NCBI RefSeq assembly: GCF_900626135.1
Contig: NZ_LR130785.1
Span: 629,241 to 653,240 of the forward strand
Source: Senegalia massiliensis
GTDB lineage: Bacteria; Bacillota; Clostridia; Tissierellales; SIT17
Length of the DNA stretch: 24,000 nt
Direction of reading: 5' to 3'
In this document: one piece after another, positions 1-24,000 of the stretch
How the letters are laid out: each line of letters opens with the position of its first letter
How positions within the stretch are numbered: the first letter of the stretch is position 1
The notes under the pieces: generated by a model
What the model saw: the letters and a program-made list of their open reading frames with translations, nothing else
Told to the model about the DNA's origin: nothing
Databases searched by the model: none
Translations under genes and position numbers: made by a program

Positions 1-150
1 GATTCAGTAGGATCTAGACTACAAGCATATGGACTACCATCTCAATTTATACTGATGATACCATATGTTGCAACAATAGCAATATTAGCTATATCAATGG
101 CAAGTAAAATTAAGAGAGACAAAAAGATGAAAAGTACTATTAAAAGTTAA
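1..150 (+). CDS. 3' end of an ABC-transporter permease gene (partial; BMP/nucleoside-type, YufQ/NupQ-like)
   Basis: Frame 1 is open from the window edge to TAA at 148-150. The translation ...AYGLPSQFILMIPYVATIAILAISMASKIKRDKKMKSTIKS is a terminal hydrophobic helix plus a basic tail, as at permease C-termini. It lies directly upstream of a nucleoside hydrolase gene. Confidence 0.4.
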   Translation, partial: DSVGSRLQAYGLPSQFILMIPYVATIAILAISMASKIKRDKKMKSTIKS

Positions 151-162
151 GGAGTGTTTGTA

Positions 163-1095
163 ATGGAAAAAGAGAAGATAATATTAGATGTAGATCCAGG
201 TCATGATGACGCTATAGCTATAATGTTAGCAGCTAATAATCCAAAAATTGAATTACTTGGCATAACAGTAGTTGCAGGAAATCAAGTATTAGAAAAAACA
301 GTAAAAAACACTCTAAATGTGTGTTCTCACTTAGATATAAGAGTTCCTATAGCAGCAGGAATGTCAAAACCAATGGTTAGAGAACAAATAATTGCAGATG
401 ACATACATGGTGAAACTGGATTAGATGGTCCAGAATTTGGTGAAATTACAGTTGAATTAGATAAAAGACATGCAGTAGATTTTATTATTGATACACTTTT
501 GGAGTCTGATGGGGATATAACATTAGTACCTACAGGACCTTTATCAAATATAGCTATGGCAATGAGAAAAGAACCTAAAATTGTAGATAAAATCAAAAAA
601 ATTGTATTAATGGGAGGTGCTTATACATTAGGTAATGTAACACCTTCAGCAGAATTTAATATTTTAGTAGATCCAGAAGCAGCACATATAGTATTTACAT
701 CAGGAAGACCAATAGTAATGATGGGATTAGATTTAACTAGACAAGCATTAGCAAAACAAGAAGTTGTAGATAAAATAAATACAATAGGAAATAAAGCTTC
801 AGATTTATTTGTAGATATTATAGAGTTCTTTACAAAAACACAAAAAGAAGTTTTTGGATGGGAAGCACCACCAACACATGATCCTACAACTGTAGCATAT
901 TTAATTGACCCTTCAATAGTAGAAACTAAATCAATGTATACAGAAATAGAAATTTGGAGTCAATTATCATATGGTAGAACAATATGTGACTTCTTTAATA
1001 TAACAGGTAAAGAACCAAATGCAGAAATAGCTATAAATTTAGATTTTGATAAGTATTGGAATTTAATATATGACACATTAAAAATGTATAGTTAG
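163..1095 (+). CDS. Inosine-uridine-preferring nucleoside hydrolase family protein (RihA/B/C-like)
   Basis: The N-terminal motif ILDVDPGHDDAIAI matches the IUNH aspartate cluster DxDxxxDD. Length is about 310 aa. The track ORF starts at GTG 154, but AAGGAG at 149-154 sits 8 nt before ATG 163, so 163 is preferred. Confidence 0.88.
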   Translation: MEKEKIILDVDPGHDDAIAIMLAANNPKIELLGITVVAGNQVLEKTVKNTLNVCSHLDIRVPIAAGMSKPMVREQIIADDIHGETGLDGPEFGEITVELDKRHAVDFIIDTLLESDGDITLVPTGPLSNIAMAMRKEPKIVDKIKKIVLMGGAYTLGNVTPSAEFNILVDPEAAHIVFTSGRPIVMMGLDLTRQALAKQEVVDKINTIGNKASDLFVDIIEFFTKTQKEVFGWEAPPTHDPTTVAYLIDPSIVETKSMYTEIEIWSQLSYGRTICDFFNITGKEPNAEIAINLDFDKYWNLIYDTLKMYS

Positions 1096-1105
1096 GGTGA
1101 AAAAT

Positions 1106-2377
1106 ATGGATGAAAAATTATTAGAAACCTTTGAAAAAAATAAAAGAGAATACTTACACAGCTTAAAGAAATTAGTATCTATAGATACTCAACTATTAGG
1201 TCACGGAATATTAGGAGGAAAGGAAAAAGAAGGACAAGAATATATAGAAGAAATATTTAAGAGTTTAAATGCAGATGAAATATTCAAAGAACCTATGAAG
1301 GAAGAAACTATAGAACAAGCGTATAGAGAACATAATGAAGGTAATCTAGGTCATAACTATGAGGATAGATACAATGTAGTTGCAAAATTTAATGGAAAAT
1401 CTAAAGGAAAATCCATATTATTTAATGGACATATAGATACTATGCCTCCAGGAGAACTTTCAAAATGGAAAGAAAATCCACATAGTCCATATGAAAAAGA
1501 AGGAAAATTATATGGATTAGGAACTGCAGATATGAAGTCAGGTCTGATGGCATCTATAATGGCAGTTAAACTTATAAAAGATGCTGGATATGAAATACCT
1601 GTGGATATAACTATAACCTCTGTTGTAGATGAAGAAGGTGGAGGAAATGGATCTATAGCAGCTATAATGAATGGTCATAAAGCAGATACTGCTATTGTAT
1701 GTGAACCTTCTGAAAATAATATAATAGCAGCACATATGGGATTTGTATTCTTTGAAGTAAAAGTAAAAGGAGTAGCACTACATTCAGGATATAAATGGAA
1801 TGGAGTAAATGCAATAGAAAAAGCTATAAAATTGATACGAGCTTTAAACGACATGGAACATAAATGGCTTATGAAATATAAGCATCCTCTATTACCTCCA
1901 CCAACATTAAATATAGGAGTAATAGAAGGAGGTACTGCAGGATCTACAGTACCTGATGAATGTACATTTAAGCTATGTTTGCATTATTTACCAAAAGTTA
2001 TGAATTATGATCAAGTAGTAAAGGAAGTAACAGAAACTATAAACTTACGTGCTAAAGGGGACGACTGGTTACAAGATAATATGCCTGAAATATCCATATA
2101 TCAAGCAGGTGGAGCATTTGAAGTTGATTTAGAAGATGAATTTGTAAAATTAGCTAAAAGGTCTATGGAACAAGTAGTAGGGGACATACAATTACTTGGA
2201 GGAGCTGCTGGAAATGATGCTAGATTATTTTCAAATATATTAGAAGTTCCAACAATAATAATGGGACCTGGATATGCTAAACAATGTCATAGTCCTAATG
2301 AATATGTAAATATAGAAGACTATTTTAATTTTATAAAGATATATGCTAATTTGATATTAAATATGAATAAAGAATAA
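1106..2377 (+). CDS. M20 family metallohydrolase (ArgE/DapE/acetylornithine deacetylase-like)
   Basis: Typical M20 motifs are present: FNGHIDTMPPG, GLGTADMKSGL and a VDEEGGGNG metal-binding block. A dimerisation-domain-sized insert follows. The track start is GTG 1097; ATG 1106 is 6 nt after AGGGTG. Confidence 0.82.
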   Translation: MDEKLLETFEKNKREYLHSLKKLVSIDTQLLGHGILGGKEKEGQEYIEEIFKSLNADEIFKEPMKEETIEQAYREHNEGNLGHNYEDRYNVVAKFNGKSKGKSILFNGHIDTMPPGELSKWKENPHSPYEKEGKLYGLGTADMKSGLMASIMAVKLIKDAGYEIPVDITITSVVDEEGGGNGSIAAIMNGHKADTAIVCEPSENNIIAAHMGFVFFEVKVKGVALHSGYKWNGVNAIEKAIKLIRALNDMEHKWLMKYKHPLLPPPTLNIGVIEGGTAGSTVPDECTFKLCLHYLPKVMNYDQVVKEVTETINLRAKGDDWLQDNMPEISIYQAGGAFEVDLEDEFVKLAKRSMEQVVGDIQLLGGAAGNDARLFSNILEVPTIIMGPGYAKQCHSPNEYVNIEDYFNFIKIYANLILNMNKE

Positions 2378-2399
2378 AATATATTAGGAGGAATTTATT

Positions 2400-3140
2400 A
2401 TGAGTAGAATTTTATTTGCAGGAGAAACTTGGTTTACACATACTTTACATGTGAAAGGATTTGATTCTTTTACAACTAGTTCTTATGGTGAAGGTATAAA
2501 ATGGATAAAGGAAGCTTTAGAAGAAGGTGGAAATGAAGTAGTACATGTGCCTAATCATAAAGTACAAGAAGATTTTCCATATACATTAGAAGAATTAAAA
2601 GAATATGATTTAGTTATTCTTTCTGATATAGGATCAAACACATTATTATTACCTGATTCAACATTTGTAAAAAGTGAAAAAAATCCAGATAGATGTGAAT
2701 TAATAAAAGAATATGTAATGGATGGTGGAGCATTTATTATGATTGGTGGATATATGGCATTCACAGGAATAGATGCAAAGTCTAGATATGGAGAAACTGC
2801 TATAAAAGATGTATTACCAGTTAAATGCTTAGAAAAAGACGATAGAGTAGAATTACCACAAGGAATTACACCAGTAATAGAAAAAGAACATGAAATATTA
2901 AATGGTGTAGATAATAATTGGCCACATTTCTTAGGTTATAATAAAACTATTGCAAAAGAAGATGCAACAGTATTAGCAACCATAGGAAATGATCCATTTA
3001 TAGCTGTAGCAGAATATGGAAAAGGAAAATCAGCAGTATTTACTTCAGATTGTGCACCGCATTGGGGTCCAACTGAATTTGTAGAGTGGAAATATTATAA
3101 TAAGTTTTGGAATAATCTAATTGATTGGGTAACGAAATAA
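2400..3140 (+). CDS. Class-I glutamine-amidotransferase-like fold protein of unknown function (putative GATase1-like/DUF1355-type)
   Basis: 246 aa with RBS AGGAGG before ATG 2400. The blocks DLVILSDIGSNTLLL and GGAFIMIGGYMAFTG resemble the GATase1-like cytoplasmic protein family. This assignment is from memory and has not been searched. Confidence 0.45.
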   Translation: MSRILFAGETWFTHTLHVKGFDSFTTSSYGEGIKWIKEALEEGGNEVVHVPNHKVQEDFPYTLEELKEYDLVILSDIGSNTLLLPDSTFVKSEKNPDRCELIKEYVMDGGAFIMIGGYMAFTGIDAKSRYGETAIKDVLPVKCLEKDDRVELPQGITPVIEKEHEILNGVDNNWPHFLGYNKTIAKEDATVLATIGNDPFIAVAEYGKGKSAVFTSDCAPHWGPTEFVEWKYYNKFWNNLIDWVTK

Positions 3141-3151
3141 GGTAACATAAC

Positions 3152-3191
3152 AAATAAATGACTTCTATAATTATAGAAGTCATTTATTTTT
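3152..3191 (+). terminator. Rho-independent terminator (19-bp perfect stem)
   Basis: aaataaatgacttctataa/ttatagaagtcatttattt is perfectly self-complementary around 3170/3171. The 3' arm runs into a T tract. Confidence 0.8.
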
Positions 3192-3246
3192 AATTCAAGT
3201 TAATTAGACCTTATGAGTAATTAAGTATGATAATTTTAAAATAATA

Positions 3247-3274
3247 TTGCATTATATAAAATATATGGTATAAT
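3247..3274 (+). promoter_or_regulatory. Sigma-A type promoter of the yhf-like operon (TTGCAT-16 nt-TGgTATAAT)
   Basis: -35 TTGCAT at 3247-3252. Extended -10 TGgTATAAT with TATAAT at 3269-3274. The predicted transcription start is about 3281, right at the 26-nt repeat. Confidence 0.6.
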
Positions 3275-3281
3275 GAAATTA

Positions 3282-3307
3282 CAATATACAAAAAAATGTA
3301 CATTGAA
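3282..3307 (+). promoter_or_regulatory. 26-nt repeat copy 1 (caatatacaaaaaaatgtacattgaa), candidate operator at +1 of the yhfZ promoter
   Basis: Identical 26/26 to 4266-4291. It contains the palindrome ATGTACAT and the imperfect inverted repeat ATATACA-AAAAA-TGTACAT. Confidence 0.5.
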
Positions 3308-3322
3308 GAAAGGCTAGATACG

Positions 3323-4255
3323 ATGAAGCAATATAAAGATAAATTAATGTCTAAAAATGGAAAAGTTATTATATCCCTTGCTAGAGAAATGTTAACTTAT
3401 TACTTAGATGACAGAATAAAAACAGTAAAAGAATATTCAGAGTCTTACAATACTGCTAGAGGAACTATTCAATCTGCTTTAAAATTTCTTCAAGAAATTA
3501 AAGCAGTAAAATTAGAATCTAGAGGTCATTTAGGCACATATATAGTTGATGTAGATTATGATAAGCTATGGTCTGTTTCAGATTTTAATGTAATAATGGG
3601 TGTTATGCCTTTACCTTATTCTAAAAGATATGAAGGACTAGCTACTGGTTTTTATAAGAACTTTGAAAAAAGGAATATACCTTTTAGTTTAGCTTTTATG
3701 AGAGGTTCAAGTAAAAGGATTGAAGCCTTAACTCTTGGAAGATATAATTTTGCTATTACTTCAAAGTTAGCTGCTAGGTTAGAGATGAGAAAATCTTCTA
3801 ATATTGAAATAGCATATGAATTTGGAGAAGAAAGTTACGTTGGTAGACATGTAATAGTCTTGAGAGATAAGAATAAATTTGAGATAGAAAAAAATATGAG
3901 AGTAGCAATAGATACCCAATCTATTGATCAAATTATATTAACATCTAATGAATGTAAAGATAAAGATATAGAATATATAGAAACTCCTTATAATCAGATA
4001 TTAAATAAGATGAGCAATAATGAAATTGATGCAGCTATTTGGAATGTTGATGAAATAAAAGAAAAAAATTTAGAGTATAATATAGTACCTATGTCTAATA
4101 AAGAGAGTTCAGCTAAAGATGATACTATTGCAGTAGTAGTAATAAGAAAAGACGATAAAGATTTTAGTAATATTTTAAATAGATTTATAGACCTTTATAA
4201 AGTAGAACAGATACAACAAAAGGTAATGAAAGATGAATTGATACCAATTTATTAA
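3323..4255 (+). CDS. yhfZ: YhfZ-like transcriptional regulator (N-terminal wHTH plus C-terminal binding-protein-like domain)
   Basis: About 310 aa, against about 301 aa remembered for E. coli YhfZ. It is the first gene of a cluster holding all other yhf homologs. The track start ATG 3296 lies inside the repeat and has no SD. ATG 3323 is 9 nt after AAGG. Confidence 0.65.
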   Translation: MKQYKDKLMSKNGKVIISLAREMLTYYLDDRIKTVKEYSESYNTARGTIQSALKFLQEIKAVKLESRGHLGTYIVDVDYDKLWSVSDFNVIMGVMPLPYSKRYEGLATGFYKNFEKRNIPFSLAFMRGSSKRIEALTLGRYNFAITSKLAARLEMRKSSNIEIAYEFGEESYVGRHVIVLRDKNKFEIEKNMRVAIDTQSIDQIILTSNECKDKDIEYIETPYNQILNKMSNNEIDAAIWNVDEIKEKNLEYNIVPMSNKESSAKDDTIAVVVIRKDDKDFSNILNRFIDLYKVEQIQQKVMKDELIPIY

Positions 4256-4266
4256 AAATTTATATC
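4238..4266 (+). promoter_or_regulatory. Possible internal promoter (TTGATA-17 nt-TATATC) inside the yhfZ 3' end
   Basis: The spacing is good but the -10 is weak. It abuts repeat copy 2, with different geometry from copy 1. Confidence 0.3.
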
Positions 4267-4291
4267 AATATACAAAAAAATGTACATTGAA
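4266..4291 (+). promoter_or_regulatory. 26-nt repeat copy 2, candidate operator in the yhfZ-yhfY intergenic region
   Basis: Perfect copy of 3282-3307. It ends 13 nt before the yhfY ATG, just 5' of the SD GGAGGTG. Confidence 0.5.
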
Positions 4292-4304
4292 TGGAGGTGT
4301 AATT

Positions 4305-4664
4305 ATGGACGATTTATTAAAACAAAGACTTGAACTTTTAGAACAGGCTAGTGAAATAGATAGTGATATAAAAAATACTGTTATAGAGTTTGCTGACAAA
4401 TTTGAAAAGAAATATTCTTTAGAAATGACTGAAGATAATTCTTCAATGTTAATAACTCACTTAGCTATGGCGTTATCTAGAATTAAAAAAGGTGAAATAG
4501 TAGAAGCTATGGATAGCTTAGCTTTAGATGAGATTAAACAATGCAAAATTTATAATGATTTACCTGAGTTTTATAATGATATTGAGGAAAGGTTAAATAT
4601 AATTTTACCTCAATCAGAAAAGGATTTTATAGCACTTCATGCATGTACTTTAGTACTAAAATAA
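4305..4664 (+). CDS. yhfY: Stand-alone PRD-domain protein (YhfY-like)
   Basis: About 119 aa, against about 120 aa for E. coli YhfY. It is helical, and the segment MLITHLAMALSRIKKGE resembles a PRD phosphorylatable-His helix. The track start TTG 4287 overlaps the repeat. ATG 4305 follows GGAGGTG. Confidence 0.6.
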   Translation: MDDLLKQRLELLEQASEIDSDIKNTVIEFADKFEKKYSLEMTEDNSSMLITHLAMALSRIKKGEIVEAMDSLALDEIKQCKIYNDLPEFYNDIEERLNIILPQSEKDFIALHACTLVLK

Positions 4665-4678
4665 AAGGAGGTAGTATA

Positions 4679-5041
4679 ATGGTTAAATTTGTAGTTGGAG
4701 GACAAGTAGAAAAGCAAAATATCGCTGATCTAATAAAAGAAGTTGGAGGTGAAGATGTAGAAGTAACTGTAAAATCAGATTTACAAGCAGCTAATGATGT
4801 TAAGTCTGGTAAAGCTGATTATTATTTAGGCGCATGTCATACTGGCGGCGGTGGAGCACTTAGCATGGCTATAGCTTTACTTACTAGAGCTAAAACTTCA
4901 ACAATATCTATGCCTGGTAAACCACCTAAAGAAGAAGATATTATAAAAGCTGTAAATGAAGGAAAATTAGCATTTGGTTTTACAGGTGATCATTACGAAA
5001 AAGCAGTTCCTATAATTGTAAGAGAAATTTTAAAAAAATAA
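4679..5041 (+). CDS. yhfU: DUF2620 family protein (YhfU-like)
   Basis: 120 aa, against about 117 aa for E. coli YhfU. It has a beta-alpha N-terminus (KFVVGG) and a Cys-His-Gly-rich loop (YLGACHTGGGGALSMA). AAGGAGG at 4665-4671 precedes ATG 4679; the track start 4643 overlaps yhfY. Confidence 0.6.
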   Translation: MVKFVVGGQVEKQNIADLIKEVGGEDVEVTVKSDLQAANDVKSGKADYYLGACHTGGGGALSMAIALLTRAKTSTISMPGKPPKEEDIIKAVNEGKLAFGFTGDHYEKAVPIIVREILKK

Positions 5042-5057
5042 ATAGAGGAGTGAAAAA

Positions 5058-6338
5058 ATGAAAATAGTAATAATATCATTAATCGGTGCTTTAGCTTCTA
5101 TAATGGCTAACAAAGGTATAGCAGTATTTAATGATGGATTAAGACCTATAGTTCCAGAACATATTGAAGGAAGAATGAGTAGAAAAGAACTTGCAGCTAC
5201 TTCATTTGCTATGAGTTTTGGATTAGTTATAGGATTTGGAATTCCATTCTCATTAACAGCAAGCATTCTTTTAATACATTCAATATTATTAGGTACAGAT
5301 ATAATTGGTACTTTTTCACCAGATGGAAAAAAAGGTTTAGCAATATCAGGAATAGTTGGGGCTCTTTATGGAGCAGGAATATTACTAGGACTCGAAAGTG
5401 TAGTTAAAGCGTTTGAAATGTTACCAGTGAATTTCATGGGAAGTTTAGGTGAAGTTGGAGCTCCAATAGTAATAGCATTTGCAGCATTCCCAGCTCTTGC
5501 TACTGGATATCAATATGGAGCTAAAAAAGGTTTAATAAACTTAGGTTTTTCTATGTTAGCAAGACAAATTGCTATAGTTGTAAGTCCACTTGCAATAGGA
5601 GCAGTTTCAATAAATGTTAACCCTGAAGGTTCAGCACTAATTGTAGGTATGATTATATTAATTATTTATGCAGTAAGGGAAAAATCAGATGAAGAAGCTG
5701 TAGATTTAGTATCAGTATTTGCAGAAAGAGTAAAAAGAATAAAGAAAAATGTACCATATTTAATAGTTATGGGTGCACTTGTAGCAGCTGCTACTTCTTT
5801 AAACTTAATGGCAGGAGATCCTATCTCTCTTAATTTATTAGCAGAAGGTAAGAACATAGATGCAGGCTTTGCAGCTTTAGCTAGAGGTATTGGTTTTATA
5901 CCATTAATAGCATCTACTGCAATAGCAACAGGTGTATATGGTCCTATAGGAATGACTTTTGTATTTGTTGTAGGATTATTTATAGCAAATCCATTTGTAT
6001 CAGCAATTCTTGGTGGACTTGTTATTGGAATAGAAGTATTATTCTTAGATAAAATTTCTAAGTTGTTAGATAAATTCCCAGGCGTTAGAAAGTCTGGAGA
6101 CAATATACGTACTGCAATGTCAAAATTACTTGAAATTGCACTATTAGTTGGAGGTATGAATGCAGCTAATGCAATAGCTCCTGGTATTGGTTTCTTTGTA
6201 GTTATAGGTCTTTATATATTAAATGAAATAGCAGGTAAACCAGTAGTTAAAATGGCTGTAGGTCCTATATCAGCAATATTAGTTGGAGTACTTGCAAATA
6301 TCCTTTCAATTCTAGGGTTATTTACTCCACCAGCATAA
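5058..6338 (+). CDS. yhfT: Polytopic inner-membrane protein (YhfT-like putative transporter)
   Basis: 426 aa, against about 434 aa for E. coli YhfT. It is very hydrophobic and Gly/Ala/Ile-rich, with roughly 10-12 predicted TM segments. RBS GAGGAG. Confidence 0.65.
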   Translation: MKIVIISLIGALASIMANKGIAVFNDGLRPIVPEHIEGRMSRKELAATSFAMSFGLVIGFGIPFSLTASILLIHSILLGTDIIGTFSPDGKKGLAISGIVGALYGAGILLGLESVVKAFEMLPVNFMGSLGEVGAPIVIAFAAFPALATGYQYGAKKGLINLGFSMLARQIAIVVSPLAIGAVSINVNPEGSALIVGMIILIIYAVREKSDEEAVDLVSVFAERVKRIKKNVPYLIVMGALVAAATSLNLMAGDPISLNLLAEGKNIDAGFAALARGIGFIPLIASTAIATGVYGPIGMTFVFVVGLFIANPFVSAILGGLVIGIEVLFLDKISKLLDKFPGVRKSGDNIRTAMSKLLEIALLVGGMNAANAIAPGIGFFVVIGLYILNEIAGKPVVKMAVGPISAILVGVLANILSILGLFTPPA

Positions 6339-6346
6339 AATTATAT

Positions 6347-6384
6347 TTCTAACAAAGTCAAGGATATCCTTGACTTTGTTAGAA
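6347..6384. other. 38-nt perfect palindrome / intercistronic stem-loop (18-bp arms)
   Basis: ttctaacaaagtcaagga-ta-tccttgactttgttagaa. It is not followed by a T tract on the + strand (gataaaaaagg), so it is not a canonical terminator. Confidence 0.7.
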
Positions 6385-6404
6385 GATAAAAAAGGGGAAT
6401 TAGT

Positions 6405-7520
6405 ATGGATGAAACACAAAAAAATATATTATCACAAATGAATAAAGTTAGTAAGGCTATGTTAAAAGCAAAAGAAGAACTAAACAAAAGTGTAGTGTAT
6501 CAAAGAAAAGGTGTTCTAGATCAAGCTGTAATTACTCTTGAAAAAAATCCTAATAGCAATTTAACATTATTTGGCATCAAAAATACAGGTGAAATTGGAA
6601 TTGAGATGGCAATGAAATTAGAAAATGAAGCTGGATATTTTTTTCATACTATAGATAAAATGTCTGAAAGAGGAAGGGCTATAGATATAGACTTAATTAA
6701 TCCATTGACGGGAAGAGTAATGACAGGTTCATCTAGTGGTGGCTGTGTCAATATATTAAAGGGAATAAATGATTTAGCCATAGGTACTGATGGAGGTGGT
6801 TCTGTTTTAGCTCCTGCTATAAGTACTGGTCTTTTTTCAATTATGGCAAAAGGAATGGGGTTAAAAGGAAATAGCATCAAATCTTCAACTGATAATATAA
6901 AATTTACCCCTGGTATAGGAGTAATATCTCATAATTATAATATGTGTAAAATAGCTTTAAATGCACTTGTAGATAAAAATCATAATACAAATAGTAACAA
7001 AAAAATTAGAGTTCTTGTTCCAAAGAAAAATTCCATTACTCTTCCTAATGGTAATGATATGAGAGATGATTTAGAAAGAGTAATAAATCTAATAAAAGAG
7101 TATGTAGAAATTGTGGAAAAAGATTTTACTAGTTTAGAAGATAGACATTCTTCAATTTCTTTCTGTAATAAAATGTTTGATGAAGAGGATATAGATATTA
7201 TTTTATCTGTAGAAGGGCCAATAGATTTATATGGACTAGGTGATTCAGTATTAGGTACATGGGGAGAAGTTGGATCTGAAATACAAAATGACTCTGGTAA
7301 ATATTTATTGAAAATAGCTAATATGATTAATGCTACAGCTGTAAGTATACCTACTTCTGAGCTAGGTATGGGAGTTCTTATTATGGCTAAGGAAGGTTTA
7401 GAAAATGGTGAAATTGCTATAGAGTTAGGAGATAAAATAAGAGAATTATATGATAGACCAGAATTATATAATAGATATTTTATTGAAGAACACAAAAGCA
7501 AAAGTCTAGATTTTATATAA
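6405..7520 (+). CDS. Divergent, short amidase-signature (AS) family protein
   Basis: The AS core is TGSSSGGCVNILKGINDLAIGTDGGGSVLAPA (about nt 6726-6818), matching GGSSGG...G[ST]DxGGSxRxPA. Candidate triad: K59 (FGIKN), S109/S110 and S133. At 371 aa it is shorter than typical amidases of about 450-500 aa. Confidence 0.6.
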   Translation: MDETQKNILSQMNKVSKAMLKAKEELNKSVVYQRKGVLDQAVITLEKNPNSNLTLFGIKNTGEIGIEMAMKLENEAGYFFHTIDKMSERGRAIDIDLINPLTGRVMTGSSSGGCVNILKGINDLAIGTDGGGSVLAPAISTGLFSIMAKGMGLKGNSIKSSTDNIKFTPGIGVISHNYNMCKIALNALVDKNHNTNSNKKIRVLVPKKNSITLPNGNDMRDDLERVINLIKEYVEIVEKDFTSLEDRHSSISFCNKMFDEEDIDIILSVEGPIDLYGLGDSVLGTWGEVGSEIQNDSGKYLLKIANMINATAVSIPTSELGMGVLIMAKEGLENGEIAIELGDKIRELYDRPELYNRYFIEEHKSKSLDFI

Positions 7521-7538
7521 ATAAACAGGAGGTATAAA

Positions 7539-8447
7539 ATGAGTATAATAACTGTAAATGGAGAGATAGATAAAAATAGCTTAGGGTCGACTTATATACA
7601 TGAGCATTTAAGTGTTGATTTATCAGCTCATAAAAAAGATCCTGATACTAATTTTGATGATGTGGAATCATTGATTGATGAGATTAAAAATATAAAAAGT
7701 AAAGGCATAGATAGTATTGTAGAAGTTACAAATAGAGGTATGGGCAGAAATATAGAAGTAATGAAAAGAGTAGCAGATGAAACCGGAATCAATGTTATAG
7801 CTAGTACAGGATTTTATAAGGAACCTTTCTTGCCATCATATGTATATGAAATGGAAGAAAAAGAGTTAAGTAAGCTTTTAATAAAAGATCTTACAGAAGG
7901 AATAGATAATACTGATATTAAAGCCCATGTAATAGGTGAAATTGGTACTAGTAAGGATACTATGACAGATATGGAACATAAAATATTTAGAGTAGCAGCT
8001 AGAGCTCATCTTGAAACTGGTAGAGTTTTCTCTACTCATACTACATTAGGAACCTATGCTATAAAACAAATAGAATTTATGAAAAAACACAATATTGATC
8101 TTAGTAAAGTAGTTATAGGTCATTTAGATTTAAACTGTGATTCCGATTATCATTTAAGAATTGCTGATAATGGATGCTATTTAGCTTTTGATACAATAGG
8201 AAAAAATAATTATGAGAAAGATGAAGTACGTGTTAAATATATAAAGAATTTAATAGATAGAGGACATTTAAATCAAATAGTACTTTCTCAAGATATAACT
8301 AGAAAATCTCATTTAAAAATGAATGGTGGTATTGGTTATGATCATTTAATAGATAATTTTATACCAAAGCTTTTAGAGGCAGGAATAACACAATCACAAA
8401 TTGATAAAATGTTAAAAGAAAATCCACGTGAATTATTGGATATATAG
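7539..8447 (+). CDS. php: Phosphotriesterase homology protein (Php/YhfV-like amidohydrolase-superfamily enzyme)
   Basis: 302 aa. HxH metal motif TYIHEHL. VIGEIGTS carries a Glu where phosphotriesterases have the carbamylated Lys, as in E. coli Php. The further ligands STHT, IGHLD and LSQD are present. Confidence 0.82.
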   Translation: MSIITVNGEIDKNSLGSTYIHEHLSVDLSAHKKDPDTNFDDVESLIDEIKNIKSKGIDSIVEVTNRGMGRNIEVMKRVADETGINVIASTGFYKEPFLPSYVYEMEEKELSKLLIKDLTEGIDNTDIKAHVIGEIGTSKDTMTDMEHKIFRVAARAHLETGRVFSTHTTLGTYAIKQIEFMKKHNIDLSKVVIGHLDLNCDSDYHLRIADNGCYLAFDTIGKNNYEKDEVRVKYIKNLIDRGHLNQIVLSQDITRKSHLKMNGGIGYDHLIDNFIPKLLEAGITQSQIDKMLKENPRELLDI

Positions 8448-8458
8448 GGGGAATATAG

Positions 8459-9565
8459 ATGAAAGCATATCCTATAGAGACTATTAATATAGATAAGGCA
8501 AAAGAAAAACAATTTAAACTAGTTGATATAATTCATCAACATTTTGATGGTTATGAATTTCTCCAAAATGGAGATATGGGTGTAGTGCCAGGTGTAGGTG
8601 GTCCAAAATATACTAGAAAAGTAGAAAGTGTATTAGCAGATTTTTTTGGTTCAGAAGATGCTGTTTTAGTTCGTGGCTCAGGTACTGGAGCTATAAGAAA
8701 TGTAATGAATACAGTATTAAAACCTAATCAAAAAATATTAATTCATGATGCACCAATATATCCAACTACAAAAGTAATAATTGATAGTATGGGAATTGAA
8801 ACTATTAAAGTTAATTTTAATAATATTTCAGAAAAAGATGAAGAAAAAATTAGAAATATAGACTTTGCTCTAGTTCAACATTCAAGGCAAAAATTAGATG
8901 ATAGCTATAATTTAGAAGATGTAATAAACAAAATTAAAAAGGTTAATAAAAATATAAATATATTAGTAGATGATAACTATGTTGTAATGAAAGCTGATAA
9001 AATAGGCGTAGAACTTGGAGCAAGTGCAAGTGCTTTTTCATTATTCAAATTATTAGGACCAGCAGGAATAGGTTGTGTTGTTGGTAATACAGAAATAATA
9101 GAGAAAATAAGGAATATTAACTATTCTGGCGGTAGTCAAGTTCAAGGATATGAAGCTATGGATGCTTTAAGGTCATTAGTATATGCACCTGTTTCACTAG
9201 CAATTCAAGCTGAAGAAGGAAATAAAATTATAGATACATTAAATTCAGGAAAAATTAAAGGGGTAAAATCTTCTCTTATTGCAAATGCACAATCAAGAGT
9301 TATATTAGTTGAGTTTGATGAACCTATAGCAAAAAAAGTTTTAGAATATAGTTCAAAATTAGGGGCAGCTCCTTACCCAATTGGAGCTGAATCTAGATAT
9401 GAAGTTACTGCTATGTTTTATAGAGTTTCTGGGACGTTTTTGAAATCTAATCCTAAGTTAGAAGATTATATTATACGTATAAATCCAATGAGAGCAGGTT
9501 CAAAAACTGTTCTTAGAGTATTAGAGCAAGCTATAGAAATGGCCCTTCAAAGAGGTGATAATTAG
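8459..9565 (+). CDS. yhfS: YhfS-like fold-type-I PLP-dependent enzyme
   Basis: 368 aa, against about 361 aa for E. coli YhfS. Motifs: GSGTGAIRN, VDDNY and SAFSLFKLLGP (candidate PLP lysine). Confidence 0.65.
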   Translation: MKAYPIETINIDKAKEKQFKLVDIIHQHFDGYEFLQNGDMGVVPGVGGPKYTRKVESVLADFFGSEDAVLVRGSGTGAIRNVMNTVLKPNQKILIHDAPIYPTTKVIIDSMGIETIKVNFNNISEKDEEKIRNIDFALVQHSRQKLDDSYNLEDVINKIKKVNKNINILVDDNYVVMKADKIGVELGASASAFSLFKLLGPAGIGCVVGNTEIIEKIRNINYSGGSQVQGYEAMDALRSLVYAPVSLAIQAEEGNKIIDTLNSGKIKGVKSSLIANAQSRVILVEFDEPIAKKVLEYSSKLGAAPYPIGAESRYEVTAMFYRVSGTFLKSNPKLEDYIIRINPMRAGSKTVLRVLEQAIEMALQRGDN

Positions 9566-10741
9566 ATGTTTTTAGATATGACAATAAAAAGAAATGAAAA
9601 CTTAATAAAATCTGCAATAGACCTTCATAAAAATGGTCTAATTAAACCTAATTCATATGTATTAGATATAGATTCTATAAGAGAAAATGCATCTAAATTA
9701 GCTAAGAAAGCAAAAGAATTAAATATAGAATTATATATGATGACAAAACAAATAGGTAGAAATCCTAAAGTTGCTGAAATAATAGCAGAAAGTGGTATCA
9801 AAAAAGCTGTAGCTGTAGACCCATGGGAAGCTATAAGACTAGCAGAATCTGGAGTGAAACTTGGAAATGTAGGTCATTTGGTGCAAATACCTACTAGTAT
9901 GATTAGACAAATTCTATCTTATAAGCCTGAAGTAATAACAGTATTTACATTAGATAAAGCAATAGAAATTTCAGAACAGGCTATAAAATTAGGAATGGTT
10001 CAAGATATATTATTAAAAGTTGTAGGAGAAAATGATAGATTATATCCAGGACAAATAGGTGGATTTAAAGAAAAAGAACTTATACAATATGCAGATAAAA
10101 TAAGAAAATTAAAGGGAGTAAATATAGTAGGAGTTACTGCTTTTCCATGCTTTTTATATAATTATGAAGCGAATAAAATAGAACCTACAAAAAATGCTCA
10201 TACAGCTATAAGATGTGCAAACATGTTAAAGGAAAAGTTAGATATCAACATAAAACAAGTAAATATTCCTAGTGCTAATACTATAGCTTCATTACCATTA
10301 TTAAAAGATATGGGAGGTACTCATGGAGAGCCAGGTCATGCTTTAACAGGTACTACACCTCTTCATGGTGACAATATATTAGAAGAAAAACCTGCTATGG
10401 TTTATGTAAGTGAAATATCACATTGTTTTGATGATAAGGCATATGTATATGGTGGTGGCTTTTATAGAAGATCTAGAATGAAAAAGGCTATGGTAGGTAA
10501 AGATTTTGAAAAGATGAAAGAAAATATATTTGAAATAGAAGAAATTGATCCTGAAGCTATAGACTATTACGGTACGTTAAAACTTGGAAATAAAAGTGTA
10601 GAAGTAGGAGATACAGTAATATATGCTTTTAGAACACAAATATTTGTAACAAGAAGTGAAGTAGTTTTAGTTGAAGGAATACAAAAAAACAATCCTAAAA
10701 TTATTGGAGTTTATGATAGTCAAGGAAATGAAATACGATAA
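9566..10741 (+). CDS. yhfX: YhfX-like fold-type-III PLP enzyme (alanine-racemase N-terminal-domain family)
   Basis: 391 aa, against about 387 aa for E. coli YhfX. YMMTKQIGRNP holds the candidate PLP lysine. The ATG directly abuts the yhfS stop (TAG ATG). Confidence 0.65.
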   Translation: MFLDMTIKRNENLIKSAIDLHKNGLIKPNSYVLDIDSIRENASKLAKKAKELNIELYMMTKQIGRNPKVAEIIAESGIKKAVAVDPWEAIRLAESGVKLGNVGHLVQIPTSMIRQILSYKPEVITVFTLDKAIEISEQAIKLGMVQDILLKVVGENDRLYPGQIGGFKEKELIQYADKIRKLKGVNIVGVTAFPCFLYNYEANKIEPTKNAHTAIRCANMLKEKLDINIKQVNIPSANTIASLPLLKDMGGTHGEPGHALTGTTPLHGDNILEEKPAMVYVSEISHCFDDKAYVYGGGFYRRSRMKKAMVGKDFEKMKENIFEIEEIDPEAIDYYGTLKLGNKSVEVGDTVIYAFRTQIFVTRSEVVLVEGIQKNNPKIIGVYDSQGNEIR

Positions 10742-10758
10742 ACAAGGTGGTGACAAAA

Positions 10759-11967
10759 TTGAAAAAAAGAGCAATAATATTAATATTAGATAGCTTAGGT
10801 GTTGGATATATGGATGATGTAGAAGAAACTAGACCTCAAGATATAGGTGCAAATACTTTTAAGCATATATTAGATAATGCTAAAAATATAGAAATACCTA
10901 ATTTAGAAAAGCTAGGCATAAATAAGATAGTAAAGCATAATAGACTTAAGGAAACTAAAAATAAAGCTAGTTATGGTAAATTAAATCTTAAGCACTATGG
11001 AGCAGATAGTTATGCAGGTCATCAAGAGATTATGGGAACTGATCCAAAAAAACCTTTGATGAAACCTTTTGTGTATTATATAGATAAAGTAAAATCAGCT
11101 TTAGAAGAGGCAGGATATAAGGTTCAAATACCAAATAAAGAAAAACCATATATATTGGTAAATGAATTAGTAGTAGTTGCGGACAATATAGAGACAGATT
11201 ATGGACAGATATATAATATAAGTGCTCCACTTGATTATATATCCTTTGACGAAGTTATGGAAATTGGAAAGATTGTAAGAAAAAATGTAGAAGTGAATAG
11301 AGTTATAGCTCTAGGTGGTAGAGATGTAAAACTAGAACAATTAATTGATAGTATAGAGCAAAGGGAAGATGGTTTAGTTGGTGTTAATTCTCCTAAATCA
11401 GGAGTGTATAAATCAGATTATCATGCAAGGCATATGGGATATGGTGTTGACCCTGAAAAACAAATTTCATCTATATTATCAAATTCAGATAAAGAAGTTA
11501 CTTTGATTGGCAAAATGCAAGATGTTATTGAATGTAGTGATGCAACTAAAATACCTGCAGTTGATACAGAACTAGTAATGGAAAAAATATTAGTTAGTCT
11601 TGATAATATGAATGAAGGGTTAATATCAGCTACAGTTCAAGAAACAGATTTAAGAGGACATGCACAAGATGTAGAAGGATATGCTGAAAAGATAATGATT
11701 GTAGATAAATATTTAGAAAGCATATTAGAAAAAATGACTGACGAAGATATTTTATTTATAAGCGCAGATCATGGAAATGACCCTACAAGTGATAATAGTC
11801 AACATACTAGAGAAAAGACATTTTTATTGGTATATGGTAAAAATATAAAAAATGTTAATATAGGTGAAAGAAAAACTCTCTCAGATATATCAGCTACAAT
11901 AGCAGATTATTTTAAGGTAAATAAGCCTGAGAATGGTGAAAGTTTTTATGATATGTTAGTTGAGTGA
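10759..11967 (+). CDS. yhfW: YhfW-like phosphopentomutase-family (alkaline-phosphatase superfamily) mutase
   Basis: MKKRAIILILDSLGVGYM resembles the DeoB N-terminus. GADSYAGHQE aligns with DeoB GKDTxTGHWE, placing Ser at the phospho-acceptor position. ISADHGNDPT matches the ADHGxDP metal motif. TTG 10759 is 8 nt after AAGGTGG; the track start is GTG 10747. Confidence 0.75.
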   Translation: MKKRAIILILDSLGVGYMDDVEETRPQDIGANTFKHILDNAKNIEIPNLEKLGINKIVKHNRLKETKNKASYGKLNLKHYGADSYAGHQEIMGTDPKKPLMKPFVYYIDKVKSALEEAGYKVQIPNKEKPYILVNELVVVADNIETDYGQIYNISAPLDYISFDEVMEIGKIVRKNVEVNRVIALGGRDVKLEQLIDSIEQREDGLVGVNSPKSGVYKSDYHARHMGYGVDPEKQISSILSNSDKEVTLIGKMQDVIECSDATKIPAVDTELVMEKILVSLDNMNEGLISATVQETDLRGHAQDVEGYAEKIMIVDKYLESILEKMTDEDILFISADHGNDPTSDNSQHTREKTFLLVYGKNIKNVNIGERKTLSDISATIADYFKVNKPENGESFYDMLVE

Positions 11968-12140
11968 AAATGATTAAAAACTCTTTTCTGTGAATAATTT
12001 CTTAGGAAATTTAGAGAAGGATATAGTGATTATCTTGGAATTATGATGAAAATACAATTGAAGATATTGATGAGAAAGTCAATAATAATAAATGATTTTT
12101 TATAAAATGACTTTATCTCTAAGTTTATTTAATAAAAAGC

Positions 12141-12169
12141 TTGCTATAAGTTATAATCTATGGTATTAT
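12141..12169 (+). promoter_or_regulatory. Candidate csp promoter (TTGCTA-17 nt-TGgTATTAT)
   Basis: The -35/-10 spacing is 17 nt with an extended TG. This would give a leader of about 125 nt, typical for cold-shock genes. A TATAAT at 12152-12157 is an alternative -10. Confidence 0.45.
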
Positions 12170-12304
12170 AGATTATAACTTAAATTAAGAGTAAATAGTA
12201 ACACGATATATATCTATACGTACTATTCAATATAGTATCCAGCTAGATTTTATTAGTGGATTATTAAAATGAGTTTAAGAAATAAAATTTAGGAGGTACA
12301 CATT

Positions 12305-12502
12305 ATGAATGGTACAGTAAAATGGTTTAACGCAGAAAAAGGATTTGGATTTATCACAGGAGAAGACGGAAAAGATGTATTCGCTCACTTTTCTCAAATT
12401 CAAAAAGATGGTTTCAAAACTTTAGAAGAAGGTCAAGAAGTAGAATTTGACGCAGTTGAAGGACAAAAAGGTCTTCAAGCAGAAAATATCGTTGCTAAAT
12501 AA
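12305..12502 (+). CDS. Cold-shock protein, CspA family (single CSD)
   Basis: 65 aa. RNP1 KGFGFI and RNP2 VFAHF motifs are present. RBS AGGAGG. Confidence 0.95.
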
Positions 12503-12512
12503 TTGATATTTC

Positions 12513-12546
12513 AACCCTAGGATATAATATATTCTAGGGTTTTTTG
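12513..12546 (+). terminator. Rho-independent terminator of csp
   Basis: The stem aaccctagga/ttctagggtt is followed by tttttg. Confidence 0.8.
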
Positions 12547-12724
12547 ATGCCTATAATTCTAATTTTGTGACTAAAGGTAGAAATGAAGGCATAAGTTATT
12601 TTATGTATCAGTATTTATCATTAGCAGAACAAATAGTAGAACCACATAAGGAATATCACATTATAATAATGGAATTATATGATAGTTTTTAATATTGTTT
12701 GACATGGTAGTTTTATTATCCCTA

Positions 12725-12733
12725 TGGTATAAT
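12725..12733 (+). promoter_or_regulatory. Possible extended -10 promoter (TGgTATAAT) for the two-component operon
   Basis: TGgTATAAT at 12725-12733. No acceptable -35 at 17 nt; the TTGACA at 12699 is 23 nt away. Confidence 0.35.
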
Positions 12734-12846
12734 ATCCACAGATTTATAATAACTATATGTAACTAATAATATGATGATTACCTTAAATAATAGGATTATA
12801 GGTTGCCTTTATTAATCTAAATTTAGCATGTTAGGAGTAAAATATA

Positions 12847-14427
12847 TTGATAAAAGTTATTATAGCAGACGATGAAAAAAGAATATTAAAACTCATAGAA
12901 AAATTAATTCAATGGGAAAAATTAGGTCTACAAATTGTAGGAAAAGCTAATGATGGTATAGAAGCAATAGAGCTTATAAAAGAAAAGAAGCCAAATATAG
13001 TTATTACTGATATTCGTATGCCTGGTTATGATGGCTTAGAAATGATAGAAAGAGCAAGAAATATAGATGAAAATTTACAGTTTATTATCATAAGTGGATA
13101 TGAACAATTTGAATATGCTAAAAAGGCAATAGGCTTTGGAGTAAAGGATTATTTATTAAAACCTATAAATAAACAAAAACTCACTAGAACATTAATTAAT
13201 GTAAAAAAACATATCAAAGAAAATATTGATATAGAAATTGTAAAGAAAGATGTTAATTTAATAAGAACATCTTTTTTAAATAATGCTCTTTTTAAAAATG
13301 AAGGATTAAATAATACTAATGTATCTCAAGTTAATGAAAAATATCATTTTAACTTTATAGAAAAATATTTTAATGTTGTTTTATTTAAAATTGATTATAA
13401 TACAAAACTATATAATGATATAACAGTTATGACTACAGAAATAGTTAATATAATCAAAGAAAACTTAAAATCAGATGTAAATGAATGTGAAATTATAACA
13501 AACAAAAATAATATATATTTAATATTAAATTATAATTTAAAACAATTAGAAAATATTGAAATATCCATACAACAGGTGCATAAAAAAATAATTGAGTATA
13601 TTATCGGAATAAAGAATTTTCAAGTAACCATTTCATATGGAAGTCAAGCTCAGAAAATTAATGATCTAAATATTTCTTTCCATGATTCTAATTCAATTAT
13701 TGAAGATAGAATACTTTATGGTAAAAACAAAATATATAAATATAAAGAAATATTACCTATAAAAAAAGAGGTAGAAGATATATTTTATGTTTTTTTCAAA
13801 AGATTTATAAAGTATGTGGAAATGTTAGATTATGCAAAAATAGAATATAGTTTTATGAAATTTAAGCAAGATATAAGCAATATGCCTTTAAGAGGAATAA
13901 ATTTAAAAGATTTTTTTCAGGAACTATTTAAAGCATACTATTTAGTATTAAAAAACAATAAATTCAAAAAGAATAATTTAAGTGAAGAACATAAAGATAT
14001 TAAAAATATTATTGATAATTCAGATTCAATAGACGGATTATTTAGTGATTCATTACAATATTTATTAGAAGATATAAATTCAATAACTAAAAAAAGCTTT
14101 CAAAATAATATGATAGAAATAATAAAAGCTAAAGAATTTATAGAAAAAAATTATATGGAAAATATAAAGTTAGAAGACGTAGGAAACTATATAGGATTTA
14201 ATCCAAGTTATTTTAGTAGTGTTTTTAAAAAAGAAACAGGCACTTCCTTTGTAGAATATCTTTCAATGGTAAGAATAGAAAAAGCCAAAGAATTATTAAA
14301 GGAATCTGATCTTAAGATTCAAGATATATCTAGTATGATTGGCTATAATGATTCTAAATATTTTACTAAGACATTTATAAAATATAGTGGCTTAAAACCA
14401 AAAGAATATAGAAAACTATTCGTGTAG
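12847..14427 (+). CDS. Response regulator, REC plus AraC-type HTH output (YesN-like) with an unusually long middle region
   Basis: REC motifs DD(8-9), D55 in VITDIRMPGYDG, and LLKP. The C-terminal AraC HTH pair runs YFSSVFKKETG...YFTKTFIKYSGLKPKEYR. TTG start is 9 nt after AGGAG. About 300 Asn/Lys/Ile-rich residues lie between the two domains. Confidence 0.88.
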   Translation: MIKVIIADDEKRILKLIEKLIQWEKLGLQIVGKANDGIEAIELIKEKKPNIVITDIRMPGYDGLEMIERARNIDENLQFIIISGYEQFEYAKKAIGFGVKDYLLKPINKQKLTRTLINVKKHIKENIDIEIVKKDVNLIRTSFLNNALFKNEGLNNTNVSQVNEKYHFNFIEKYFNVVLFKIDYNTKLYNDITVMTTEIVNIIKENLKSDVNECEIITNKNNIYLILNYNLKQLENIEISIQQVHKKIIEYIIGIKNFQVTISYGSQAQKINDLNISFHDSNSIIEDRILYGKNKIYKYKEILPIKKEVEDIFYVFFKRFIKYVEMLDYAKIEYSFMKFKQDISNMPLRGINLKDFFQELFKAYYLVLKNNKFKKNNLSEEHKDIKNIIDNSDSIDGLFSDSLQYLLEDINSITKKSFQNNMIEIIKAKEFIEKNYMENIKLEDVGNYIGFNPSYFSSVFKKETGTSFVEYLSMVRIEKAKELLKESDLKIQDISSMIGYNDSKYFTKTFIKYSGLKPKEYRKLFV

Positions 14428-14436
14428 GTGTGTGAA

Positions 14437-15450
14437 ATGAAATTTAAAAAAGATAATTATTATTTATTAGATAGAATATGGATACTTTTTATTATTAATT
14501 TTGTAGCAAATATTATAGTTTTTATATATTTATTATTTAATATTGAAACTATAAGTAATTATATTTTTTTAGCATTATGGTCTATTTTTATAATTGGAAT
14601 AGTTTATATTTCATATAAATGGGTCTATGAACCACATAAAAAGATAGCTAAAGTTTTAAAATTATTTTATAAAGGAGATATCTTCAAAGGTGTATTTAGT
14701 CTTAGAGTGCATATAAGTCATGAAACATATAAGACCTTTGCAAAGTTTAGAGAAATAATAGATACAAAAGAACTTATAGAAGGTTCCAAAAAACATGCTG
14801 AATATTTAGCACTTCAAAATCAAATCAACCCTCATTTTCTATATAATACCCTTGAAGCAATAAGGAGTGAGGCATTAATAGAAGAGGTTGATAGTATAGC
14901 AGATATGACAGAGTCTCTAGCAACATTTTTTAGATATACAATTTCAAATATATCTAAACTTGTTACTCTTAGTGATGAATTAGAAAATTTGAAAAATTAT
15001 TATAAGATTCAAAAGTTTAGATTTGATGATAAAATAAATTTAAATATTAAATATGAGATAGATGATATAGGACAAGCATTGAGAGCTAAAATCCCTAAAT
15101 TAACTTTACAACCTATTTGTGAGAATGCAATATTTCATGGATTAGAAACAAAGGTTGGTAAAGGAGAAATAACTTTAAGAATTAGAGCTACTGAAAAAAG
15201 ACTTATTATTTTAATATCAGATAATGGTGTAGGAATTGATGAAAAAAAAGTTGATAAAATAAATAAAAAACTTAGAGGAGCATCCTTAGAATATATGAAA
15301 AAAGATAGTAATAATCAAGGTGGTATAGCCTTGATTAATGTAAATAACAGAATAAAACTTATTTTTGGTGATGAATATGGTATTTATATGTATAGTAGGT
15401 TAGGTGCTGGAACTGATGTTGAAATAACTATACCATTTGTATTAGATTAA
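14437..15450 (+). CDS. Sensor histidine kinase, YesM/LytS-type (His_kinase PF06580-like plus HATPase_c), two TM helices with a loop of about 7 residues
   Basis: H-box LQNQINPHFLYNTLEAI, N-box ENAIFHGL, G-boxes DNGVGI and GGIALINV. TM1 ILFIINFVANIIVFIYLLF and TM2 YIFLALWSIFIIGIVYISY are separated only by NIETISN. The track start GTG 14428 abuts the upstream stop; ATG 14437 follows TAGGTG. Confidence 0.85.
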   Translation: MKFKKDNYYLLDRIWILFIINFVANIIVFIYLLFNIETISNYIFLALWSIFIIGIVYISYKWVYEPHKKIAKVLKLFYKGDIFKGVFSLRVHISHETYKTFAKFREIIDTKELIEGSKKHAEYLALQNQINPHFLYNTLEAIRSEALIEEVDSIADMTESLATFFRYTISNISKLVTLSDELENLKNYYKIQKFRFDDKINLNIKYEIDDIGQALRAKIPKLTLQPICENAIFHGLETKVGKGEITLRIRATEKRLIILISDNGVGIDEKKVDKINKKLRGASLEYMKKDSNNQGGIALINVNNRIKLIFGDEYGIYMYSRLGAGTDVEITIPFVLD

Positions 15451-15478
15451 TTTTAAATTTAAATAAAAGGTTGATATT

Positions 15479-16888
15479 ATGAATGGAGAAATTTTAAGAA
15501 TAGAAAATGTTAGTAGGAAGATTGACGGTATTACCTATTTAAATAATATAAATTTTAATATAAGAAAAGGAGAAATATTAGGGTTATTGCCTCTTGATAA
15601 TCATGGTAAAGAACAGCTTATTGAGTTAATTATTAAAAATTTAAATATTGATTATGGAAGAGTATATTTTGATGAAAAGCTTGTAAATTATTATGAATAT
15701 AGTGATATGCAATATAATGAGGTTTATGTTATTGATAAAAACACAAAATTAATCTCTGGGTTGAAAGTTATTGATAATATCTATGTATTAAATAATACTC
15801 TAAATCAGTTTATTATAAATGAAAATATATTAAGGAAAAAGGCAAAATCTATTTTTGAACATTTTGATTTAGACATTAATCCAGATAAATATATTTCTGA
15901 TTTATCTAAATTTGAGAAAGTTGTTGTTGAAGTTATAAAGGCTGTTATAAATGGTGCTAAATTAATAATTTTAAACGAATTATCTAATTTTCTAAGTATA
16001 AATGAGTTATATAATTTTCAGAAATTAATTAAATATTATTCTAAGAAAGACATTTCATTTCTTTACATGGCAAATCATCATGAAGAAGCATTTAAGATAT
16101 GTAATAGAGTTTGTCTTTTAGAAGATGGGAAAATAGTAAAAGTGATAGAAAAAAATGATTATTCTGATGAAATTATGTTACCTTATATAGTTGAGTTTGA
16201 TAGTAATACAAATTCTAATATATCAGATAATGAAAATACTATTATTGGATTTGAAGATTTTACTACCACTAATGTTTATAAGCTCAATATAAGGATAAAT
16301 AAAGGTGAATGTATAACCATACTTGATAAAGATAATAAAGGAATTCAAGATATAGTTGAATTTTTAAAGGGAAATCTGACACTTATTGATGGGAATATAA
16401 TCTTTAATAGAAAAACAATTAAATCTATAAGAAATCTTAATTCTCTTATAGAAAATGAAATATTATTTATACCAGAAAATCCAATAGATAATTTTTTGTT
16501 TTTTAATATGTCTTATTTAGAAAATCTAATGTTTCTTTTAGAACAAAAGCTAAATAATAATATTTCATTTAGAAAGAAAATAAAAATACTTAAAGAAAAA
16601 TATAAAATATTAGAAGATGTAGATATAGATGAAAATGATATTTCTAATTTAAGTAAAAAATCTCTGTACGATTTAATATATTTTAAAGTTTATGAATTTA
16701 AACCTAAGTTAGTTTTTCTAATGCAGCCTTTTTCTGGTGCAGATATGTATTTAAGAGCTAGAATAATTCAATTAATAAATAAACTTAAAAATGAAGGTAT
16801 AACAATTATAATTCTTGCTGTAAGCTTATCAGATACTTTAACTGTATCAGATAGACTTATAACTATAAAAGATGATAGTATTTTTTGA
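15479..16888 (+). CDS. Degenerate tandem-NBD ABC ATPase paralog (RbsA/MglA-like fold, catalytic motifs lost in both halves)
   Basis: It aligns along its length with the next gene, but the motifs differ. Walker A is LPLDNHGKEQ against GENGAGKST, and LDKDNKGIQ against GLMGAGRTE. Q-loop is VIDK against IHQE. Signature is LSKFEK against LSVSKQ, and LSKKSLYD against LSGGNQQK. Walker B is LIILNELS against ILIMDEPT, and LVFLMQPF against IVIFDEPT. Confidence 0.8.
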   Translation: MNGEILRIENVSRKIDGITYLNNINFNIRKGEILGLLPLDNHGKEQLIELIIKNLNIDYGRVYFDEKLVNYYEYSDMQYNEVYVIDKNTKLISGLKVIDNIYVLNNTLNQFIINENILRKKAKSIFEHFDLDINPDKYISDLSKFEKVVVEVIKAVINGAKLIILNELSNFLSINELYNFQKLIKYYSKKDISFLYMANHHEEAFKICNRVCLLEDGKIVKVIEKNDYSDEIMLPYIVEFDSNTNSNISDNENTIIGFEDFTTTNVYKLNIRINKGECITILDKDNKGIQDIVEFLKGNLTLIDGNIIFNRKTIKSIRNLNSLIENEILFIPENPIDNFLFFNMSYLENLMFLLEQKLNNNISFRKKIKILKEKYKILEDVDIDENDISNLSKKSLYDLIYFKVYEFKPKLVFLMQPFSGADMYLRARIIQLINKLKNEGITIIILAVSLSDTLTVSDRLITIKDDSIF

Positions 16889-16958
16889 AAACCTTTTTAA
16901 AATCTAATGAATGTCCCCCTAAATCAAAAGAATATCTACCTCGTCGTATTATTAGTTA

Positions 16959-16967
16959 TGGTACTAT
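16959..16967 (+). promoter_or_regulatory. Possible activator-dependent promoter of the ABC operon (TGgTACTAT, no -35)
   Basis: Extended -10 at 16959-16967. The -35 position reads cctcgt, consistent with dependence on an AraC-type activator. This is weak evidence. Confidence 0.3.
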
Positions 16968-16997
16968 GTATTTAAATAATAATAACAAAGATATTTA

Positions 16998-18554
16998 ATG
17001 AAGAAAGTAGGGGTTCTTTTGAGTAATTATGCTGTTAAAATAGAAAACGTTTCCAAAAGTTTTCCAGGTGTTAAGGCACTTGATAATGTATCATTCGATT
17101 TGAAATCTGGAGAAGTCTTAGCTTTACTTGGTGAAAATGGAGCAGGGAAGTCTACTCTTATGAAAATATTATCAGGAGTTTATACAAAAGATAGTGGTAC
17201 TATAAATATATTTGGTGAAACTATTGAAGATATGAATCCAGTTAAAGCACAGGAATTAGGTATTGCAATTATACATCAGGAGTTAAATATGTGTGATCAT
17301 TTAACTGTAGCTCAAAATATTTTTTTAGGTAGAGAGATATCTAAAAAGGGTGTTTTGTCTGAGAAAAAGATGAATATAGAAGCAAAAGAAATATTAAATA
17401 AATTAAATATAGCTATAGATCCAGAGGCTTTAGTAGGAGACTTATCTGTATCAAAGCAACAGATGGTTGAAATCGCAAAGGCTCTATCAACTAATGCAAA
17501 AATACTTATTATGGACGAACCTACATCTGCTTTAACTTCTAAAGAAATAGATGATTTGTTTAAAATAATAAAAAAATTGAAATCAGAAGGTCATGGAATA
17601 GTATACATATCTCATAGATTAGAAGAATTAGAACATATAGTGGATAGAGTTACTGTATTAAGAGATGGACAATATATTACTTCTTTAGATTTTAAAGAAA
17701 CTACACTTAAAGAAATTATATCCTATATGGTTGGAAGAGAAATAAAAGAAAAATTTCCTAGAATCAAAAGTGATGTGGGAAAGAAAATATTCGAAGTTAA
17801 GAATTTAAGTGCTGGTAATTTAGTAAGAGATATTAATTTTTCAGTATTTGAAGGAGAAATAGTTGGAATAGCTGGTTTAATGGGGGCAGGAAGAACTGAG
17901 ATGACTAGAGCAATATTTGGAGCAGATTCTAAACGTTCAGGAAAAATTTTCATTGACGGCGTTGAAGTAAGTATTAATAAGCCTATAGATGCTATTAAGT
18001 CAGGAATAGTTCTTGCTCCTGAAGATAGAAAAAATGATGGATTATGTACAAAGCTTAGTATAAGAGAAAATATCTCTCTTCCAAATCTTGACTTATTAGC
18101 TCATAAATTCGGTATAGTGAATAGCAAAAAAGAAGAGGAAATGATTCAAAAAGCAGTAGAAAATTTAGATATAAGACTTGCAAGTGCTGAAGTTAATGCC
18201 GATAGTCTATCTGGTGGAAATCAGCAAAAAGTTGTAGTAGGTAAATGGCTTTCAAGAAATTCAAGAATTGTAATTTTTGACGAACCTACAAGAGGAATAG
18301 ATGTAGGATCTAAAGTTGAAATTTATAATTTGATGAATGAATTAAAAAGCAAGGGTATTGGAGTACTTTTTGTTTCTTCTGAGATGCCAGAAGTGTTAGG
18401 TATTAGTGATAGAATTTTAGTTATGGCTGAAGGTAAAATAACTAAAGAACTTGATATAAAAGATGCTACACAAAATATTATTTTAGAGTATGCTACTAAA
18501 TTTGACAAAAAGATTAACAATGAACAGATTAACAAAGTGGAGGCGAGTATTTAA
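16998..18554 (+). CDS. Sugar ABC transporter ATP-binding protein, CUT2 family, two intact NBDs (RbsA/MglA-like)
   Basis: GENGAGKST, LSVSKQQ, ILIMDEPT and ISHRL in NBD1. GLMGAGRTE, LSGGNQQK and IVIFDEPTRGID in NBD2. The true start may be TTG 17019 (MSNYAVKIENVSKSF), 5 nt after TAGGGG. ATG 16998 has no SD. Confidence 0.92.
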   Translation: MKKVGVLLSNYAVKIENVSKSFPGVKALDNVSFDLKSGEVLALLGENGAGKSTLMKILSGVYTKDSGTINIFGETIEDMNPVKAQELGIAIIHQELNMCDHLTVAQNIFLGREISKKGVLSEKKMNIEAKEILNKLNIAIDPEALVGDLSVSKQQMVEIAKALSTNAKILIMDEPTSALTSKEIDDLFKIIKKLKSEGHGIVYISHRLEELEHIVDRVTVLRDGQYITSLDFKETTLKEIISYMVGREIKEKFPRIKSDVGKKIFEVKNLSAGNLVRDINFSVFEGEIVGIAGLMGAGRTEMTRAIFGADSKRSGKIFIDGVEVSINKPIDAIKSGIVLAPEDRKNDGLCTKLSIRENISLPNLDLLAHKFGIVNSKKEEEMIQKAVENLDIRLASAEVNADSLSGGNQQKVVVGKWLSRNSRIVIFDEPTRGIDVGSKVEIYNLMNELKSKGIGVLFVSSEMPEVLGISDRILVMAEGKITKELDIKDATQNIILEYATKFDKKINNEQINKVEASI

Positions 18555-19570
18555 TGGGGACTAAAAGTAACACTAGTAAAATTAAAAAGATTTTTTCACG
18601 AAGAGGTATGGGCCAAGTAATTACAGTTTCAATAGGACTTGTAGCATTAGTCATCGTATTTGGATTATTAAACCCAACTTTTTTCTCTAGTAGAAACATA
18701 TCAAACTTATTAAGACAAATTGCACCAATTATACTTATAGGTGTAGGTCAATCATATGTATTGATTACTGCAAATATAGATTTGTCAATAGGTTCAGTTG
18801 TTGGAATGAGTACTATGATTTCTGCTACATTAATGTCAAAAGGTATGGATCCTTTGGCTGCTGTATTTATAACTTTTATTGCAGCGTTAGGAATAGGATT
18901 ATTAAATGGATTACTTATATCAAAGGCTAAGCTTCCATCATTTATAGCAACATTAGGTACTATGACTATAGCAAGAGGTATTGCACAAATTGTTAATAAT
19001 AACTATAATACAGATTCTATTGGATCACATGCTGATGGATTTAGAGATTTATTTTATTATGGAGAAACATTTGGACTATATAATACAATTTGGATAGCAT
19101 TAGGAATTTGGTTAGTATTTAACTTTATTCTTAGTAGAACTAGAACAGGTAGACATATTTATGCGGTAGGTAGTAATATGAGTGCTGCACACCTTTCAGG
19201 AGTTAATATATCTAGTACCATAACAAAAGCATATGTAGTAAGTTCTGTGTGTGCTGCAACAGTAGGTCTTATAACTACAGCTACAAGTGGTATGGGAACT
19301 ATGGATGCAGGTACTTCATATGAATTATATGCAGTAGCAGCTTCTGTAATAGGAGGTATAAGTACATTAGGAGGACAAGGAATACTTTTAGGAACTGTAG
19401 TAGGGGCATCTATATGGGGAGTGTTACAAAATGGACTTCAATTTGCTGGTGCACCTGTAGCTATTAGGAATATAGTAATAGGTATTATTGTTATAGTATC
19501 TGTTCTTCTTGACATAGTTGTAAGGGCTAATAAAAATAAATCTAAGTCTAAGCAAAAAGCAAAATCTTAA
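18554..19570 (+). CDS. Sugar ABC transporter permease, CUT2 family (RbsC-like)
   Basis: 338 aa and polytopic. It has RbsC-like blocks: IDLSIGSV, the coupling region TRTGRHIYAVGSN, and GGISTLGGQG. The ATG overlaps the upstream TAA by 1 nt (TAATG), which suggests translational coupling. Confidence 0.9.
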   Translation: MGTKSNTSKIKKIFSRRGMGQVITVSIGLVALVIVFGLLNPTFFSSRNISNLLRQIAPIILIGVGQSYVLITANIDLSIGSVVGMSTMISATLMSKGMDPLAAVFITFIAALGIGLLNGLLISKAKLPSFIATLGTMTIARGIAQIVNNNYNTDSIGSHADGFRDLFYYGETFGLYNTIWIALGIWLVFNFILSRTRTGRHIYAVGSNMSAAHLSGVNISSTITKAYVVSSVCAATVGLITTATSGMGTMDAGTSYELYAVAASVIGGISTLGGQGILLGTVVGASIWGVLQNGLQFAGAPVAIRNIVIGIIVIVSVLLDIVVRANKNKSKSKQKAKS

Positions 19571-19621
19571 ATTAAGTTATTAAAGGGAAACCTTTAAAAA
19601 TAAAAAAATGGAGGGAATAAA

Positions 19622-20554
19622 ATGAAAAAGAAAATATTGGCAATGATGTTAATTGTATTTCTAAGTATAACAGTAATAGTAGGATGTTCTGATGATTCAG
19701 ACAGTGGTAGTGGTGATTCTCACAAAGTATATCTAATAACTATGGATCAAATGGATCAACATTGGGTATCAGTAGATGAAGGAGCTAAAGAAGCAGCAGA
19801 TGAATTAGGTAATGTAGATTATGAATGGTTAGCACCTGACGTAAAAGATGATGCAAAACAAATAGAAAGTATAAATAATGCAATTGCAGGTGGAGCTGAA
19901 GCAATATTATTAGCAGCTAATGGACCAGATGCTGTAACTCAAGCACTTAAGGAAGCAGAAAAAGAAGGTATAAAAATTGTTTATGTTGATTCACCAGCTG
20001 ATTTTCCAGCAGTTCAAACTTTAGCAACAGATAATGAAGCAGCAGGAAAACTTGCAGGGGAAGAAATGAAAAAAGCATTAGAAGAAAAAGGTATTAATGC
20101 AGGTAAAATTGGTGTAGTAAGTGTTAATGCATCTACAGATTCTACTATACAAAGAGAAAAAGGTTTTAGAAGTGCATTTGAAGGAACAGATTTTGAAATA
20201 CTAGAAACTCAATATGGAGATGGTGATGCAGCAAAATCAAAAGATATAGCTGCTAACTATATAACCCAAGATGTAGTAGGAATATTTGGTGGAAATGAAG
20301 GTTCTACTGTTGGAACTGGAAATGCTATAAAAGAAGCAGGTGGAGAAGTTATAGGAGTAGGTTTTGATAAATCTGATACAATATTACAAATGATTGAAGA
20401 AGGACATATACTTGCTACTATGTCACAAAATCCTGATGTAATGGGTTATGAAGGAGTAAAGACAGCAGTAGATGCACTTGAAGGAAAAGAAATTAATGAA
20501 GAATATGTAGATACAGGTGTTTCTGTAATAAACAAAGAATCACTTGAAAACTAA
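19622..20554 (+). CDS. Sugar-binding lipoprotein of the ABC importer (RbsB-like, periplasmic-binding-protein type I)
   Basis: Signal peptide with lipobox VIVGCS, followed by a Ser/Asp/Gly linker. The fold appears PBP type I. RBS GGAGGG. Confidence 0.88.
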   Translation: MKKKILAMMLIVFLSITVIVGCSDDSDSGSGDSHKVYLITMDQMDQHWVSVDEGAKEAADELGNVDYEWLAPDVKDDAKQIESINNAIAGGAEAILLAANGPDAVTQALKEAEKEGIKIVYVDSPADFPAVQTLATDNEAAGKLAGEEMKKALEEKGINAGKIGVVSVNASTDSTIQREKGFRSAFEGTDFEILETQYGDGDAAKSKDIAANYITQDVVGIFGGNEGSTVGTGNAIKEAGGEVIGVGFDKSDTILQMIEEGHILATMSQNPDVMGYEGVKTAVDALEGKEINEEYVDTGVSVINKESLEN

Positions 20555-20573
20555 TAGAGTTCCAAAATAAATT

Positions 20574-20600
20574 AGAGAGGTTACAAAAGTAACCTCTTTA
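20574..20600 (+). terminator. Stem-loop after the binding-protein gene (weak terminator or mRNA stabiliser)
   Basis: agaggttac-aaaa-gtaacctct followed only by ttta. The next gene's SD begins 11 nt later, so read-through is likely. Confidence 0.45.
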
Positions 20601-20622
20601 AACTATATATGAGGTGATATTA

Positions 20623-21273
20623 TTGAAAAATAAAACAGAAAGAATATTAAATGAGTTAATTGAAAAATATCCAAAATTAGATTATTTAGAAGAAAGATTA
20701 AGAAATTTAATAGAAAAAACAGTAAAATCAATAAGAGGAAATGGTAAAATATTAGTATGTGGGAATGGTGGTAGTGCCTCTGATAGTGAACATATAGTAG
20801 GAGAATTATTGAAAAAATTCTATATTGATAGACCAATTGAAGATGATTTTAAAAATAATTTGAGAAAAAATTGTAATGAATATGAATATGAATATATGAG
20901 TAGTAATATGGAAGGAGCAATTCCAGCAATTTCCCTTGTTTCTCAAACAACATTTTTAACAGCATATGGTAATGATGTGAATTTTGATATGATTTATGCT
21001 CAACAAGTATATGCATATGGAAATGAAAATGATATATTGATAGCTTTATCAACATCTGGGAACTCTTCAAATGTTTATTATGCTGCAAAAGCAGCAAAAT
21101 CAAAAGGAATGATGGTTATATCATTAACAGGAGAAGATGGTGGAAAATTAAAAAGCACTAGTGACATATTGTTAAATGTACCTTTAGATGAAACATATCA
21201 AGTTCAAGAGTATCATCTTCCTCTATATCATTTTATATGTAGGGCATTAGAATATGAAATTTTTGGAGGTTAA
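20623..21273 (+). CDS. gmhA: SIS-domain sugar-phosphate isomerase of the GmhA (sedoheptulose-7-P isomerase)/DiaA family
   Basis: It aligns with E. coli GmhA blocks: KILVCGNGGSASDSEH, AISL...YGNDVNFDMIY, LIALSTSGNSSNV and MVISLTGEDGGKL...QEYHL. An insert of about 25 aa is present (IEDDFKNNLRKNCNEYEYEYMSSNMEG). TTG 20623 is 6 nt after GAGGTG; the track start is GTG 20614. Confidence 0.7.
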   Translation: MKNKTERILNELIEKYPKLDYLEERLRNLIEKTVKSIRGNGKILVCGNGGSASDSEHIVGELLKKFYIDRPIEDDFKNNLRKNCNEYEYEYMSSNMEGAIPAISLVSQTTFLTAYGNDVNFDMIYAQQVYAYGNENDILIALSTSGNSSNVYYAAKAAKSKGMMVISLTGEDGGKLKSTSDILLNVPLDETYQVQEYHLPLYHFICRALEYEIFGG

Positions 21274-21276
21274 TTT

Positions 21277-22227
21277 ATGTTTGTAATAGGATATGATATA
21301 GGAGGTACAAAAACTGCTTTTATATTATCTCAAGTAAATGATTCTGGAATAAAAATTCTCCAAAGAGAAGAATTTAAAACAACAAGAGATTGGAAAAATG
21401 TTATAGGACAGTTAATGGAAAAATCAAAAATAGCTATAAAAGATAACGATATATCTTTAGATGATTTGAAATTAGGAATTTCTTGTGGAGGACCTCTAGA
21501 TAATAAAAAAGGACTTATATTATCTCCACCTAATCTTCCTGGTTGGGATAATGTTCCTGTAGTAGATTATATTCATGAAAAAATAGGTGTAAAACCAAAC
21601 TTGCAAAATGATGCAGATGCATGTGCTTTAGCTGAATGGAGGTATGGTGCTGGTGTAGGCTATGAAAATTTAATTTTTCTTACATTTGGTACAGGGTTGG
21701 GAGCAGGTCTTATATTAAATAATAAGCTATATACTGGAGCATCTAATATGGCAGGAGAAGTAGGACATATTAGATTAGAAGATGAAGGACCTATTGGATA
21801 TGGTAAATCTGGAAGCTTTGAAGGGTTTTGTAGTGGTGGAGGAATAGCTCAATTAGCTCAATTTGAAGCTAAATCTCTAAGAAACAAAGGATTAAGAGCA
21901 TCATTTGATAAAAGAGAAATTAAAGATATAACAACAAAAGATGTATCTATAGCTGCAGAATTAGGAAATAAAGATGCTTTAGATATATTTAAGACTTCTG
22001 GTAGATATTTTGGAAAAGGATTATCTATACTTATAGATATATTAAATCCTGAAATTATAGTTGCTGGAAGTATTTATAAAAGAGCAGGTGAATTCTTAAA
22101 AGAAGAAATGTACAATGAAATTGAGAAGGAAGCACTTAAATCATCAAGTAAAGTAGTTAAAATAGTACCTGCAATGTTAGGTGAAGAAATAGGAGACTAT
22201 GGTGCTATAGTAACAGCTTTAGGGTAA
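21277..22227 (+). CDS. ROK family sugar kinase (glucokinase-like, substrate unknown)
   Basis: N-terminal ATP motif IGYDIGGTKTA. NDADACALAE. ROK signature region GTGLGAGLILNNKLYTG...GEVGH. It lacks the Cys-rich zinc motif of the next gene. Confidence 0.85.
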   Translation: MFVIGYDIGGTKTAFILSQVNDSGIKILQREEFKTTRDWKNVIGQLMEKSKIAIKDNDISLDDLKLGISCGGPLDNKKGLILSPPNLPGWDNVPVVDYIHEKIGVKPNLQNDADACALAEWRYGAGVGYENLIFLTFGTGLGAGLILNNKLYTGASNMAGEVGHIRLEDEGPIGYGKSGSFEGFCSGGGIAQLAQFEAKSLRNKGLRASFDKREIKDITTKDVSIAAELGNKDALDIFKTSGRYFGKGLSILIDILNPEIIVAGSIYKRAGEFLKEEMYNEIEKEALKSSSKVVKIVPAMLGEEIGDYGAIVTALG

Positions 22228-22249
22228 TTTAAATTAAGGGAGGCTTACT

Positions 22250-23128
22250 ATGTTAGGATCAATTGAAGCAGGTGGTACTAAATTTGTATGTGCTGTAAGC
22301 GATGAGGAATTTAATTTAATTGATAAGACATCATTTCCAACTACAGATCCAAAATCAACACTAAAAGAAATATTTAATTTTTTTGATAAATACAAAGATA
22401 TAAAATCTATTGGTATAGGATCATTTGGTCCTATAAATATTAATAAAAGCTCAGATAAATATGGATACATTACATCAACTCCTAAAACTAAATGGAAAAA
22501 TTTTAATTTTCTTGGAGAGATGAAAAAACACTATAATATACCTATTAGTTGGACTACAGATGTTAATGCAGCATGTTTAGGAGAATATTATCTAGGAAGT
22601 GCAAAAGGAAGTAATAGCTGCATTTATCTTACTGTAGGAACAGGTATTGGTGGAGGAGCTATAATAAATGGAGATTTTATGGAAGGATTTAGTCACCCAG
22701 AAATGGGACATATTTTAATTAAAAAGCATGTACAAGATAAATATGAAGGATTTTGTCCTTACCATGGAGATTGCCTGGAAGGACTTACAGCAGGACCTTC
22801 AATAGAAAAAAGATATGGTGTAAGTGGAAACAAATTAGATAAAAATCATGAAGTATGGAAGTTTATTTCTTATTATTTAGCTCAAGCTCTAGTAAATTAT
22901 ACATTAATAATAAGACCAGAAAAGATAATATTAGGTGGAGGAGTAATGAATCAAGATCATATGTTAAGTTTAGTAAAAAAGGAATTTAAATCATTACTTT
23001 CAGATTATGTAGAAGTACCTAATATAGATGATTATATAGTAAAACCTTCATTAAAAGATAATGCAGGTATTATTGGAGGTTTAGTATTAGCTTCTAAAGA
23101 ATGTGGATATTGTGGAAAAACATATTAA
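22250..23128 (+). CDS. ROK family fructokinase/mannokinase-type kinase (GmuE/Mak-like)
   Basis: MLGSIEAGGTKFVCAV closely resembles the N-terminus of Bacillus GmuE/YdhR fructokinase. Zinc motif HPEMGH...CPYHGDCLEG. RBS AAGGGAGG. Confidence 0.85.
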   Translation: MLGSIEAGGTKFVCAVSDEEFNLIDKTSFPTTDPKSTLKEIFNFFDKYKDIKSIGIGSFGPININKSSDKYGYITSTPKTKWKNFNFLGEMKKHYNIPISWTTDVNAACLGEYYLGSAKGSNSCIYLTVGTGIGGGAIINGDFMEGFSHPEMGHILIKKHVQDKYEGFCPYHGDCLEGLTAGPSIEKRYGVSGNKLDKNHEVWKFISYYLAQALVNYTLIIRPEKIILGGGVMNQDHMLSLVKKEFKSLLSDYVEVPNIDDYIVKPSLKDNAGIIGGLVLASKECGYCGKTY

Positions 23129-23182
23129 ATTTTTCGGAAAATGTGGATATTATATTAAATTATATAAACGACGATGGGGCTG

Positions 23183-23221
23183 TTTCATAACTAATTGATT
23201 AGTTATGAAATGCTCTTTTTT
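23183..23221 (+). terminator. Rho-independent terminator of the sugar operon
   Basis: 13-bp stem tttcataactaat/attagttatgaaa, then tgctctttttt. Confidence 0.7.
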
Positions 23222-23280
23222 ATGTTCTAGTAAATAAGTATGCTTTATAATTCTTAATAAAATTAAATATATATTATTGC

Positions 23281-23600
23281 TATATTGCTTCCTTATATCT
23301 AGTAAAGCCTACTTTGTTAGATCGTACTTTATTACTTAATTTATTTATATTTATTGCAATGGATAAAAGCTTCATCTCTGCAATAATCTTTTCCATAGTT
23401 TTATGTCTAAATCTTGAGTAATTCATTCCAGTTTTTATATAAGAAAATATACTTCGGCTTGAATTGAACGATTCATTCTTTCAATAATTTTTTCCTCTGT
23501 AGTTATATTTTCTTCGAATTTTTTCTTAAGTTCTCAAGTCTCTCTGAAATGTATATTCTTTTTTTCCTGTAATTCTATCTACTCTTAAAATAAACTCATT
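23281..23600 (-). pseudogene. Frameshifted C-terminal remnant of an IS1182/IS5-like DDE transposase
   Basis: The reverse-strand translation gives ...KKKFEENITTEEKIIERMNRSIQAEVYF, then a frameshift, then FSYIKTGMNYSRFRHKTMEKIIAEMKLLSIAININKLSNK... with stop at 23281-23283. This resembles the conserved R..S.vE..Fg.iK...g..RF..RG..kv..E..l.aiA.Nl.Kl transposase tail. No intact ORF and no terminal repeats are seen. Confidence 0.5.
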
Positions 23601-23738
23601 GACTATACCAAAAGAAAAATATTTAAATCGAAATAAACTAAAAACAAGTATTAAACATGAGTGTTAATATAATATCTAGCATTGAATCACTTCCCTTCTG
23701 TTGCCAAATTAGGTTGCGAAAACATCAACATTAAAAGC

Positions 23739-23780
23739 TTGCATTATATTCCATAATATTCTATAATTTAACTATAGAAT
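23739..23780 (+). promoter_or_regulatory. Promoter TTGCAT-17 nt-TATAAT with an overlapping 8-bp inverted repeat (ATTCTATA-N7-TATAGAAT)
   Basis: -35 at 23739-23744 and -10 at 23762-23767. The inverted repeat at 23758-23765 / 23773-23780 spans -10 to +1. A leader of about 100 nt runs to ATG 23873. Confidence 0.5.
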
Positions 23781-23872
23781 CTCTATTATAAATGAAATGT
23801 AGTAACATATAAAGTAGCTCCTAAATCGGAGTGTTGGTATTGCGAACTTATTTCTTATTAAAGGAGAATATT

Positions 23873-24000
23873 ATGGACGTTATAAAGAAATTTGTTGTTA
23901 CATATGTAGAATTTTTTATTATAATTTTCCTTGCTGATTTATTAATTGATCGTACATTTAACATTGTAGGAAATTTAAAAGGTTCATTTGTTATAGCAGC
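23873..24000 (+). CDS. Hypothetical small membrane protein, 5' part only (runs off the window)
   Basis: AGGAG is 6 nt before ATG 23873. The translation MDVIKKFVVTYVEFFIIIFLADLLIDRTFNIVGNLKGSFVIAA contains a hydrophobic helix. Confidence 0.4.
   Translation, partial: MDVIKKFVVTYVEFFIIIFLADLLIDRTFNIVGNLKGSFVIA

Follow-up and report, generated by a model that had tools for sequence, protein, structure and literature searches.

A complete yhf-type operon in Senegalia massiliensis, orthologous to the uncharacterised yhf genes of Escherichia coli and tentatively assigned to the catabolism of cell-wall fragments

The closest described relative of the locus discussed here is the uncharacterised yhf cluster of E. 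coli K-12, arranged as yhfZ-yhfY and yhfX-yhfW-php-yhfU-yhfT-yhfS (b3376-b3383). It was described in the first-pass annotation as adjoining the frl genes, and frlABCDR does lie beside yhfS. The cluster was also said to have no assigned function, and we found none in the searched literature, PDB names or RefSeq annotation; the RefSeq and PDB entries (2026 copies) carry generic names only. The SFCGS/DUF4310-DUF4312 orphan cluster (TIGR03577 family, EF_0830/AHA_3911) encodes a PRD protein, a small Gly-rich protein, membrane proteins, a PLP enzyme and an amidohydrolase, and the PTE-family phospho-furanose lactonases (cog1735; NCBIfam NF045706) from Raushel-lab work are reportedly encoded beside PTS permeases. 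AmiE of B. subtilis is a secreted PF00144 MurNAc-L-Ala amidase encoded in the MurNAc operon (PMC10653849, PMC8054146, PMC5061867).

The window, a stretch of 24,000 nucleotides of S. massiliensis DNA, contains nine consecutive plus-strand ORFs (3296-11967) with intergenic gaps of 0-66 nt, and positions 3247-11967 form a single compact plus-strand operon in the order yhfZ-Y-U-T, amidase, php, yhfS-X-W. A BLASTP comparison with the E. coli K-12 locus gave yhfZ, Y, U, T, php, S, X and W exactly one window partner each, near full length and with 29-51% identity (E-values 1e-11 to 7e-136); nothing at that locus pairs with the amidase. The lengths agree well (window ORF/E. coli: yhfZ 319/301, yhfY 125/120, yhfU 132/117, yhfT 426/434, php 302/292, yhfS 368/361, yhfX 391/387, yhfW 406/408). 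All expected catalytic residues are intact in the window enzymes, and they are kept across 45-82 sequences per family, including E. coli wherever an orthologue exists. The operon is self-contained, and its orthologues in E. coli are yhfZY plus yhfXW-php-yhfUTS. The earlier observation of a complete yhf cluster is confirmed; the interpretation attached to it is partly supported.

Similarity to the closest genome, that of Anaeromonas frigoriresistens, amounts to 79% at the DNA level across 3236-11949 and ends at both sides, which agrees with the boundaries originally proposed. The left border is a perfect palindrome of 38 nt with a T-run behind it (3152-3189, plus strand), which likely terminates the upstream rih/M20/GATase1-like operon; homology to A. 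frigoriresistens begins only from 3236. That nucleoside hydrolase operon had been linked to the yhf genes. The link does not hold, because the upstream operon has its own terminator, a search found no copy of the operator described below in front of it, and it is not conserved as a neighbour among the 80 yhf loci fetched from reference genomes.

The module had been taken to start at 3247, where there is no codon; this position is, however, the first base of the yhfZ promoter (3247-3274, plus strand), which consists of a -35 hexamer TTGCAT (3247-3252), a 16-nt spacer and an extended -10, TGgTATAAT (3266-3274). An alignment of 14 upstream regions reveals conservation of the -35 TTG and of TGnTATAAT. 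Immediately 3′ of the -10 lies operator O1 (3282-3305, plus strand), CAATATACA-AAAAAA-TGTACATTG, a 9-bp inverted repeat with a 6-nt spacer, which is predicted to be the binding site of YhfZ. An exact second copy, O2 (4266-4289, plus strand), occupies the yhfZ-yhfY gap, and a possible second promoter (TTGATA-16-TTATAT, 4238-4265) precedes yhfY. Two exact copies of the 24-bp operator CAATATACA-N6-TGTACATTG are thus present in the window, where 0.21 are expected by chance. The operator was found in 69 of 81 loci, and in every gene order it stands ahead of the gene that opens each sub-operon; most loci possess it upstream of yhfZ, most likewise between yhfZ and yhfY, and E. coli and Cetobacterium have a variant of the same architecture.

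YhfZ (3323-4255, plus strand) is a regulator with a GntR-type HTH and an SBP-like effector domain; it matches the NF041241 equivalog (404 bits, cutoff 260), is 34% identical to E. coli YhfZ, and has weak similarity in its effector domain to amino-acid-binding proteins (SBP_bac_3, E 0.004). YhfY (4305-4664, plus strand) is a single PRD domain protein (PRD, E 4e-13) lacking a DNA- or RNA-binding domain, whose His58 and Arg65 are kept by at least 97% of the 70 sequences compared. The yhfZ ORF opens at 3296 with an ATG inside O1, and the ATG at 3323 carries the RBS GAAAGG; the yhfY ORF opens at 4287, and GGAGG precedes the ATG at 4305. Because of the positions of the RBS, operators and alignments, the true starts are likely 3323 (yhfZ), 4305 (yhfY) and 4679 (yhfU). 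YhfZ would repress both operators until the pathway ligand is bound, and YhfY, through its conserved His, may make expression depend on whether the PTS is phosphorylated, probably via HPr.

The product of yhfU (DUF2620; 4679-5041, plus strand, the ORF opening at 4643) has, as modelled (pLDDT 96), an RpiB-type isomerase fold: all of the top 15 PDB matches are RpiB, with TM scores of 0.64-0.75. Its conserved loop, D-Y-Y-x-G-A-C-x-T-G-G-G-G-A-L, contains a Cys-x-Thr; in E. coli RpiB, of the RpiB/LacAB sugar-phosphate isomerases, that loop holds the catalytic Cys66-Gly-Thr68. At the sequence level, however, the similarity to RpiB falls short of significance (Pfam E 0.065; hhalign probability 1.6%), the position of Asp9/His10 is Gly-Gly in YhfU, and YhfU is shorter (about 118 aa) and nearly always encoded beside a membrane protein. 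The only other family touched is SFCGS (weakly, E 0.002). YhfT (5058-6338, plus strand; PF10797, E 3e-178; 327 family representatives) is a polytopic membrane protein, presumed to be a permease, whose model (pLDDT 85) matched no solved membrane-protein fold in the PDB. Directly after the yhfT stop codon is a stem-loop with a 17-bp stem (6347-6384, plus strand), followed by an A-run rather than a U-run; the minimum free energy of the whole yhfT-amidase gap is -26 kcal/mol. Such a stem-loop is found at 22 of 23 yhfT-to-amidase junctions, conserved in structure and not in sequence.

The amidase (6405-7520, plus strand) is, according to the family search, an amidase-signature protein; it is short (371 aa), cytoplasmic and without a signal peptide, and its Lys-Ser-Ser triad (K59, S109, S133) is invariant. 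Originally regarded as a local extra, it is a constant component of the cluster in its Clostridia/Fusobacteria form (four orders or phyla), occurring at the identical position in Geosporobacter, Thermoanaerobacterium, Halanaerobium and Cetobacterium and in 29 of 59 complete clusters.

Php (7539-8447, plus strand) is a PTE-family binuclear metallohydrolase with ligands H21, H23, E134, H167, H195 and D252, matching E. coli Php in the PDB at 1e-84 and lactonases and PTEs next, at 1e-43. YhfS (8459-9565, plus strand; Lys197, YhfS-like_C) is a fold-type I PLP enzyme, as had been proposed; it is closer to lyases of the Cys/Met family than to aminotransferases, the nearest characterised relatives being Met gamma-lyase and other C-S lyases. 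YhfX (9566-10741, plus strand) is a fold-type III PLP enzyme (Lys61; Ala_racemase_N and YhfX-like_C), remote from alanine racemases and D-Thr aldolases, with a weak resemblance to D-Thr and D-3-hydroxy-Asp aldolases. YhfW (10747-11967, plus strand) is phosphopentomutase-like, of the alkaline-phosphatase superfamily (PRK12383, 560 bits, cutoff 254), with conserved Mn ligands and Ser/Thr nucleophile (S88).

Retention of the gene set despite shuffled order, as claimed earlier, is borne out by all 80 fetched loci, which have several further yhf genes beside yhfT in at least five gene orders. Many amidase-less clusters have instead a secreted YfeW(PBP4B)/AmiE-like hydrolase. Proteins 33-38% identical to E. 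coli YfeW occur at 17 loci, every one of the genes lying within or immediately beside the cluster; signal peptide and SxxK motif are present in 10/10 examined, and three of the genes are divergent, sharing an operator-bearing intergenic region with the cluster. One or both hydrolases are found in 43 of 59 complete clusters, with a tendency to mutual exclusion, in counts that ignore shared ancestry. The role of PBP4B is uncertain (a DD-carboxypeptidase in E. coli, whereas AmiE is a MurNAc-L-Ala amidase), which weakens a cell-wall reading. True NagB (307-330 bits, cutoff 237) is encoded near the cluster in eight loci, inside or contiguous in six of these, without NagA. At one locus the amidase is deleted and a PTS and MupG are inserted in its place; another has MupG and a MurQ-like gene upstream, and a third an L-Ala-D/L-Glu-epimerase-like gene upstream.

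The secreted hydrolase, the frequent NagB and the occasional MupG, MurQ-like and dipeptide-epimerase-like genes point to the catabolism of peptidoglycan fragments. Our preferred reading, held tentatively and at somewhat less than even confidence, is therefore that the operon degrades a cell-wall fragment, for instance a muramyl-peptide or an amino-sugar-peptide conjugate. YhfT would import the substrate together with YhfU, and the cytoplasmic Ser-cisSer-Lys amidase would begin the breakdown by splitting the conjugate at an amide bond, a job that the secreted hydrolase may perform extracellularly in other lineages. The bond opened by Php would be of ester or lactone type. YhfU and YhfW, whose roles here are guesses, might isomerise the sugar-phosphate part and shift its phosphate, and racemase- or aldolase-like YhfX and lyase-like YhfS might handle a part of alpha-amino-acid type; in clusters with an attached nagB, a likely product is glucosamine-6-phosphate. 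Several observations stand against this reading. The characterised PTE-family relatives of Php hydrolyse esters, lactones and phosphotriesters, and we know of no such bonds in peptidoglycan. The yhf cluster has no kinase or recognisable PTS permease to account for the phosphate; neither hydrolase occurs in 16 of 59 complete clusters or in those of E. coli and Vibrio; no murQ, murP, nagA, nagB, nagZ or HPr gene lies near the cluster in the window; the searched literature contains no publication linking any yhf gene to peptidoglycan; and the E. coli neighbour is frl.

This last point belongs to a rather unlikely alternative, catabolism of glycated amino acids (Amadori/Heyns compounds), in line with the sugar-amino acid or glycosylamine conjugates that the first-pass annotation proposed as substrates, whereby a sugar-amino acid conjugate is imported, the amidase turns an Asn/Gln-type conjugate to the acid, and the PLP enzymes process the freed amino acid. 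The abutting frlABCDR, the effector domain of YhfZ and the two PLP enzymes favour it, and sugar-phosphate-type YhfU and YhfW are compatible with it. However, the SIS-type deglycase and kinase that define the frl, fra and gfr pathways are absent from all clusters examined, frl-like neighbours do not recur among the 80 loci, and the recurring accessory genes, being cell-wall related, point more to peptidoglycan-derived material. We also consider improbable a pathway for a phosphorylated (amino-)sugar lactone or amino-aldonate, imported with phosphorylation, in which Php serves as a lactonase for phospho-sugars, epimerisation and deamination of a 2-amino-2-deoxy-aldonate phosphate fall to YhfX and YhfS (compare DgaE of the Salmonella D-glucosaminate route) and YhfU and YhfW rearrange the sugar phosphate. 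The families that come next after E. coli Php in similarity to Php do include the phospho-furanose lactonase (NF045706, E 1e-35) and PDB lactonases; the aldolase resemblance of YhfX, the contact of YhfU with distant SFCGS, the PRD protein, and an HPr gene directly after the cluster in two genomes also fit. Yet Php scores far under the lactonase cutoff (123 against 630 bits), YhfT lacks the EIIC fold, YhfU is much nearer RpiB than EIIB, the cluster holds no EIIA, aldolase or dehydrogenase, and the secreted YfeW-like hydrolase is left unexplained.

Less probable again is salvage of a teichoic-acid fragment, for example D-alanyl-glycerol- or D-alanyl-ribitol-phosphate, arriving phosphorylated: Php would take off the ester-linked D-alanyl group, leaving D-Ala to be processed by YhfX and YhfS, YhfW would move phosphate between terminal hydroxyls, and the PF00144 accessory enzyme would act as an FmtA-like D-Ala esterase. 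This would account for the missing kinase, the tendency of PTE-family enzymes to hydrolyse esters, alanine-racemase-like YhfX, the secreted PF00144 enzyme and the occurrence of the cluster mostly in Gram-positive lineages. It is purely inferential, however; the PF00144 proteins score highest against PBP4B, the amidase, NagB and MupG have no role in it, and the cluster is kept in bacteria that make no teichoic acid (E. coli, Vibrio and Cetobacterium). A non-nutrient role, making or detoxifying a small molecule such as an antimetabolite or signal with YhfT as exporter, would suit a reduced copy (Y-U-T-P-S-X) near ATP-grasp genes on a B. thuringiensis plasmid, but is very unlikely, since a promoter covered by a repressor-type operator, a regulator that binds an effector, control through a PRD protein, a wealth of hydrolases, nagB attachment and secreted scavenging hydrolases typify catabolic operons, and the conserved set is devoid of ligase, synthetase and resistance-type genes.

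Turning back to the known systems, the SFCGS cluster, likewise uncharacterised in that we found no functional literature for it, resembles yhf in its combination of gene types, but the families differ throughout; YhfS matches its TIGR03576 weakly. The phospho-furanose lactonases have superfamily and metal site in common with Php, in a sugar-phosphate context with PTS-related regulation, but in Php, as in its E. coli orthologue, the bridging ligand is Glu, and the yhf cluster is without a PTS permease. Both B. subtilis murQ-murR-murP-amiE-nagZ-namZ and E. coli murQ-murP-yfeW, which encodes YfeW, join a secreted YfeW/AmiE-type PF00144 hydrolase to a sugar-uptake and catabolic operon, as do some yhf clusters (PMC8054146, PMC5061867), and the NagB, MupG and MurQ-like genes of MurNAc and peptidoglycan recycling sometimes join the yhf cluster; the MurNAc operons have no counterpart of the eight core yhf proteins, the link being gene neighbourhood alone, and the window is without MurQ etherase, MurP PTS and NagZ. 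The E. coli yhf cluster differs in gene order, with yhfY and yhfZ a separate unit, in lacking the amidase and intercistronic hairpin, in its frl neighbour and in the operator half-site (TTCA/TGAA against TACA/TGTA). It shares with the window eight one-to-one orthologues, identical catalytic residues and an operator architecture of a 7-9 bp inverted repeat flanking an A6 spacer, placed in both ahead of the regulator genes and ahead of the enzyme genes.

Nine successive ORFs occupy the plus strand from 3296 to 11967, with intergenic gaps of 0 to 66 nt. The order is yhfZ, yhfY, yhfU, yhfT, an amidase gene, php, yhfS, yhfX and yhfW (abbreviated Z-Y-U-T-A-P-S-X-W). The first-pass annotation had claimed a complete nine-gene yhf-type pathway here, and this identification was borne out when the proteins were checked against the Yhf and Php families, since each of the eight proteins other than the amidase is the specific counterpart of a single E. 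coli protein, which it matches over nearly its full length. In profile searches YhfZ, with domains HTH_41 and YhfZ_C, scored 404 bits against the equivalog NF041241 (cutoff 260), and YhfT matched PF10797 at E 3e-178. The Pfam models YhfT, DUF2620 (YhfU), YhfS-like_C (YhfS) and YhfX-like_C (YhfX) were each hit above threshold, YhfX carrying Ala_racemase_N in addition. YhfW falls in the YhfW-type model PRK12383 (560 bits, cutoff 254), which is separate from the DeoB equivalog TIGR01696 (165 bits, cutoff 341). Php belongs to the PTE family and reached 331 bits against PRK09875 (cutoff 486); its best PDB match is E. coli Php (1e-84), followed by a second match at 8e-43. The ORF after yhfT encodes an amidase-signature-like protein.

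The statement that this gene set has no assigned role still appears to hold. No functional study was found in the openly searchable literature, RefSeq or PDB (2026 copies), the literature search covering the yhf genes, DUF2620, php/cog1735 and the SFCGS/DUF4310-4312 system; in a riboswitch paper the E. coli operon serves as nothing more than a landmark. The yhf gene names in E. coli RefSeq are generic, and the PDB lists YhfS (4j8l) and YhfX (4kbx) as "uncharacterised protein" and Php (1bf6, 4lef) as "phosphotriesterase homology protein". Of 5,426 complete E. coli genomes, 5,062 carry the cluster.

Anaeromonas frigoriresistens has the closest genome so far sequenced, with a YhfT that is 91% identical. 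Its DNA is 79% identical across 3236-11949 of the window, with no homology past either end, and because the homology stops at these two positions the edges of the module agree with the extent originally proposed (3247-11967). On the left, the upstream operon ends in a likely terminator at 3152-3189, a perfect 38-nt palindrome followed by a T-run. The predicted yhfZ promoter consists of a -35 box TTGCAT (3247-3252), a 16-nt spacer and an extended -10 TGgTATAAT (3266-3274); position 3247 is thus the first base of the -35 box. On the right, the next gene after yhfW, preceding the following gene block, is an unrelated cold-shock gene (12305-12502; 65 aa, CSD E 9e-30); its untranslated leader is long, and a clean terminator follows at 12513-12541. 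Degraded nagB or HPr genes in the 880 nt 3′ of yhfW were considered and rejected, the cold-shock gene being found there instead. Rfam detected no RNA families in the window.

In the upstream operon (154-3140) are genes for a pyrimidine nucleoside hydrolase of the RihA/RihB-like type (PRK09955, 438 bits, cutoff 459), for an M20 deacylase of the ArgE/DapE family that exceeds the TIGR01910 cutoff, and for a GATase1_like protein (PF07090). A functional link between these genes and the cluster was rejected: a terminator lies between them, the upstream operon has no operator, and they are not conserved neighbours, homologues of each lying beside the cluster in only 1 of 80 loci. Further downstream, 12847-23128 forms a separate sugar-utilisation block with an AraC-type response regulator, a His_kinase sensor, an ABC ATPase, a permease, a sugar-binding protein, a GmhA-like SIS protein with an N-terminal extension of about 100 aa, and two ROK kinases, one of them near ScrK fructokinase. 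The region 13000-17000 is unusually AT-rich (GC 0.20-0.23).

A 24-bp inverted repeat, CAATATACA-AAAAAA-TGTACATTG, lies immediately 3′ of the -10 element (O1, 3282-3305), and an exact copy is found in the yhfZ-yhfY gap (O2, 4266-4289); these two matches in the window compare with 0.21 expected by chance. Read from its first in-frame start codon, yhfZ would begin at 3296, within O1, and yhfY at 4287, within O2; the probable starts are 3323 for yhfZ (RBS GAAAGG), 4305 for yhfY (RBS GGAGG) and 4679 for yhfU, which give proteins similar in length to their orthologues. Alignment of 14 upstream regions reveals that the -35, the extended -10 and the operator are conserved amid otherwise unalignable DNA. 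Allowing up to three mismatches, the operator was located in 69 of 81 loci, normally one copy before yhfZ and one before yhfY. In rearranged clusters it stands ahead of the lead gene of the sub-operon, for example yhfU in Vagococcus, and in the Oceanobacillus group it precedes the amidase gene at the X|A junction. The arrangement is also kept outside the Firmicutes: Cetobacterium has ATTTTCA-A6-TGAAAAT ahead of yhfZ. E. coli K-12 carries a perfect inverted repeat, AAATATTCA-AAAAAA-TGAATATTT, upstream of yhfX in the yhfY-yhfX gap (16978-17060 of the K-12 locus) and a related operator-like site before yhfZ. The inverted-repeat/A6 architecture is common to E. coli and the window, whereas the half-site is a variant in E. 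coli; the repeat, of which the literature searched makes no mention, looks like the operator's E. coli counterpart. From this pattern we infer one regulator tracking its regulon, YhfZ being the obvious candidate and the operator its predicted binding site. YhfY is a PRD-only protein (PRD 50 bits, cutoff 23) in which His58, a candidate phosphorylation site, and Arg65 are conserved in at least 97% of sequences.

A stem-loop with a 17-bp stem follows the yhfT stop codon (6347-6384; MFE of the entire gap -26 kcal/mol). Such structures, unrelated in sequence, occur at 22 of 23 yhfT-to-amidase junctions, whereas yhfT-to-php junctions are mostly 10-30 nt long and unstructured. What comes after the stem-loop in the window is a run of A, not of U; the element is probably an attenuator or transcript stabiliser that would tune the ratio of regulator and transport genes to enzyme genes, and not a full terminator.

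The active sites look intact and the proteins functional, as judged from 45 to 82 aligned sequences per family, E. coli being included wherever an orthologue exists. Family by family, the expected catalytic residues are kept in at least 97% of these sequences. They comprise H21, H23, E134, H167, H195 and D252 of Php, where E134 is the ligand of the Glu-bridged binuclear site known from E. coli Php; Lys197 and Asp171 of YhfS; Lys61 of YhfX; Cys-x-Thr and a His of YhfU; and the Mn ligands of YhfW together with Ser/Thr at position 88, which we take to align with the phospho-Thr of Bacillus phosphopentomutase. When family profiles were compared with PDB sequences, YhfX proved remote from every characterised fold-III enzyme (alanine racemases, E 2e-5; D-Thr/D-3-hydroxy-Asp aldolases, E 5e-3). 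The nearest solved relatives of YhfS are methionine gamma-lyases and other C-S lyases (E 1e-12), not classical aminotransferases. E. coli yhfS (10936-12021 of the K-12 locus) is called a "putative aminotransferase" in RefSeq; its family profile is nearest to methionine gamma-lyases, C-S lyases and cysteine desulfurases of solved structure.

The model of YhfU (pLDDT 96) has type-B ribose-5-phosphate isomerases (RpiB) as all 15 of its best PDB matches (E 1e-4 to 5e-3, TM 0.64-0.75). An invariant loop, D-Y-Y-x-G-A-C-x-T-G-G-G-G, lies at the end of strand 3, and a weak profile alignment places its Cys-x-Thr on Cys66-Gly-Thr68 of RpiB; in E. coli YhfU this is also where the LacAB_rpiB model matches, below threshold (E 0.065). 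The position of RpiB Asp9/His10 is Gly-Gly in YhfU, and no counterpart of the phosphate-binding Arg residues of RpiB was identified. Because no significant match resulted when the DUF2620 profile was compared with one RpiB sequence, the RpiB link rests on the predicted fold and the position of the motif. In the model, then, the fold of YhfU is RpiB-like with the position of the catalytic dyad kept and other RpiB residues not kept. A PTS EIIB-Lac assignment for YhfU (E 0.03, rank 29) was rejected, the resemblance to RpiB being far better. YhfT (model pLDDT 85) had no meaningful match among solved membrane proteins, PTS EIIC included (best E 0.036, TM <0.21), so that the YhfT/YhfU pair, with no EIIC fold and a weak EIIB-Lac match, does not resemble a PTS permease. 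The YhfT family is small and isolated, with 327 of 1.84 billion 50%-identity representatives at E ≤0.001, many of them fragments, and yhfU and yhfT are adjacent in nearly all gene orders.

A scan of one genome per species gave 376 loci with a relative of YhfT, and in all of the best 80, which were fetched, several further yhf genes lie beside yhfT. The order Z-Y-U-T-A-P-S-X-W is common to Peptostreptococcales-type Clostridia, Thermoanaerobacterales, Halanaerobiales and the fusobacterium Cetobacterium, where the cluster is on a megaplasmid; other orders are found in Bacilli, Vagococcus, Negativicutes, E. coli and Vibrio. A 485-kb plasmid of Bacillus thuringiensis (NZ_CP126475, 104012-112776) has a reduced Y-U-T-P-S-X cluster without yhfZ or yhfW, followed by two ATP-grasp genes. 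Two Negativicutes/Bacillota MAGs (L037 and L038) contain two yhfT genes per cluster, Y-T-P-S-X-W-T-[NYN-domain protein]-U-A, with yhfZ and the operator undetectable in both. An HPr gene immediately follows the cluster in two genomes.

The amidase has an invariant triad of K59, S109 and S133, corresponding to the Lys/cis-Ser/Ser of amidase-signature enzymes, and its motif reads GSSSGG...GTDGGGSV against GGSS...GxDxGGS in the family. It lacks a signal peptide, falls about 100 residues short of the typical length of AS enzymes and scores 23.5 bits against PF01425, just under the cutoff of 27, only residues 103-144 aligning. In Anaeromonas gelatinilytica (5354-9700 of its locus) the amidase gene is deleted, its last 20 or so codons remaining in the yhfT-php gap. 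Some clusters carry a secreted PF00144 hydrolase. Of the 59 complete clusters flanked by 3 kb or more, 24 have only the cytoplasmic amidase, 14 only the secreted hydrolase, 5 both and 16 neither, a tendency toward mutual exclusion (Fisher p = 0.025, uncorrected for phylogeny). The PF00144 proteins score highest against PBP4B NF002968 (242-317 bits, cutoff 385), and 17 of them share 33-38% identity with E. coli YfeW along their whole length; a signal peptide and an SxxK motif were present in 10 of 10 examined. All 17 genes are inside the yhf operon or adjoin it with no gene between, three of them divergently, sharing an operator-bearing intergenic region with the operon. E. coli yfeW follows murQ-murP, and B. 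subtilis AmiE, itself a PF00144 protein (PMC10653849), acts as a secreted exo-MurNAc-L-Ala amidase and has its gene in the MurNAc operon (PMC8054146, PMC5061867). By analogy with these precedents, the swap of hydrolases points to a single amide bond whose cleavage may precede or follow uptake.

Taken together, we surmise that the genes form a catabolic operon under repressor control with modulation by the PTS. The substrate would be imported by YhfT with YhfU and deconjugated in the cell by the amidase; Php might then open an ester- or lactone-type bond, YhfU and YhfW would rearrange a sugar phosphate, and YhfX and YhfS would handle an alpha-amino-acid-type moiety. Peptidoglycan fragments are the best-supported candidate source, a quite possible one that we place somewhat short of probable, on account of the hydrolase interchange and of NagB, MupG, MurQ-like and dipeptide-epimerase-like neighbours. 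Eight loci have a true NagB, scoring above the TIGR00502 cutoff, in the vicinity of the cluster, and in 6 of them it is inside or contiguous with it; no NagA was seen among the neighbours. In one Thermoanaerobacter locus, MupG and a MurQ-like gene are immediately upstream. The A. gelatinilytica operon has a complete Lac/Cel-type PTS (IIB, IIC, IIA) and MupG inserted between yhfU and yhfT. In Halanaerobium kushneri an enolase-superfamily gene (7059-8156 of its locus), most like L-Ala-D/L-Glu epimerase (248 bits, cutoff 500), is directly 5′ of yhfZ and is preceded by an Fe-type alcohol dehydrogenase gene. Against peptidoglycan, both hydrolases are missing from a quarter of the clusters and from E. 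coli, a phosphate donor is not apparent, and we know of no peptidoglycan bond that fits PTE-family chemistry. Catabolism of glycated amino acids would agree with the frl genes adjoining yhf in E. coli but not with the lack of a deglycase and a kinase. Catabolism of a phospho-sugar lactone or amino-aldonate, use of teichoic-acid fragments and a non-catabolic role are further alternatives to the peptidoglycan reading. More speculatively, and in our opinion rather doubtfully, yhf could be an undescribed MurQ-independent route for cell-wall-derived amino-sugar/D-amino-acid conjugates, taken up by a new transporter in which YhfT, of no known fold, acts with a cytoplasmic RpiB-like YhfU that chemically traps the entering substrate.

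In the best-studied bacterium, yhf comprises eight adjacent genes without an assigned function, and crystal structures of three of the proteins have existed for years, yet no substrate has been found. The Firmicute form and its approximately 80 relatives make this old question testable by offering a predicted YhfZ operator, peptidoglycan-fragment candidates, an amide bond as an entry point, a fold assignment for DUF2620 and, in YhfT, what may be a new transporter family. Were the cell-wall link true, the recycling of peptidoglycan and the use of necromass by gut and sediment bacteria would gain a widespread branch. Compared with MurNAc and peptidoglycan recycling operons, the window has neither the MurQ etherase nor a MurNAc transporter, and the link to these operons is through accessory genes in other genomes. 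Compared with E. coli, the cluster is an amidase-bearing variant of the known orphan yhf cluster rather than a new kind of system.

Follow-up and report, generated by a model that had tools for sequence, protein, structure and literature searches.

LacI (operators O1/O2), GalR (OE/OI) and DeoR are locus repressors that work through a main and an auxiliary operator. In these systems a palindrome lies over the transcription start, a second operator of the same type is found within or behind the first gene, and a ligand-binding domain forms part of the regulator. The GntR repressors (FadR, HutC and related proteins) likewise govern a nearby catabolic cluster through a dyad operator, and in them a small N-terminal winged helix is combined with an effector domain of the FCD, UTRA or aminotransferase type. 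A third point of reference is provided by the LysR-type regulators BenM and CatM, which pair a winged helix with an effector domain of the periplasmic-binding-protein (PBP) type 2 fold and whose site reads ATAC-N7-GTAT. The LysR type is marked by HTH_1 and LysR_substrate domains and by a T-N11-A box that lies upstream of the promoter.

Organisms from E. coli to Clostridia share the yhf/php cluster, to which the papers that we searched assign neither a substrate nor an inducer. In the literature searched we also found no published binding site for the regulator YhfZ and no binding or expression experiment on this protein; yhfZ appears there only in lists, of BIME elements and of sigma-54 candidates.

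The stretch of Senegalia massiliensis DNA analysed here (24,000 nucleotides, hereafter the window) carries a complete yhf cluster, and its control region resembles each of the above systems in part. As with LacI, GalR and DeoR, a palindrome lies over the predicted transcription start, a second one stands behind the first gene and the regulator contains a putative ligand-binding domain; by analogy, control of yhf would follow the classical scheme in which a repressor encoded at the locus acts through a main and an auxiliary operator. The protein family is a different one, however, with HTH_41 joined to a PBP type 2 fold, and here it is the regulator gene itself that lies between the two candidate operators. 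The likeness to GntR repressors extends to the small N-terminal winged helix, the dyad and the confinement of control to a local catabolic cluster, but YhfZ has a YhfZ_C domain of the PBP type 2 fold in place of the GntR effector domains, and the core of the yhf sites is AC-N8-GT rather than the GT-N-AC type invoked for GntR. With BenM and CatM the locus shares the pairing of a winged helix with a PBP type 2 effector domain as well as similar half-sites (ATAC...GTAT), whereas the spacing is N8 instead of N7, the sites lie over or behind the -10 element and not near -65, and the long linker helix of LysR-type proteins is not evident in the YhfZ model.

Results

Two identical dyads flank yhfZ

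An earlier note on this DNA, made from the sequence alone, had described a 26-nt perfect repeat just upstream of the yhfZ and yhfY start codons. The repeat is real: a sequence search of the window found CAATATACAAAAAAATGTACATTGAA on the + strand at 3282-3307 and again at 4266-4291, with identity at 26 of 26 positions. Allowing up to three mismatches, no third copy is present in the window, and in the whole genome of 2,874,011 bases these two copies, both in the yhf locus, are the only ones; 100 dinucleotide-preserving shuffles of the window gave 0 matches. The possibility of a generic repeat dispersed at many loci was rejected on the basis of the two genomic copies and of a gap of 15 bits to the next site in a matrix search.

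Each copy of the 26-mer contains a dyad of 24 bp, CAATATACA-N6-TGTACATTG, built from two 9-bp arms around a 6-bp spacer; the arms are complementary at 8 of 9 positions. We refer to the dyads as O1 (in copy 1) and O2 (in copy 2; Table 1). The inverted repeat had previously been given as ATATACA-N5-TGTACAT, a description that needs correction, as the spacer is N6 and the arms extend to 9 bp. Reading the sequence again confirmed that copy 1 begins 7 nt after the -10 box TATAAT (3269-3274). The proposed interval of 13-15 nt between the end of the repeat and a start codon preceded by a Shine-Dalgarno sequence (SD) holds for both copies, with 15 nt separating copy 1 from ATG 3323 and 13 nt separating copy 2 from ATG 4305. 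Copy 2 follows the yhfZ stop codon (4253-4255) after 10 nt, which places O2 within the 49-nt gap between yhfZ and yhfY, at a distance of 984 bp from O1.

Table 1 Features of the yhf control region and cluster in the window
Feature	Position	Strand	Basis or remark
Hairpin terminator of the preceding operon	3147..3194	+	Arms of 24 nt with 92% complementarity, then a T-run
-35 hexamer TTGCAT of the yhfZ promoter	3247..3252	+	Read from sequence
Extended -10 element TGgTATAAT	3266..3274	+	16-nt spacer from the -35; kept in relatives
Putative operator O1, 24-bp dyad CAATATACA-N6-TGTACATTG in copy 1	3282..3305		About +2 to +25 of the yhfZ promoter
SD of yhfZ, GAAAGG	3308..3313	+	9 nt before ATG 3323
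yhfZ, regulator with HTH_41 and YhfZ_C	3323..4255	+	Pfam, PDB match, structure model
Candidate weak internal promoter, TTGATA-16/17-TTATAT or TATATC	4238..4266	+	Read from sequence
Putative operator O2, identical 24-bp dyad in copy 2	4266..4289		Ends 3 nt before the yhfY SD
SD of yhfY, GGAGG	4293..4297	+	7 nt before ATG 4305
yhfY, next gene past O2, coding for a stand-alone PRD protein	4305..4664	+	Pfam PRD, 3.4e-13
yhfU (DUF2620), yhfT, amidase-like gene, php (PTE), yhfS, yhfX, yhfW	4643..11967	+	Open reading frames and Pfam

The upstream boundary of the yhf control region is formed by the terminator of the preceding operon, whose GATase1-like gene ends at 3140; the terminator palindrome is also listed as terminator-like on the - strand. 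The yhfZ promoter reads as a good sigma-A promoter, from which transcription is predicted to start near 3281. A simple promoter scan missed this promoter because its -35 hexamer matches at only 3 of 6 positions, and in the relatives L017 and L018 the -35 position is occupied by TTGAAT. The genes from yhfU to yhfW are presumed to be the structural genes under O1 and O2.

The six-frame track of open reading frames starts both genes within the repeat, at ATG 3296 and TTG 4287. In L018, the ATG in the upstream site is out of frame with yhfZ and meets a stop, and the TTG in the downstream site is followed in frame by a TAA. The pairs of SD and ATG equivalent to 3323 and 4305 are kept in relatives, and homologue alignments start there. 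The earlier choice of 3323 and 4305 as the actual starts is supported by these comparisons, in which the starts inside the repeat are not conserved.

The dyad is conserved on both sides of yhfZ across Firmicutes

Conservation was assessed at 11 YhfZ loci from 60 related genomes and 80 from a collection of species-representative genomes. The loci span 37-76% protein identity and include Tissierellia, Clostridia (Clostridium among them), Thermoanaerobacter, Tepidanaerobacter, Erysipelotrichia/Erysipelotrichaceae, Alicyclobacillus and others; by its named relatives, the genome belongs in or beside the genus Anaeromonas. The search pattern consisted of the core RTAC-N8-GTAY only and was applied up to 200 nt upstream of yhfZ and up to 150 nt past its stop codon. 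Of the 82 loci, 67 carry the core upstream of yhfZ, in most cases right next to a sigma-A promoter; 71 carry it past the yhfZ stop codon and 59 at both positions, and this conservation extends down to about 40% protein identity. The site is thus conserved upstream of yhfZ orthologues, a point that the earlier note had left to such a comparison.

The consensus across the Firmicute loci is tCAATRTACA-aaatat-TGTAYATTG. The core TAC(A)/(T)GTA is invariant in 143 sites, that is, TAC-N8-GTA. Flanks that the search had left free are also kept, with AA at -2/-1 in 69 and 64 of 70 sites and TTG conserved at the mirror positions of the dyad, and the unconstrained positions mirror each other.

Scoring with a matrix at a threshold of at least 14 bits placed every site of 81 loci in intergenic DNA and none inside yhfZ; exactly two sites were present in 60 of these loci, one in 16 and three or four in 5. 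A matrix built only from other genera gave both window copies 28.2 bits, and since the next best site in the genome reached only 13.0 bits, the regulon in this organism would consist of the yhf operon alone. We also compared 61 relatives, 12 of them yhfZ-positive and 49 yhfZ-negative, for the strict motif. Strict matches occur in 7 of the 12 yhfZ-positive genomes, where every match adjoins yhfZ; the 49 yhfZ-negative genomes have three single one-strand matches in total, and a genome of the same genus without yhfZ has no strict match.

Promoter context differs between the two positions

An anchored profile of 62 upstream regions showed that the site is preceded by a promoter of the form TTGnAA-17-TAttaT. 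In the commonest upstream geometry the -10 element ends 4 nt before the core, and thus 1 nt before the dyad, so that the transcription start falls within the left arm. At loci of the Erysipelotrichaceae and Thermoanaerobacter types the downstream site follows a full promoter of its own, e.g., TTGACA-17-TATAAT in L071, and the Erysipelotrichaceae-type loci with a promoter before the downstream site often have no upstream site. The occurrence of downstream sites after full promoters, which is clear in genomes whose second site is more distant from yhfZ, indicates that the site can be a promoter operator at either position.

Compact loci, in which the site lies 14-30 nt past the stop codon as it does in the window, show a T-run and a weak -10-like hexamer in the anchored profile. 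Such a hexamer, with A2 and T6, stands 4 nt before the core in 39% of them, and the profile revealed no conserved -35 element before their downstream site. The weak promoter that had been proposed upstream of O2 is not supported by these data, given its poor -10 (TTATAT or TATATC) and the lack of a conserved -35 in compact loci.

The two positions also differ in their preferred spacer, which is AAAAAA at downstream or internal sites versus the palindromic AAATAT upstream. Across the loci, the centres of the two sites are 971-1020 bp apart, with clusters near 983, 993 and 1003 bp and the window at 984 bp. A test for helical phasing gave a Rayleigh R of 0.44 (permutation p ~0.001) over 39 distinct arrangements, a statistic that we do not trust because related loci share distances by descent, anchoring at the stop codon in itself produces an anticorrelation, and the distinct totals form a nearly unbroken series.

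A DNA-binding domain is predicted for YhfZ alone in the cluster

The regulator encoded in the window belongs to the YhfZ family, as it has an N-terminal HTH_41 domain (5.3e-17, 61.4 bits, cut-off 25) and a C-terminal YhfZ_C domain (2.3e-78, 263.2 bits, cut-off 35), both of them above the Pfam cut-offs. Its C-terminal domain matches the crystal structure of YhfZ (PDB 2OZZ, 1.4e-33), and over the full length it is 34% identical to E. coli YhfZ. In a structure model (pLDDT 86.5) a winged helix of three helices precedes a PBP type 2 fold, and a fold search with this model returned MetQ/TauA-like proteins as well as BenM and OxyR, LysR-type regulators that it resembles over the full length. The relation to the LysR type is one of fold only, as no HTH_1 or LysR_substrate match was found in YhfZ with Pfam. 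According to Pfam, YhfZ is the one protein of the yhf cluster with a DNA-binding domain. Its predicted recognition helix starts with R46-G-T-I-Q, versus V-G-L-T-Q in E. coli.

The earlier attribution of a GT..AC core typical of GntR-like operators fails on several counts: the bases that never vary are TAC-N8-GTA, the inner palindrome ATGTACAT lacks conservation, and the helix-turn-helix is of the HTH_41 type. The Pfam GntR profile (PF00392) matches YhfZ at E=0.12 and 12.5 bits, below its cut-off of 27. We rejected a GntR-type operator logic on the grounds of this sub-cut-off match and the different conserved core.

Enterobacterales have a related YhfZ box

In E. coli K-12, AAATATTCA-AAAAAA-TGAATATTT is located between yhfY and yhfX, and ATATTCA-N6-TGAAAAT ends 5 nt before the yhfZ start codon. 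The pattern ATATTCA-N6-TGAAWAT occurs at two places only in the 4.64 Mb of this genome, both in the yhf locus, and the reversed control pattern gave 0 matches in the same sequence. Loci from our Enterobacterales sample, which consists of metagenome loci with 73-100% YhfZ identity, mostly keep three sites, two of them upstream of yhfZ with centres at about -39 and -15 and the third in the gap between yhfY and yhfX.

This proteobacterial YhfZ box has in common with the window sites the 9-6-9 dyad, the AT-rich composition with flanks AATAT...ATATT, the same two control points (the regulator promoter and the front of the structural genes) and the confinement to the locus. The internal site additionally has the direction-specific A6 spacer in both Firmicutes and Enterobacterales. 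Since the 9-6-9 geometry, the AT-rich flanks and the two control points are found in both groups, the architecture is common across phyla. The differences are a single base in the half-site, TTCA/TGAA in Proteobacteria versus TACA/TGTA in Firmicutes, the tandem arrangement of two sites upstream of yhfZ in Enterobacterales, and the position of the internal site, which there comes after yhfY and not before it as here. By their dyad, AT-rich flanks, placement at both control points and confinement to the locus, the window sites can be classed as putative YhfZ boxes, which have TAC(A)/(T)GTA as a Firmicute variant in place of the TTCA/TGAA core.

Discussion

Taken on sequence evidence, the two 26-mers are probably DNA operators through which YhfZ controls its own gene and the yhf operon, a reading to which we assign a probability of about 0.8. 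Dual YhfZ operators serving autoregulation and the structural genes had been suggested in the earlier note, and the suggestion gains support from the conservation at two positions, the uniqueness to the locus and the co-occurrence with yhfZ. A site that lies at the promoter of the regulator gene in most genomes, is restricted to the locus and accompanies yhfZ across the phylogeny bears the signature of an autoregulated local regulator, and YhfZ is presumably the protein that binds the dyad. The position of O1, at or just after the -10 element and the transcription start, indicates that the effect of binding would be repression.

On the molecular level, a YhfZ dimer placing one helix-turn-helix on each 9-bp arm would fit the 9-6-9 dyad. 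Because O1 lies directly past the extended -10 element and over the predicted start, bound YhfZ should block or trap RNA polymerase; its exclusion or trapping would repress yhfZ together with the co-transcribed genes, and O2 in the gap between yhfZ and yhfY would add a second layer of control on the structural genes. We infer that the yhf operon is induced by a ligand, which, possibly with the PRD protein YhfY, would release YhfZ from the DNA.

As to how O2 might act, we see about an even chance that it is an auxiliary operator, serving as a roadblock and/or as the loop partner of O1. A function as the operator of a weak internal promoter has a lesser but still appreciable likelihood, and a small share falls to some other role. 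The poor -10 before O2 and the lack of a conserved -35 in compact loci put a roadblock or loop somewhat ahead of an internal promoter at this locus. In one specific form of the loop, which we regard as speculative and rather unlikely, a YhfZ tetramer would bridge O1 and O2 and loop out about 1 kb, such that yhfZ would lie inside its own repression loop; O2, with its A6 spacer and the T-run preceding it, would also act as a protein-dependent stop against read-through into the structural genes. Hints of a loop are found in the two sites at 60 of 81 loci, the conserved A6 spacer and the distances near 983, 993 and 1003 bp, the last of which are confounded by shared descent.

We consider it very improbable that the element acts as RNA instead, be it as a hairpin in the 5' leader with an effect on mRNA stability or translation, or as the site on which a PRD-type antiterminator system with YhfY would act. 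The dyad can fold, with 8 pairs and one A-C mismatch (-3.8 kcal/mol, z ~-2.6 to -3.0), both copies stand just before an SD, O2 would be transcribed if yhfZ is read through, and a PRD protein is encoded next to it. The variation among 124 distinct sites nevertheless opposes a conserved stem, with broken versus compensatory cases numbering 49 versus 9 at pair 1, 34 versus 4 at pair 3, 43 versus 2 at pair 4 and 35 versus 5 at pair 5. All 9 pairs are possible in only 16 of the 124 sites, and 49 of 143 sites, the window copies among them, have an A-C mismatch at the R/Y position. In most loci the -10 element abuts the dyad, which means that the left arm is largely untranscribed and the transcript would not contain the full hairpin. 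The broken pairing of the arms and a transcription start inside the left arm therefore argue for a DNA operator over an RNA hairpin, with two half-sites that a protein probably recognises independently of each other. The stem itself is weak and AT-rich, neither copy is followed by a terminator, no Rfam family matches, and YhfY has a PRD only according to Pfam, without the CAT RNA-binding domain. A hairpin or RAT-like RNA element was thus rejected for its lack of covariation, weak fold, missing Rfam match and terminator, and a left arm usually upstream of the start; PRD/RAT antitermination of the BglG/SacY type was set aside on the absence of CAT from YhfY and the same lack of terminator, covariation and Rfam match.

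A DNA operator bound by another protein, or by a complex with YhfY as specificity factor, would fit the observation that yhfY almost always accompanies yhfZ. We hold this to be improbable, as 67 of 82 loci have the site right at the yhfZ promoter, and it is present even where the gene after yhfZ is not yhfY (e.g., L079-L083). YhfZ is moreover the sole protein of the cluster with a DNA-binding domain, and the change of half-site from TACA in Firmicutes to TTCA in Enterobacterales tracks the differences at the start of its predicted recognition helix. Neither the window genome nor E. coli has the site outside the yhf locus, which excludes a global regulator. Hardly any weight is due to the idea that the second copy has no function and arose as a by-product, for example when the leader next to the promoter was recently duplicated or underwent gene conversion. 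It could account for an identity of 26/26 that includes the spacer and three flanking bases and so exceeds what the consensus needs, and in two congeners the right arm does differ between the upstream and downstream sites; yet 71 of 82 loci, from several classes, have the downstream site in this place, and it has its own conserved type of spacer (AAAAAA versus AAATAT upstream). The copies are identical also in the related species of locus L006, so their identity is no recent accident of the window strain.

The operator motif of the YhfZ family appears to be unpublished, with no describing paper found in the literature searched. What is new here is the Firmicute TACA-N6-TGTA form of the putative YhfZ operator; the type of regulation is in itself ordinary. 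A defined operator provides an experimental handle on the cluster, as reporter fusions to O1 and O2 or YhfZ binding assays could be used to screen for the inducer. In addition, specificity in the uncharacterised HTH_41 family could be studied on a natural pair, the half-sites of Firmicutes and Proteobacteria, which differ by one base and go with different recognition helices.

Spacing and spacer sequence of the paired operators

Across loci L005-L096, the centre-to-centre spacing of the predicted YhfZ operators upstream (O1) and downstream (O2) of yhfZ spans 971-1020 bp, with peaks near 983, 993 and 1003 that form a ladder of approximately 10 bp. The Rayleigh statistic over 39 distinct operator arrangements (R = 0.44) is confounded by the shared descent of the loci. 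The two positions also differ in the spacer between the dyad arms, which is AAATAT in upstream operators, whereas in the internal operators of Firmicutes, read on the coding strand, it is A-rich in most cases and exactly AAAAAA in 19 of the approximately 50 compact sites, those lying 14-30 nt after the yhfZ stop codon. The AAAAAA spacer is also found in the internal operator of Enterobacterales, located in E. coli in the yhfY-yhfX gap, and in the window both operator copies carry a spacer of the A6 type.

Sequence between the yhfZ stop codon and O2

In many Tissierellia-type loci (among L017-L056), a run of approximately seven T immediately follows the yhfZ stop codon, ahead of the downstream operator, and the anchored profile gives TA.t..TtTTTTTaa.aT.AAT as the consensus preceding the operator core. 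This run might belong to a weak promoter, bend the DNA or help to release stalled polymerase. An inverted repeat in the window includes the yhfZ stop codon and shares the first four bases of O2. On RNA folding it lengthens the O2 hairpin (-6.4 kcal/mol), an effect that is not significant (z = -1.15).

Features of the window and of other loci
Feature	Position	Detail
Inverted repeat	window 4237-4269	ATTGATACCAATTT / AAATTTATATCAAT; 86% complementary
T-run counterpart	window 4256-4265	AAAATTTATAT
O2 spacer	window 4275-4280	A6 type
E. coli internal operator	L097 8010-8030	AAAAAA spacer
Extra YhfZ-type sites	L074 300-330 and 465-490	divergent intergenic region

Other operator layouts

Loci L049 and L052 have a distinct multi-site layout, with three tandem operators 5' of yhfZ (approximately -190/-133, -126/-94 and -28) and, in the site scan of the loci, none 3' of it. 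No recognisable dyad accompanies the YhfZ homologue of L015 (genome G045; approximately 40% identity), which is followed by a terminator-like hairpin in place of yhfY and may be a paralogue of different specificity. Some Clostridium loci (L074, L068 and L075) contain two further high-scoring YhfZ-type sites 1.0-1.4 kb 5' of yhfZ, one of which sits after a TTGACA promoter and ahead of a gene for a 236-aa LPXTG-anchored protein. These additional sites may represent an extended YhfZ regulon.

Follow-up and report, generated by a model that had tools for sequence, protein, structure and literature searches.

The yhf genes are long-standing genes of Escherichia coli K-12 that have no assigned function and are spread over many bacteria. 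In E. coli K-12 they are arranged as yhfZ-yhfY-yhfX-yhfW-php-yhfU-yhfT-yhfS (b3376-b3383), and our literature search found no functional study of them or of the SFCGS-type genes described below. One of their products, YhfY, is a PRD protein. To our knowledge, PRDs are known solely as PTS-phosphorylated domains, and we know of no characterised PRD that is not regulatory. In antiterminators and activators of the BglG/LicT and MtlR/LevR types, a nucleic-acid-binding domain is fused to the PRDs, whereas YhfY carries none.

Here, we analysed a 24,000-nucleotide stretch of Senegalia massiliensis DNA (hereafter, the window), which encodes the same eight protein families as the E. coli locus. The YhfZ_full, PRD-only, DUF2620 (YhfU), YhfT and PTE proteins all score above cut-offs, and at both loci yhfU adjoins yhfT and yhfZ adjoins yhfY; the window operon differs from that of E. 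coli in its gene order and in an extra amidase-like gene. The initial annotation had read yhfY, yhfU and yhfT as a possible PTS-linked uptake and regulation module, with YhfU and YhfT perhaps acting like an EIIB/EIIC pair or another phospho-relay-coupled transporter. As set out below, comparative evidence supports the general idea of such a module, whereas the structural claims about EIIB and EIIC failed the checks proposed with them.

Genomic organization of the yhf operon

The nine-gene operon, headed by yhfZ, yhfY, yhfU and yhfT, runs in the order Z-Y-U-T-amidase-php-S-X-W and contains the gene set of E. coli yhfZYXW-php-yhfUTS. Its features are the following (positions in the window):

3152..3189: palindrome (17-bp stem) with a T run behind it, located between yhfZ and the GATase1-like gene upstream
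3296..4255, + strand: yhfZ (PF14502, PF14503; NCBIfam NF041241, YhfZ_full, 404 bits against a cut-off of 260)
4305..4664, + strand: yhfY, 119 aa, one PRD domain (PF00874, 50 bits)
4679..5041, + strand: yhfU, 120 aa, DUF2620, five-stranded alpha/beta fold (PF10941, 159 bits)
5058..6338, + strand: yhfT, polytopic membrane protein of 426 aa (PF10797, 594 bits)
6347..6384: palindrome with a 17-bp stem, immediately 3' of the yhfT stop
6405..7520, + strand: amidase-like ORF, 371 aa (weak amidase-signature match, PF01425, 23.5 bits, under the cut-off)
7539..8447, + strand: php (yhfV), phosphotriesterase-family amidohydrolase (PF02126, 303 bits)
8459..9565, + strand: yhfS, fold-type-I PLP enzyme (PF22475, YhfS-like_C, 150 bits)
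9566..10741, + strand: yhfX, PLP protein with an alanine-racemase fold (PF21279, PF01168)
10747..11967, + strand: yhfW, mutase-like metalloenzyme of the phosphopentomutase/alkaline-phosphatase superfamily (PF01676, 110 bits)

The earlier placement of yhfY, yhfU and yhfT at 4305-6338 on the + strand thus holds for all three genes. The palindrome ahead of yhfZ probably terminates or delimits the upstream unit, and the one behind yhfT may be a partial terminator or attenuator, separating the transport half of the operon from its enzyme half. A promoter scan of the window returned 61 sites against 63.5 expected and is uninformative in such AT-rich DNA. YhfZ combines a GntR-type wHTH (HTH_41) with a YhfZ_C domain resembling a periplasmic binding protein, and is presumed to be the transcription regulator of the cluster.

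We fetched 80 related loci, and these genes were found again in every one; the arrangement is not a chance one. The enzyme genes php, yhfS, yhfX and yhfW co-occur at 7539-11967 as they do in E. coli and in the 80 loci, and the amidase-like ORF, present in about half of these loci, is a recurrent ninth gene of yhf clusters in Gram-positives. Php stays below the cut-off of NF007373 (331 bits against 486) and matches the phospho-furanose lactonase family NF045706 at a sub-threshold 123 bits. The last gene common to relatives is yhfW: collinearity with the closest of them (L006; 79% DNA identity) stops at 11949. A gene of the NagB/6-phosphogluconolactonase family has been added to the cluster in 11 of the 80 loci, and we identified no kinase in any of the 80, either among the conserved cluster genes or among the flanking gene clusters encountered most often.

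The PRD-only protein YhfY and the cysteine loop of YhfU

The yhfY gene starts at the ATG at 4305, behind the ribosome-binding site GGAGGTG, and stops at 4664. The PRD is its only Pfam match (PF00874, 50.0 bits against a gathering score of 23); Pfam detected no RNA- or DNA-binding domain, and 119 aa leave no space for one, in agreement with the initial description of a stand-alone PRD of about this length. The PDB entry 3nuf, a 119-aa 'PRD-containing transcription regulator', likewise consists of a single PRD of about 119 aa and no other domain, but its sequence similarity to YhfY is marginal (E = 0.29). When YhfY is aligned with LicT PRD1, its residues His52 (codon 4458-4460) and His112 (codon 4638-4640) fall opposite the two histidines that can be phosphorylated in the latter; they also align with the histidines of the GlcT PRD. 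Among YhfY proteins encoded next to yhfU, His52 is conserved in 75 of 75 and His112 in 74 of 75; E. coli YhfY, unlike its counterpart in the window, retains the first and carries Asn in place of the second.

The true start of yhfU is the ATG at 4679 after AAAGGAGG, and a longer ORF from 4643 was rejected. Its product matches DUF2620 well above the cut-off (159 against 25 bits) and contains the loop GACHTGGGGA at residues 51-60 (nt 4829-4858). Here, strand 3 ends at Cys53 (codon 4835-4837), which opens a glycine-rich loop, C-x-[TS]-G-[GA]-G-[GA]-A-L, and a helix begins at residue 57. The cysteine is invariant in 45 close homologues. Across 76 distant representatives (one per 50%-identity cluster), we found Cys53 in 71, Thr or Ser at position 55 in 72 and Gly56 in 75, and the five proteins that deviate at Cys53 look like frameshifted fragments. 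Position 54 is His in eight of the 76, with N, Q and A being commoner, and the E. coli loop, GACNTGAGAA, has Asn there. Of the Cys-His pair that had looked invariant at first sight, the cysteine is therefore upheld and the histidine is not.

Linkage of yhfY, yhfU and yhfT across related loci

In 74 of the 80 loci, yhfU is immediately preceded by a YhfY-type ORF, and in equally many it is immediately followed by yhfT (75 if L084, at 290 nt, is included). This block is intact even in loci where yhfZ is 6-7 kb away (e.g., L035, L040, L058, L062, and L076-L078). Moreover, a DUF2620-PRD fusion of 267 aa, found on 14 contigs from three sources, has kept the cysteine and both histidines. Two other apparent fusions, PTE-DUF2620 and DUF2620-YhfT (P0258, P0309), were singletons on one or two contigs, and we discarded them as probable frameshifts or read-throughs.

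The membrane protein YhfT

YhfT matches PF10797 at 594 bits (cut-off 26) and has about 11-12 hydrophobic segments. Residues 207-232 make up a basic central loop, and the sequence FNDGLRP..PE..EGRM in an N-terminal loop is invariant. The proposal that it resembles an EIIC found no backing: a profile scan of 35 YhfT members at E <= 10 returned only PF10797 and noise, with no match to an EIIC family (Glc/Fru/Lac, Asc/Gat, and Man), and a Foldseek search of the PDB with the YhfT model retrieved no EIIC and no solved fold (best probability 0.28, TM <= 0.18), a negative that is not absolute given the model pLDDT of 79. With no relation to a PTS EIIC detected by profile or fold, YhfT is not a classical EIIC.

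An internal repeat search of YhfT gave a weak signal (E = 0.007, probability 5%). Its length (426 aa, compared with about 212 + about 209 aa) suggested a fusion of DUF4311 and DUF4310, the membrane proteins of the sister system below. We rejected this idea, as no homology to either was detectable and hhalign probabilities were below 1% with both single sequences and profiles of 25-26 sequences.

PTS genes in the window, the host genome, and relatives

No PTS family matched any + strand ORF of at least 80 aa in the window, nor the 65-aa csp ORF that was scanned along with these, which bears out the initial remark that the window holds no EIIA or HPr gene. The sequence behind yhfW has no remnant of a nagB-like or HPr gene; a cold-shock gene is found there instead. 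The host genome encodes one EI and two HPr proteins, all outside the window.

HPr adjoins the yhf cluster in four of the 80 loci. In three of them (L006, L015, and L031), it is the final gene of the cluster and shares its strand, and in the fourth (L061, Paenibacillus tyrfis), HPr and EI both come after yhfW, at spacings of about 25-40 nt, in a genome that has five EI paralogues. EI itself is present in 49 of 50 yhfU-carrying genomes, compared with 110 of 295 (37%) good-quality genomes sampled from the phylum of the window, where related genomes are not independent samples. The same co-occurrence would be expected if the PRD protein were just a regulatory input.

A sister system built around SFCGS proteins

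The SFCGS protein and YhfU are distantly homologous: 39 of 45 YhfU members match PF14272, and hhalign relates the two families at E = 6.9e-5 with the cysteines aligned. YhfU is not itself a member of that family and scores under the SFCGS cut-offs (PF14272, 18.9 vs 27.3 bits; TIGR03577, 19 vs 141 bits). The sister clusters are ordered PRD-activator, amidohydrolase, PRD-only, SFCGS, DUF4312, DUF4311, DUF4310, DgaE-like lyase, KDGP aldolase. In six of 33 fetched loci (L128, L133, L134, L135, L138, and L156) they are flanked by HPr and/or EI. We also considered whether DUF4312 might be an EIIA in disguise, which is unlikely: although soluble, the protein conserves neither a His nor a Cys.

The Salmonella enzymes DgaE and DgaF work on 6-phospho substrates that are brought in by the DgaABCD PTS (PMC9529869). 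Given this precedent, and because no kinase or canonical EII is encoded among the conserved sister-cluster genes, the only step left unassigned in these clusters is uptake with phosphorylation, and the only proteins left unassigned are those of the present module. The sister system also bears on the initial suggestion that YhfY signals to YhfZ by direct contact. We do not favour it, since the PRD-only protein keeps company with the Cys protein and not with YhfZ, both in rearranged yhf loci and in the sister system, where the pair persists beside another regulator class.

YhfU resembles RpiB and not EIIB

The three best Foldseek matches of the YhfU model are the RpiB isomerases 3s5p, 6fxl, and 5ifz (TM 0.64-0.69, probability 1.0), while EIIB-Lac (3nbm) follows at rank 41 with a TM of 0.50, which does not exceed that of CheY or flavodoxin. 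Consistent with this, hhalign aligned YhfU with RpiB profiles (E = 6.7e-5, probability 64%) so that Cys53 and Thr55 match the two catalytic residues, Cys and Thr, of C-G-T-G; the similarity surfaced only with 86 YhfU and 30 RpiB sequences, and a shallow alignment of YhfU compared with one RpiB sequence returned nothing. RpiB/LacAB proteins share with YhfU the five-stranded alpha/beta fold, the order of its elements, and a cysteine that ends strand 3 within a C-x-T-G loop. In Cys-type EIIBs, by contrast, the phospho-Cys lies in the strand-1 loop (P-loop), and PTS_IIB (PF02302) matched none of the 45 YhfU members, even at E = 10. Sequence and profile searches of the PDB with YhfU, YhfY and YhfT gave marginal matches only (2ppw, E = 0.96; LicT, E = 0.017), 2ppw being an uncharacterised 'conserved domain protein'. 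The structure comparison thus speaks against an EIIB-like YhfU. YhfU is not a classical EIIB but a cut-down version of the RpiB/LacAB fold in which only the Cys-x-Thr-Gly loop has been retained.

This similarity also supports a competing reading, in which YhfU is a soluble pathway enzyme (a divergent RpiB-type isomerase or another Cys-dependent enzyme), YhfT an ordinary secondary carrier, and YhfY merely conveys PTS or catabolite status, for instance by modulating YhfZ or YhfT, with the intermediates being phosphorylated by a kinase encoded elsewhere. The fold match and the alignment on RpiB catalytic residues fit such an enzyme, as do the SFCGS relatives, two of which score just under the threshold of Pfam LacAB_rpiB (24.2 and 21.3 against 24.7 bits), the other sugar-phosphate-type enzymes of the cluster, and three loci (L032, L033, and L042) in which yhfS parts yhfU from yhfT. 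However, the Asp-His pair that follows strand 1 of RpiB is missing from YhfU (hhalign places a gap opposite S-D-H), and so is the phosphate-binding C-terminal Arg/His-rich helix, as the chain ends at residue 120, compared with about 148 in RpiB. LacAB_rpiB (PF02502) itself matched none of the 45 YhfU members, and a genuine RpiB, of 148 aa and with the tail G-R-H-E-R-R, is already encoded in the host genome. Nor does an enzymatic YhfU explain the pairing of the Cys protein with the PRD-only protein and their fusion in one lineage, or the HPr and EI genes adjoining sister clusters that have neither a kinase nor a step requiring an isomerase. Overall, we regard this competing reading as rather improbable.

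A proposed model for PTS-linked uptake

We see about an even chance that YhfY, YhfU and YhfT together serve the yhf catabolic operon as its uptake module and that the PTS drives or gates this module. The link to the PTS gains support from the conserved PRD histidines, the Y-U-T block, and the YhfU-YhfY fusion; from the lack of a kinase in a cluster whose enzymes resemble those acting on phosphorylated substrates; and from HPr or HPr-EI at some cluster ends, the near-universal EI, and a sister system with its own adjoining HPr/EI. It is weakened by YhfU being RpiB-like and not EIIB-like and by YhfT matching no EIIC, by the lack of an EIIA or any canonical phosphocarrier between HPr and YhfU, and by the rarity of HPr adjacency to yhf clusters, the window included among those that lack it.

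We infer the phosphotransfer steps, the contact between YhfU and YhfT, and the nature of the substrate as follows. PEP would phosphorylate EI and EI, in turn, HPr, from which the phosphoryl group would pass to Cys53 of YhfU, either directly or via a PRD histidine of YhfY. The glycine-rich loop at the helix N-terminus could cradle this group on the cysteine. YhfU would then dock to YhfT and phosphorylate the incoming substrate, probably an amino-sugar-like compound. The product would feed the kinase-less set of enzymes—the phospho-lactonase-like Php, the phosphomutase-like YhfW, and the two PLP enzymes—which in some relatives a NagB-like enzyme would join. On this model, the module would amount to a PTS enzyme II built from other components than the classical ones.

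A bolder version would make the PRD-only protein, instead of an adaptor to the transcription regulator, the missing phosphocarrier (the equivalent of an EIIA) of an unrecognised class of PTS enzyme II. Phosphoryl groups would travel from HPr to the PRD histidine, on to the cysteine of an RpiB-fold protein, and finally to the substrate at a membrane protein whose fold is so far absent from the PDB, with yhf (DUF2620/YhfT) and SFCGS (DUF4310-4312) representing two branches; this we deem unlikely. Finally, YhfT could be a membrane receptor (transceptor) whose state, together with PTS status, is relayed to YhfZ by YhfU and YhfY while the transporter is encoded elsewhere, as might befit a PRD protein, the adjacency of yhfZ and yhfY in the window and most of the 80 loci, and a YhfT that matches no known transporter fold; yet no other transporter is conserved across the 80 clusters, YhfZ brings its own ligand-binding-type domain and is parted from Y-U-T in rearranged loci, and the sister system pairs the PRD-only and Cys proteins under a different, PRD-bearing regulator, so that we consider such a sensing device very unlikely.

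Should the three proteins indeed constitute a PTS-type permease, a system considered completely catalogued would gain a new enzyme II architecture, the PRD domain would acquire a function beyond transcription control, and the module would exemplify the recruitment of an isomerase fold as a phosphocarrier. The source of phosphorylated intermediates in a kinase-less pathway would also be explained, and the search for the nutrient narrowed.

Comparison with known systems

RpiB and LacAB, the nearest structural relatives of YhfU, differ from it in genomic context, YhfU having a PRD-only protein and a membrane protein as gene neighbours. Cys-type EIIBs resemble YhfU in being small alpha/beta proteins with an invariant cysteine before a glycine-rich loop and a helix, but the likeness in fold is generic and unaccompanied by a profile match. 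As systems, however, Cys-type EIIB/EIIC permeases and yhf have much in common: a membrane protein and a PRD protein adjoin, HPr/EI linkage is seen in some genomes, and a kinase-less pathway lies downstream. The yhf module differs in that it comes without an EIIA.

The SFCGS/EF_0830-type clusters differ from yhf in three components. Their membrane part consists of two proteins plus the soluble DUF4312, none with detectable homology to YhfT, where yhf has YhfT alone; their regulator is an MtlR-type PRD activator with PRD domains of its own, where yhf has YhfZ; and their enzymes include the DgaE-like lyase and KDGP aldolase, unlike the yhf set. The two systems also share features: both place a PRD-only protein directly upstream of a Cys-loop protein, followed by one or more membrane proteins, and both combine PLP and amidohydrolase enzymes with no kinase and, in some loci, with adjoining HPr and EI.

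Gene content and organization of the yhf cluster

The S. massiliensis genome (2.87 Mb, ~29% G+C; Clostridia) carries nine genes head to tail on the + strand, at positions 3296–11967 of the window. For yhfY, yhfU, and yhfT, the coordinates and domain calls of the initial annotation proved correct.

Genes of the yhf cluster, in window coordinates
yhfZ, start of the run at 3296, + strand: wHTH plus YhfZ_C (NCBIfam YhfZ_full, 404 bits)
yhfY, 4305–4664, + strand: 119 aa, PRD only
yhfU, 4679–5041, + strand: 120 aa, DUF2620
yhfT, 5058–6338, + strand: 426 aa, PF10797
amidase-like ORF, 6405–7520, + strand: 371 aa, sub-threshold amidase-signature match
php, after the amidase-like ORF, + strand: PTE family
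yhfS, within the run, + strand: PLP
yhfX, within the run, + strand: PLP
yhfW, last of the run, + strand: phosphomutase-type metalloenzyme

The gene set matches that of the uncharacterised E. coli K-12 cluster yhfZYXW-php-yhfUTS, whereas the gene order differs and E. coli is devoid of the 371-aa amidase-like ORF, which is present in about half of 80 related loci, either between yhfT and php or before yhfY. The cluster is an ordinary, intact member of the orphan yhf family. The nearest named relative is Anaeromonas frigoriresistens (YhfT 91% identity). Gaps of 14 nt (yhfY–yhfU) and 16 nt (yhfU–yhfT) each contain a Shine-Dalgarno sequence.

Two palindromes accompany the run. The first (3152–3189; 17-bp stem, 24-nt arm, followed by T residues) lies between a GATase1-like gene and yhfZ, separating the cluster from an upstream unit of rihA-like, M20 deacylase, and GATase1-like genes, of which it is probably the end. 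Just past it, at 3236, begins the stretch that is collinear with the closest relative, L006 (79% DNA identity); this stretch ends at 11949. The second (6347–6384; 17-bp stem) directly follows the yhfT stop, ahead of the amidase-like gene, and could be either a partial terminator that sets how much transport transcript is made relative to enzyme transcript, or a site bound by a protein.

As to the neighbors, a rihA-like nucleoside hydrolase gene lies upstream of the cluster here (154–1095) and past yhfW in four loci of Bacillaceae (L044, L054, L060, and L075; at ~16.3–17.5 kb). Taken with the resemblance of YhfW to phosphopentomutase, this may point to a substrate that contains a ribosyl group. 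Beyond the cluster lie a cold-shock protein gene (12305–12502) with its own terminator (12513–12541) and an unrelated sugar-utilisation unit (12847–23128) encoding an AraC-type response regulator, a His_kinase-family sensor, an ABC sugar transporter (two ATPase genes, permease, binding protein), a SIS-domain protein, and two ROK-family kinases.

Conservation of the PRD–Cys protein–membrane protein array

We surveyed 80 yhf loci, taken from genomes that represent their species among Clostridia, Bacilli, and relatives. Truncated contigs aside, Z, Y, U, T, php, S, X, and W occurred in all of them, and neither these conserved genes nor the most frequent flanking gene clusters included a kinase. 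A YhfY-type ORF immediately preceded yhfU in 74 of the 80 loci and yhfT immediately followed it in 74 (75 if L084, with 290 nt, is counted), the exceptions to the latter being L032, L033, L042 (order U-S-T), L030, and L007 (Anaeromonas gelatinilytica). In L007, yhfU and yhfT are held apart by a 3.9-kb insert at 6501–10373, whose 361-aa ORF recurs in two other loci and which may be a mobile element. One group of Bacillaceae loci has the order Z-php-S-W-X-amidase-Y-U-T, such that the PRD protein stays with U-T, 6–7 kb from yhfZ. A 267-aa DUF2620-PRD fusion, joined by a low-complexity linker and with the Cys and both His residues intact, was found on 14 contigs from three sources. Two extra genes recurred: in 11 loci yhfW is followed by a gene of the NagB/6-phosphogluconolactonase family, and 18 loci encode a beta-lactamase-family hydrolase.

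The initial annotation had singled out a Cys-His glycine loop in YhfU (GACHTGGGGA; residues 51–60), of which only the cysteine stood up to comparison. Cys53 was invariant in 45 homologues (58–84% identity) and retained in 71 of 76 representatives obtained by searching 1.84 billion cluster representatives exhaustively—the five exceptions resembling frameshifted fragments—whereas His54 occurred in just eight of the 76, so that the family motif reads G-x-C-x-[TS]-G-[GA]-G-[GA]-A-L. YhfY keeps both canonical PRD histidines (His52 in 75/75, His112 in 74/75), while its E. coli counterpart has the first only.

YhfU and YhfT do not match EIIB and EIIC

YhfU and YhfT had been likened to an EIIB/EIIC pair, a parallel that neither protein bore out in fold or profile. 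The AlphaFold2 model of YhfU, built from a 45-sequence alignment, was confident (pLDDT 96, pTM 0.90) and consists of five strand-helix units, with Cys53 as the final residue of strand 3 before the glycine loop and a helix. Its top three Foldseek matches in the PDB were RpiB ribose-5-phosphate isomerases (3s5p, 6fxl, 5ifz; TM 0.64–0.69, probability 1.0), followed by CheY-like receivers and flavodoxins (TM 0.45–0.52); the lactose EIIB 3nbm ranked 41st (TM 0.50). A YhfU profile (86 sequences) also matched an RpiB profile (30 sequences; E = 6.7e-5, probability 64%), aligning Cys53 and Thr55 with the catalytic Cys and Thr of the RpiB C-G-T-G. YhfU has a gap opposite the S-D-H segment that follows strand 1 in RpiB, and ends ~28 residues before the C-terminal phosphate-binding helix. 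No YhfU member matched PTS_IIB or LacAB_rpiB in Pfam; 39 of 45 gave a weak match to Gly_rich_SFCGS (PF14272), whose own members nearly reach the LacAB_rpiB threshold (24.2 and 21.3 bits vs 24.7). On this evidence, YhfU belongs with the RpiB fold, as an offshoot that has been trimmed and has diverged, and is an EIIB neither by descent nor by topology. A normal RpiB is encoded elsewhere in the genome.

YhfT has ~11–12 hydrophobic segments; its central loop is basic and its N-terminal loop invariant. Its model was of moderate confidence (pLDDT 79) and had no meaningful PDB match (best probability 0.28, every TM ≤ 0.18), nor did any member of a 35-sequence alignment match an EIIC family, even at E = 10. 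None of the tests applied thus identifies YhfT as an EIIC, and its fold may be one that is yet to be solved.

Linkage to HPr and EI

As initially annotated, the window holds no EIIA or HPr gene, and indeed no PTS gene at all; one EI, two HPr, and several PRD regulators are encoded elsewhere in the genome. In few loci—four of 80, against a rough chance expectation of ~1% for HPr in a 20-kb window—an HPr gene lies at the 3′ end of the cluster. Three (L006, L015, L031) have a same-strand HPr gene after the cluster; in the Paenibacillus tyrfis locus L061, yhfW is directly followed, with very short gaps, by HPr and EI genes (16165–18133), a pair that seems reserved for the yhf cluster because this genome has five EI paralogues. 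EI was detected in 49 of 50 carrier genomes vs 110 of a sample of 295 genomes of good quality from the phylum to which the window belongs, an enrichment that is inflated by relatedness, the inclusion of Bacilli, and life-style, and that would equally be expected of a purely regulatory PRD protein. The one carrier lacking a detectable EI (the genome of L006) has a yhf cluster ending with an HPr gene; this is a draft assembly, in which EI may simply be unassembled.

A sister system and the proposed role of the module

SFCGS proteins are rare (2 of 301 sampled genomes) and distantly homologous to YhfU over the full length, with the Cys aligned (hhalign E = 6.9e-5). Across 33 loci (two genomes, L127 and L128 among the loci, and 31 metagenome loci; series L129–L159), the order is MtlR-type PRD activator, amidohydrolase, PRD-only protein, SFCGS, DUF4312 (soluble), DUF4311, and DUF4310 (both membrane), then a DgaE-like PLP lyase, a KDGP aldolase, and sometimes a HAD phosphatase. 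A 110–130-aa ORF with both PRD histidines lies directly 5′ of SFCGS, also in 14 of the 15 loci in which tblastn had not picked it up. Six of the 33 loci (L128, L133, L134, L135, L138, L156) have HPr and/or EI genes beside the cluster in the same orientation; many of the 33 are too short to show flanks. In Salmonella, the substrates of DgaE/DgaF are D-glucosaminate-6-phosphate and KDG-6-P, the phosphate coming from the mannose-type PTS DgaABCD (PMC9529869). The conserved genes of the 33 SFCGS loci include no kinase or canonical EII; the single step left over is uptake with phosphorylation, and the proteins left over are the PRD-only, Cys, and membrane proteins.

By analogy and distant homology, this is the strongest argument that YhfY-YhfU-YhfT would do likewise. 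A PTS-fed uptake module is the best explanation in our view and one to which we give an even chance. YhfU would carry a phosphoryl group on Cys53 and YhfT would act as the permease. We detected no homology between the membrane parts of the two systems, and the analogy therefore rests on the two soluble components. The earlier proposal that YhfY reports transport status to YhfZ is not favoured, because its constant partner is the Cys protein, to which it is fused in one lineage, and because the sister system retains a PRD-only protein though its regulator already contains PRDs. YhfY may rather pass phosphoryl groups from HPr to the Cys protein, or restrain the transporter.

In the main rival reading, YhfU would be an enzyme, just as its likeness to RpiB suggests, with YhfT serving as an ordinary carrier and YhfY as an input for catabolite control; we consider this reading rather unlikely, as YhfU has lost three of four RpiB active-site elements and is tightly linked to a PRD protein. 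A pure sensor complex is weaker still and seems improbable.

Comparison with known systems

The proteins belong to families already on record as being of unknown function, and the E. coli cluster has been annotated; we found no functional study of either system in the searchable literature. The interest attaches to the yhf family as a whole rather than to the copy in this window. The rarer SFCGS clusters share with yhf clusters a common core of PRD-only and Cys protein, and, as a second system built on it, merit separate treatment.

What the first reader, a model, noticed from the sequence alone, without database searches (positions are those of the whole stretch)
14437..15450. YesM/LytS-type histidine kinase with essentially no extracytoplasmic sensing domain and no HAMP-sized linker
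The two TM helices are separated by about 7 residues (NIETISN). Only about 60 residues connect TM2 to the H-box (QINPHFLYNTLEAI). Characterised YesM-like sugar kinases have a large extracellular domain or partner with a binding protein. This one resembles intramembrane-sensing kinases, which depend on an accessory transporter. That fits the adjacent dead ATPase and the ABC importer. The partner response regulator also carries an unexplained Asn/Lys/Ile-rich segment of about 300 aa between REC and the AraC HTH.
Basis: partly seen in the sequence, partly recalled or inferred. Interest (0 to 1): 0.6.

Follow-up and report, generated by a model that had tools for sequence, protein, structure and literature searches.

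The report
Sensor-less sugar kinase with dead-ATPase partner
This membrane kinase has no outside sensor of its own and is almost always inherited with, and occasionally fused to, a catalytically dead copy of a sugar-transporter ATPase, which probably supplies its input signal; I found no paper describing this wiring.

Summary
The gene at 14437-15450 encodes a 337-aa PF06580/HATPase_c histidine kinase. Two TM helices are joined by the 7-residue loop NIETISN. An in-frame TAG three codons upstream rules out a longer N-terminus. The architecture is a conserved family trait: the catalytic His sits at residue 127-139 in about 75 of 80 divergent loci from Clostridia and Spirochaetes. A profile of the N-terminal module finds only 190 cluster representatives among 1.84 billion.

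One claim fails. The TM2-to-H-box linker is HAMP-sized, as long as in a long YesM-type relative. It shows a HAMP-like helix-connector-helix with HAMP's Pro-14-Gly spacing, though no HAMP HMM detects it.

The regulator's "unexplained" 300 aa is explained. It is the GGDEF-like domain (PF17853, WspR-like fold) plus a helical domain, shared by the regulators of the related loci.

The link to the dead ATPase is strong:
- It follows the kinase in 77 of 80 loci.
- It is kept elsewhere in the one genome where it is unlinked.
- Two predicted proteins fuse kinase and dead ATPase.

The TM hairpin is the least conserved part, so input is probably cytoplasmic. Whether the dead ATPase reports on the adjacent CUT2 importer is inferred only. 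This scan has noted the same system before, on this window and in other genomes.

The parts
12699..12728 (+). Promoter-like site (TTGACA-18-TATGGT) upstream of the regulator-kinase-dead-ATPase unit. It lies downstream of the csp terminator at 12513-12541.
   Evidence: Consensus scan only. The number of promoter-like sites in the region is not above shuffles, so this is a candidate only.
12847..14427 (+). Response regulator, 526 aa: REC (4-115), helical stalk (109-149), GGDEF-like alpha/beta domain (about 159-295), helical domain (about 307-434), AraC-type HTH (432-523).
   Evidence: Pfam. PF17853 GGDEF_2 hits 25 of 35 regulators from related loci. AlphaFold2 pLDDT is 88.8. Foldseek top hits are WspR/PA3702, DgcR and PleD over 313-343 columns.
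14437..15450 (+). Sensor-less YesM/LytS-type (PF06580) histidine kinase, 337 aa.
   Evidence: An in-frame TAG at 14425-14427 excludes a longer N-terminus.
14464..14622 (+). TM hairpin: TM1 (residues 10-34), 7-residue outside loop NIETISN (35-41, nt 14539-14559), TM2 (42-62).
   Evidence: Hydropathy and AlphaFold2 helices H10-34 and H42-78. This is the least conserved region of the family.
14623..14811 (+). Cytoplasmic HAMP-like transfer segment (residues 63-110: helix, 16-residue connector, helix; near-invariant P66 and G80), followed by a signalling helix (111-125).
   Evidence: AlphaFold2. P66 and G80 are at least 90% conserved in 53 divergent sequences. hhalign puts P66 and G80 on the Pro and Gly of true HAMPs, but at only 4.5% probability. 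No Pfam HAMP hit. The segment aligns with the linker of a long relative.
14797..15036 (+). His_kinase (PF06580) dimerisation and phosphoacceptor domain; His133 is at nt 14833-14835.
   Evidence: Pfam, 93 bits. The QNQINPHFLYN motif is invariant. The closest solved structure is the GanS kinase domain, 6swj/6swk.
15106..15438 (+). HATPase_c catalytic domain.
   Evidence: Pfam. The E229-N230 pair, the D262-x-G264-x-G266 box and G296 are invariant columns.
15479..16888 (+). Catalytically dead tandem-NBD ABC ATPase paralogue (RbsA/XylG/YtfR-like), the proposed input subunit of the kinase.
   Evidence: NCBIfam and Pfam. The Walker A Lys, Walker B, signature and H-switch are lost in both halves across the family, and 0 of 77 copies from related loci have a canonical Walker A or B. 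It lies directly downstream of the kinase in 77 of 80 loci.
16998..20554 (+). Functional CUT2-type sugar importer, the presumed regulatory target and possible co-sensor: ATPase (16998-18554), permease (18554-19570), lipoprotein binding protein (19622-20554).
   Evidence: Pfam and NCBIfam. It is adjacent to the triad in at least 58 of 80 loci, either upstream or downstream.

Best explanation
The gene encodes a membrane-anchored YesM-type histidine kinase that cannot sense anything outside the cell. Two TM helices with a 7-residue loop tether it to the membrane. A HAMP-like helix-connector-helix and a signalling helix link the anchor to a normal PF06580 phosphoacceptor domain and ATP-binding domain.

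Its input comes from a partner protein, the catalytically dead tandem-NBD ATPase encoded immediately downstream. The two most likely form a stoichiometric complex on the cytoplasmic side.

The dead ATPase keeps the post-Q-loop segment that ABC ATPases use to grip the coupling helices of their permease. The most likely version is therefore that it docks on the permease of the adjacent CUT2 sugar importer and reports substrate-loaded or transporting states to the kinase. The kinase then phosphorylates the REC-GGDEF-like-AraC regulator, which switches on the importer and the downstream SIS/ROK sugar genes.

Shown: the architecture, the conservation, the synteny, the fusions and the motif loss.

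Inferred: the physical contact, the docking on the permease, the direction of regulation and the identity of the sugar.
For: Architecture:
- A 7-residue loop, and no upstream extension is possible.
- The His position is fixed across 120 close and 80 divergent homologues.
- The catalytic residues are invariant, so the kinase is live.

Partner:
- The dead ATPase follows the kinase in 77 of 80 loci; two of the other three are contig ends.
- In the single exception (L012), a copy 45% identical to the window's protein is kept elsewhere in the genome, between an isoleucyl-tRNA-synthetase-like gene and M42 peptidase genes.
- Two predicted fusion proteins exist. P0145 is the kinase plus a full dead ATPase joined by a hydrophilic 24-aa linker. 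P0256 is the kinase plus one dead NBD, a complete gene seen on 2 contigs.
- No dead-ATPase family member has a canonical Walker A or B, yet many other positions are at least 85% conserved.

Site of input:
- TM1, the loop and TM2 have the highest entropy. The juxtamembrane segment 63-80 and the signalling helix are the best conserved parts of the N-terminal 120 residues.

Transporter link:
- The importer is adjacent in at least 58 of 80 loci.
- The best-shared stretch between 58 true ATPases and 78 dead ones is the post-Q-loop LTVAENIFLGR versus LTVADNIFVLR. The Asn there and its NBD2 counterpart are invariant in the dead family.

Precedent:
- BceS in the BceAB-S complex is the third Foldseek hit, aligned over the full length.
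- BceS-type kinases lack a sensor domain and are controlled by their ABC transporter (PMC7828314).
Against: - No experiment or structure shows a kinase-dead-ATPase or dead-ATPase-permease contact.
- The P0145 fusion comes from one Logan contig in which the neighbouring binding-protein gene is split. A sequencing error cannot be excluded.
- The P0256 fusion locus has no sugar ABC transporter nearby. About five fully flanked loci lack a close copy of the importer. Both facts fit a transporter-independent role for the dead ATPase.
- Conservation of the post-Q-loop motif could be structural rather than a docking surface.
- The AlphaFold2 model of the kinase has only moderate confidence (pLDDT 68).
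- HAMP homology is not statistically supported.
Confidence: 0.6

Rival explanations
1. The dead ATPase is an autonomous cytoplasmic sensor subunit. It binds a cytoplasmic ligand (a nucleotide, a sugar phosphate or the imported sugar) and controls the kinase directly, with no contact to the importer's permease.
For: - The P0256 fusion variant (kinase plus one dead NBD) sits in a locus with no sugar ABC transporter.
- In the L012 genome the dead ATPase gene lies in a housekeeping context away from any transporter.
- The TM region of the kinase is poorly conserved.
- Several new residues are conserved in the dead-ATPase family at former nucleotide-site positions, for example Asn and Gly in the Walker A region, His at the H-switch neighbour, and the QPF.GAD motif.
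Against: - The triad is adjacent to a CUT2 importer in most loci.
- The dead ATPase stays full-length and colinear with the tandem ATPase.
- Its best-preserved similarity to true ATPases is the permease-coupling post-Q-loop segment, not a ligand site.
Confidence: 0.25
2. This is true intramembrane sensing of the BceS type. The kinase's TM hairpin packs against the permease's TM helices and reads its conformation. The dead ATPase only modulates or stabilises the complex.
For: - The overall architecture matches BceS in the BceAB-S complex.
- Kinase and importer are syntenic.
Against: - TM1, the loop and TM2 are the least conserved segments, with no conserved polar or motif residues apart from aromatic residues at the interface.
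- The permease, by contrast, is 55-77% identical across the same loci.
- This reading does not explain why a dedicated dead ATPase is inherited with, and fused to, the kinase.
Confidence: 0.1
3. The kinase is a decaying or truncated YesM gene with no sensory role, and its neighbourhood is coincidental.
For: It is short for the family, and GC content is very low (20-23%) across the regulatory block.
Against: - All catalytic motifs are invariant.
- Length and His position are fixed in hundreds of homologues from two phyla.
- The gene order is conserved in 77 of 80 loci.
Confidence: 0.02

Closest known systems
YesM/GanS/AraS/LytS(XylFII)-type sugar-sensing kinases of 'three-component' systems in Bacillota (kinase domain of GanS, PDB 6swj/6swk)
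   Same: - The same PF06580 His_kinase plus HATPase_c core: 32-33% identity to GanS, Foldseek E 8e-14 and profile E 7e-42.
- The same type of partner regulator, REC plus AraC HTH. The REC domains of AraT and XynC are among the regulator's best structural hits.
- The same genomic theme of controlling an adjacent sugar ABC importer.
   Different: - Those kinases carry a large extracytoplasmic domain between the TM helices and are thought to receive a dedicated binding protein there (my knowledge; PMC3656788). A 594-aa relative in locus L073 has a dCache domain in that position.
- This kinase has a 7-residue loop and pairs with a dead cytoplasmic ATPase instead.
BceS-type intramembrane-sensing histidine kinases with BceAB transporters (PDB 8g3a)
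   Same: - Two TM helices with a minimal loop, a short transfer segment, then the DHp and CA domains.
- About 335 aa, with the full length aligned by Foldseek.
- No sensor domain of its own, and dependent on ABC-transporter components encoded next door (PMC7828314).
   Different: - A different kinase family (BceS is a classical HisKA-type kinase as I recall, against PF06580 here) and, as I recall, a different regulator class (OmpR-type against AraC-type).
- The partner there is an active antimicrobial-peptide-resistance transporter, BceAB, with a large extracellular loop.
- Here the transporter is a binding-protein-dependent sugar importer, with an extra, dedicated, catalytically dead ATPase that Bce systems lack.
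PhoR-PhoU-PstSCAB phosphate sensing
   Same: A kinase with a negligible outside loop takes its signal from an ABC importer through a cytoplasmic adaptor that contacts the importer's ATPase side (my knowledge, not tested here).
   Different: The adaptor PhoU is unrelated to ABC ATPases. PhoR uses a PAS domain and a HisKA core.
CUT2-family tandem ABC ATPases (RbsA, XylG, MglA, AraG, YtfR)
   Same: The partner protein is colinear with them over its full length (E 1e-41 to 1e-43 against the YtfR, XylG, AraG and RbsA models). It keeps the post-Q-loop segment.
   Different: All ATP-binding and hydrolysis motifs in both halves are lost across the family. Scores are far below every family cut-off.

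Membership tests
LytS/YesM-type histidine kinases (PF06580 core) | His_kinase (PF06580) phosphoacceptor domain with the NPHF H-box | tested here: met
   93 bits against a cut-off of 25.2. QNQINPHFLYN is invariant in 33 sequences.
LytS/YesM-type histidine kinases (PF06580 core) | C-terminal HATPase_c domain with intact N and G boxes | tested here: met
   40 bits against a cut-off of 26.4. E229/N230, D262-x-G264-x-G266 and G296 are invariant.
YesM subgroup (sugar 'three-component' sensors) | Partner regulator of the YesN type (REC plus AraC HTH) | tested here: met
YesM subgroup (sugar 'three-component' sensors) | Large extracytoplasmic sensor domain between TM1 and TM2 | tested here: not met
   The loop is 7 residues. 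It is bounded to about 10 residues family-wide by the R13-to-P66 distance.
YesM subgroup (sugar 'three-component' sensors) | HAMP domain after TM2 | tested here: inconclusive
   No Pfam HAMP hit in 33 members or in the genome scan. hhalign probability is 4.5%, although the Pro and Gly are in register. AlphaFold2 shows helix, connector, helix of HAMP size.
Intramembrane-sensing histidine kinases (Mascher 2006; BceS/LiaS-like) | Input region made only of two TM helices with a very short outside linker; small protein under 400 aa | tested here: met
   The definition is recalled from memory. PMC7828314 confirms only 'lack the extracellular sensing domain'.
Intramembrane-sensing histidine kinases (Mascher 2006; BceS/LiaS-like) | Genetic and functional coupling to an accessory membrane system (an ABC transporter for the Bce type) | tested here: inconclusive
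   Genetic coupling to a CUT2 importer and a dead ATPase is shown. Functional coupling cannot be tested here.
Intramembrane-sensing histidine kinases (Mascher 2006; BceS/LiaS-like) | HisKA or HisKA_3 core with an OmpR- or NarL-type regulator (the family make-up is recalled, not checked) | tested here: not met
   The core is PF06580 and the regulator is AraC-type. It works like an intramembrane-sensing kinase but is not a member of those clades.
Functional ABC-transporter ATPase (the partner protein) | Walker A GxxGxGK[ST], Walker B hhhhDE, LSGGQ signature, H-switch | tested here: not met
   All are lost in both NBDs. None of 77 copies from related loci has a canonical Walker A or B.

The most novel reading that the evidence does not exclude
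This is a nutrient-import state or flux sensor. A dedicated, catalytically dead copy of the importer's own ATPase plugs into the CUT2 permease in place of, or alongside, the real ATPase. It transmits the transporter's substrate-loaded conformation to a sensor-less YesM-type kinase bound to it. The cell would then measure sugar through a non-transporting 'listening' version of its importer. This would be the first case of an ABC ATPase pseudoenzyme acting as the receptor module of a two-component system.
Probability: 0.3. Interest if true: 0.8.

Novelty: new variant of a known kind. Interest (0 to 1): 0.6.

Why it matters
Sensor-less kinases that borrow a transporter as their receptor are known mainly from antibiotic-resistance modules (Bce-type) and from phosphate sensing.

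This system brings the same logic to sugar uptake in gut and environmental Clostridia and Spirochaetes, on a different kinase chassis. It also adds a new kind of adaptor, an ABC ATPase pseudoenzyme.

If confirmed, it would explain how a whole class of 'YesM' kinases annotated in many genomes perceive their signal. It would assign a function to a widespread 'ABC transporter ATP-binding protein' annotation that cannot hydrolyse ATP. It would also offer a compact three-gene sugar-sensing module for engineering.

The fixed architecture and the predicted fusion proteins make the hypothesis directly testable.

Tried and rejected
- **Longer N-terminus from an upstream start:** rejected. An in-frame TAG lies three codons before the ATG.
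- **Sequence detection of HAMP:** tried with Pfam on 33 members at E up to 10, a PF00672 scan of the whole genome, and hhalign against ten genuine HAMPs from the same genome. None was significant. HAMP-likeness therefore rests on predicted secondary structure, size and the Pro/Gly register.
- **Own-genome long YesM as comparator:** the only other PF06580 kinase is a 5TMR-LYT/GAF LytS with a LytTR regulator. It was useful only for the core.
- **'Two binding proteins' as a separate sensor binding protein** (as in CuaD-type systems): rejected. In all 14 such loci both domains lie in one ORF, a tandem double-domain lipoprotein.
- **A cytoplasmic, signal-less binding protein:** the same test rejects it.
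- **Literature searches for this arrangement:** five searches found only Bce-type and binding-protein-dependent three-component systems. The library is open-access only, so absence is not proof.
- **Mirror-tree or coevolution tests:** considered and dropped. All genes share one operon history, and 77 pairs are too few for contact prediction.

Full report
**1. What is at the coordinates**

The window carries, all on the + strand:
- a cold-shock gene with its terminator (12513-12541);
- a response regulator (12847-14427);
- the kinase (14437-15450);
- a degenerate tandem ABC ATPase (15479-16888);
- a complete CUT2-type importer: ATPase 16998-18554, permease 18554-19570, binding protein 19622-20554;
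- a GmhA-like SIS isomerase and two ROK kinases.

The kinase frame opens at GTG 14428, directly after the regulator's TAG, which lies in the same frame. ATG 14437 is preceded by AGGTG at a six-base spacing, and homologues also start MK.K, so 14437 is the likely start. The in-frame stop lies three codons upstream.

**2. Anatomy of the kinase**

- Hydropathy and an AlphaFold2 model (33-sequence alignment, mean pLDDT 68) agree on helix 10-34, loop 35-41 (NIETISN) and a helix from 42.
- That second helix continues out of the membrane to residue 78.
- A 16-residue connector follows, containing a short helix (82-88). Then come helix 95-109, helix 111-127, the two DHp helices (132-148 and 152-169) and the alpha/beta ATP-binding domain.
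- Basic residues flank the hairpin on the N-terminal and C-terminal sides, and the loop carries one acidic residue. The topology is therefore N-in/C-in.
- Pfam finds His_kinase PF06580 (121-200, 93 bits) and HATPase_c (224-334) and nothing else.
- The H-box and the invariant E229-N230, D262-x-G264-x-G266 and G296 columns show a live enzyme.

**3. Is the short form real?**

Yes.
- The word-indexed search returned more than 100 proteins of 331-350 aa at 49-96% identity, all PF06580 plus HATPase_c. Their source records name Geosporobacter, Anaerovirgula, Natronincola, Tissierella, Anaerocolumna, Proteiniclasticum and others.
- The catalytic His is at residue 132 or 133 in 97 of those 120.
- In 80 more divergent loci from species-representative genomes, His lies at 127-139 in about 75. 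These loci come from Lachnospiraceae, Oscillospiraceae, Peptococcaceae, Tepidanaerobacter, Caproiciproducens and Ruminiclostridium, plus the spirochaetes Sphaerochaeta and Treponema.
- The near-invariant R13 and P66 lie about 52 residues apart. That leaves room for two TM helices and at most about ten loop residues.
- A profile of the first 119 residues alone, searched against 1.84 billion cluster representatives, found only 190 proteins at E of 0.001 or better. Most of the 150 best listed are fragments. All but three of those over 300 aa are 307-359 aa. It is a small, sharply defined family.

**4. The linker: the part of the observation that fails**

The Pfam HAMP model has 53 positions.
- Profile comparison with a 594-aa dCache-containing PF06580 kinase from locus L073 aligns the segment from TM2 onward with that protein's linker, residues 317-392. 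The spacing is therefore the same as in a long relative.
- P66 and G80 are at least 90% conserved in 53 divergent sequences. They lie 14 residues apart, as the conserved Pro and Gly of HAMP do in my alignment of ten genuine HAMPs from this genome.
- hhalign puts them in register, but at only 4.5% probability. No HAMP HMM detects the segment.
- My reading is a divergent HAMP-like transfer module. Membership is inconclusive, but 'no HAMP-sized linker' is not supported.

**5. Where does the signal enter?**

Column entropy across the family is highest in TM1, the loop and TM2: 2.9, 3.6 and 2.9 bits in the divergent set. It is lowest, within the N-terminal 120 residues, in the juxtamembrane helix 63-80 and the signalling helix (2.0 and 1.9 bits).

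The hairpin therefore looks like an anchor. The conserved surface is cytoplasmic. This argues against literal intramembrane sensing and for a cytoplasmic partner.

**6. The partner**

- tblastn with the window's proteins shows the order regulator, kinase, degenerate ATPase in 77 of 80 loci. The median gap between kinase and ATPase matches is 37 nt.
- Two of the three exceptions are contig ends.
- In the third, L012, the kinase is followed directly by the true ATPase. The same genome still keeps a degenerate-ATPase copy, 45% identical to the window's protein, elsewhere. It lies between an isoleucyl-tRNA-synthetase-like gene and M42 peptidase genes.
- Across 78 sequences, the Walker A Lys, Walker B Asp-Glu, the signature motif and the H-switch are lost in both halves. 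None of 77 has a canonical Walker A or B.
- About 55 other columns are at least 85% conserved. The protein is therefore under selection for something other than ATP hydrolysis.
- The N-terminal profile search turned up two predicted fusions.
  - P0145 (905 aa) is the kinase (1-352), a hydrophilic Pro/Ser-rich linker, and a full dead ATPase (376-878).
  - P0256 (617 aa) is the kinase plus a single dead NBD. It is a complete gene inside its contig and is seen on two contigs.
- Such fusions are classic evidence that two proteins act as one complex.
- Caveats: P0145 rests on one contig whose neighbouring binding-protein gene is split, so an error is possible. The P0256 locus has a short regulator and no sugar importer.

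**7. Link to the importer**

- A close copy of the CUT2 importer lies next to the triad in at least 58 of 80 loci, 40 downstream and 18 upstream. Most of the rest have truncated flanks. About five fully flanked loci lack it.
- I compared 58 true ATPases with 78 dead ones. The best-shared stretch is the post-Q-loop segment of NBD1, LTVAENIFLGR versus LTVADNIFVLR. The Asn there and its NBD2 counterpart are invariant in the dead family.
- From established ABC-transporter structural knowledge, this segment begins the helical subdomain that lines the groove holding the permease's coupling helix.
- I therefore favour a model in which the dead ATPase still docks on a permease. This step is inference.

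**8. The response regulator**

- Pfam sees only REC and the AraC HTH in the window's protein. In contrast, 25 of 35 regulators from related loci hit PF17853, the GGDEF-like domain, in the middle region.
- The AlphaFold2 model is confident (pLDDT 88.8). It shows REC, a long stalk helix, an alpha/beta domain (about 159-295), a helical domain (about 307-434) and the HTH.
- Foldseek's best hits are the REC-stalk-GGDEF proteins WspR/PA3702, DgcR and PleD, over 313-343 columns.
- All 75 regulators recovered from related loci are 510-549 aa long.
- The Asn/Lys/Ile richness fits the 20-23% GC of this stretch.
- The segment is thus a conserved part of this regulator family, though its role is unknown.

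**9. Comparison with known systems**

- By sequence and structure the core is closest to GanS of Geobacillus (PDB 6swj/6swk). GanS is a YesM-type kinase of a sugar 'three-component' system.
- By architecture it resembles BceS in the BceAB-S complex, the only full-length membrane kinase among the top structural hits. BceS lacks a sensor domain and is controlled by its ABC transporter (PMC7828314).
- The present protein fails one defining feature of each group. It has no extracytoplasmic domain, unlike the YesM sensors. It has a PF06580 core and an AraC-type regulator, unlike the intramembrane-sensing clades as I recall them.
- It works like an intramembrane-sensing or co-sensing kinase, but it is a distinct subfamily of the YesM chassis with a dead-ATPase partner.

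**10. Novelty and earlier notes**

- Five full-text searches found no description of this arrangement.
- This scan has met the system before: on this window from the ATPase side, and in several other genomes. Earlier agents reached the same general reading and likewise found no paper. I treated those notes as leads only.
- New in this report, as far as those brief notes show:
  - the exclusion of an upstream start;
  - the HAMP-like linker;
  - the entropy argument for cytoplasmic input;
  - the unlinked-but-retained copy of the dead ATPase;
  - the two fusion proteins;
  - the post-Q-loop comparison;
  - the explanation of the regulator's middle region.

**11. Verdict**

The finding is a new variant of a known kind, namely accessory-dependent, sensor-less kinases. 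Dependence on the dead ATPase is reasonably well supported by genomic evidence. The transporter-coupled mechanism remains an inference.

Noticed in passing
window 14425-14439: The regulator and the kinase lie in the same reading frame, separated by a single TAG and three codons. In other loci the gap is 9-22 nt or a 3-7 nt overlap in varying frames, so this looks incidental rather than programmed read-through.
   Followed up: partly
L017, L019, L022, L027, L028, L030, L045-L047, L053, L056, L066, L070, L075 (binding-protein genes): In 14 related loci the importer's binding protein is one ORF with two tandem Peripla_BP_4 domains behind a single lipoprotein signal, giving about 620-650 aa. It first looked like two separate binding-protein genes.
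   Followed up: partly
L105:856-2709 (P0256): A variant system: the kinase is fused to a single dead NBD and sits next to a short 257-aa REC-AraC regulator that lacks the GGDEF-like middle. No sugar ABC importer is nearby; the neighbours are AIM24, Fur and ZnuABC-like genes.
   Followed up: partly
P0242 (521 aa, from the representatives search): A predicted protein with a REC domain (4-116) fused in front of the short-kinase module (173-503). It may be a regulator-kinase fusion or a deletion or assembly artefact.
   Followed up: no
L103:9115-10569 (the genome of L012): A dead ATPase gene that is unlinked from its kinase. It sits between an isoleucyl-tRNA-synthetase-like gene and three M42 peptidase genes, while the kinase in that genome is followed directly by the true ATPase.
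   Followed up: yes
window 12847-16888: GC content falls to 20-23% across the regulator, kinase and dead-ATPase block, against 29-33% in the importer and upstream genes. This fits the Asn/Lys/Ile-rich composition of the regulator. The cause (weak constraint, low expression or transfer) was not examined.
   Followed up: no
window 16889-17040: The 109-nt spacer before the true ATPase has no terminator and no good -35 element, as expected for an activator-dependent promoter. The annotated ATG 16998 has no Shine-Dalgarno sequence, and an AGGAG lies inside codons 4-6, so the true start may be a few codons downstream.
   Followed up: no
window 20614-23128: A GmhA-like SIS isomerase and two different ROK kinases (one ScrK-like, just below the family cut-off) follow the importer. 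SIS and ROK genes recur near the triad in 11 and 17 of the 80 loci. The sugar handled is unknown.
   Followed up: no

What the first reader, a model, noticed from the sequence alone, without database searches (positions are those of the whole stretch)
15479..16888. Catalytically dead double-NBD ABC ATPase paralog encoded between a sensor kinase and a functional ABC importer
The 469-aa protein is collinear with the adjacent genuine RbsA-like ATPase, but the ATP-binding and hydrolysis motifs are replaced in both halves. Walker A reads PLDNHGKEQ and LDKDNKGIQ. The Q-loop Gln is lost. The signatures read LSKFEK and LSKKSLYD. The Walker B Asp is Asn in NBD1, and the Walker B Asp-Glu pair is Met-Gln in NBD2. 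The reading frame is nevertheless fully intact over 1.4 kb, which argues for a retained non-enzymatic function rather than a pseudogene. It appears to be co-transcribed with the kinase and regulator, not with the transporter; a 109-nt gap with a putative promoter separates it from the transporter genes. A pseudo-ATPase could dock on the RbsC-like permease or on the kinase. It could then relay transporter occupancy, in the manner of Bce-type or other transporter-coupled (trigger-transporter) sensing. I do not know of a described sugar-sensing system that uses such a component.
Basis: partly seen in the sequence, partly recalled or inferred. Interest (0 to 1): 0.85.

Follow-up and report, generated by a model that had tools for sequence, protein, structure and literature searches.

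The report
Dead ABC ATPase as kinase sensor subunit
A full-length but catalytically dead copy of a sugar-transporter ATPase is conserved across many Firmicutes as the third gene of a regulator-kinase operon next to a working sugar importer; it probably serves as the input device of a kinase that has no sensor domain of its own, and I found no published description of this arrangement.

Summary
Window 15479-16888 (Senegalia massiliensis, WP_130805855.1) encodes an intact 469-aa tandem-NBD protein, here called PSE. It is collinear with the adjacent CUT2 ATPase (23% identity, E 6e-35). Walker A, Q-loop, signature and Walker B are replaced in both halves.

It is not a pseudogene. Relatives occur in at least 90 species-level genomes and in at least 150 clusters at 50% identity. 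dN/dS is about 0.05-0.28, the same range as the kinase and the real ATPase.

In 73 of 74 evaluable genomes PSE directly follows a YesN-type regulator and a roughly 340-aa YesM-type kinase. That kinase has two transmembrane helices and a loop of 8 residues or fewer. In 64 of 66 genomes a CUT2 importer follows. When gene order changes, PSE stays with the kinase.

A conserved direct-repeat operator and an extended -10 lie between PSE and the importer genes. PSE divergence tracks the kinase (partial Mantel r 0.84) and not the permease (0.08). Across the superfamily the P-loop remnants drift, while the membrane-domain-coupling segments are the most conserved.

Best reading: PSE is a non-enzymatic, NBD-derived signalling subunit that couples a sensor-less kinase to the importer. 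The docking partner and the signal are inferred, not shown. Seven full-text searches found no description of it.

The parts
12513..12541 (+). Intrinsic terminator of the upstream cspA-like gene (12305-12502). It marks the upstream boundary of the regulatory operon.
   Evidence: 13-bp stem followed by a T-run; 65-aa cold-shock-like ORF.
12699..12728 (+). Promoter-like site of the RR-HK-PSE operon (TTGACA, 18 nt, TATGGT).
   Evidence: Consensus scan and sequence. This is a consensus match only; the scan as a whole was not enriched over shuffles.
12847..14427 (+). YesN-type response regulator, 526 aa: REC domain, a roughly 270-aa middle region, and an AraC-type HTH.
   Evidence: Pfam Response_reg 6.9e-26, HTH_18 1e-19, HTH_AraC 9e-18. 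TTG start with an AGGAG Shine-Dalgarno. Conserved upstream of the kinase in 73 of 74 loci.
14428..15450 (+). Short YesM-type histidine kinase, 340 aa. It has a conserved N-terminal tail (Y12, R16), TM1, a 7-residue outside loop, TM2, a HAMP-like linker, His_kinase (H136) and HATPase_c. There is no extracytoplasmic sensor domain.
   Evidence: Pfam PF06580 1.4e-26 and PF02518 5.7e-10. Hydropathy of 76 orthologues. Conservation in A4. AF2 helices 13-37, 45-81, 98-112, 115-130. Pfam does not call a HAMP domain.
15479..16888 (+). PSE: a catalytically dead tandem-NBD paralogue of CUT2 ABC ATPases, 469 aa (NBD1 about 1-235, variable linker about 236-255, NBD2 about 256-469).
   Evidence: AF2 pLDDT 86.9, pTM 0.78. 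Foldseek best matches are fused double NBDs of importers, TMq 0.72-0.77. dN/dS 0.05-0.28.
16915..16945 (+). Putative response-regulator operator. The distal box is CCCCCTAAATCAAAA. A degenerate proximal box (TCTACCTCG) lies about 21 nt downstream.
   Evidence: CCCCTTA occurs in 35 of 64 orthologous PSE-ATPase gaps against 0.4 expected. An anchored alignment shows a direct repeat with about 21-nt register. It is the only match in the 24-kb window.
16959..16967 (+). Extended -10 (TGGTACTAT) of the transporter operon promoter.
   Evidence: Orthologous gaps carry TGCTATACT about 21-24 nt after the proximal box. TGCTATA occurs in 26 of 64 gaps against 1.5 expected. Window sequence.
16998..18554 (+). 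Genuine CUT2 (RbsA/XylG-like) tandem ABC ATPase. Its likely true start is TTG 17019.
   Evidence: Pfam ABC_tran 190 bits over two stretches. NCBIfam xylose and ribose ATPase models 582 bits. All motifs are 90% or more conserved in 69 orthologues. Shine-Dalgarno and start.
18554..19570 (+). CUT2 permease (RbsC-like, BPD_transp_2). It is a single gene, so presumably a homodimer.
   Evidence: Pfam 3e-38; NCBIfam GguB, AlsC and RbsC 184-186 bits.
19622..20554 (+). Substrate-binding lipoprotein (Peripla_BP_4, lipobox IVGC). It is the only extracytoplasmic ligand-binding protein in the locus.
   Evidence: Pfam 3.6e-53; N-terminal sequence.
20614..23128 (+). Downstream sugar-catabolic genes: a GmhA-like SIS isomerase (20614-21273), a ROK kinase (21277-22227) and a ScrK-like ROK fructokinase (22250-23128). 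They are probably part of the induced operon.
   Evidence: Pfam and NCBIfam. SIS and ROK genes recur beside the module in many orthologous loci.

Best explanation
PSE is a non-enzymatic descendant of a CUT2 sugar-importer ATPase. It has become the third, obligate subunit of a three-gene sensory module: YesN-type regulator, short YesM-type kinase, and PSE.

The kinase is anchored by two transmembrane helices with a 7-residue outside loop, so it cannot see the sugar itself. PSE keeps the complete two-NBD fold and, above all, the segments that in real NBDs grip the coupling helices of a membrane domain. It has lost the ATP-binding and hydrolysis residues in both sites.

I propose that PSE is made together with the kinase from a separate operon and is bound to the kinase. 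I further propose that it docks through these grooves at the cytoplasmic face of the CUT2 importer encoded in cis. Most simply, it would take the ATPase position on some permease dimers. Docking of the sugar-loaded binding protein, or transport activity, would then reach the kinase as a conformational change without ATP.

The phosphorylated regulator would then activate the conserved direct-repeat promoter that lies between PSE and the importer genes. This would induce the real ATPase, the permease, the binding protein and the catabolic genes.

Shown here: the dead motifs, the intact fold, purifying selection, the invariant RR-HK-PSE triad, the separate conserved promoter, and co-evolution with the kinase.

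Inferred: physical binding to the kinase, docking on the permease, the nature of the signal, and its sign (activation or repression).
For: Dead motifs in both halves, family-wide, while the cognate ATPases keep theirs.

Intact tandem-NBD fold: pLDDT 86.9, with best matches to the fused NBDs of the Mycobacterium tuberculosis Dpp and Opp importers.

Purifying selection equal to that on the kinase and the ATPase.

Synteny:
- RR and short HK lie directly upstream in 73 of 74 loci; a CUT2 importer lies directly downstream in 64 of 66.
- HK and PSE abut or overlap in most loci.
- PSE stays with RR-HK when the importer lies elsewhere: L055, L070, L067, L088, L090.
- 8 of 8 remote subfamily members keep the triad beside a CUT2 importer, with different glycosidase contexts.
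- One locus (L087) has PSE-SBP-permease with no ATPase gene.

The kinase has no sensor domain in any of the 76 orthologues, but it has a conserved N-terminal tail and juxtamembrane linker.

A conserved operator and -10 lie in the PSE-ATPase gap.

Partial Mantel tests: PSE-HK r 0.84 (p 0.001), PSE-RR 0.69, against PSE-permease 0.08 and PSE-ATPase 0.07.

Across 138 superfamily representatives, the post-Q-loop/groove segments of both halves are the most conserved (entropy 2.0-2.1). The Walker-A remnants are the least conserved (2.8-2.9, against a mean of 2.57).

Precedents for sensor-less kinases that read an ABC transporter: BceS with BceAB (PMC3023708, PMC11466899) and PhoR with PhoU and PstSCAB (PMC9239213, PMC4423584).
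Against: - No protein-protein interaction was tested or modelled.
- PSE shows no detectable covariation with the permease (partial r 0.08, p about 0.1). The permease evolves slowly and its coupling interface may be invariant, so this test has little power.
- Distance-matrix correlations can also reflect shared operon, expression level or joint horizontal transfer, rather than physical contact.
- The kinase's transmembrane helices are poorly conserved, which gives no support for a specific helix-helix contact with the permease.
- The ATPase-less locus is a singleton. Its nearest relatives have an ATPase, and no close relatives were found in the metagenome scan.
- The operator and promoter are inferred from conservation only.
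- A minor subfamily (P0371, P0375, P0376, P0384) keeps a near-canonical Walker A in NBD1, so nucleotide binding may matter in some members.
Confidence: 0.55

Rival explanations
1. PSE is a cytoplasmic ligand receptor. It is bound to the kinase (the kinase dimer acting as a mini membrane domain for the two NBD grooves) and senses the imported sugar, a sugar phosphate or a nucleotide in its remodelled inter-NBD sites. Basal transport, not transporter conformation, would deliver the signal.
For: - PSE co-evolves strongly with the kinase and not with the permease.
- Within the main family the former ATP-site positions carry their own conserved polar and aromatic motifs (NHHEEAF, QPFSxADMYLR, FIPENP, LVNYYEHS), as a binding pocket would.
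- There is weak but nominally significant PSE-SBP covariation (partial r 0.13, p 0.018).
- Subfamily C keeps a Walker A in NBD1.
Against: - Across the superfamily the P-loop remnants are the least conserved parts, and the site replacements differ between subfamilies.
- The same triad is combined with importers of evidently different sugars, with GH3/GH42, arabinofuranosidase, lyxose-isomerase or SIS/ROK contexts. This fits a generic coupling better than a sugar-specific pocket.
- A membrane-anchored kinase plus an NBD-like partner is an odd design for a purely cytoplasmic signal. One-component regulators usually handle such signals (inference).
Confidence: 0.2
2. PSE regulates the transporter rather than signalling. 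It would be a decoy or brake that competes with the real ATPase for the permease, or otherwise limits uptake, with no effect on the kinase.
For: - The NBD fold and coupling-groove segments are retained.
- A CUT2 importer is always encoded nearby.
- In locus L003, PSE sits with the importer and no two-component system lies within 8 kb.
Against: - The link to RR-HK is near-invariant and tight, often overlapping, and persists when the importer genes are elsewhere.
- PSE lies upstream of the regulated promoter, in the regulatory operon.
- PSE co-evolves with the kinase.
- L003 is probably explained by an insertion. Its sister locus L020 has a URO-D gene inserted between HK and PSE at the same place.
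- The kinase would be left with no input device.
Confidence: 0.08
3. PSE is still a working, or at least ATP-binding, energising subunit with unorthodox motifs. It would serve this importer or another membrane partner.
For: - In the window protein the Lys of Walker A, the Glu of Walker B and the H-loop His of NBD1 survive.
- Pfam ABC_tran is above threshold for NBD1.
Against: - The P-loop glycines and the Ser/Thr, the A-loop aromatic residue, the Q-loop Gln, both signatures and the Walker-B Asp are all replaced.
- The surviving residues are not conserved across the family: the Lys is present in about 70% of members, and the Walker-B pair varies among NE, DE, RD and KD.
- A fully competent ATPase is encoded next door in nearly all loci.
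Confidence: 0.03
4. PSE is a decaying duplicate, an unrecognised pseudogene.
For: Loss of all catalytic motifs. It evolves faster than the real ATPase (38-57% against 67-82% identity to the window proteins).
Against: - The 1.4-kb frame is intact here and in about 76 of 80 genomes.
- dN/dS is 0.05-0.28.
- The family spans several classes of Bacillota, with its own invariant residues.
Confidence: 0.01

Closest known systems
CUT2-family tandem ABC ATPases (RbsA, XylG, MglA, AraG, YtfR)
   Same: - Collinear two-NBD single polypeptide of about 470-500 aa.
- Full-length matches to all these NCBIfam models.
- 23% identity to the neighbouring genuine ATPase.
- Same predicted fold as the fused NBDs of importers.
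- The Q-loop-adjacent and helical-subdomain segments are shared.
   Different: - Genuine members have one consensus and one degenerate ATP site (PMC11466899). PSE has lost both.
- It scores 124-147 bits against cut-offs of 689-850.
- It lacks the C-terminal roughly 35 residues of the real ATPase.
- It is encoded in the regulator operon, not with the permease.
Firmicute 'three-component' sugar sensors (SBP2 plus YesM/LytS-type kinase plus YesN-type regulator, e.g. CuaDSR of Ruminiclostridium cellulolyticum; from my own knowledge also XylFII-LytS-YesN and AraPST)
   Same: - A YesM-type (PF06580) kinase and a REC-AraC regulator control an adjacent sugar ABC importer.
- A third accessory gene sits in the regulatory operon (which in CuaDSR is constitutively expressed; PMC3656788).
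- The target promoter lies in front of the importer genes (PMC3656788).
   Different: - There the accessory protein is a second extracellular binding protein, and the kinase has a large extracytoplasmic domain to receive it.
- Here the accessory protein is a cytoplasmic dead NBD, the kinase has a 7-residue loop, and there is only one binding protein.
Bce-type modules (BceRS-BceAB): an intramembrane-sensing kinase that depends on an ABC transporter
   Same: - The kinase has two transmembrane helices and a minimal loop, with no sensor domain of its own.
- An ABC system encoded in cis supplies the stimulus (PMC3023708, PMC11466899).
   Different: - Bce uses a type VII exporter with an active ATPase, and no extra pseudo-NBD.
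- The regulator is OmpR-type, not AraC-type.
- The stimulus is an antimicrobial peptide, not a sugar taken up by a binding-protein-dependent importer.
PhoR-PhoU-PstSCAB phosphate signalling
   Same: A kinase that does not sense directly through a sensory domain receives information about a binding-protein-dependent ABC importer through a dedicated cytoplasmic adaptor (PMC9239213, PMC4423584).
   Different: - The adaptor PhoU has an unrelated fold and binds the active ATPase PstB and the PhoR PAS domain.
- Here the candidate adaptor is itself a dead copy of the ATPase, and the kinase has no PAS domain.
ABC proteins used as regulators, or with degenerate sites (SUR1 of KATP channels; heterodimeric exporters with one degenerate site)
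   Same: The ABC architecture is used for regulation rather than transport. Consensus residues are lost in a nucleotide-binding site (PMC4699857, PMC12038006).
   Different: Those proteins still bind nucleotides and keep at least one functional site. PSE has neither site and has no membrane domain of its own.

Membership tests
Functional ABC-transporter NBD (PF00005) | Walker A GxxGxGK[ST] in each NBD | tested here: not met
   The strings are PLDNHGKEQ and LDKDNKGIQ. The family consensus is LxCxNxHGK and LLDxNN. These are the least conserved segments across the superfamily. Exception: the small subfamily C keeps it in NBD1.
Functional ABC-transporter NBD (PF00005) | Walker B hhhhDE with a catalytic Glu | tested here: not met
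   LIILNE in NBD1, variable across the family (NE, DE, RD, KD). VFLMQP in NBD2, with Q416 and P417 near-invariant.
Functional ABC-transporter NBD (PF00005) | ABC signature LSGGQ and Q-loop Gln | tested here: not met
   LSKFEK and LSKKSLYD. The Q-loop reads IDKN. The cognate ATPases keep LSGGNQQK and IIHQE at 90% or more.
Functional ABC-transporter NBD (PF00005) | NBD fold (RecA-like core plus helical subdomain), two copies head to tail | tested here: met
   AF2 pLDDT 86.9 and pTM 0.78. Foldseek TMq 0.72-0.77 to DppD, OppD and the MCR A2 component. Pfam PF00005 scores 48 bits, above the cut-off of 25, for NBD1 only.
Functional ABC-transporter NBD (PF00005) | ATP binding and hydrolysis | not testable with these tools
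   Requires a biochemical assay.
CUT2 sugar-importer ATPase equivalogs (NCBIfam RbsA, XylG, AraG, MglA, YtfR) | Score at or above the curated cut-off | tested here: not met
   124-147 bits against cut-offs of 689-850. The neighbouring gene scores 484-582 bits.
Three-component sugar sensor (SBP2-HK-RR) | YesM-type kinase (PF06580) and REC-AraC regulator next to a sugar ABC importer | tested here: met
Three-component sugar sensor (SBP2-HK-RR) | The accessory sensor is a second extracytoplasmic binding protein, and the kinase has an extracytoplasmic domain | tested here: not met
   The locus has a single SBP. The third gene is a cytoplasmic NBD-like protein. The kinase loop is 8 residues or fewer in 76 orthologues.
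Bce-type transporter-dependent two-component module | Kinase with two transmembrane helices and a minimal loop, encoded beside an ABC system | tested here: met
Bce-type transporter-dependent two-component module | BceB-type permease (10 TM with a large extracellular domain), BceA ATPase, OmpR-type regulator | tested here: not met
   The permease is BPD_transp_2 and the system is a binding-protein-dependent importer. The regulator has an AraC HTH.
PhoU-type adaptor between an ABC importer and a kinase | PhoU fold in the adaptor; PAS domain in the kinase | tested here: not met
   PSE matches only ABC_tran. The kinase has only His_kinase and HATPase_c.
Transporter-coupled ('trigger transporter') sensing in general | Kinase output depends on the presence or activity of the transporter | not testable with these tools
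   Only comparative support is available: the cis-linkage, the absence of another sensor, and the retained coupling-groove segments.

The most novel reading that the evidence does not exclude
The module would be a new type of transmembrane receptor built by subunit swap. The binding protein and permease of a CUT2 importer, capped by a dead tandem NBD instead of the motor, would form an ATP-independent 'pseudo-transporter'. Its conformational response to ligand docking would be read by a sensor-less histidine kinase bound to the dead NBD. Because the receptor borrows the importer's own binding protein and permease, sensing and uptake specificity would be matched automatically. The RR-HK-PSE triad could then be plugged into any CUT2 importer, which would explain its spread across importers for different sugars.
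Probability: 0.3. Interest if true: 0.9.

Novelty: new variant of a known kind. Interest (0 to 1): 0.8.

Why it matters
Sensor kinases without a sensor domain are common, and for most of them the input is unknown. This finding offers a concrete, widespread and testable answer for one large group: the short YesM-type kinases of Clostridia, Tissierellia and Bacilli.

- It would add a bacterial example of a pseudoenzyme derived from a transporter motor and recruited into signalling.
- It would add a third way of coupling sugar importers to two-component systems, beside extra binding proteins and PhoU-like adaptors.
- It bears on annotation. These proteins are named 'ribose transport system ATP-binding protein' or 'sugar ABC transporter ATP-binding protein' in several sources, which is almost certainly wrong.
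- It supplies a defined operator-promoter and a three-gene cassette that could be used as a sugar-responsive switch in Firmicutes.

Tried and rejected
- **Literature.** Seven full-text searches used combinations of degenerate / pseudo-ATPase / ABC / histidine kinase / YesM / intramembrane-sensing / three-component / CUT2 / RbsA. None found a paper on this module. The library lacks most subscription-journal papers, so absence is not proof.
- **Solved structures.** A PDB sequence search with the family profile found only single NBDs of other transporters. There is no solved relative.
- **Generic promoter scan.** It was uninformative: 67 sites against 65.5 expected, and no terminator between PSE and the ATPase. 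A k-mer conservation approach replaced it.
- **HAMP domain.** Pfam does not detect HAMP in the kinase linker even at E = 10. 'HAMP-like' rests only on position and the AF2 helix-connector-helix pattern.
- **ATPase-less arrangement (L087).** I tried to see whether it is conserved. The metagenome scan found no close relatives, and the two nearest representatives have an ATPase. It therefore stays an anecdote.
- **Complex modelling.** I considered modelling HK-PSE or permease-PSE complexes.
- **L003 as a kinase-independent PSE.** I considered this and rejected it as weak. Its sister locus L020 has a gene inserted at exactly the HK/PSE junction, so L003 probably carries a larger insertion.
- **H-loop and D-loop motifs as a kinase-binding patch.** I considered that NHHEE (H-loop of NBD1) and ADMYLR (D-loop of NBD2) form this patch. 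They change together in the L003/L020 clade. In ABC architecture these two loops face each other across the NBD interface, so intramolecular covariation is the simpler reading.
Full report
**What is there.** The window comes from Senegalia massiliensis (Clostridia). The product of 15479-16888 is 100% identical to WP_130805855.1, annotated 'ATP-binding cassette domain-containing protein'. On the + strand the order is as follows:

- a cspA-like gene with its terminator (12305-12541);
- a promoter-like site (12699-12728);
- a YesN-type response regulator (12847-14427: REC plus AraC HTH);
- a 340-aa YesM-type histidine kinase (14428-15450);
- the protein in question, here called PSE (15479-16888);
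- a 109-130-nt gap;
- a genuine CUT2 tandem ABC ATPase (16998-18554), a permease (18554-19570) and a binding lipoprotein (19622-20554);
- an SIS isomerase and two ROK kinases.

**Check of the observation.** The ORF is intact at 469 codons. BLASTP against the neighbouring ATPase gives one collinear alignment over both NBDs: 23% identity, E 6e-35. Pfam recognises only NBD1, at 48 bits; the neighbour scores 190 bits. The curated CUT2 ATPase models match full length at 124-147 bits, against cut-offs of 689-850.

Genuine CUT2 ATPases already have one degenerate site (PMC11466899). PSE has lost both. A few NBD1 residues survive in the window protein: the Walker-A Lys, the Walker-B Glu and the H-loop His. 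They are not conserved in the family.

**It is a conserved family, not a wreck.**

- A word-indexed search found more than 120 relatives of 40-91% identity and about 480 aa.
- A pattern scan of one genome per species found 90 relatives, of which 80 loci were fetched. They come from Tissierellia, many Clostridia (Oscillospiraceae, Lachnospiraceae, Caproiciproducens, Tepidanaerobacter, Hydrogenispora, Proteiniclasticum) and Bacilli (Paenibacillus, Bacillus sp. HNG, Robertmurraya).
- An exhaustive profile search of 1.84 billion representatives listed 150 clusters at 50% identity, all at 305 bits or more. By my extrapolation, real ATPases would score about 140 bits with this profile, so the family extends further than the 150 shown.
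- Frameshifts in PSE itself occur only in L080 and L081, two MAG assemblies; L081 also has a broken permease (in a third MAG, L033, it is the ATPase that is split).
- Nei-Gojobori dN/dS for 15 orthologue pairs (13 with unsaturated dS) is 0.05-0.28 for PSE. That is the same range as the kinase (0.02-0.19) and the real ATPase (0.03-0.18) in the same pairs.
- In 69 loci the cognate ATPases keep GENGAGKST, IIHQE, ILIMDEPTSALT, YISHR, GLMGAGRTE, LSGGNQQK, FDEPTRGIDV and VSSE at 90% or more. The 76 PSE orthologues have their own conserved replacements, such as NHHEEAF and QPFSxADMYLR.
- AlphaFold2 with 119 sequences gives a confident tandem-NBD model (pLDDT 86.9, pTM 0.78). Its best PDB matches are the fused double NBDs of the M. 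tuberculosis Dpp and Opp importers and the MCR A2 component (TMq 0.72-0.77).

**Genomic logic.**

- In 73 of 74 loci with enough upstream sequence, a roughly 537-aa REC-AraC regulator and a 334-369-aa kinase lie directly upstream.
- In 64 of 66 loci, an ATPase-permease-SBP set lies directly downstream.
- HK and PSE are separated by 33 nt or less, or overlap, in 68 of 76 loci. PSE and the ATPase are typically 90-300 nt apart.
- Exceptions are informative. In L055 and L070 the importer lies upstream of the regulator, and PSE still follows the kinase. In L067 and L043 no importer follows PSE.
- The only locus without a nearby two-component system (L003) has, at the HK/PSE junction, the same URO-D gene that interrupts its sister locus L020, plus a further inserted operon.
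- From the kinase side, all 120 best homologues are about 250-350 aa (none the length of a full YesM kinase), and two independent loci show the same layout.
- Eight remote representatives (27-36% identity to each other) all keep the RR-short HK-PSE triad next to a CUT2 importer. The importer gene orders differ (PSE-SBP-ATPase-permease; SBP-ATPase-permease-RR-HK-PSE). So do the enzyme neighbours (GH3, GH42, arabinofuranosidase, lyxose isomerase, SIS/ROK).
- One locus (L087) has PSE-SBP-permease with an 18-nt SBP/permease spacing and no ATPase gene. It is a singleton.

**A separate, conserved promoter.** The PSE-ATPase gaps share CCCCTTA (35 of 64 gaps against 0.4 expected) and TGCTATA (26 of 64 against 1.5 expected).

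- When anchored, they show a direct repeat CCCCyTaAtTCaAAA with about 21-nt register. An extended -10 (TGcTATAcT) follows about 21-24 nt later.
- The window copy is CCCCCTAAATCAAAA at 16915-16929, with a degenerate second box and TGGTACTAT at 16959-16967. It is the only match in the window.
- This layout is what one expects (my own knowledge) for an AraC-type activator site overlapping -35.
- It places PSE in the regulatory operon, upstream of the regulated promoter. Function of the site is inferred.

**The kinase has no sensor.**

- All 76 orthologues have two hydrophobic helices separated by 8 residues or fewer.
- The AF2 model has helix 13-37, a 7-residue loop, and helix 45-81 running into the cytoplasm. 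A connector and helices 98-112 and 115-130 follow, leading into the H136 box. This is HAMP-like by position, but Pfam does not call HAMP.
- The transmembrane segments are poorly conserved. The short N-terminal cytoplasmic tail (Y12 nearly invariant, R16 invariant) and the juxtamembrane segment (P69, E72, K75, L79, F80, G83) are conserved.
- The catalytic His, N and G boxes are intact.

**Who is PSE's partner?**

- A mirror-tree analysis on 59 complete loci shows two modules. PSE distances track the kinase (r 0.92) and the regulator (0.86). Permease, SBP and ATPase track each other.
- Partial Mantel tests give PSE-HK r 0.84 (p 0.001, controlling for ATPase and permease) and PSE-RR 0.69. PSE-permease is 0.08 (p about 0.1) and PSE-ATPase is 0.07.
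- These tests are confounded by shared operon and shared history, and the permease varies little.
- Across 138 superfamily representatives the least conserved segments are the two Walker-A remnants (entropy 2.8-2.9; mean 2.57).
- The most conserved are the segments after the Q-loop in both halves (2.0-2.1; L91 0.96, N100 0.98, N349 1.0). From established ABC structures, these line the groove that receives the coupling helix of a membrane domain.
- The replacements at the old ATP sites differ between subfamilies.

**Interpretation.** The shown facts are these:

- a dead but selected tandem NBD;
- an obligate association with a sensor-less kinase;
- a separate regulated promoter for the importer;
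- co-evolution with the kinase;
- preferential conservation of the coupling grooves.

From these I infer that PSE is the kinase's input subunit and that it uses its grooves to dock on a membrane partner. The most economical model has PSE, bound to the kinase, occupying the motor position on some permease dimers. Docking of the sugar-loaded binding protein is then transmitted without ATP.

This model explains three things. No second binding protein is needed. The triad can be combined with importers for different sugars. And PSE-permease covariation is absent, because the interface is generic and conserved.

The main rival is that the kinase's own membrane-proximal elements fill the grooves and PSE senses a cytoplasmic ligand. 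The drifting P-loops and the subfamily-specific site residues argue against a conserved pocket, but they do not exclude lineage-specific ones. A pure transporter-brake role, residual ATPase activity and pseudogene status are unlikely, for the reasons given under the rival explanations.

**Comparison with known systems.**

- By descent PSE is a CUT2 ATPase paralogue, but it fails every catalytic membership criterion.
- Functionally the module resembles the SBP2-HK-RR three-component sugar sensors (PMC3656788), with the extracellular co-sensor replaced by a cytoplasmic dead NBD.
- It also resembles Bce-type modules and PhoR-PhoU-Pst signalling (PMC3023708, PMC9239213, PMC4423584), in which a sensor-less kinase reads an ABC transporter.
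- It is a member of none of these.
- Seven full-text searches found no description of it.

**Verdict.** The mechanism is still inferred. I rate it a new variant of a known kind (transporter-coupled two-component sensing) and of high interest.

Noticed in passing
window 16889-17018; orthologous gaps in L005-L083: A conserved direct-repeat operator (CCCCyTaAtTCaAAA, about 21-nt register) and an extended -10 (TGcTATAcT) lie between PSE and the importer genes. CCCCTTA occurs in 35 of 64 gaps against 0.4 expected. This is probably the binding site of the YesN-type regulator.
   Followed up: partly
L087 7001-10494: A remote family member (P0387) is followed directly by SBP and permease genes (18-nt spacing), with no ABC ATPase gene in the locus. 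This may be a sensor-only pseudo-transporter. It is a singleton; its nearest relatives (P0306, P0356) have an ATPase.
   Followed up: partly
P0371, P0375, P0376, P0384 (L091/L092 for P0376): This subfamily keeps a (near-)canonical Walker A in NBD1 (e.g. GLLGAGKT, GLSGSGKT). In the two members I read through (P0376, P0384), the catalytic Glu and H-loop His are lost (the Q-loop Gln is lost in P0376 but kept in P0384) and NBD2 is fully degenerate. It may be an ATP-binding, non-hydrolysing intermediate stage. P0376 sits in the same RR-HK-PSE context.
   Followed up: partly
L003 13904-15271; L043 2095-4329; L067 9506-11338: Methyl-accepting chemotaxis protein genes lie next to the PSE module in three loci. 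Two of these lack an adjacent importer. This may be coincidence.
   Followed up: no
L020 6840-7844; L003 194-7645: A URO-D-family gene is inserted between HK and PSE in L020. L003 has the same gene plus a LacI/GH57/CUT1 operon at that position. In this clade the PSE motifs NHHEEAF and ADMYLR are changed together, to GN(H/P)QEL and ADMQLS.
   Followed up: partly
L088 3181-3945: An extra, short (254-aa) Peripla_BP-type gene lies just upstream of the regulator of an RR-HK-PSE triad. The complete importer lies further upstream.
   Followed up: no
window 16998-17019: The real ATPase ORF probably starts at TTG 17019, not ATG 16998. It has a Shine-Dalgarno AAAGTAGGGG, and orthologues begin M..YIVE.
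   Followed up: partly
window 3296-11967: An unrelated cluster resembles the E. coli yhf genes: YhfZ-like regulator, PRD protein, DUF2620, YhfT membrane protein, phosphotriesterase-family Php, YhfS-like aminotransferase and a metalloenzyme-superfamily (YhfW-like) protein. It is preceded by a nucleoside hydrolase, an M20 peptidase and a GATase1-like protein.
   Followed up: no
window 12305-12541: A 65-aa cold-shock (CspA-like) gene with a strong terminator sits in the 880-nt gap upstream of the regulator.
   Followed up: no
(database names): Family members are named 'ribose transport system ATP-binding protein', 'monosaccharide ABC transporter ATP-binding protein, CUT2 family' or 'sugar ABC transporter ATP-binding protein' in several sources. 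This is probably a systematic misannotation.
   Followed up: no

What the first reader, a model, noticed from the sequence alone, without database searches (positions are those of the whole stretch)
16998..23221. CUT2 sugar importer coupled to a GmhA-family isomerase and two different ROK kinases: possible heptose or unusual ketose/aldose catabolic route
GmhA-type SIS isomerases normally act biosynthetically, converting sedoheptulose-7-P to glycero-manno-heptose-7-P for LPS or S-layer glycans. They are normally found with GmhB/HldE-type genes and glycosyltransferases. Here the gene follows an importer and precedes two kinases, with no nucleotide-activation or glycosyltransferase genes. That layout looks catabolic: import, then phosphorylation, then isomerisation into central metabolism. 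Running the GmhA reaction in reverse would feed imported heptose into the pentose-phosphate pathway. The isomerase also carries an insert of about 25 aa that is absent from E. coli GmhA. Two non-identical ROK kinases, one with and one without the Cys-rich zinc motif, suggest two phosphorylation steps or two substrates, for example products of a disaccharide.
Basis: inference. Interest (0 to 1): 0.6.

Follow-up and report, generated by a model that had tools for sequence, protein, structure and literature searches.

The report
Sugar importer with reversed heptose isomerase
A sugar-uptake operon in a Clostridia-class bacterium carries a complete GmhA (heptose-phosphate isomerase) and a dedicated zinc-less kinase although the genome has none of the known heptose-building genes, so it probably feeds an imported mannose-shaped sugar, most likely a seven-carbon heptose, into central metabolism by a route I found no paper describing.

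Summary
Window 16998-23221 encodes a CUT2 ABC importer, a GmhA homologue, a Cys-less ROK kinase (ROK1) and a YdhR/GmuE-type ROK fructokinase (ROK2), and ends in a terminator.

The same gene string, including the upstream regulator, kinase and degenerate-ATPase genes, recurs in several Clostridia.

In 200 genomes of the class:
- 36 have a ROK1 orthologue, and 35 of those also have GmhA (adjacent in 28).
- None of these 35 has HddA, an above-cut-off GmhB or HldE.
- Five of the six GmhA genomes without ROK1 have HddA and four have GmhB, mostly next to gmhA.

ROK-linked and biosynthesis-linked GmhAs interleave in the tree and share every catalytic and phosphate-binding residue. The 28-aa insert occurs in both groups, so it tells nothing about function.

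Homologous transporters often carry ManA. Seven loci carry ManA together with ROK1 and GmhA, so GmhA is not simply the operon's mannose-6-phosphate isomerase.

Best reading (about 0.5): manno-configured aldoses are imported. ROK1 and GmhA convert D-glycero-D-manno-heptose to sedoheptulose-7-P, and ROK2 with ManA handles mannose or fructose. No substrate has been tested.

The scan found the same ROK/GmhA pair earlier on other DNA. My searches found no paper describing it.

The parts
12847..14427 (+). AraC/YesN-type response regulator (regulatory part of the unit)
   Evidence: Pfam Response_reg + HTH_18/HTH_AraC. It travels with the importer in L002, L005, L025, L091, L096, L098, L100 and others.
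14428..15450 (+). YesM/LytS-type histidine kinase
   Evidence: Pfam His_kinase + HATPase_c. It is conserved next to the regulator in the related loci.
15479..16888 (+). Degenerate ABC-ATPase paralogue, third gene of the regulatory block
Evidence: Only a weak ABC_tran match (48 bits). A homologue stands in the same position in almost all related loci.
16998..18554 (+). CUT2 ABC importer ATPase (two nucleotide-binding domains)
   Evidence: ABC_tran twice. About 580 bits to XylG and RbsA, below their cut-offs. 63-83% identical in the related loci.
18554..19570 (+). CUT2 permease
   Evidence: BPD_transp_2, 132 bits. 69-82% identical in most related loci, down to 55% in L092-L094.
19622..20554 (+). 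Lipoprotein substrate-binding protein, probably for a manno-configured aldose
   Evidence: Peripla_BP_4 and a lipobox. 70-88% identical across many genera. Ten pocket positions are identical in GmhA-linked SBPs and in the LyxI-linked SBP of L092, P0130. Best solved relative only E 1.7e-30.
20572..20601 (+). Hairpin between the binding-protein gene and the SIS gene (possible mRNA stabiliser or partial terminator)
   Evidence: RNA fold -16.8 kcal/mol, z -7.1. No U run follows it.
20614..21273 (+). GmhA homologue (sedoheptulose-7-P / D-glycero-D-manno-heptose-7-P isomerase fold and active site); likely start TTG 20623
   Evidence: SIS_2. GmhA models 151-161 bits, below cut-off because the insert splits the match. 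PDB GmhA E 2e-40; Foldseek TM 0.72-0.83. H60, E64, Q198, H206 and the phosphate-site Ser/Thr are invariant. It is the only GmhA homologue in the genome.
21277..22227 (+). ROK1: Cys-less ROK sugar kinase, obligate partner of GmhA; proposed manno-aldose (heptose 7-) kinase
   Evidence: ROK, 170 bits. DIGGT, N111/D112, E161, H164 and E182 align with S. griseus glucokinase, but the Cys ligands are replaced. The subfamily motif GP.GYGK.GSFEGFCSGGGI is conserved across phyla. It co-occurs with GmhA in 35 of 36 genomes.
22250..23128 (+). ROK2: YdhR/GmuE/ScrK-type fructo(manno)kinase, an accessory member
   Evidence: NF045550 ScrK 373.5 bits (cut-off 400). PDB 1xc3 E 6e-97. Present in L002, L090, L096 and L100, absent in L005, L091 and L098. 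Paired with ManA in L099, L106 and L110.
23176..23221 (+). Intrinsic terminator of the operon
   Evidence: Hairpin -18.7 kcal/mol, z -5.4, followed by UUUUUU.

Best explanation
The locus is a sugar-uptake and catabolism operon under two-component control.

1. A lipoprotein binding protein and a CUT2 ABC transporter import one or more manno-configured aldoses.
2. Two cytoplasmic branches then feed central metabolism.
   - Branch 1 (inferred): the Cys-less kinase ROK1 phosphorylates the terminal carbon of D-glycero-D-manno-heptose. The GmhA homologue, running opposite to its biosynthetic direction, isomerises the heptose-7-P to sedoheptulose-7-P. This enters the pentose-phosphate pathway, and a transaldolase is encoded elsewhere in the genome.
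   - Branch 2 (inferred): ROK2, a YdhR/GmuE-type fructo/mannokinase, phosphorylates mannose or fructose. The class I ManA encoded 66 kb away completes the path to fructose-6-P; in relatives ManA lies inside the operon.

Shown: the gene content, its conservation, the tight ROK1-GmhA coupling, the failure to find any known nucleotide-heptose pathway gene, and an unchanged GmhA active site.

Inferred: the identity of the sugars and the direction of flux.
For: (1) The same gene order (regulator, kinase, degenerate ATPase, ATPase, permease, SBP, GmhA, ROK1, with or without ROK2) occurs in Anaerovirgula multivorans, Oscillospiraceae PP1C4, C. malenominatum, Proteiniclasticum ruminis and metagenome contigs. 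Caproiciproducens R1 carries the same genes with the ROK1-GmhA pair upstream. ROK1-type plus GmhA is the commonest gene set directly behind this transporter, in 16 of 45 loci with at least 3 kb of downstream sequence.

(2) In 200 genomes of the class, ROK1 orthologues are sharply separated from other ROKs (E 1e-75 or better, against 1e-45 for the next). They occur in 36 genomes; 35 of these have GmhA, adjacent in 28 and elsewhere in the assembly in 7. The one exception is 73% complete. The single ROK1 genome in a 250-genome phylum sample also has GmhA.

(3) None of the 35 has a real HddA, a GmhB above cut-off, or an HldE above cut-off. Of the six GmhA genomes without ROK1, five have HddA and four have a GmhB-type phosphatase above cut-off, close to gmhA in four of them. 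The own genome lacks HddA, HddC/GmhB, GmhB, HldE, GSU2086 and LyxI.

(4) ROK-linked and HddA-linked GmhAs interleave in the tree. The window's clade is sister to two HddA-linked proteins (SH-aLRT 95). All catalytic, zinc and phosphate-site residues are invariant in both groups.

(5) ManA is present in 28 of 35 ROK1+GmhA genomes against 76 of 166 others. It lies in the same gene string as ROK1-type plus GmhA in seven loci, all confirmed above the manA cut-off. GmhA is therefore not a stand-in for ManA, and the ROK1 product seems to need GmhA specifically.

(6) HldE-kinase-like PfkB proteins (124-161 bits) occur in 12 of the 200 genomes, and all 12 are ROK1+GmhA genomes. In L013 and L027 such a kinase lies next to ROK1-GmhA. 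This is independent heptose-type company.

(7) A transporter whose binding protein has the same ten pocket residues is followed in L092 by D-lyxose/D-mannose isomerase plus a PfkB kinase. This points to a manno-configured aldose.

(8) GDP-heptose pathway genes are common in gut and rumen genomes of the same sample, in 20 of 80 loci. Heptose glycans should therefore be available where carriers of the pair live.
Against: - No substrate has been tested for any of these proteins. I found no report of free D-glycero-D-manno-heptose as a growth substrate.
- The transporter family is clearly linked to mannose enzymes (ManA, LyxI). Elsewhere the ROK1-GmhA pair sits beside GH2 and GH38 mannosidase-type hydrolases. 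Plain mannose would be the simplest sugar.
- I have not established whether GmhA enzymes reject mannose-6-P (one search found nothing).
- A transaldolase lies beside the pair in only one locus, L021.
- In five loci ROK1-type is the only kinase beside both ManA and GmhA. The model then needs ROK1 to accept both mannose and heptose.
- The commonest LPS heptose is the L-glycero epimer, which GmhA would not return to sedoheptulose-7-P.
- L092, L107 and L116 carry a ROK1-type gene with no GmhA in the fetched stretch.
Confidence: 0.5

Rival explanations
1. This is a plain mannose operon. ROK1 is a mannokinase and the GmhA homologue is a promiscuous or re-purposed mannose-6-phosphate isomerase, the C6 analogue of its normal reaction. 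ROK2 handles fructose.
For: - GmhA chemistry produces a manno-configured aldose phosphate.
- Homologous transporters are followed by ManA plus ROK2, or by D-lyxose/D-mannose isomerase.
- GH2 and GH38 mannosidase-type genes neighbour the pair in other genomes.
- ROK1 keeps the aldopyranose-binding residues of glucokinases.
Against: - ManA is present in 28 of 35 carrier genomes and in the same operon as GmhA in seven loci. A second mannose-6-P isomerase would be redundant.
- If the ROK1 product were mannose-6-P, ManA would suffice, yet ROK1 almost never occurs without GmhA.
- There is no active-site change relative to HddA-linked GmhAs, and the two groups interleave in the tree.
- HldE-like kinases co-occur only with this pair.
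Confidence: 0.2
2. The ROK1/GmhA branch acts on another mannose-like or otherwise unusual sugar, for example the L-glycero heptose epimer, a deoxy- or amino-heptose, or a sugar not considered here. It yields a ketose phosphate that needs further, unidentified steps.
For: - The pair occurs in very varied glycan-degradation loci: GH2, GH38, GH29, GH78-like, esterase, PGM/PMM. Earlier scan notes add deacetylases and aldolases.
- The binding pocket differs from all solved CUT2 proteins (best E 1.7e-30).
- A third of carrier genomes also have an HldE-like kinase of unknown role.
Against: - A GmhA active site that is identical to that of biosynthetic enzymes argues for the standard substrate pair.
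- No further conserved enzyme accompanies the pair. The product should therefore already be a central metabolite.
Confidence: 0.2
3. The branch is anabolic salvage. Imported heptose or sedoheptulose is phosphorylated and passed through GmhA towards a heptose-containing cell-surface glycan, using downstream enzymes unrelated to HddA, HldE or GmhB.
For: - In L013 and L027 the pair is adjacent to an HldE-like kinase, a HAD phosphatase and a GSU2086-family protein.
- A PGM/PMM mutase follows the pair in L022.
- The Verrucomicrobium Oleiharenicola has the pair and also HddA, HddC and GmhB elsewhere in its genome.
Against: - The own genome and four other carriers have no HddA, GmhB, HldE or GSU2086 cassette.
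- The gene sits in an importer operon under a sugar-type two-component system.
- No glycosyltransferase is nearby, and the cluster downstream makes a nonulosonic acid.
Confidence: 0.1

Closest known systems
GmhA of the GDP-D-glycero-alpha-D-manno-heptose pathway (GmhA-HddA-GmhB-HddC) of Gram-positive bacteria such as Aneurinibacillus thermoaerophilus, and of gut Firmicutes and Bacteroidota
   Same: - Same protein family and fold.
- Same 28-aa helical insert.
- Identical catalytic, zinc and phosphate-site residues.
- The window's protein is sister to HddA-linked members in the tree.
   Different: - No HddA, GmhB or HddC in the genome.
- The gene lies in an importer operon and is coupled to a ROK kinase.
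- The proposed flux runs from aldose-P to ketose-P.
E. coli D-allose operon (AlsBAC CUT2 importer, AlsK ROK kinase, sugar-phosphate isomerase/epimerase)
   Same: Same logic: a CUT2 import system, a ROK kinase acting on the free aldose, then isomerisation of the sugar phosphate into a central ketose phosphate (established knowledge; the Als models score below cut-off).
   Different: - The isomerase family differs (GmhA-type SIS rather than RpiB/AlsE).
- Control is by a two-component system with a degenerate ATPase rather than by RpiR.
- None of the Als equivalog cut-offs is met.
B. subtilis gmuE-gmuF (YdhR ROK fructokinase plus class I mannose-6-P isomerase) of the glucomannan operon
   Same: ROK2 is a close homologue of YdhR (E 6e-97). 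In relatives of this operon ROK2 is directly paired with ManA (L099, L106, L110, L096, L100).
   Different: Uptake here is by an ABC system, not a PTS. ManA is not in this operon but 66 kb away. An extra ROK1/GmhA branch is present.
MurK-MurQ of Clostridium acetobutylicum (ROK kinase plus SIS-fold enzyme for MurNAc recycling; from memory)
   Same: The architecture is a ROK kinase translationally coupled to a SIS-domain enzyme that processes the sugar 6-phosphate made by the kinase.
   Different: The SIS protein here is GmhA-type, not a MurQ etherase (MurQ model E 1e-4 against GmhA 1e-47; Foldseek TM about 0.55 against 0.72-0.83).

Membership tests
GmhA (D-sedoheptulose-7-phosphate isomerase, SIS_2) | SIS_2 fold resembling solved GmhA structures | tested here: met
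   PF13580, 73.5 bits. phmmer against PDB GmhA E 2e-40. AlphaFold model pLDDT 85; Foldseek top 37 hits are GmhA or its paralogue DiaA, TM 0.63-0.84.
GmhA (D-sedoheptulose-7-phosphate isomerase, SIS_2) | Zinc/catalytic tetrad (His, Glu, Gln, His) and the Ser/Thr phosphate site | tested here: met
   H60, E64, Q198 and H206 align with B. pseudomallei H64, E68, Q175 and H183. S54, S146, T147 and S148 are kept. All are invariant in 32 ROK-linked and 20 HddA-linked homologues.
GmhA (D-sedoheptulose-7-phosphate isomerase, SIS_2) | Score above the curated equivalog cut-offs | tested here: not met
   TIGR00441 151 bits against 209; NF010546 161 against 276. The insert splits the match into two stretches. 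Homologues that are clearly biosynthetic share this insert.
GmhA (D-sedoheptulose-7-phosphate isomerase, SIS_2) | Interconverts sedoheptulose-7-P and D-glycero-D-manno-heptose-7-P | not testable with these tools
   This needs an enzyme assay or complementation of a gmhA mutant.
Nucleotide-heptose biosynthesis pathway (GmhA with HddA or HldE, GmhB, HddC/HldC) | Anomeric kinase, 7-phosphatase and nucleotidyltransferase encoded in the genome | tested here: not met
   In the own genome (99% complete) there is no HddA and no HddC/GmhB, no GmhB and no HldE above cut-off. The same holds for four other carrier genomes and for the 35 ROK1+GmhA genomes of the class sample.
ROK sugar kinases (PF00480) | ASKHA ATP motif DxGxT and the catalytic Asn-Asp, with no N-terminal DNA-binding domain | tested here: met
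   ROK1 has YDIGGTK and N111-D112 and is 316 aa. ROK2 is 292 aa. Both have full-length ROK matches.
ROK sugar kinases (PF00480) | Zinc motif GHx(9-11)CxCGxxGCxE | tested here: not met
   ROK1 has GYGKSGSFE in place of CxCGxxGCxE; the His and Glu are kept. The loss is conserved in all 24 orthologues examined. ROK2 carries a C..H..C stretch at the corresponding position, read as the fructokinase-type variant of the motif.
ScrK/YdhR-type ROK fructokinase (ROK2) | Equivalog-level similarity to characterised fructokinases | tested here: inconclusive
   NF045550 373.5 bits against a cut-off of 400. PDB 1xc3/3lm9 E 6e-97 over the full length.
CUT2 monosaccharide ABC importers | Fused two-domain ATPase, BPD_transp_2 permease and Peripla_BP_4 binding protein | tested here: met
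   No specific equivalog (ribose, xylose, allose, arabinose, galactose, AI-2) reaches its cut-off. The binding protein scores at most 109 bits against RbsB (cut-off 337).
Class I mannose-6-phosphate isomerase as the operon's isomerase | A ManA gene inside the operon | tested here: not met
   ManA is absent from this operon and lies at G000:C1:718909-719841. It is present inside the homologous operons L096, L100, L122, L133, L148, L152 and L154; four of these (L096, L100, L133, L148) were checked and score above the manA cut-off.

The most novel reading that the evidence does not exclude
The Cys-less ROK1 kinase and GmhA together form the first described catabolic or salvage entry route for bacterial heptoses: D-glycero-D-manno-heptose to heptose-7-P to sedoheptulose-7-P. 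In the genomes sampled here it occurs in about one in six species of the class. It is mutually exclusive with nucleotide-heptose synthesis. In this window it is plugged into a dedicated two-component-controlled ABC importer that also serves mannose.
Probability: 0.45. Interest if true: 0.8.

Novelty: new variant of a known kind. Interest (0 to 1): 0.62.

Why it matters
GmhA is known only as the first enzyme of heptose biosynthesis and is pursued as an antibiotic-adjuvant target.

In the genomes of this class sampled here, most GmhA homologues (35 of 41) are not part of that pathway. They are coupled to a distinct zinc-less ROK kinase, often inside sugar-uptake or glycan-degradation loci.

If the pair degrades heptose, three things follow:
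- It would define the first catabolic route for seven-carbon cell-envelope sugars.
- It would give a function to a widespread orphan ROK subfamily.
- It would suggest that anaerobes in gut, rumen and sludge recycle heptose glycans made by their neighbours.

Current annotation names these genes as sedoheptulose-7-phosphate isomerase, which carries a biosynthetic implication that is probably misleading here.

The question can be settled with a few standard enzyme and binding assays.

Tried and rejected
- **The insert as a marker of new function: rejected.** Neobacillus niacini and other GmhAs that sit with HddA and HddC/GmhB carry it too.
- **GmhA homologue as a replacement for a missing ManA: rejected.** ManA is present in the own genome and is enriched, not depleted, in carrier genomes. 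It also coexists with GmhA in one operon.
- **Heptose-glycan genes just beyond the window: not found.** The next cluster is a legionaminic/pseudaminic-type nonulosonic acid pathway.
- **Transaldolase as a regular neighbour of the pair: only one locus (L021)**.
- **Unsupervised clustering of neighbours of 26 ROK1-GmhA loci:** no further conserved partner apart from the transporter block in four loci.
- **Substrate from solved binding proteins: not possible.** The best hit is E 1.7e-30 and the hits carry assorted ligands.
- **Literature searches:** searches for a ROK/GmhA catabolic module, for heptose utilisation, for GmhA activity on mannose-6-P and for PtmF found nothing relevant.
- **Phenotype of carrier species:** I confirmed only that Proteiniclasticum ruminis is described as predominantly proteolytic. 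I put no weight on this.
- **Two wasted look-ups:** The look-up of encoding contigs was given partial, non-exact proteins and found nothing.

Full report
**What is there**

The window is low-GC DNA (about 30%), and all genes in it lie on the + strand. Between 16998 and 23128 lie six genes.

- A two-domain ABC ATPase.
- A BPD_transp_2 permease.
- A Peripla_BP_4 lipoprotein.
- A SIS_2 protein whose best matches are GmhA models.
- ROK1, a 316-aa ROK kinase.
- ROK2, a 292-aa ROK kinase close to ScrK/YdhR fructokinases.

The SIS gene overlaps no other gene and ends 3 nt before ROK1. ROK2 follows ROK1 after 22 nt. A strong hairpin with a U run closes the unit at 23176-23221. A second hairpin sits behind the binding-protein gene.

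The SIS protein probably starts at TTG 20623 behind a GAGGTG ribosome-binding site, which gives the 216 aa of its homologues.

- The GmhA homologue has a 28-residue insert relative to proteobacterial GmhA. The insert is modelled as two short helices.
- ROK1 lacks the Cys zinc motif, and ROK2 has a variant of it.

**The unit is larger than the finding and is conserved**

The AraC-type response regulator, the YesM-type kinase and a degenerate ABC ATPase at 12847-16888 precede the importer in these genomes:
- Anaerovirgula multivorans (L002)
- Oscillospiraceae PP1C4 (L005)
- C. malenominatum (L090)
- Proteiniclasticum ruminis (L091)
- many metagenome contigs

Caproiciproducens R1 (L025) carries the same genes, but there the ROK1-GmhA pair lies upstream of the regulatory block.

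The binding protein is unusually well conserved, at 70-88% identity across genera.

ROK2 is an accessory member. It is present in L002, L090, L096 and L100, and absent in L005, L091 and L098.

**The SIS protein is a GmhA by every sequence test I could apply**

- It is the only GmhA homologue in the genome.
- The zinc/catalytic tetrad (H60, E64, Q198, H206) and the phosphate-site residues are present.
- Foldseek places the model on GmhA structures at TM 0.72-0.83. MurQ-type SIS proteins reach only about 0.55.
- The curated GmhA cut-offs are missed only because the insert splits the match.
- The insert says nothing about function. The Neobacillus niacini homologue (50% identical, same length) sits between a GHMP kinase (HddA-type) and an HddC/GmhB fusion, among glycosyltransferases. 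Other HddA-linked homologues also carry the insert.

**Two contexts for this GmhA clade**

I classified 83 loci: 80 fetched from species genomes plus the window and loci L002, L004 and L005.
- 33 have a ROK1 homologue (42-69% identical) directly beside the gmhA gene. This count includes the four loci with the whole transporter block.
- 20 have HddA and/or HddC/GmhB.

The ROK-linked loci come from Clostridia, Paenibacillus, Chloroflexota, Verrucomicrobiota, Tannerellaceae and a spirochaete.

In a maximum-likelihood tree the two contexts interleave. The window's clade is sister to two HddA-linked proteins (SH-aLRT 95).

A column-by-column comparison of 32 ROK-linked and 20 HddA-linked sequences found no difference at any conserved polar or catalytic position. 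The only differences are a few positions outside the catalytic and phosphate sites. The simplest reading is that the chemistry and the substrate pair are unchanged.

**Genome-wide coupling**

All counts below come from one 200-genome sample of the class.

- ROK1 orthologues form a separate population (E 1e-75 or better, 45-55% identity; the next ROKs are at 1e-45). They occur in 36 genomes.
- 35 of these 36 also have GmhA: adjacent in 28, on another contig in 7. The exception is a 73%-complete assembly.
- A member of the same family has GmhA but no ROK1, at 85% completeness.
- In a 250-genome sample of the phylum, apart from the window's own genome only one genome has ROK1, and it also has GmhA.
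- Of the six GmhA genomes without ROK1, five have HddA and four have a GmhB-type phosphatase above cut-off, close to gmhA in four of them.
- Among the 35 with ROK1, none has a genuine HddA. Only two have sub-cut-off GmhB-like hits. None has an HldE above cut-off.
- The own genome (99% complete) and four further carrier genomes lack HddA, GmhB and HldE.

In these organisms GmhA therefore has no known biosynthetic outlet. It depends on, or serves, ROK1.

**What the transporter says about the sugar**

Homologous transporters were fetched from metagenomes with the binding protein as the query. They fall into classes by the genes directly behind the binding-protein gene. There are 45 loci with at least 3 kb of downstream sequence.

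| Genes directly downstream | Loci |
|---|---|
| ROK1-type + GmhA, with or without ROK2 or ManA | 16 |
| ManA, with or without ROK2, no GmhA | 3 |
| ROK1-type only | 2 |
| D-lyxose/D-mannose isomerase + DUF4432 + PfkB fructokinase-like kinase | 1 |
| None of these | 23 |

- Seven of the 16 also carry a class I ManA in the same string. The four of these I checked, and three further ManA genes next to homologous transporters, score above the manA equivalog cut-off.
- L099 also has ROK2 + ManA behind the transporter, but has less than 3 kb of downstream sequence and is not counted in the table.
- The locus with the lyxose/mannose isomerase is L092.
- Ten binding-pocket positions, mapped on E. coli ribose-binding protein, are identical in the GmhA-linked proteins and in the SBP of the isomerase-linked locus L092.

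Two conclusions follow. First, the transporter family takes a manno-configured aldose, very probably including mannose itself. Second, ManA and GmhA coexist in one operon, and ManA is present in 28 of 35 carrier genomes against 76 of 166 others. GmhA is therefore not the operon's mannose-6-P isomerase.

If the ROK1 product were mannose-6-P, ManA would be enough, and the near-obligate ROK1-GmhA coupling would be unexplained.

**Additional heptose-type company**

- An HldE-kinase-like PfkB (124-161 bits, far below the HldE cut-off) is found in 12 of the 200 genomes. All 12 are ROK1+GmhA genomes.
- In L013 and L027 such a kinase lies next to ROK1-GmhA, together with a HAD phosphatase and a GSU2086-family protein.
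- The own genome lacks this cassette. Here the only visible fate of heptose-7-P is sedoheptulose-7-P.
- A transaldolase is encoded at C1:378240.

**Model**

1. Manno-configured aldoses are imported.
2. ROK1 phosphorylates the terminal hydroxyl. It keeps the Asn-Asp, Glu, His and Glu residues that hold an aldopyranose in glucokinases. It also has a conserved remodelled loop, GP.GYGK.GSFEGFCSGGGI.
3. GmhA converts D-glycero-D-manno-heptose-7-P to sedoheptulose-7-P.
4. ROK2 and ManA take mannose or fructose to fructose-6-P.

I give the heptose assignment about 0.5. The weaker claim, a catabolic importer operon in which a true GmhA-type enzyme works with a dedicated ROK kinase outside nucleotide-heptose synthesis, rests directly on the counts above, and I hold it at about 0.85.

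**Rivals**

- **Mannose only, with GmhA acting as a mannose-6-P isomerase (0.2).** This is favoured by the mannose links of the transporter and by the GH2 and GH38 neighbours of the pair elsewhere. It is disfavoured by the ManA data and by the unchanged active site.
- **Another mannose-like sugar (0.2).**
- **Salvage into an unknown heptose glycan (0.1).**

**Novelty**

My literature searches found no description of a ROK/GmhA catabolic module or of heptose catabolism.

The scan itself has met the same Cys-less ROK plus GmhA pair on other genomes. One earlier follow-up reached a similar reading, "a mannose-shaped sugar, perhaps a heptose".

This window adds four things:
- a dedicated, conserved ABC importer with its regulatory block;
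- the co-occurrence and mutual-exclusion counts;
- the coexistence of ManA and GmhA in one operon;
- the exclusive co-occurrence with the HldE-like kinase.

**Limits**

- No substrate has been tested.
- Related genomes are not independent samples.
- Metagenome loci are often cut short.

Noticed in passing
L095:4268-11063 (G000:C1:656667-663462, about 4.3 kb past the end of the operon): Seven co-directional genes for a legionaminic/pseudaminic-type nonulosonic acid pathway: 4,6-dehydratase, DegT aminotransferase, CBS-domain nucleotidyltransferase, PglD-like acetyltransferase, NeuB, hydrolysing 2-epimerase and CMP-transferase. There are no heptose genes among them.
   Followed up: partly
L095:11070-13572: A PEP_hydrolase-like domain fused to an AraC HTH, followed by a UPF0261 protein, directly after the nonulosonic acid genes. 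This is an odd regulator-enzyme fusion.
   Followed up: no
L013:6064-8946; L027:4818-7700; L026:10657-13659: A recurring trio next to gmhA: an HldE-kinase-like PfkB, a GSU2086-family protein (NF052581, 411 bits) and a HAD hydrolase. In the class sample the kinase occurs only in ROK1+GmhA genomes, 12 of 12.
   Followed up: partly
L092:8404-10026; L093:8472-10076; L094:9001-10269: Binding proteins of the same family are extended to 420-540 aa by a second, partial or complete, Peripla_BP domain.
   Followed up: no
window 12847-16888: The regulator, kinase and degenerate-ATPase block is 20-23% GC, against about 30% for the transporter and kinase genes. Its proteins are also much less conserved between genomes (33-66% against 70-83%).
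   Followed up: no
L022:2915-12214: A glycan-degradation string: GH2, GH78-like, GH29 fucosidase, GDSL esterase, ROK1-type, GmhA and PGM/PMM mutase. The mutase directly behind GmhA may be a route from heptose-7-P or mannose-6-P to the 1-phosphate.
   Followed up: no
L039:6127-11592 (Paenibacillus endophyticus): A GH36-like (Raffinose_syn) protein, an FGGY kinase closest to xylulokinase (232 bits, below cut-off), GmhA and ROK1 in a row. This genome has no HddA, GmhB or HldE.
   Followed up: partly
window 23280-23426: Only short ORFs lie behind the terminator.
   Followed up: no
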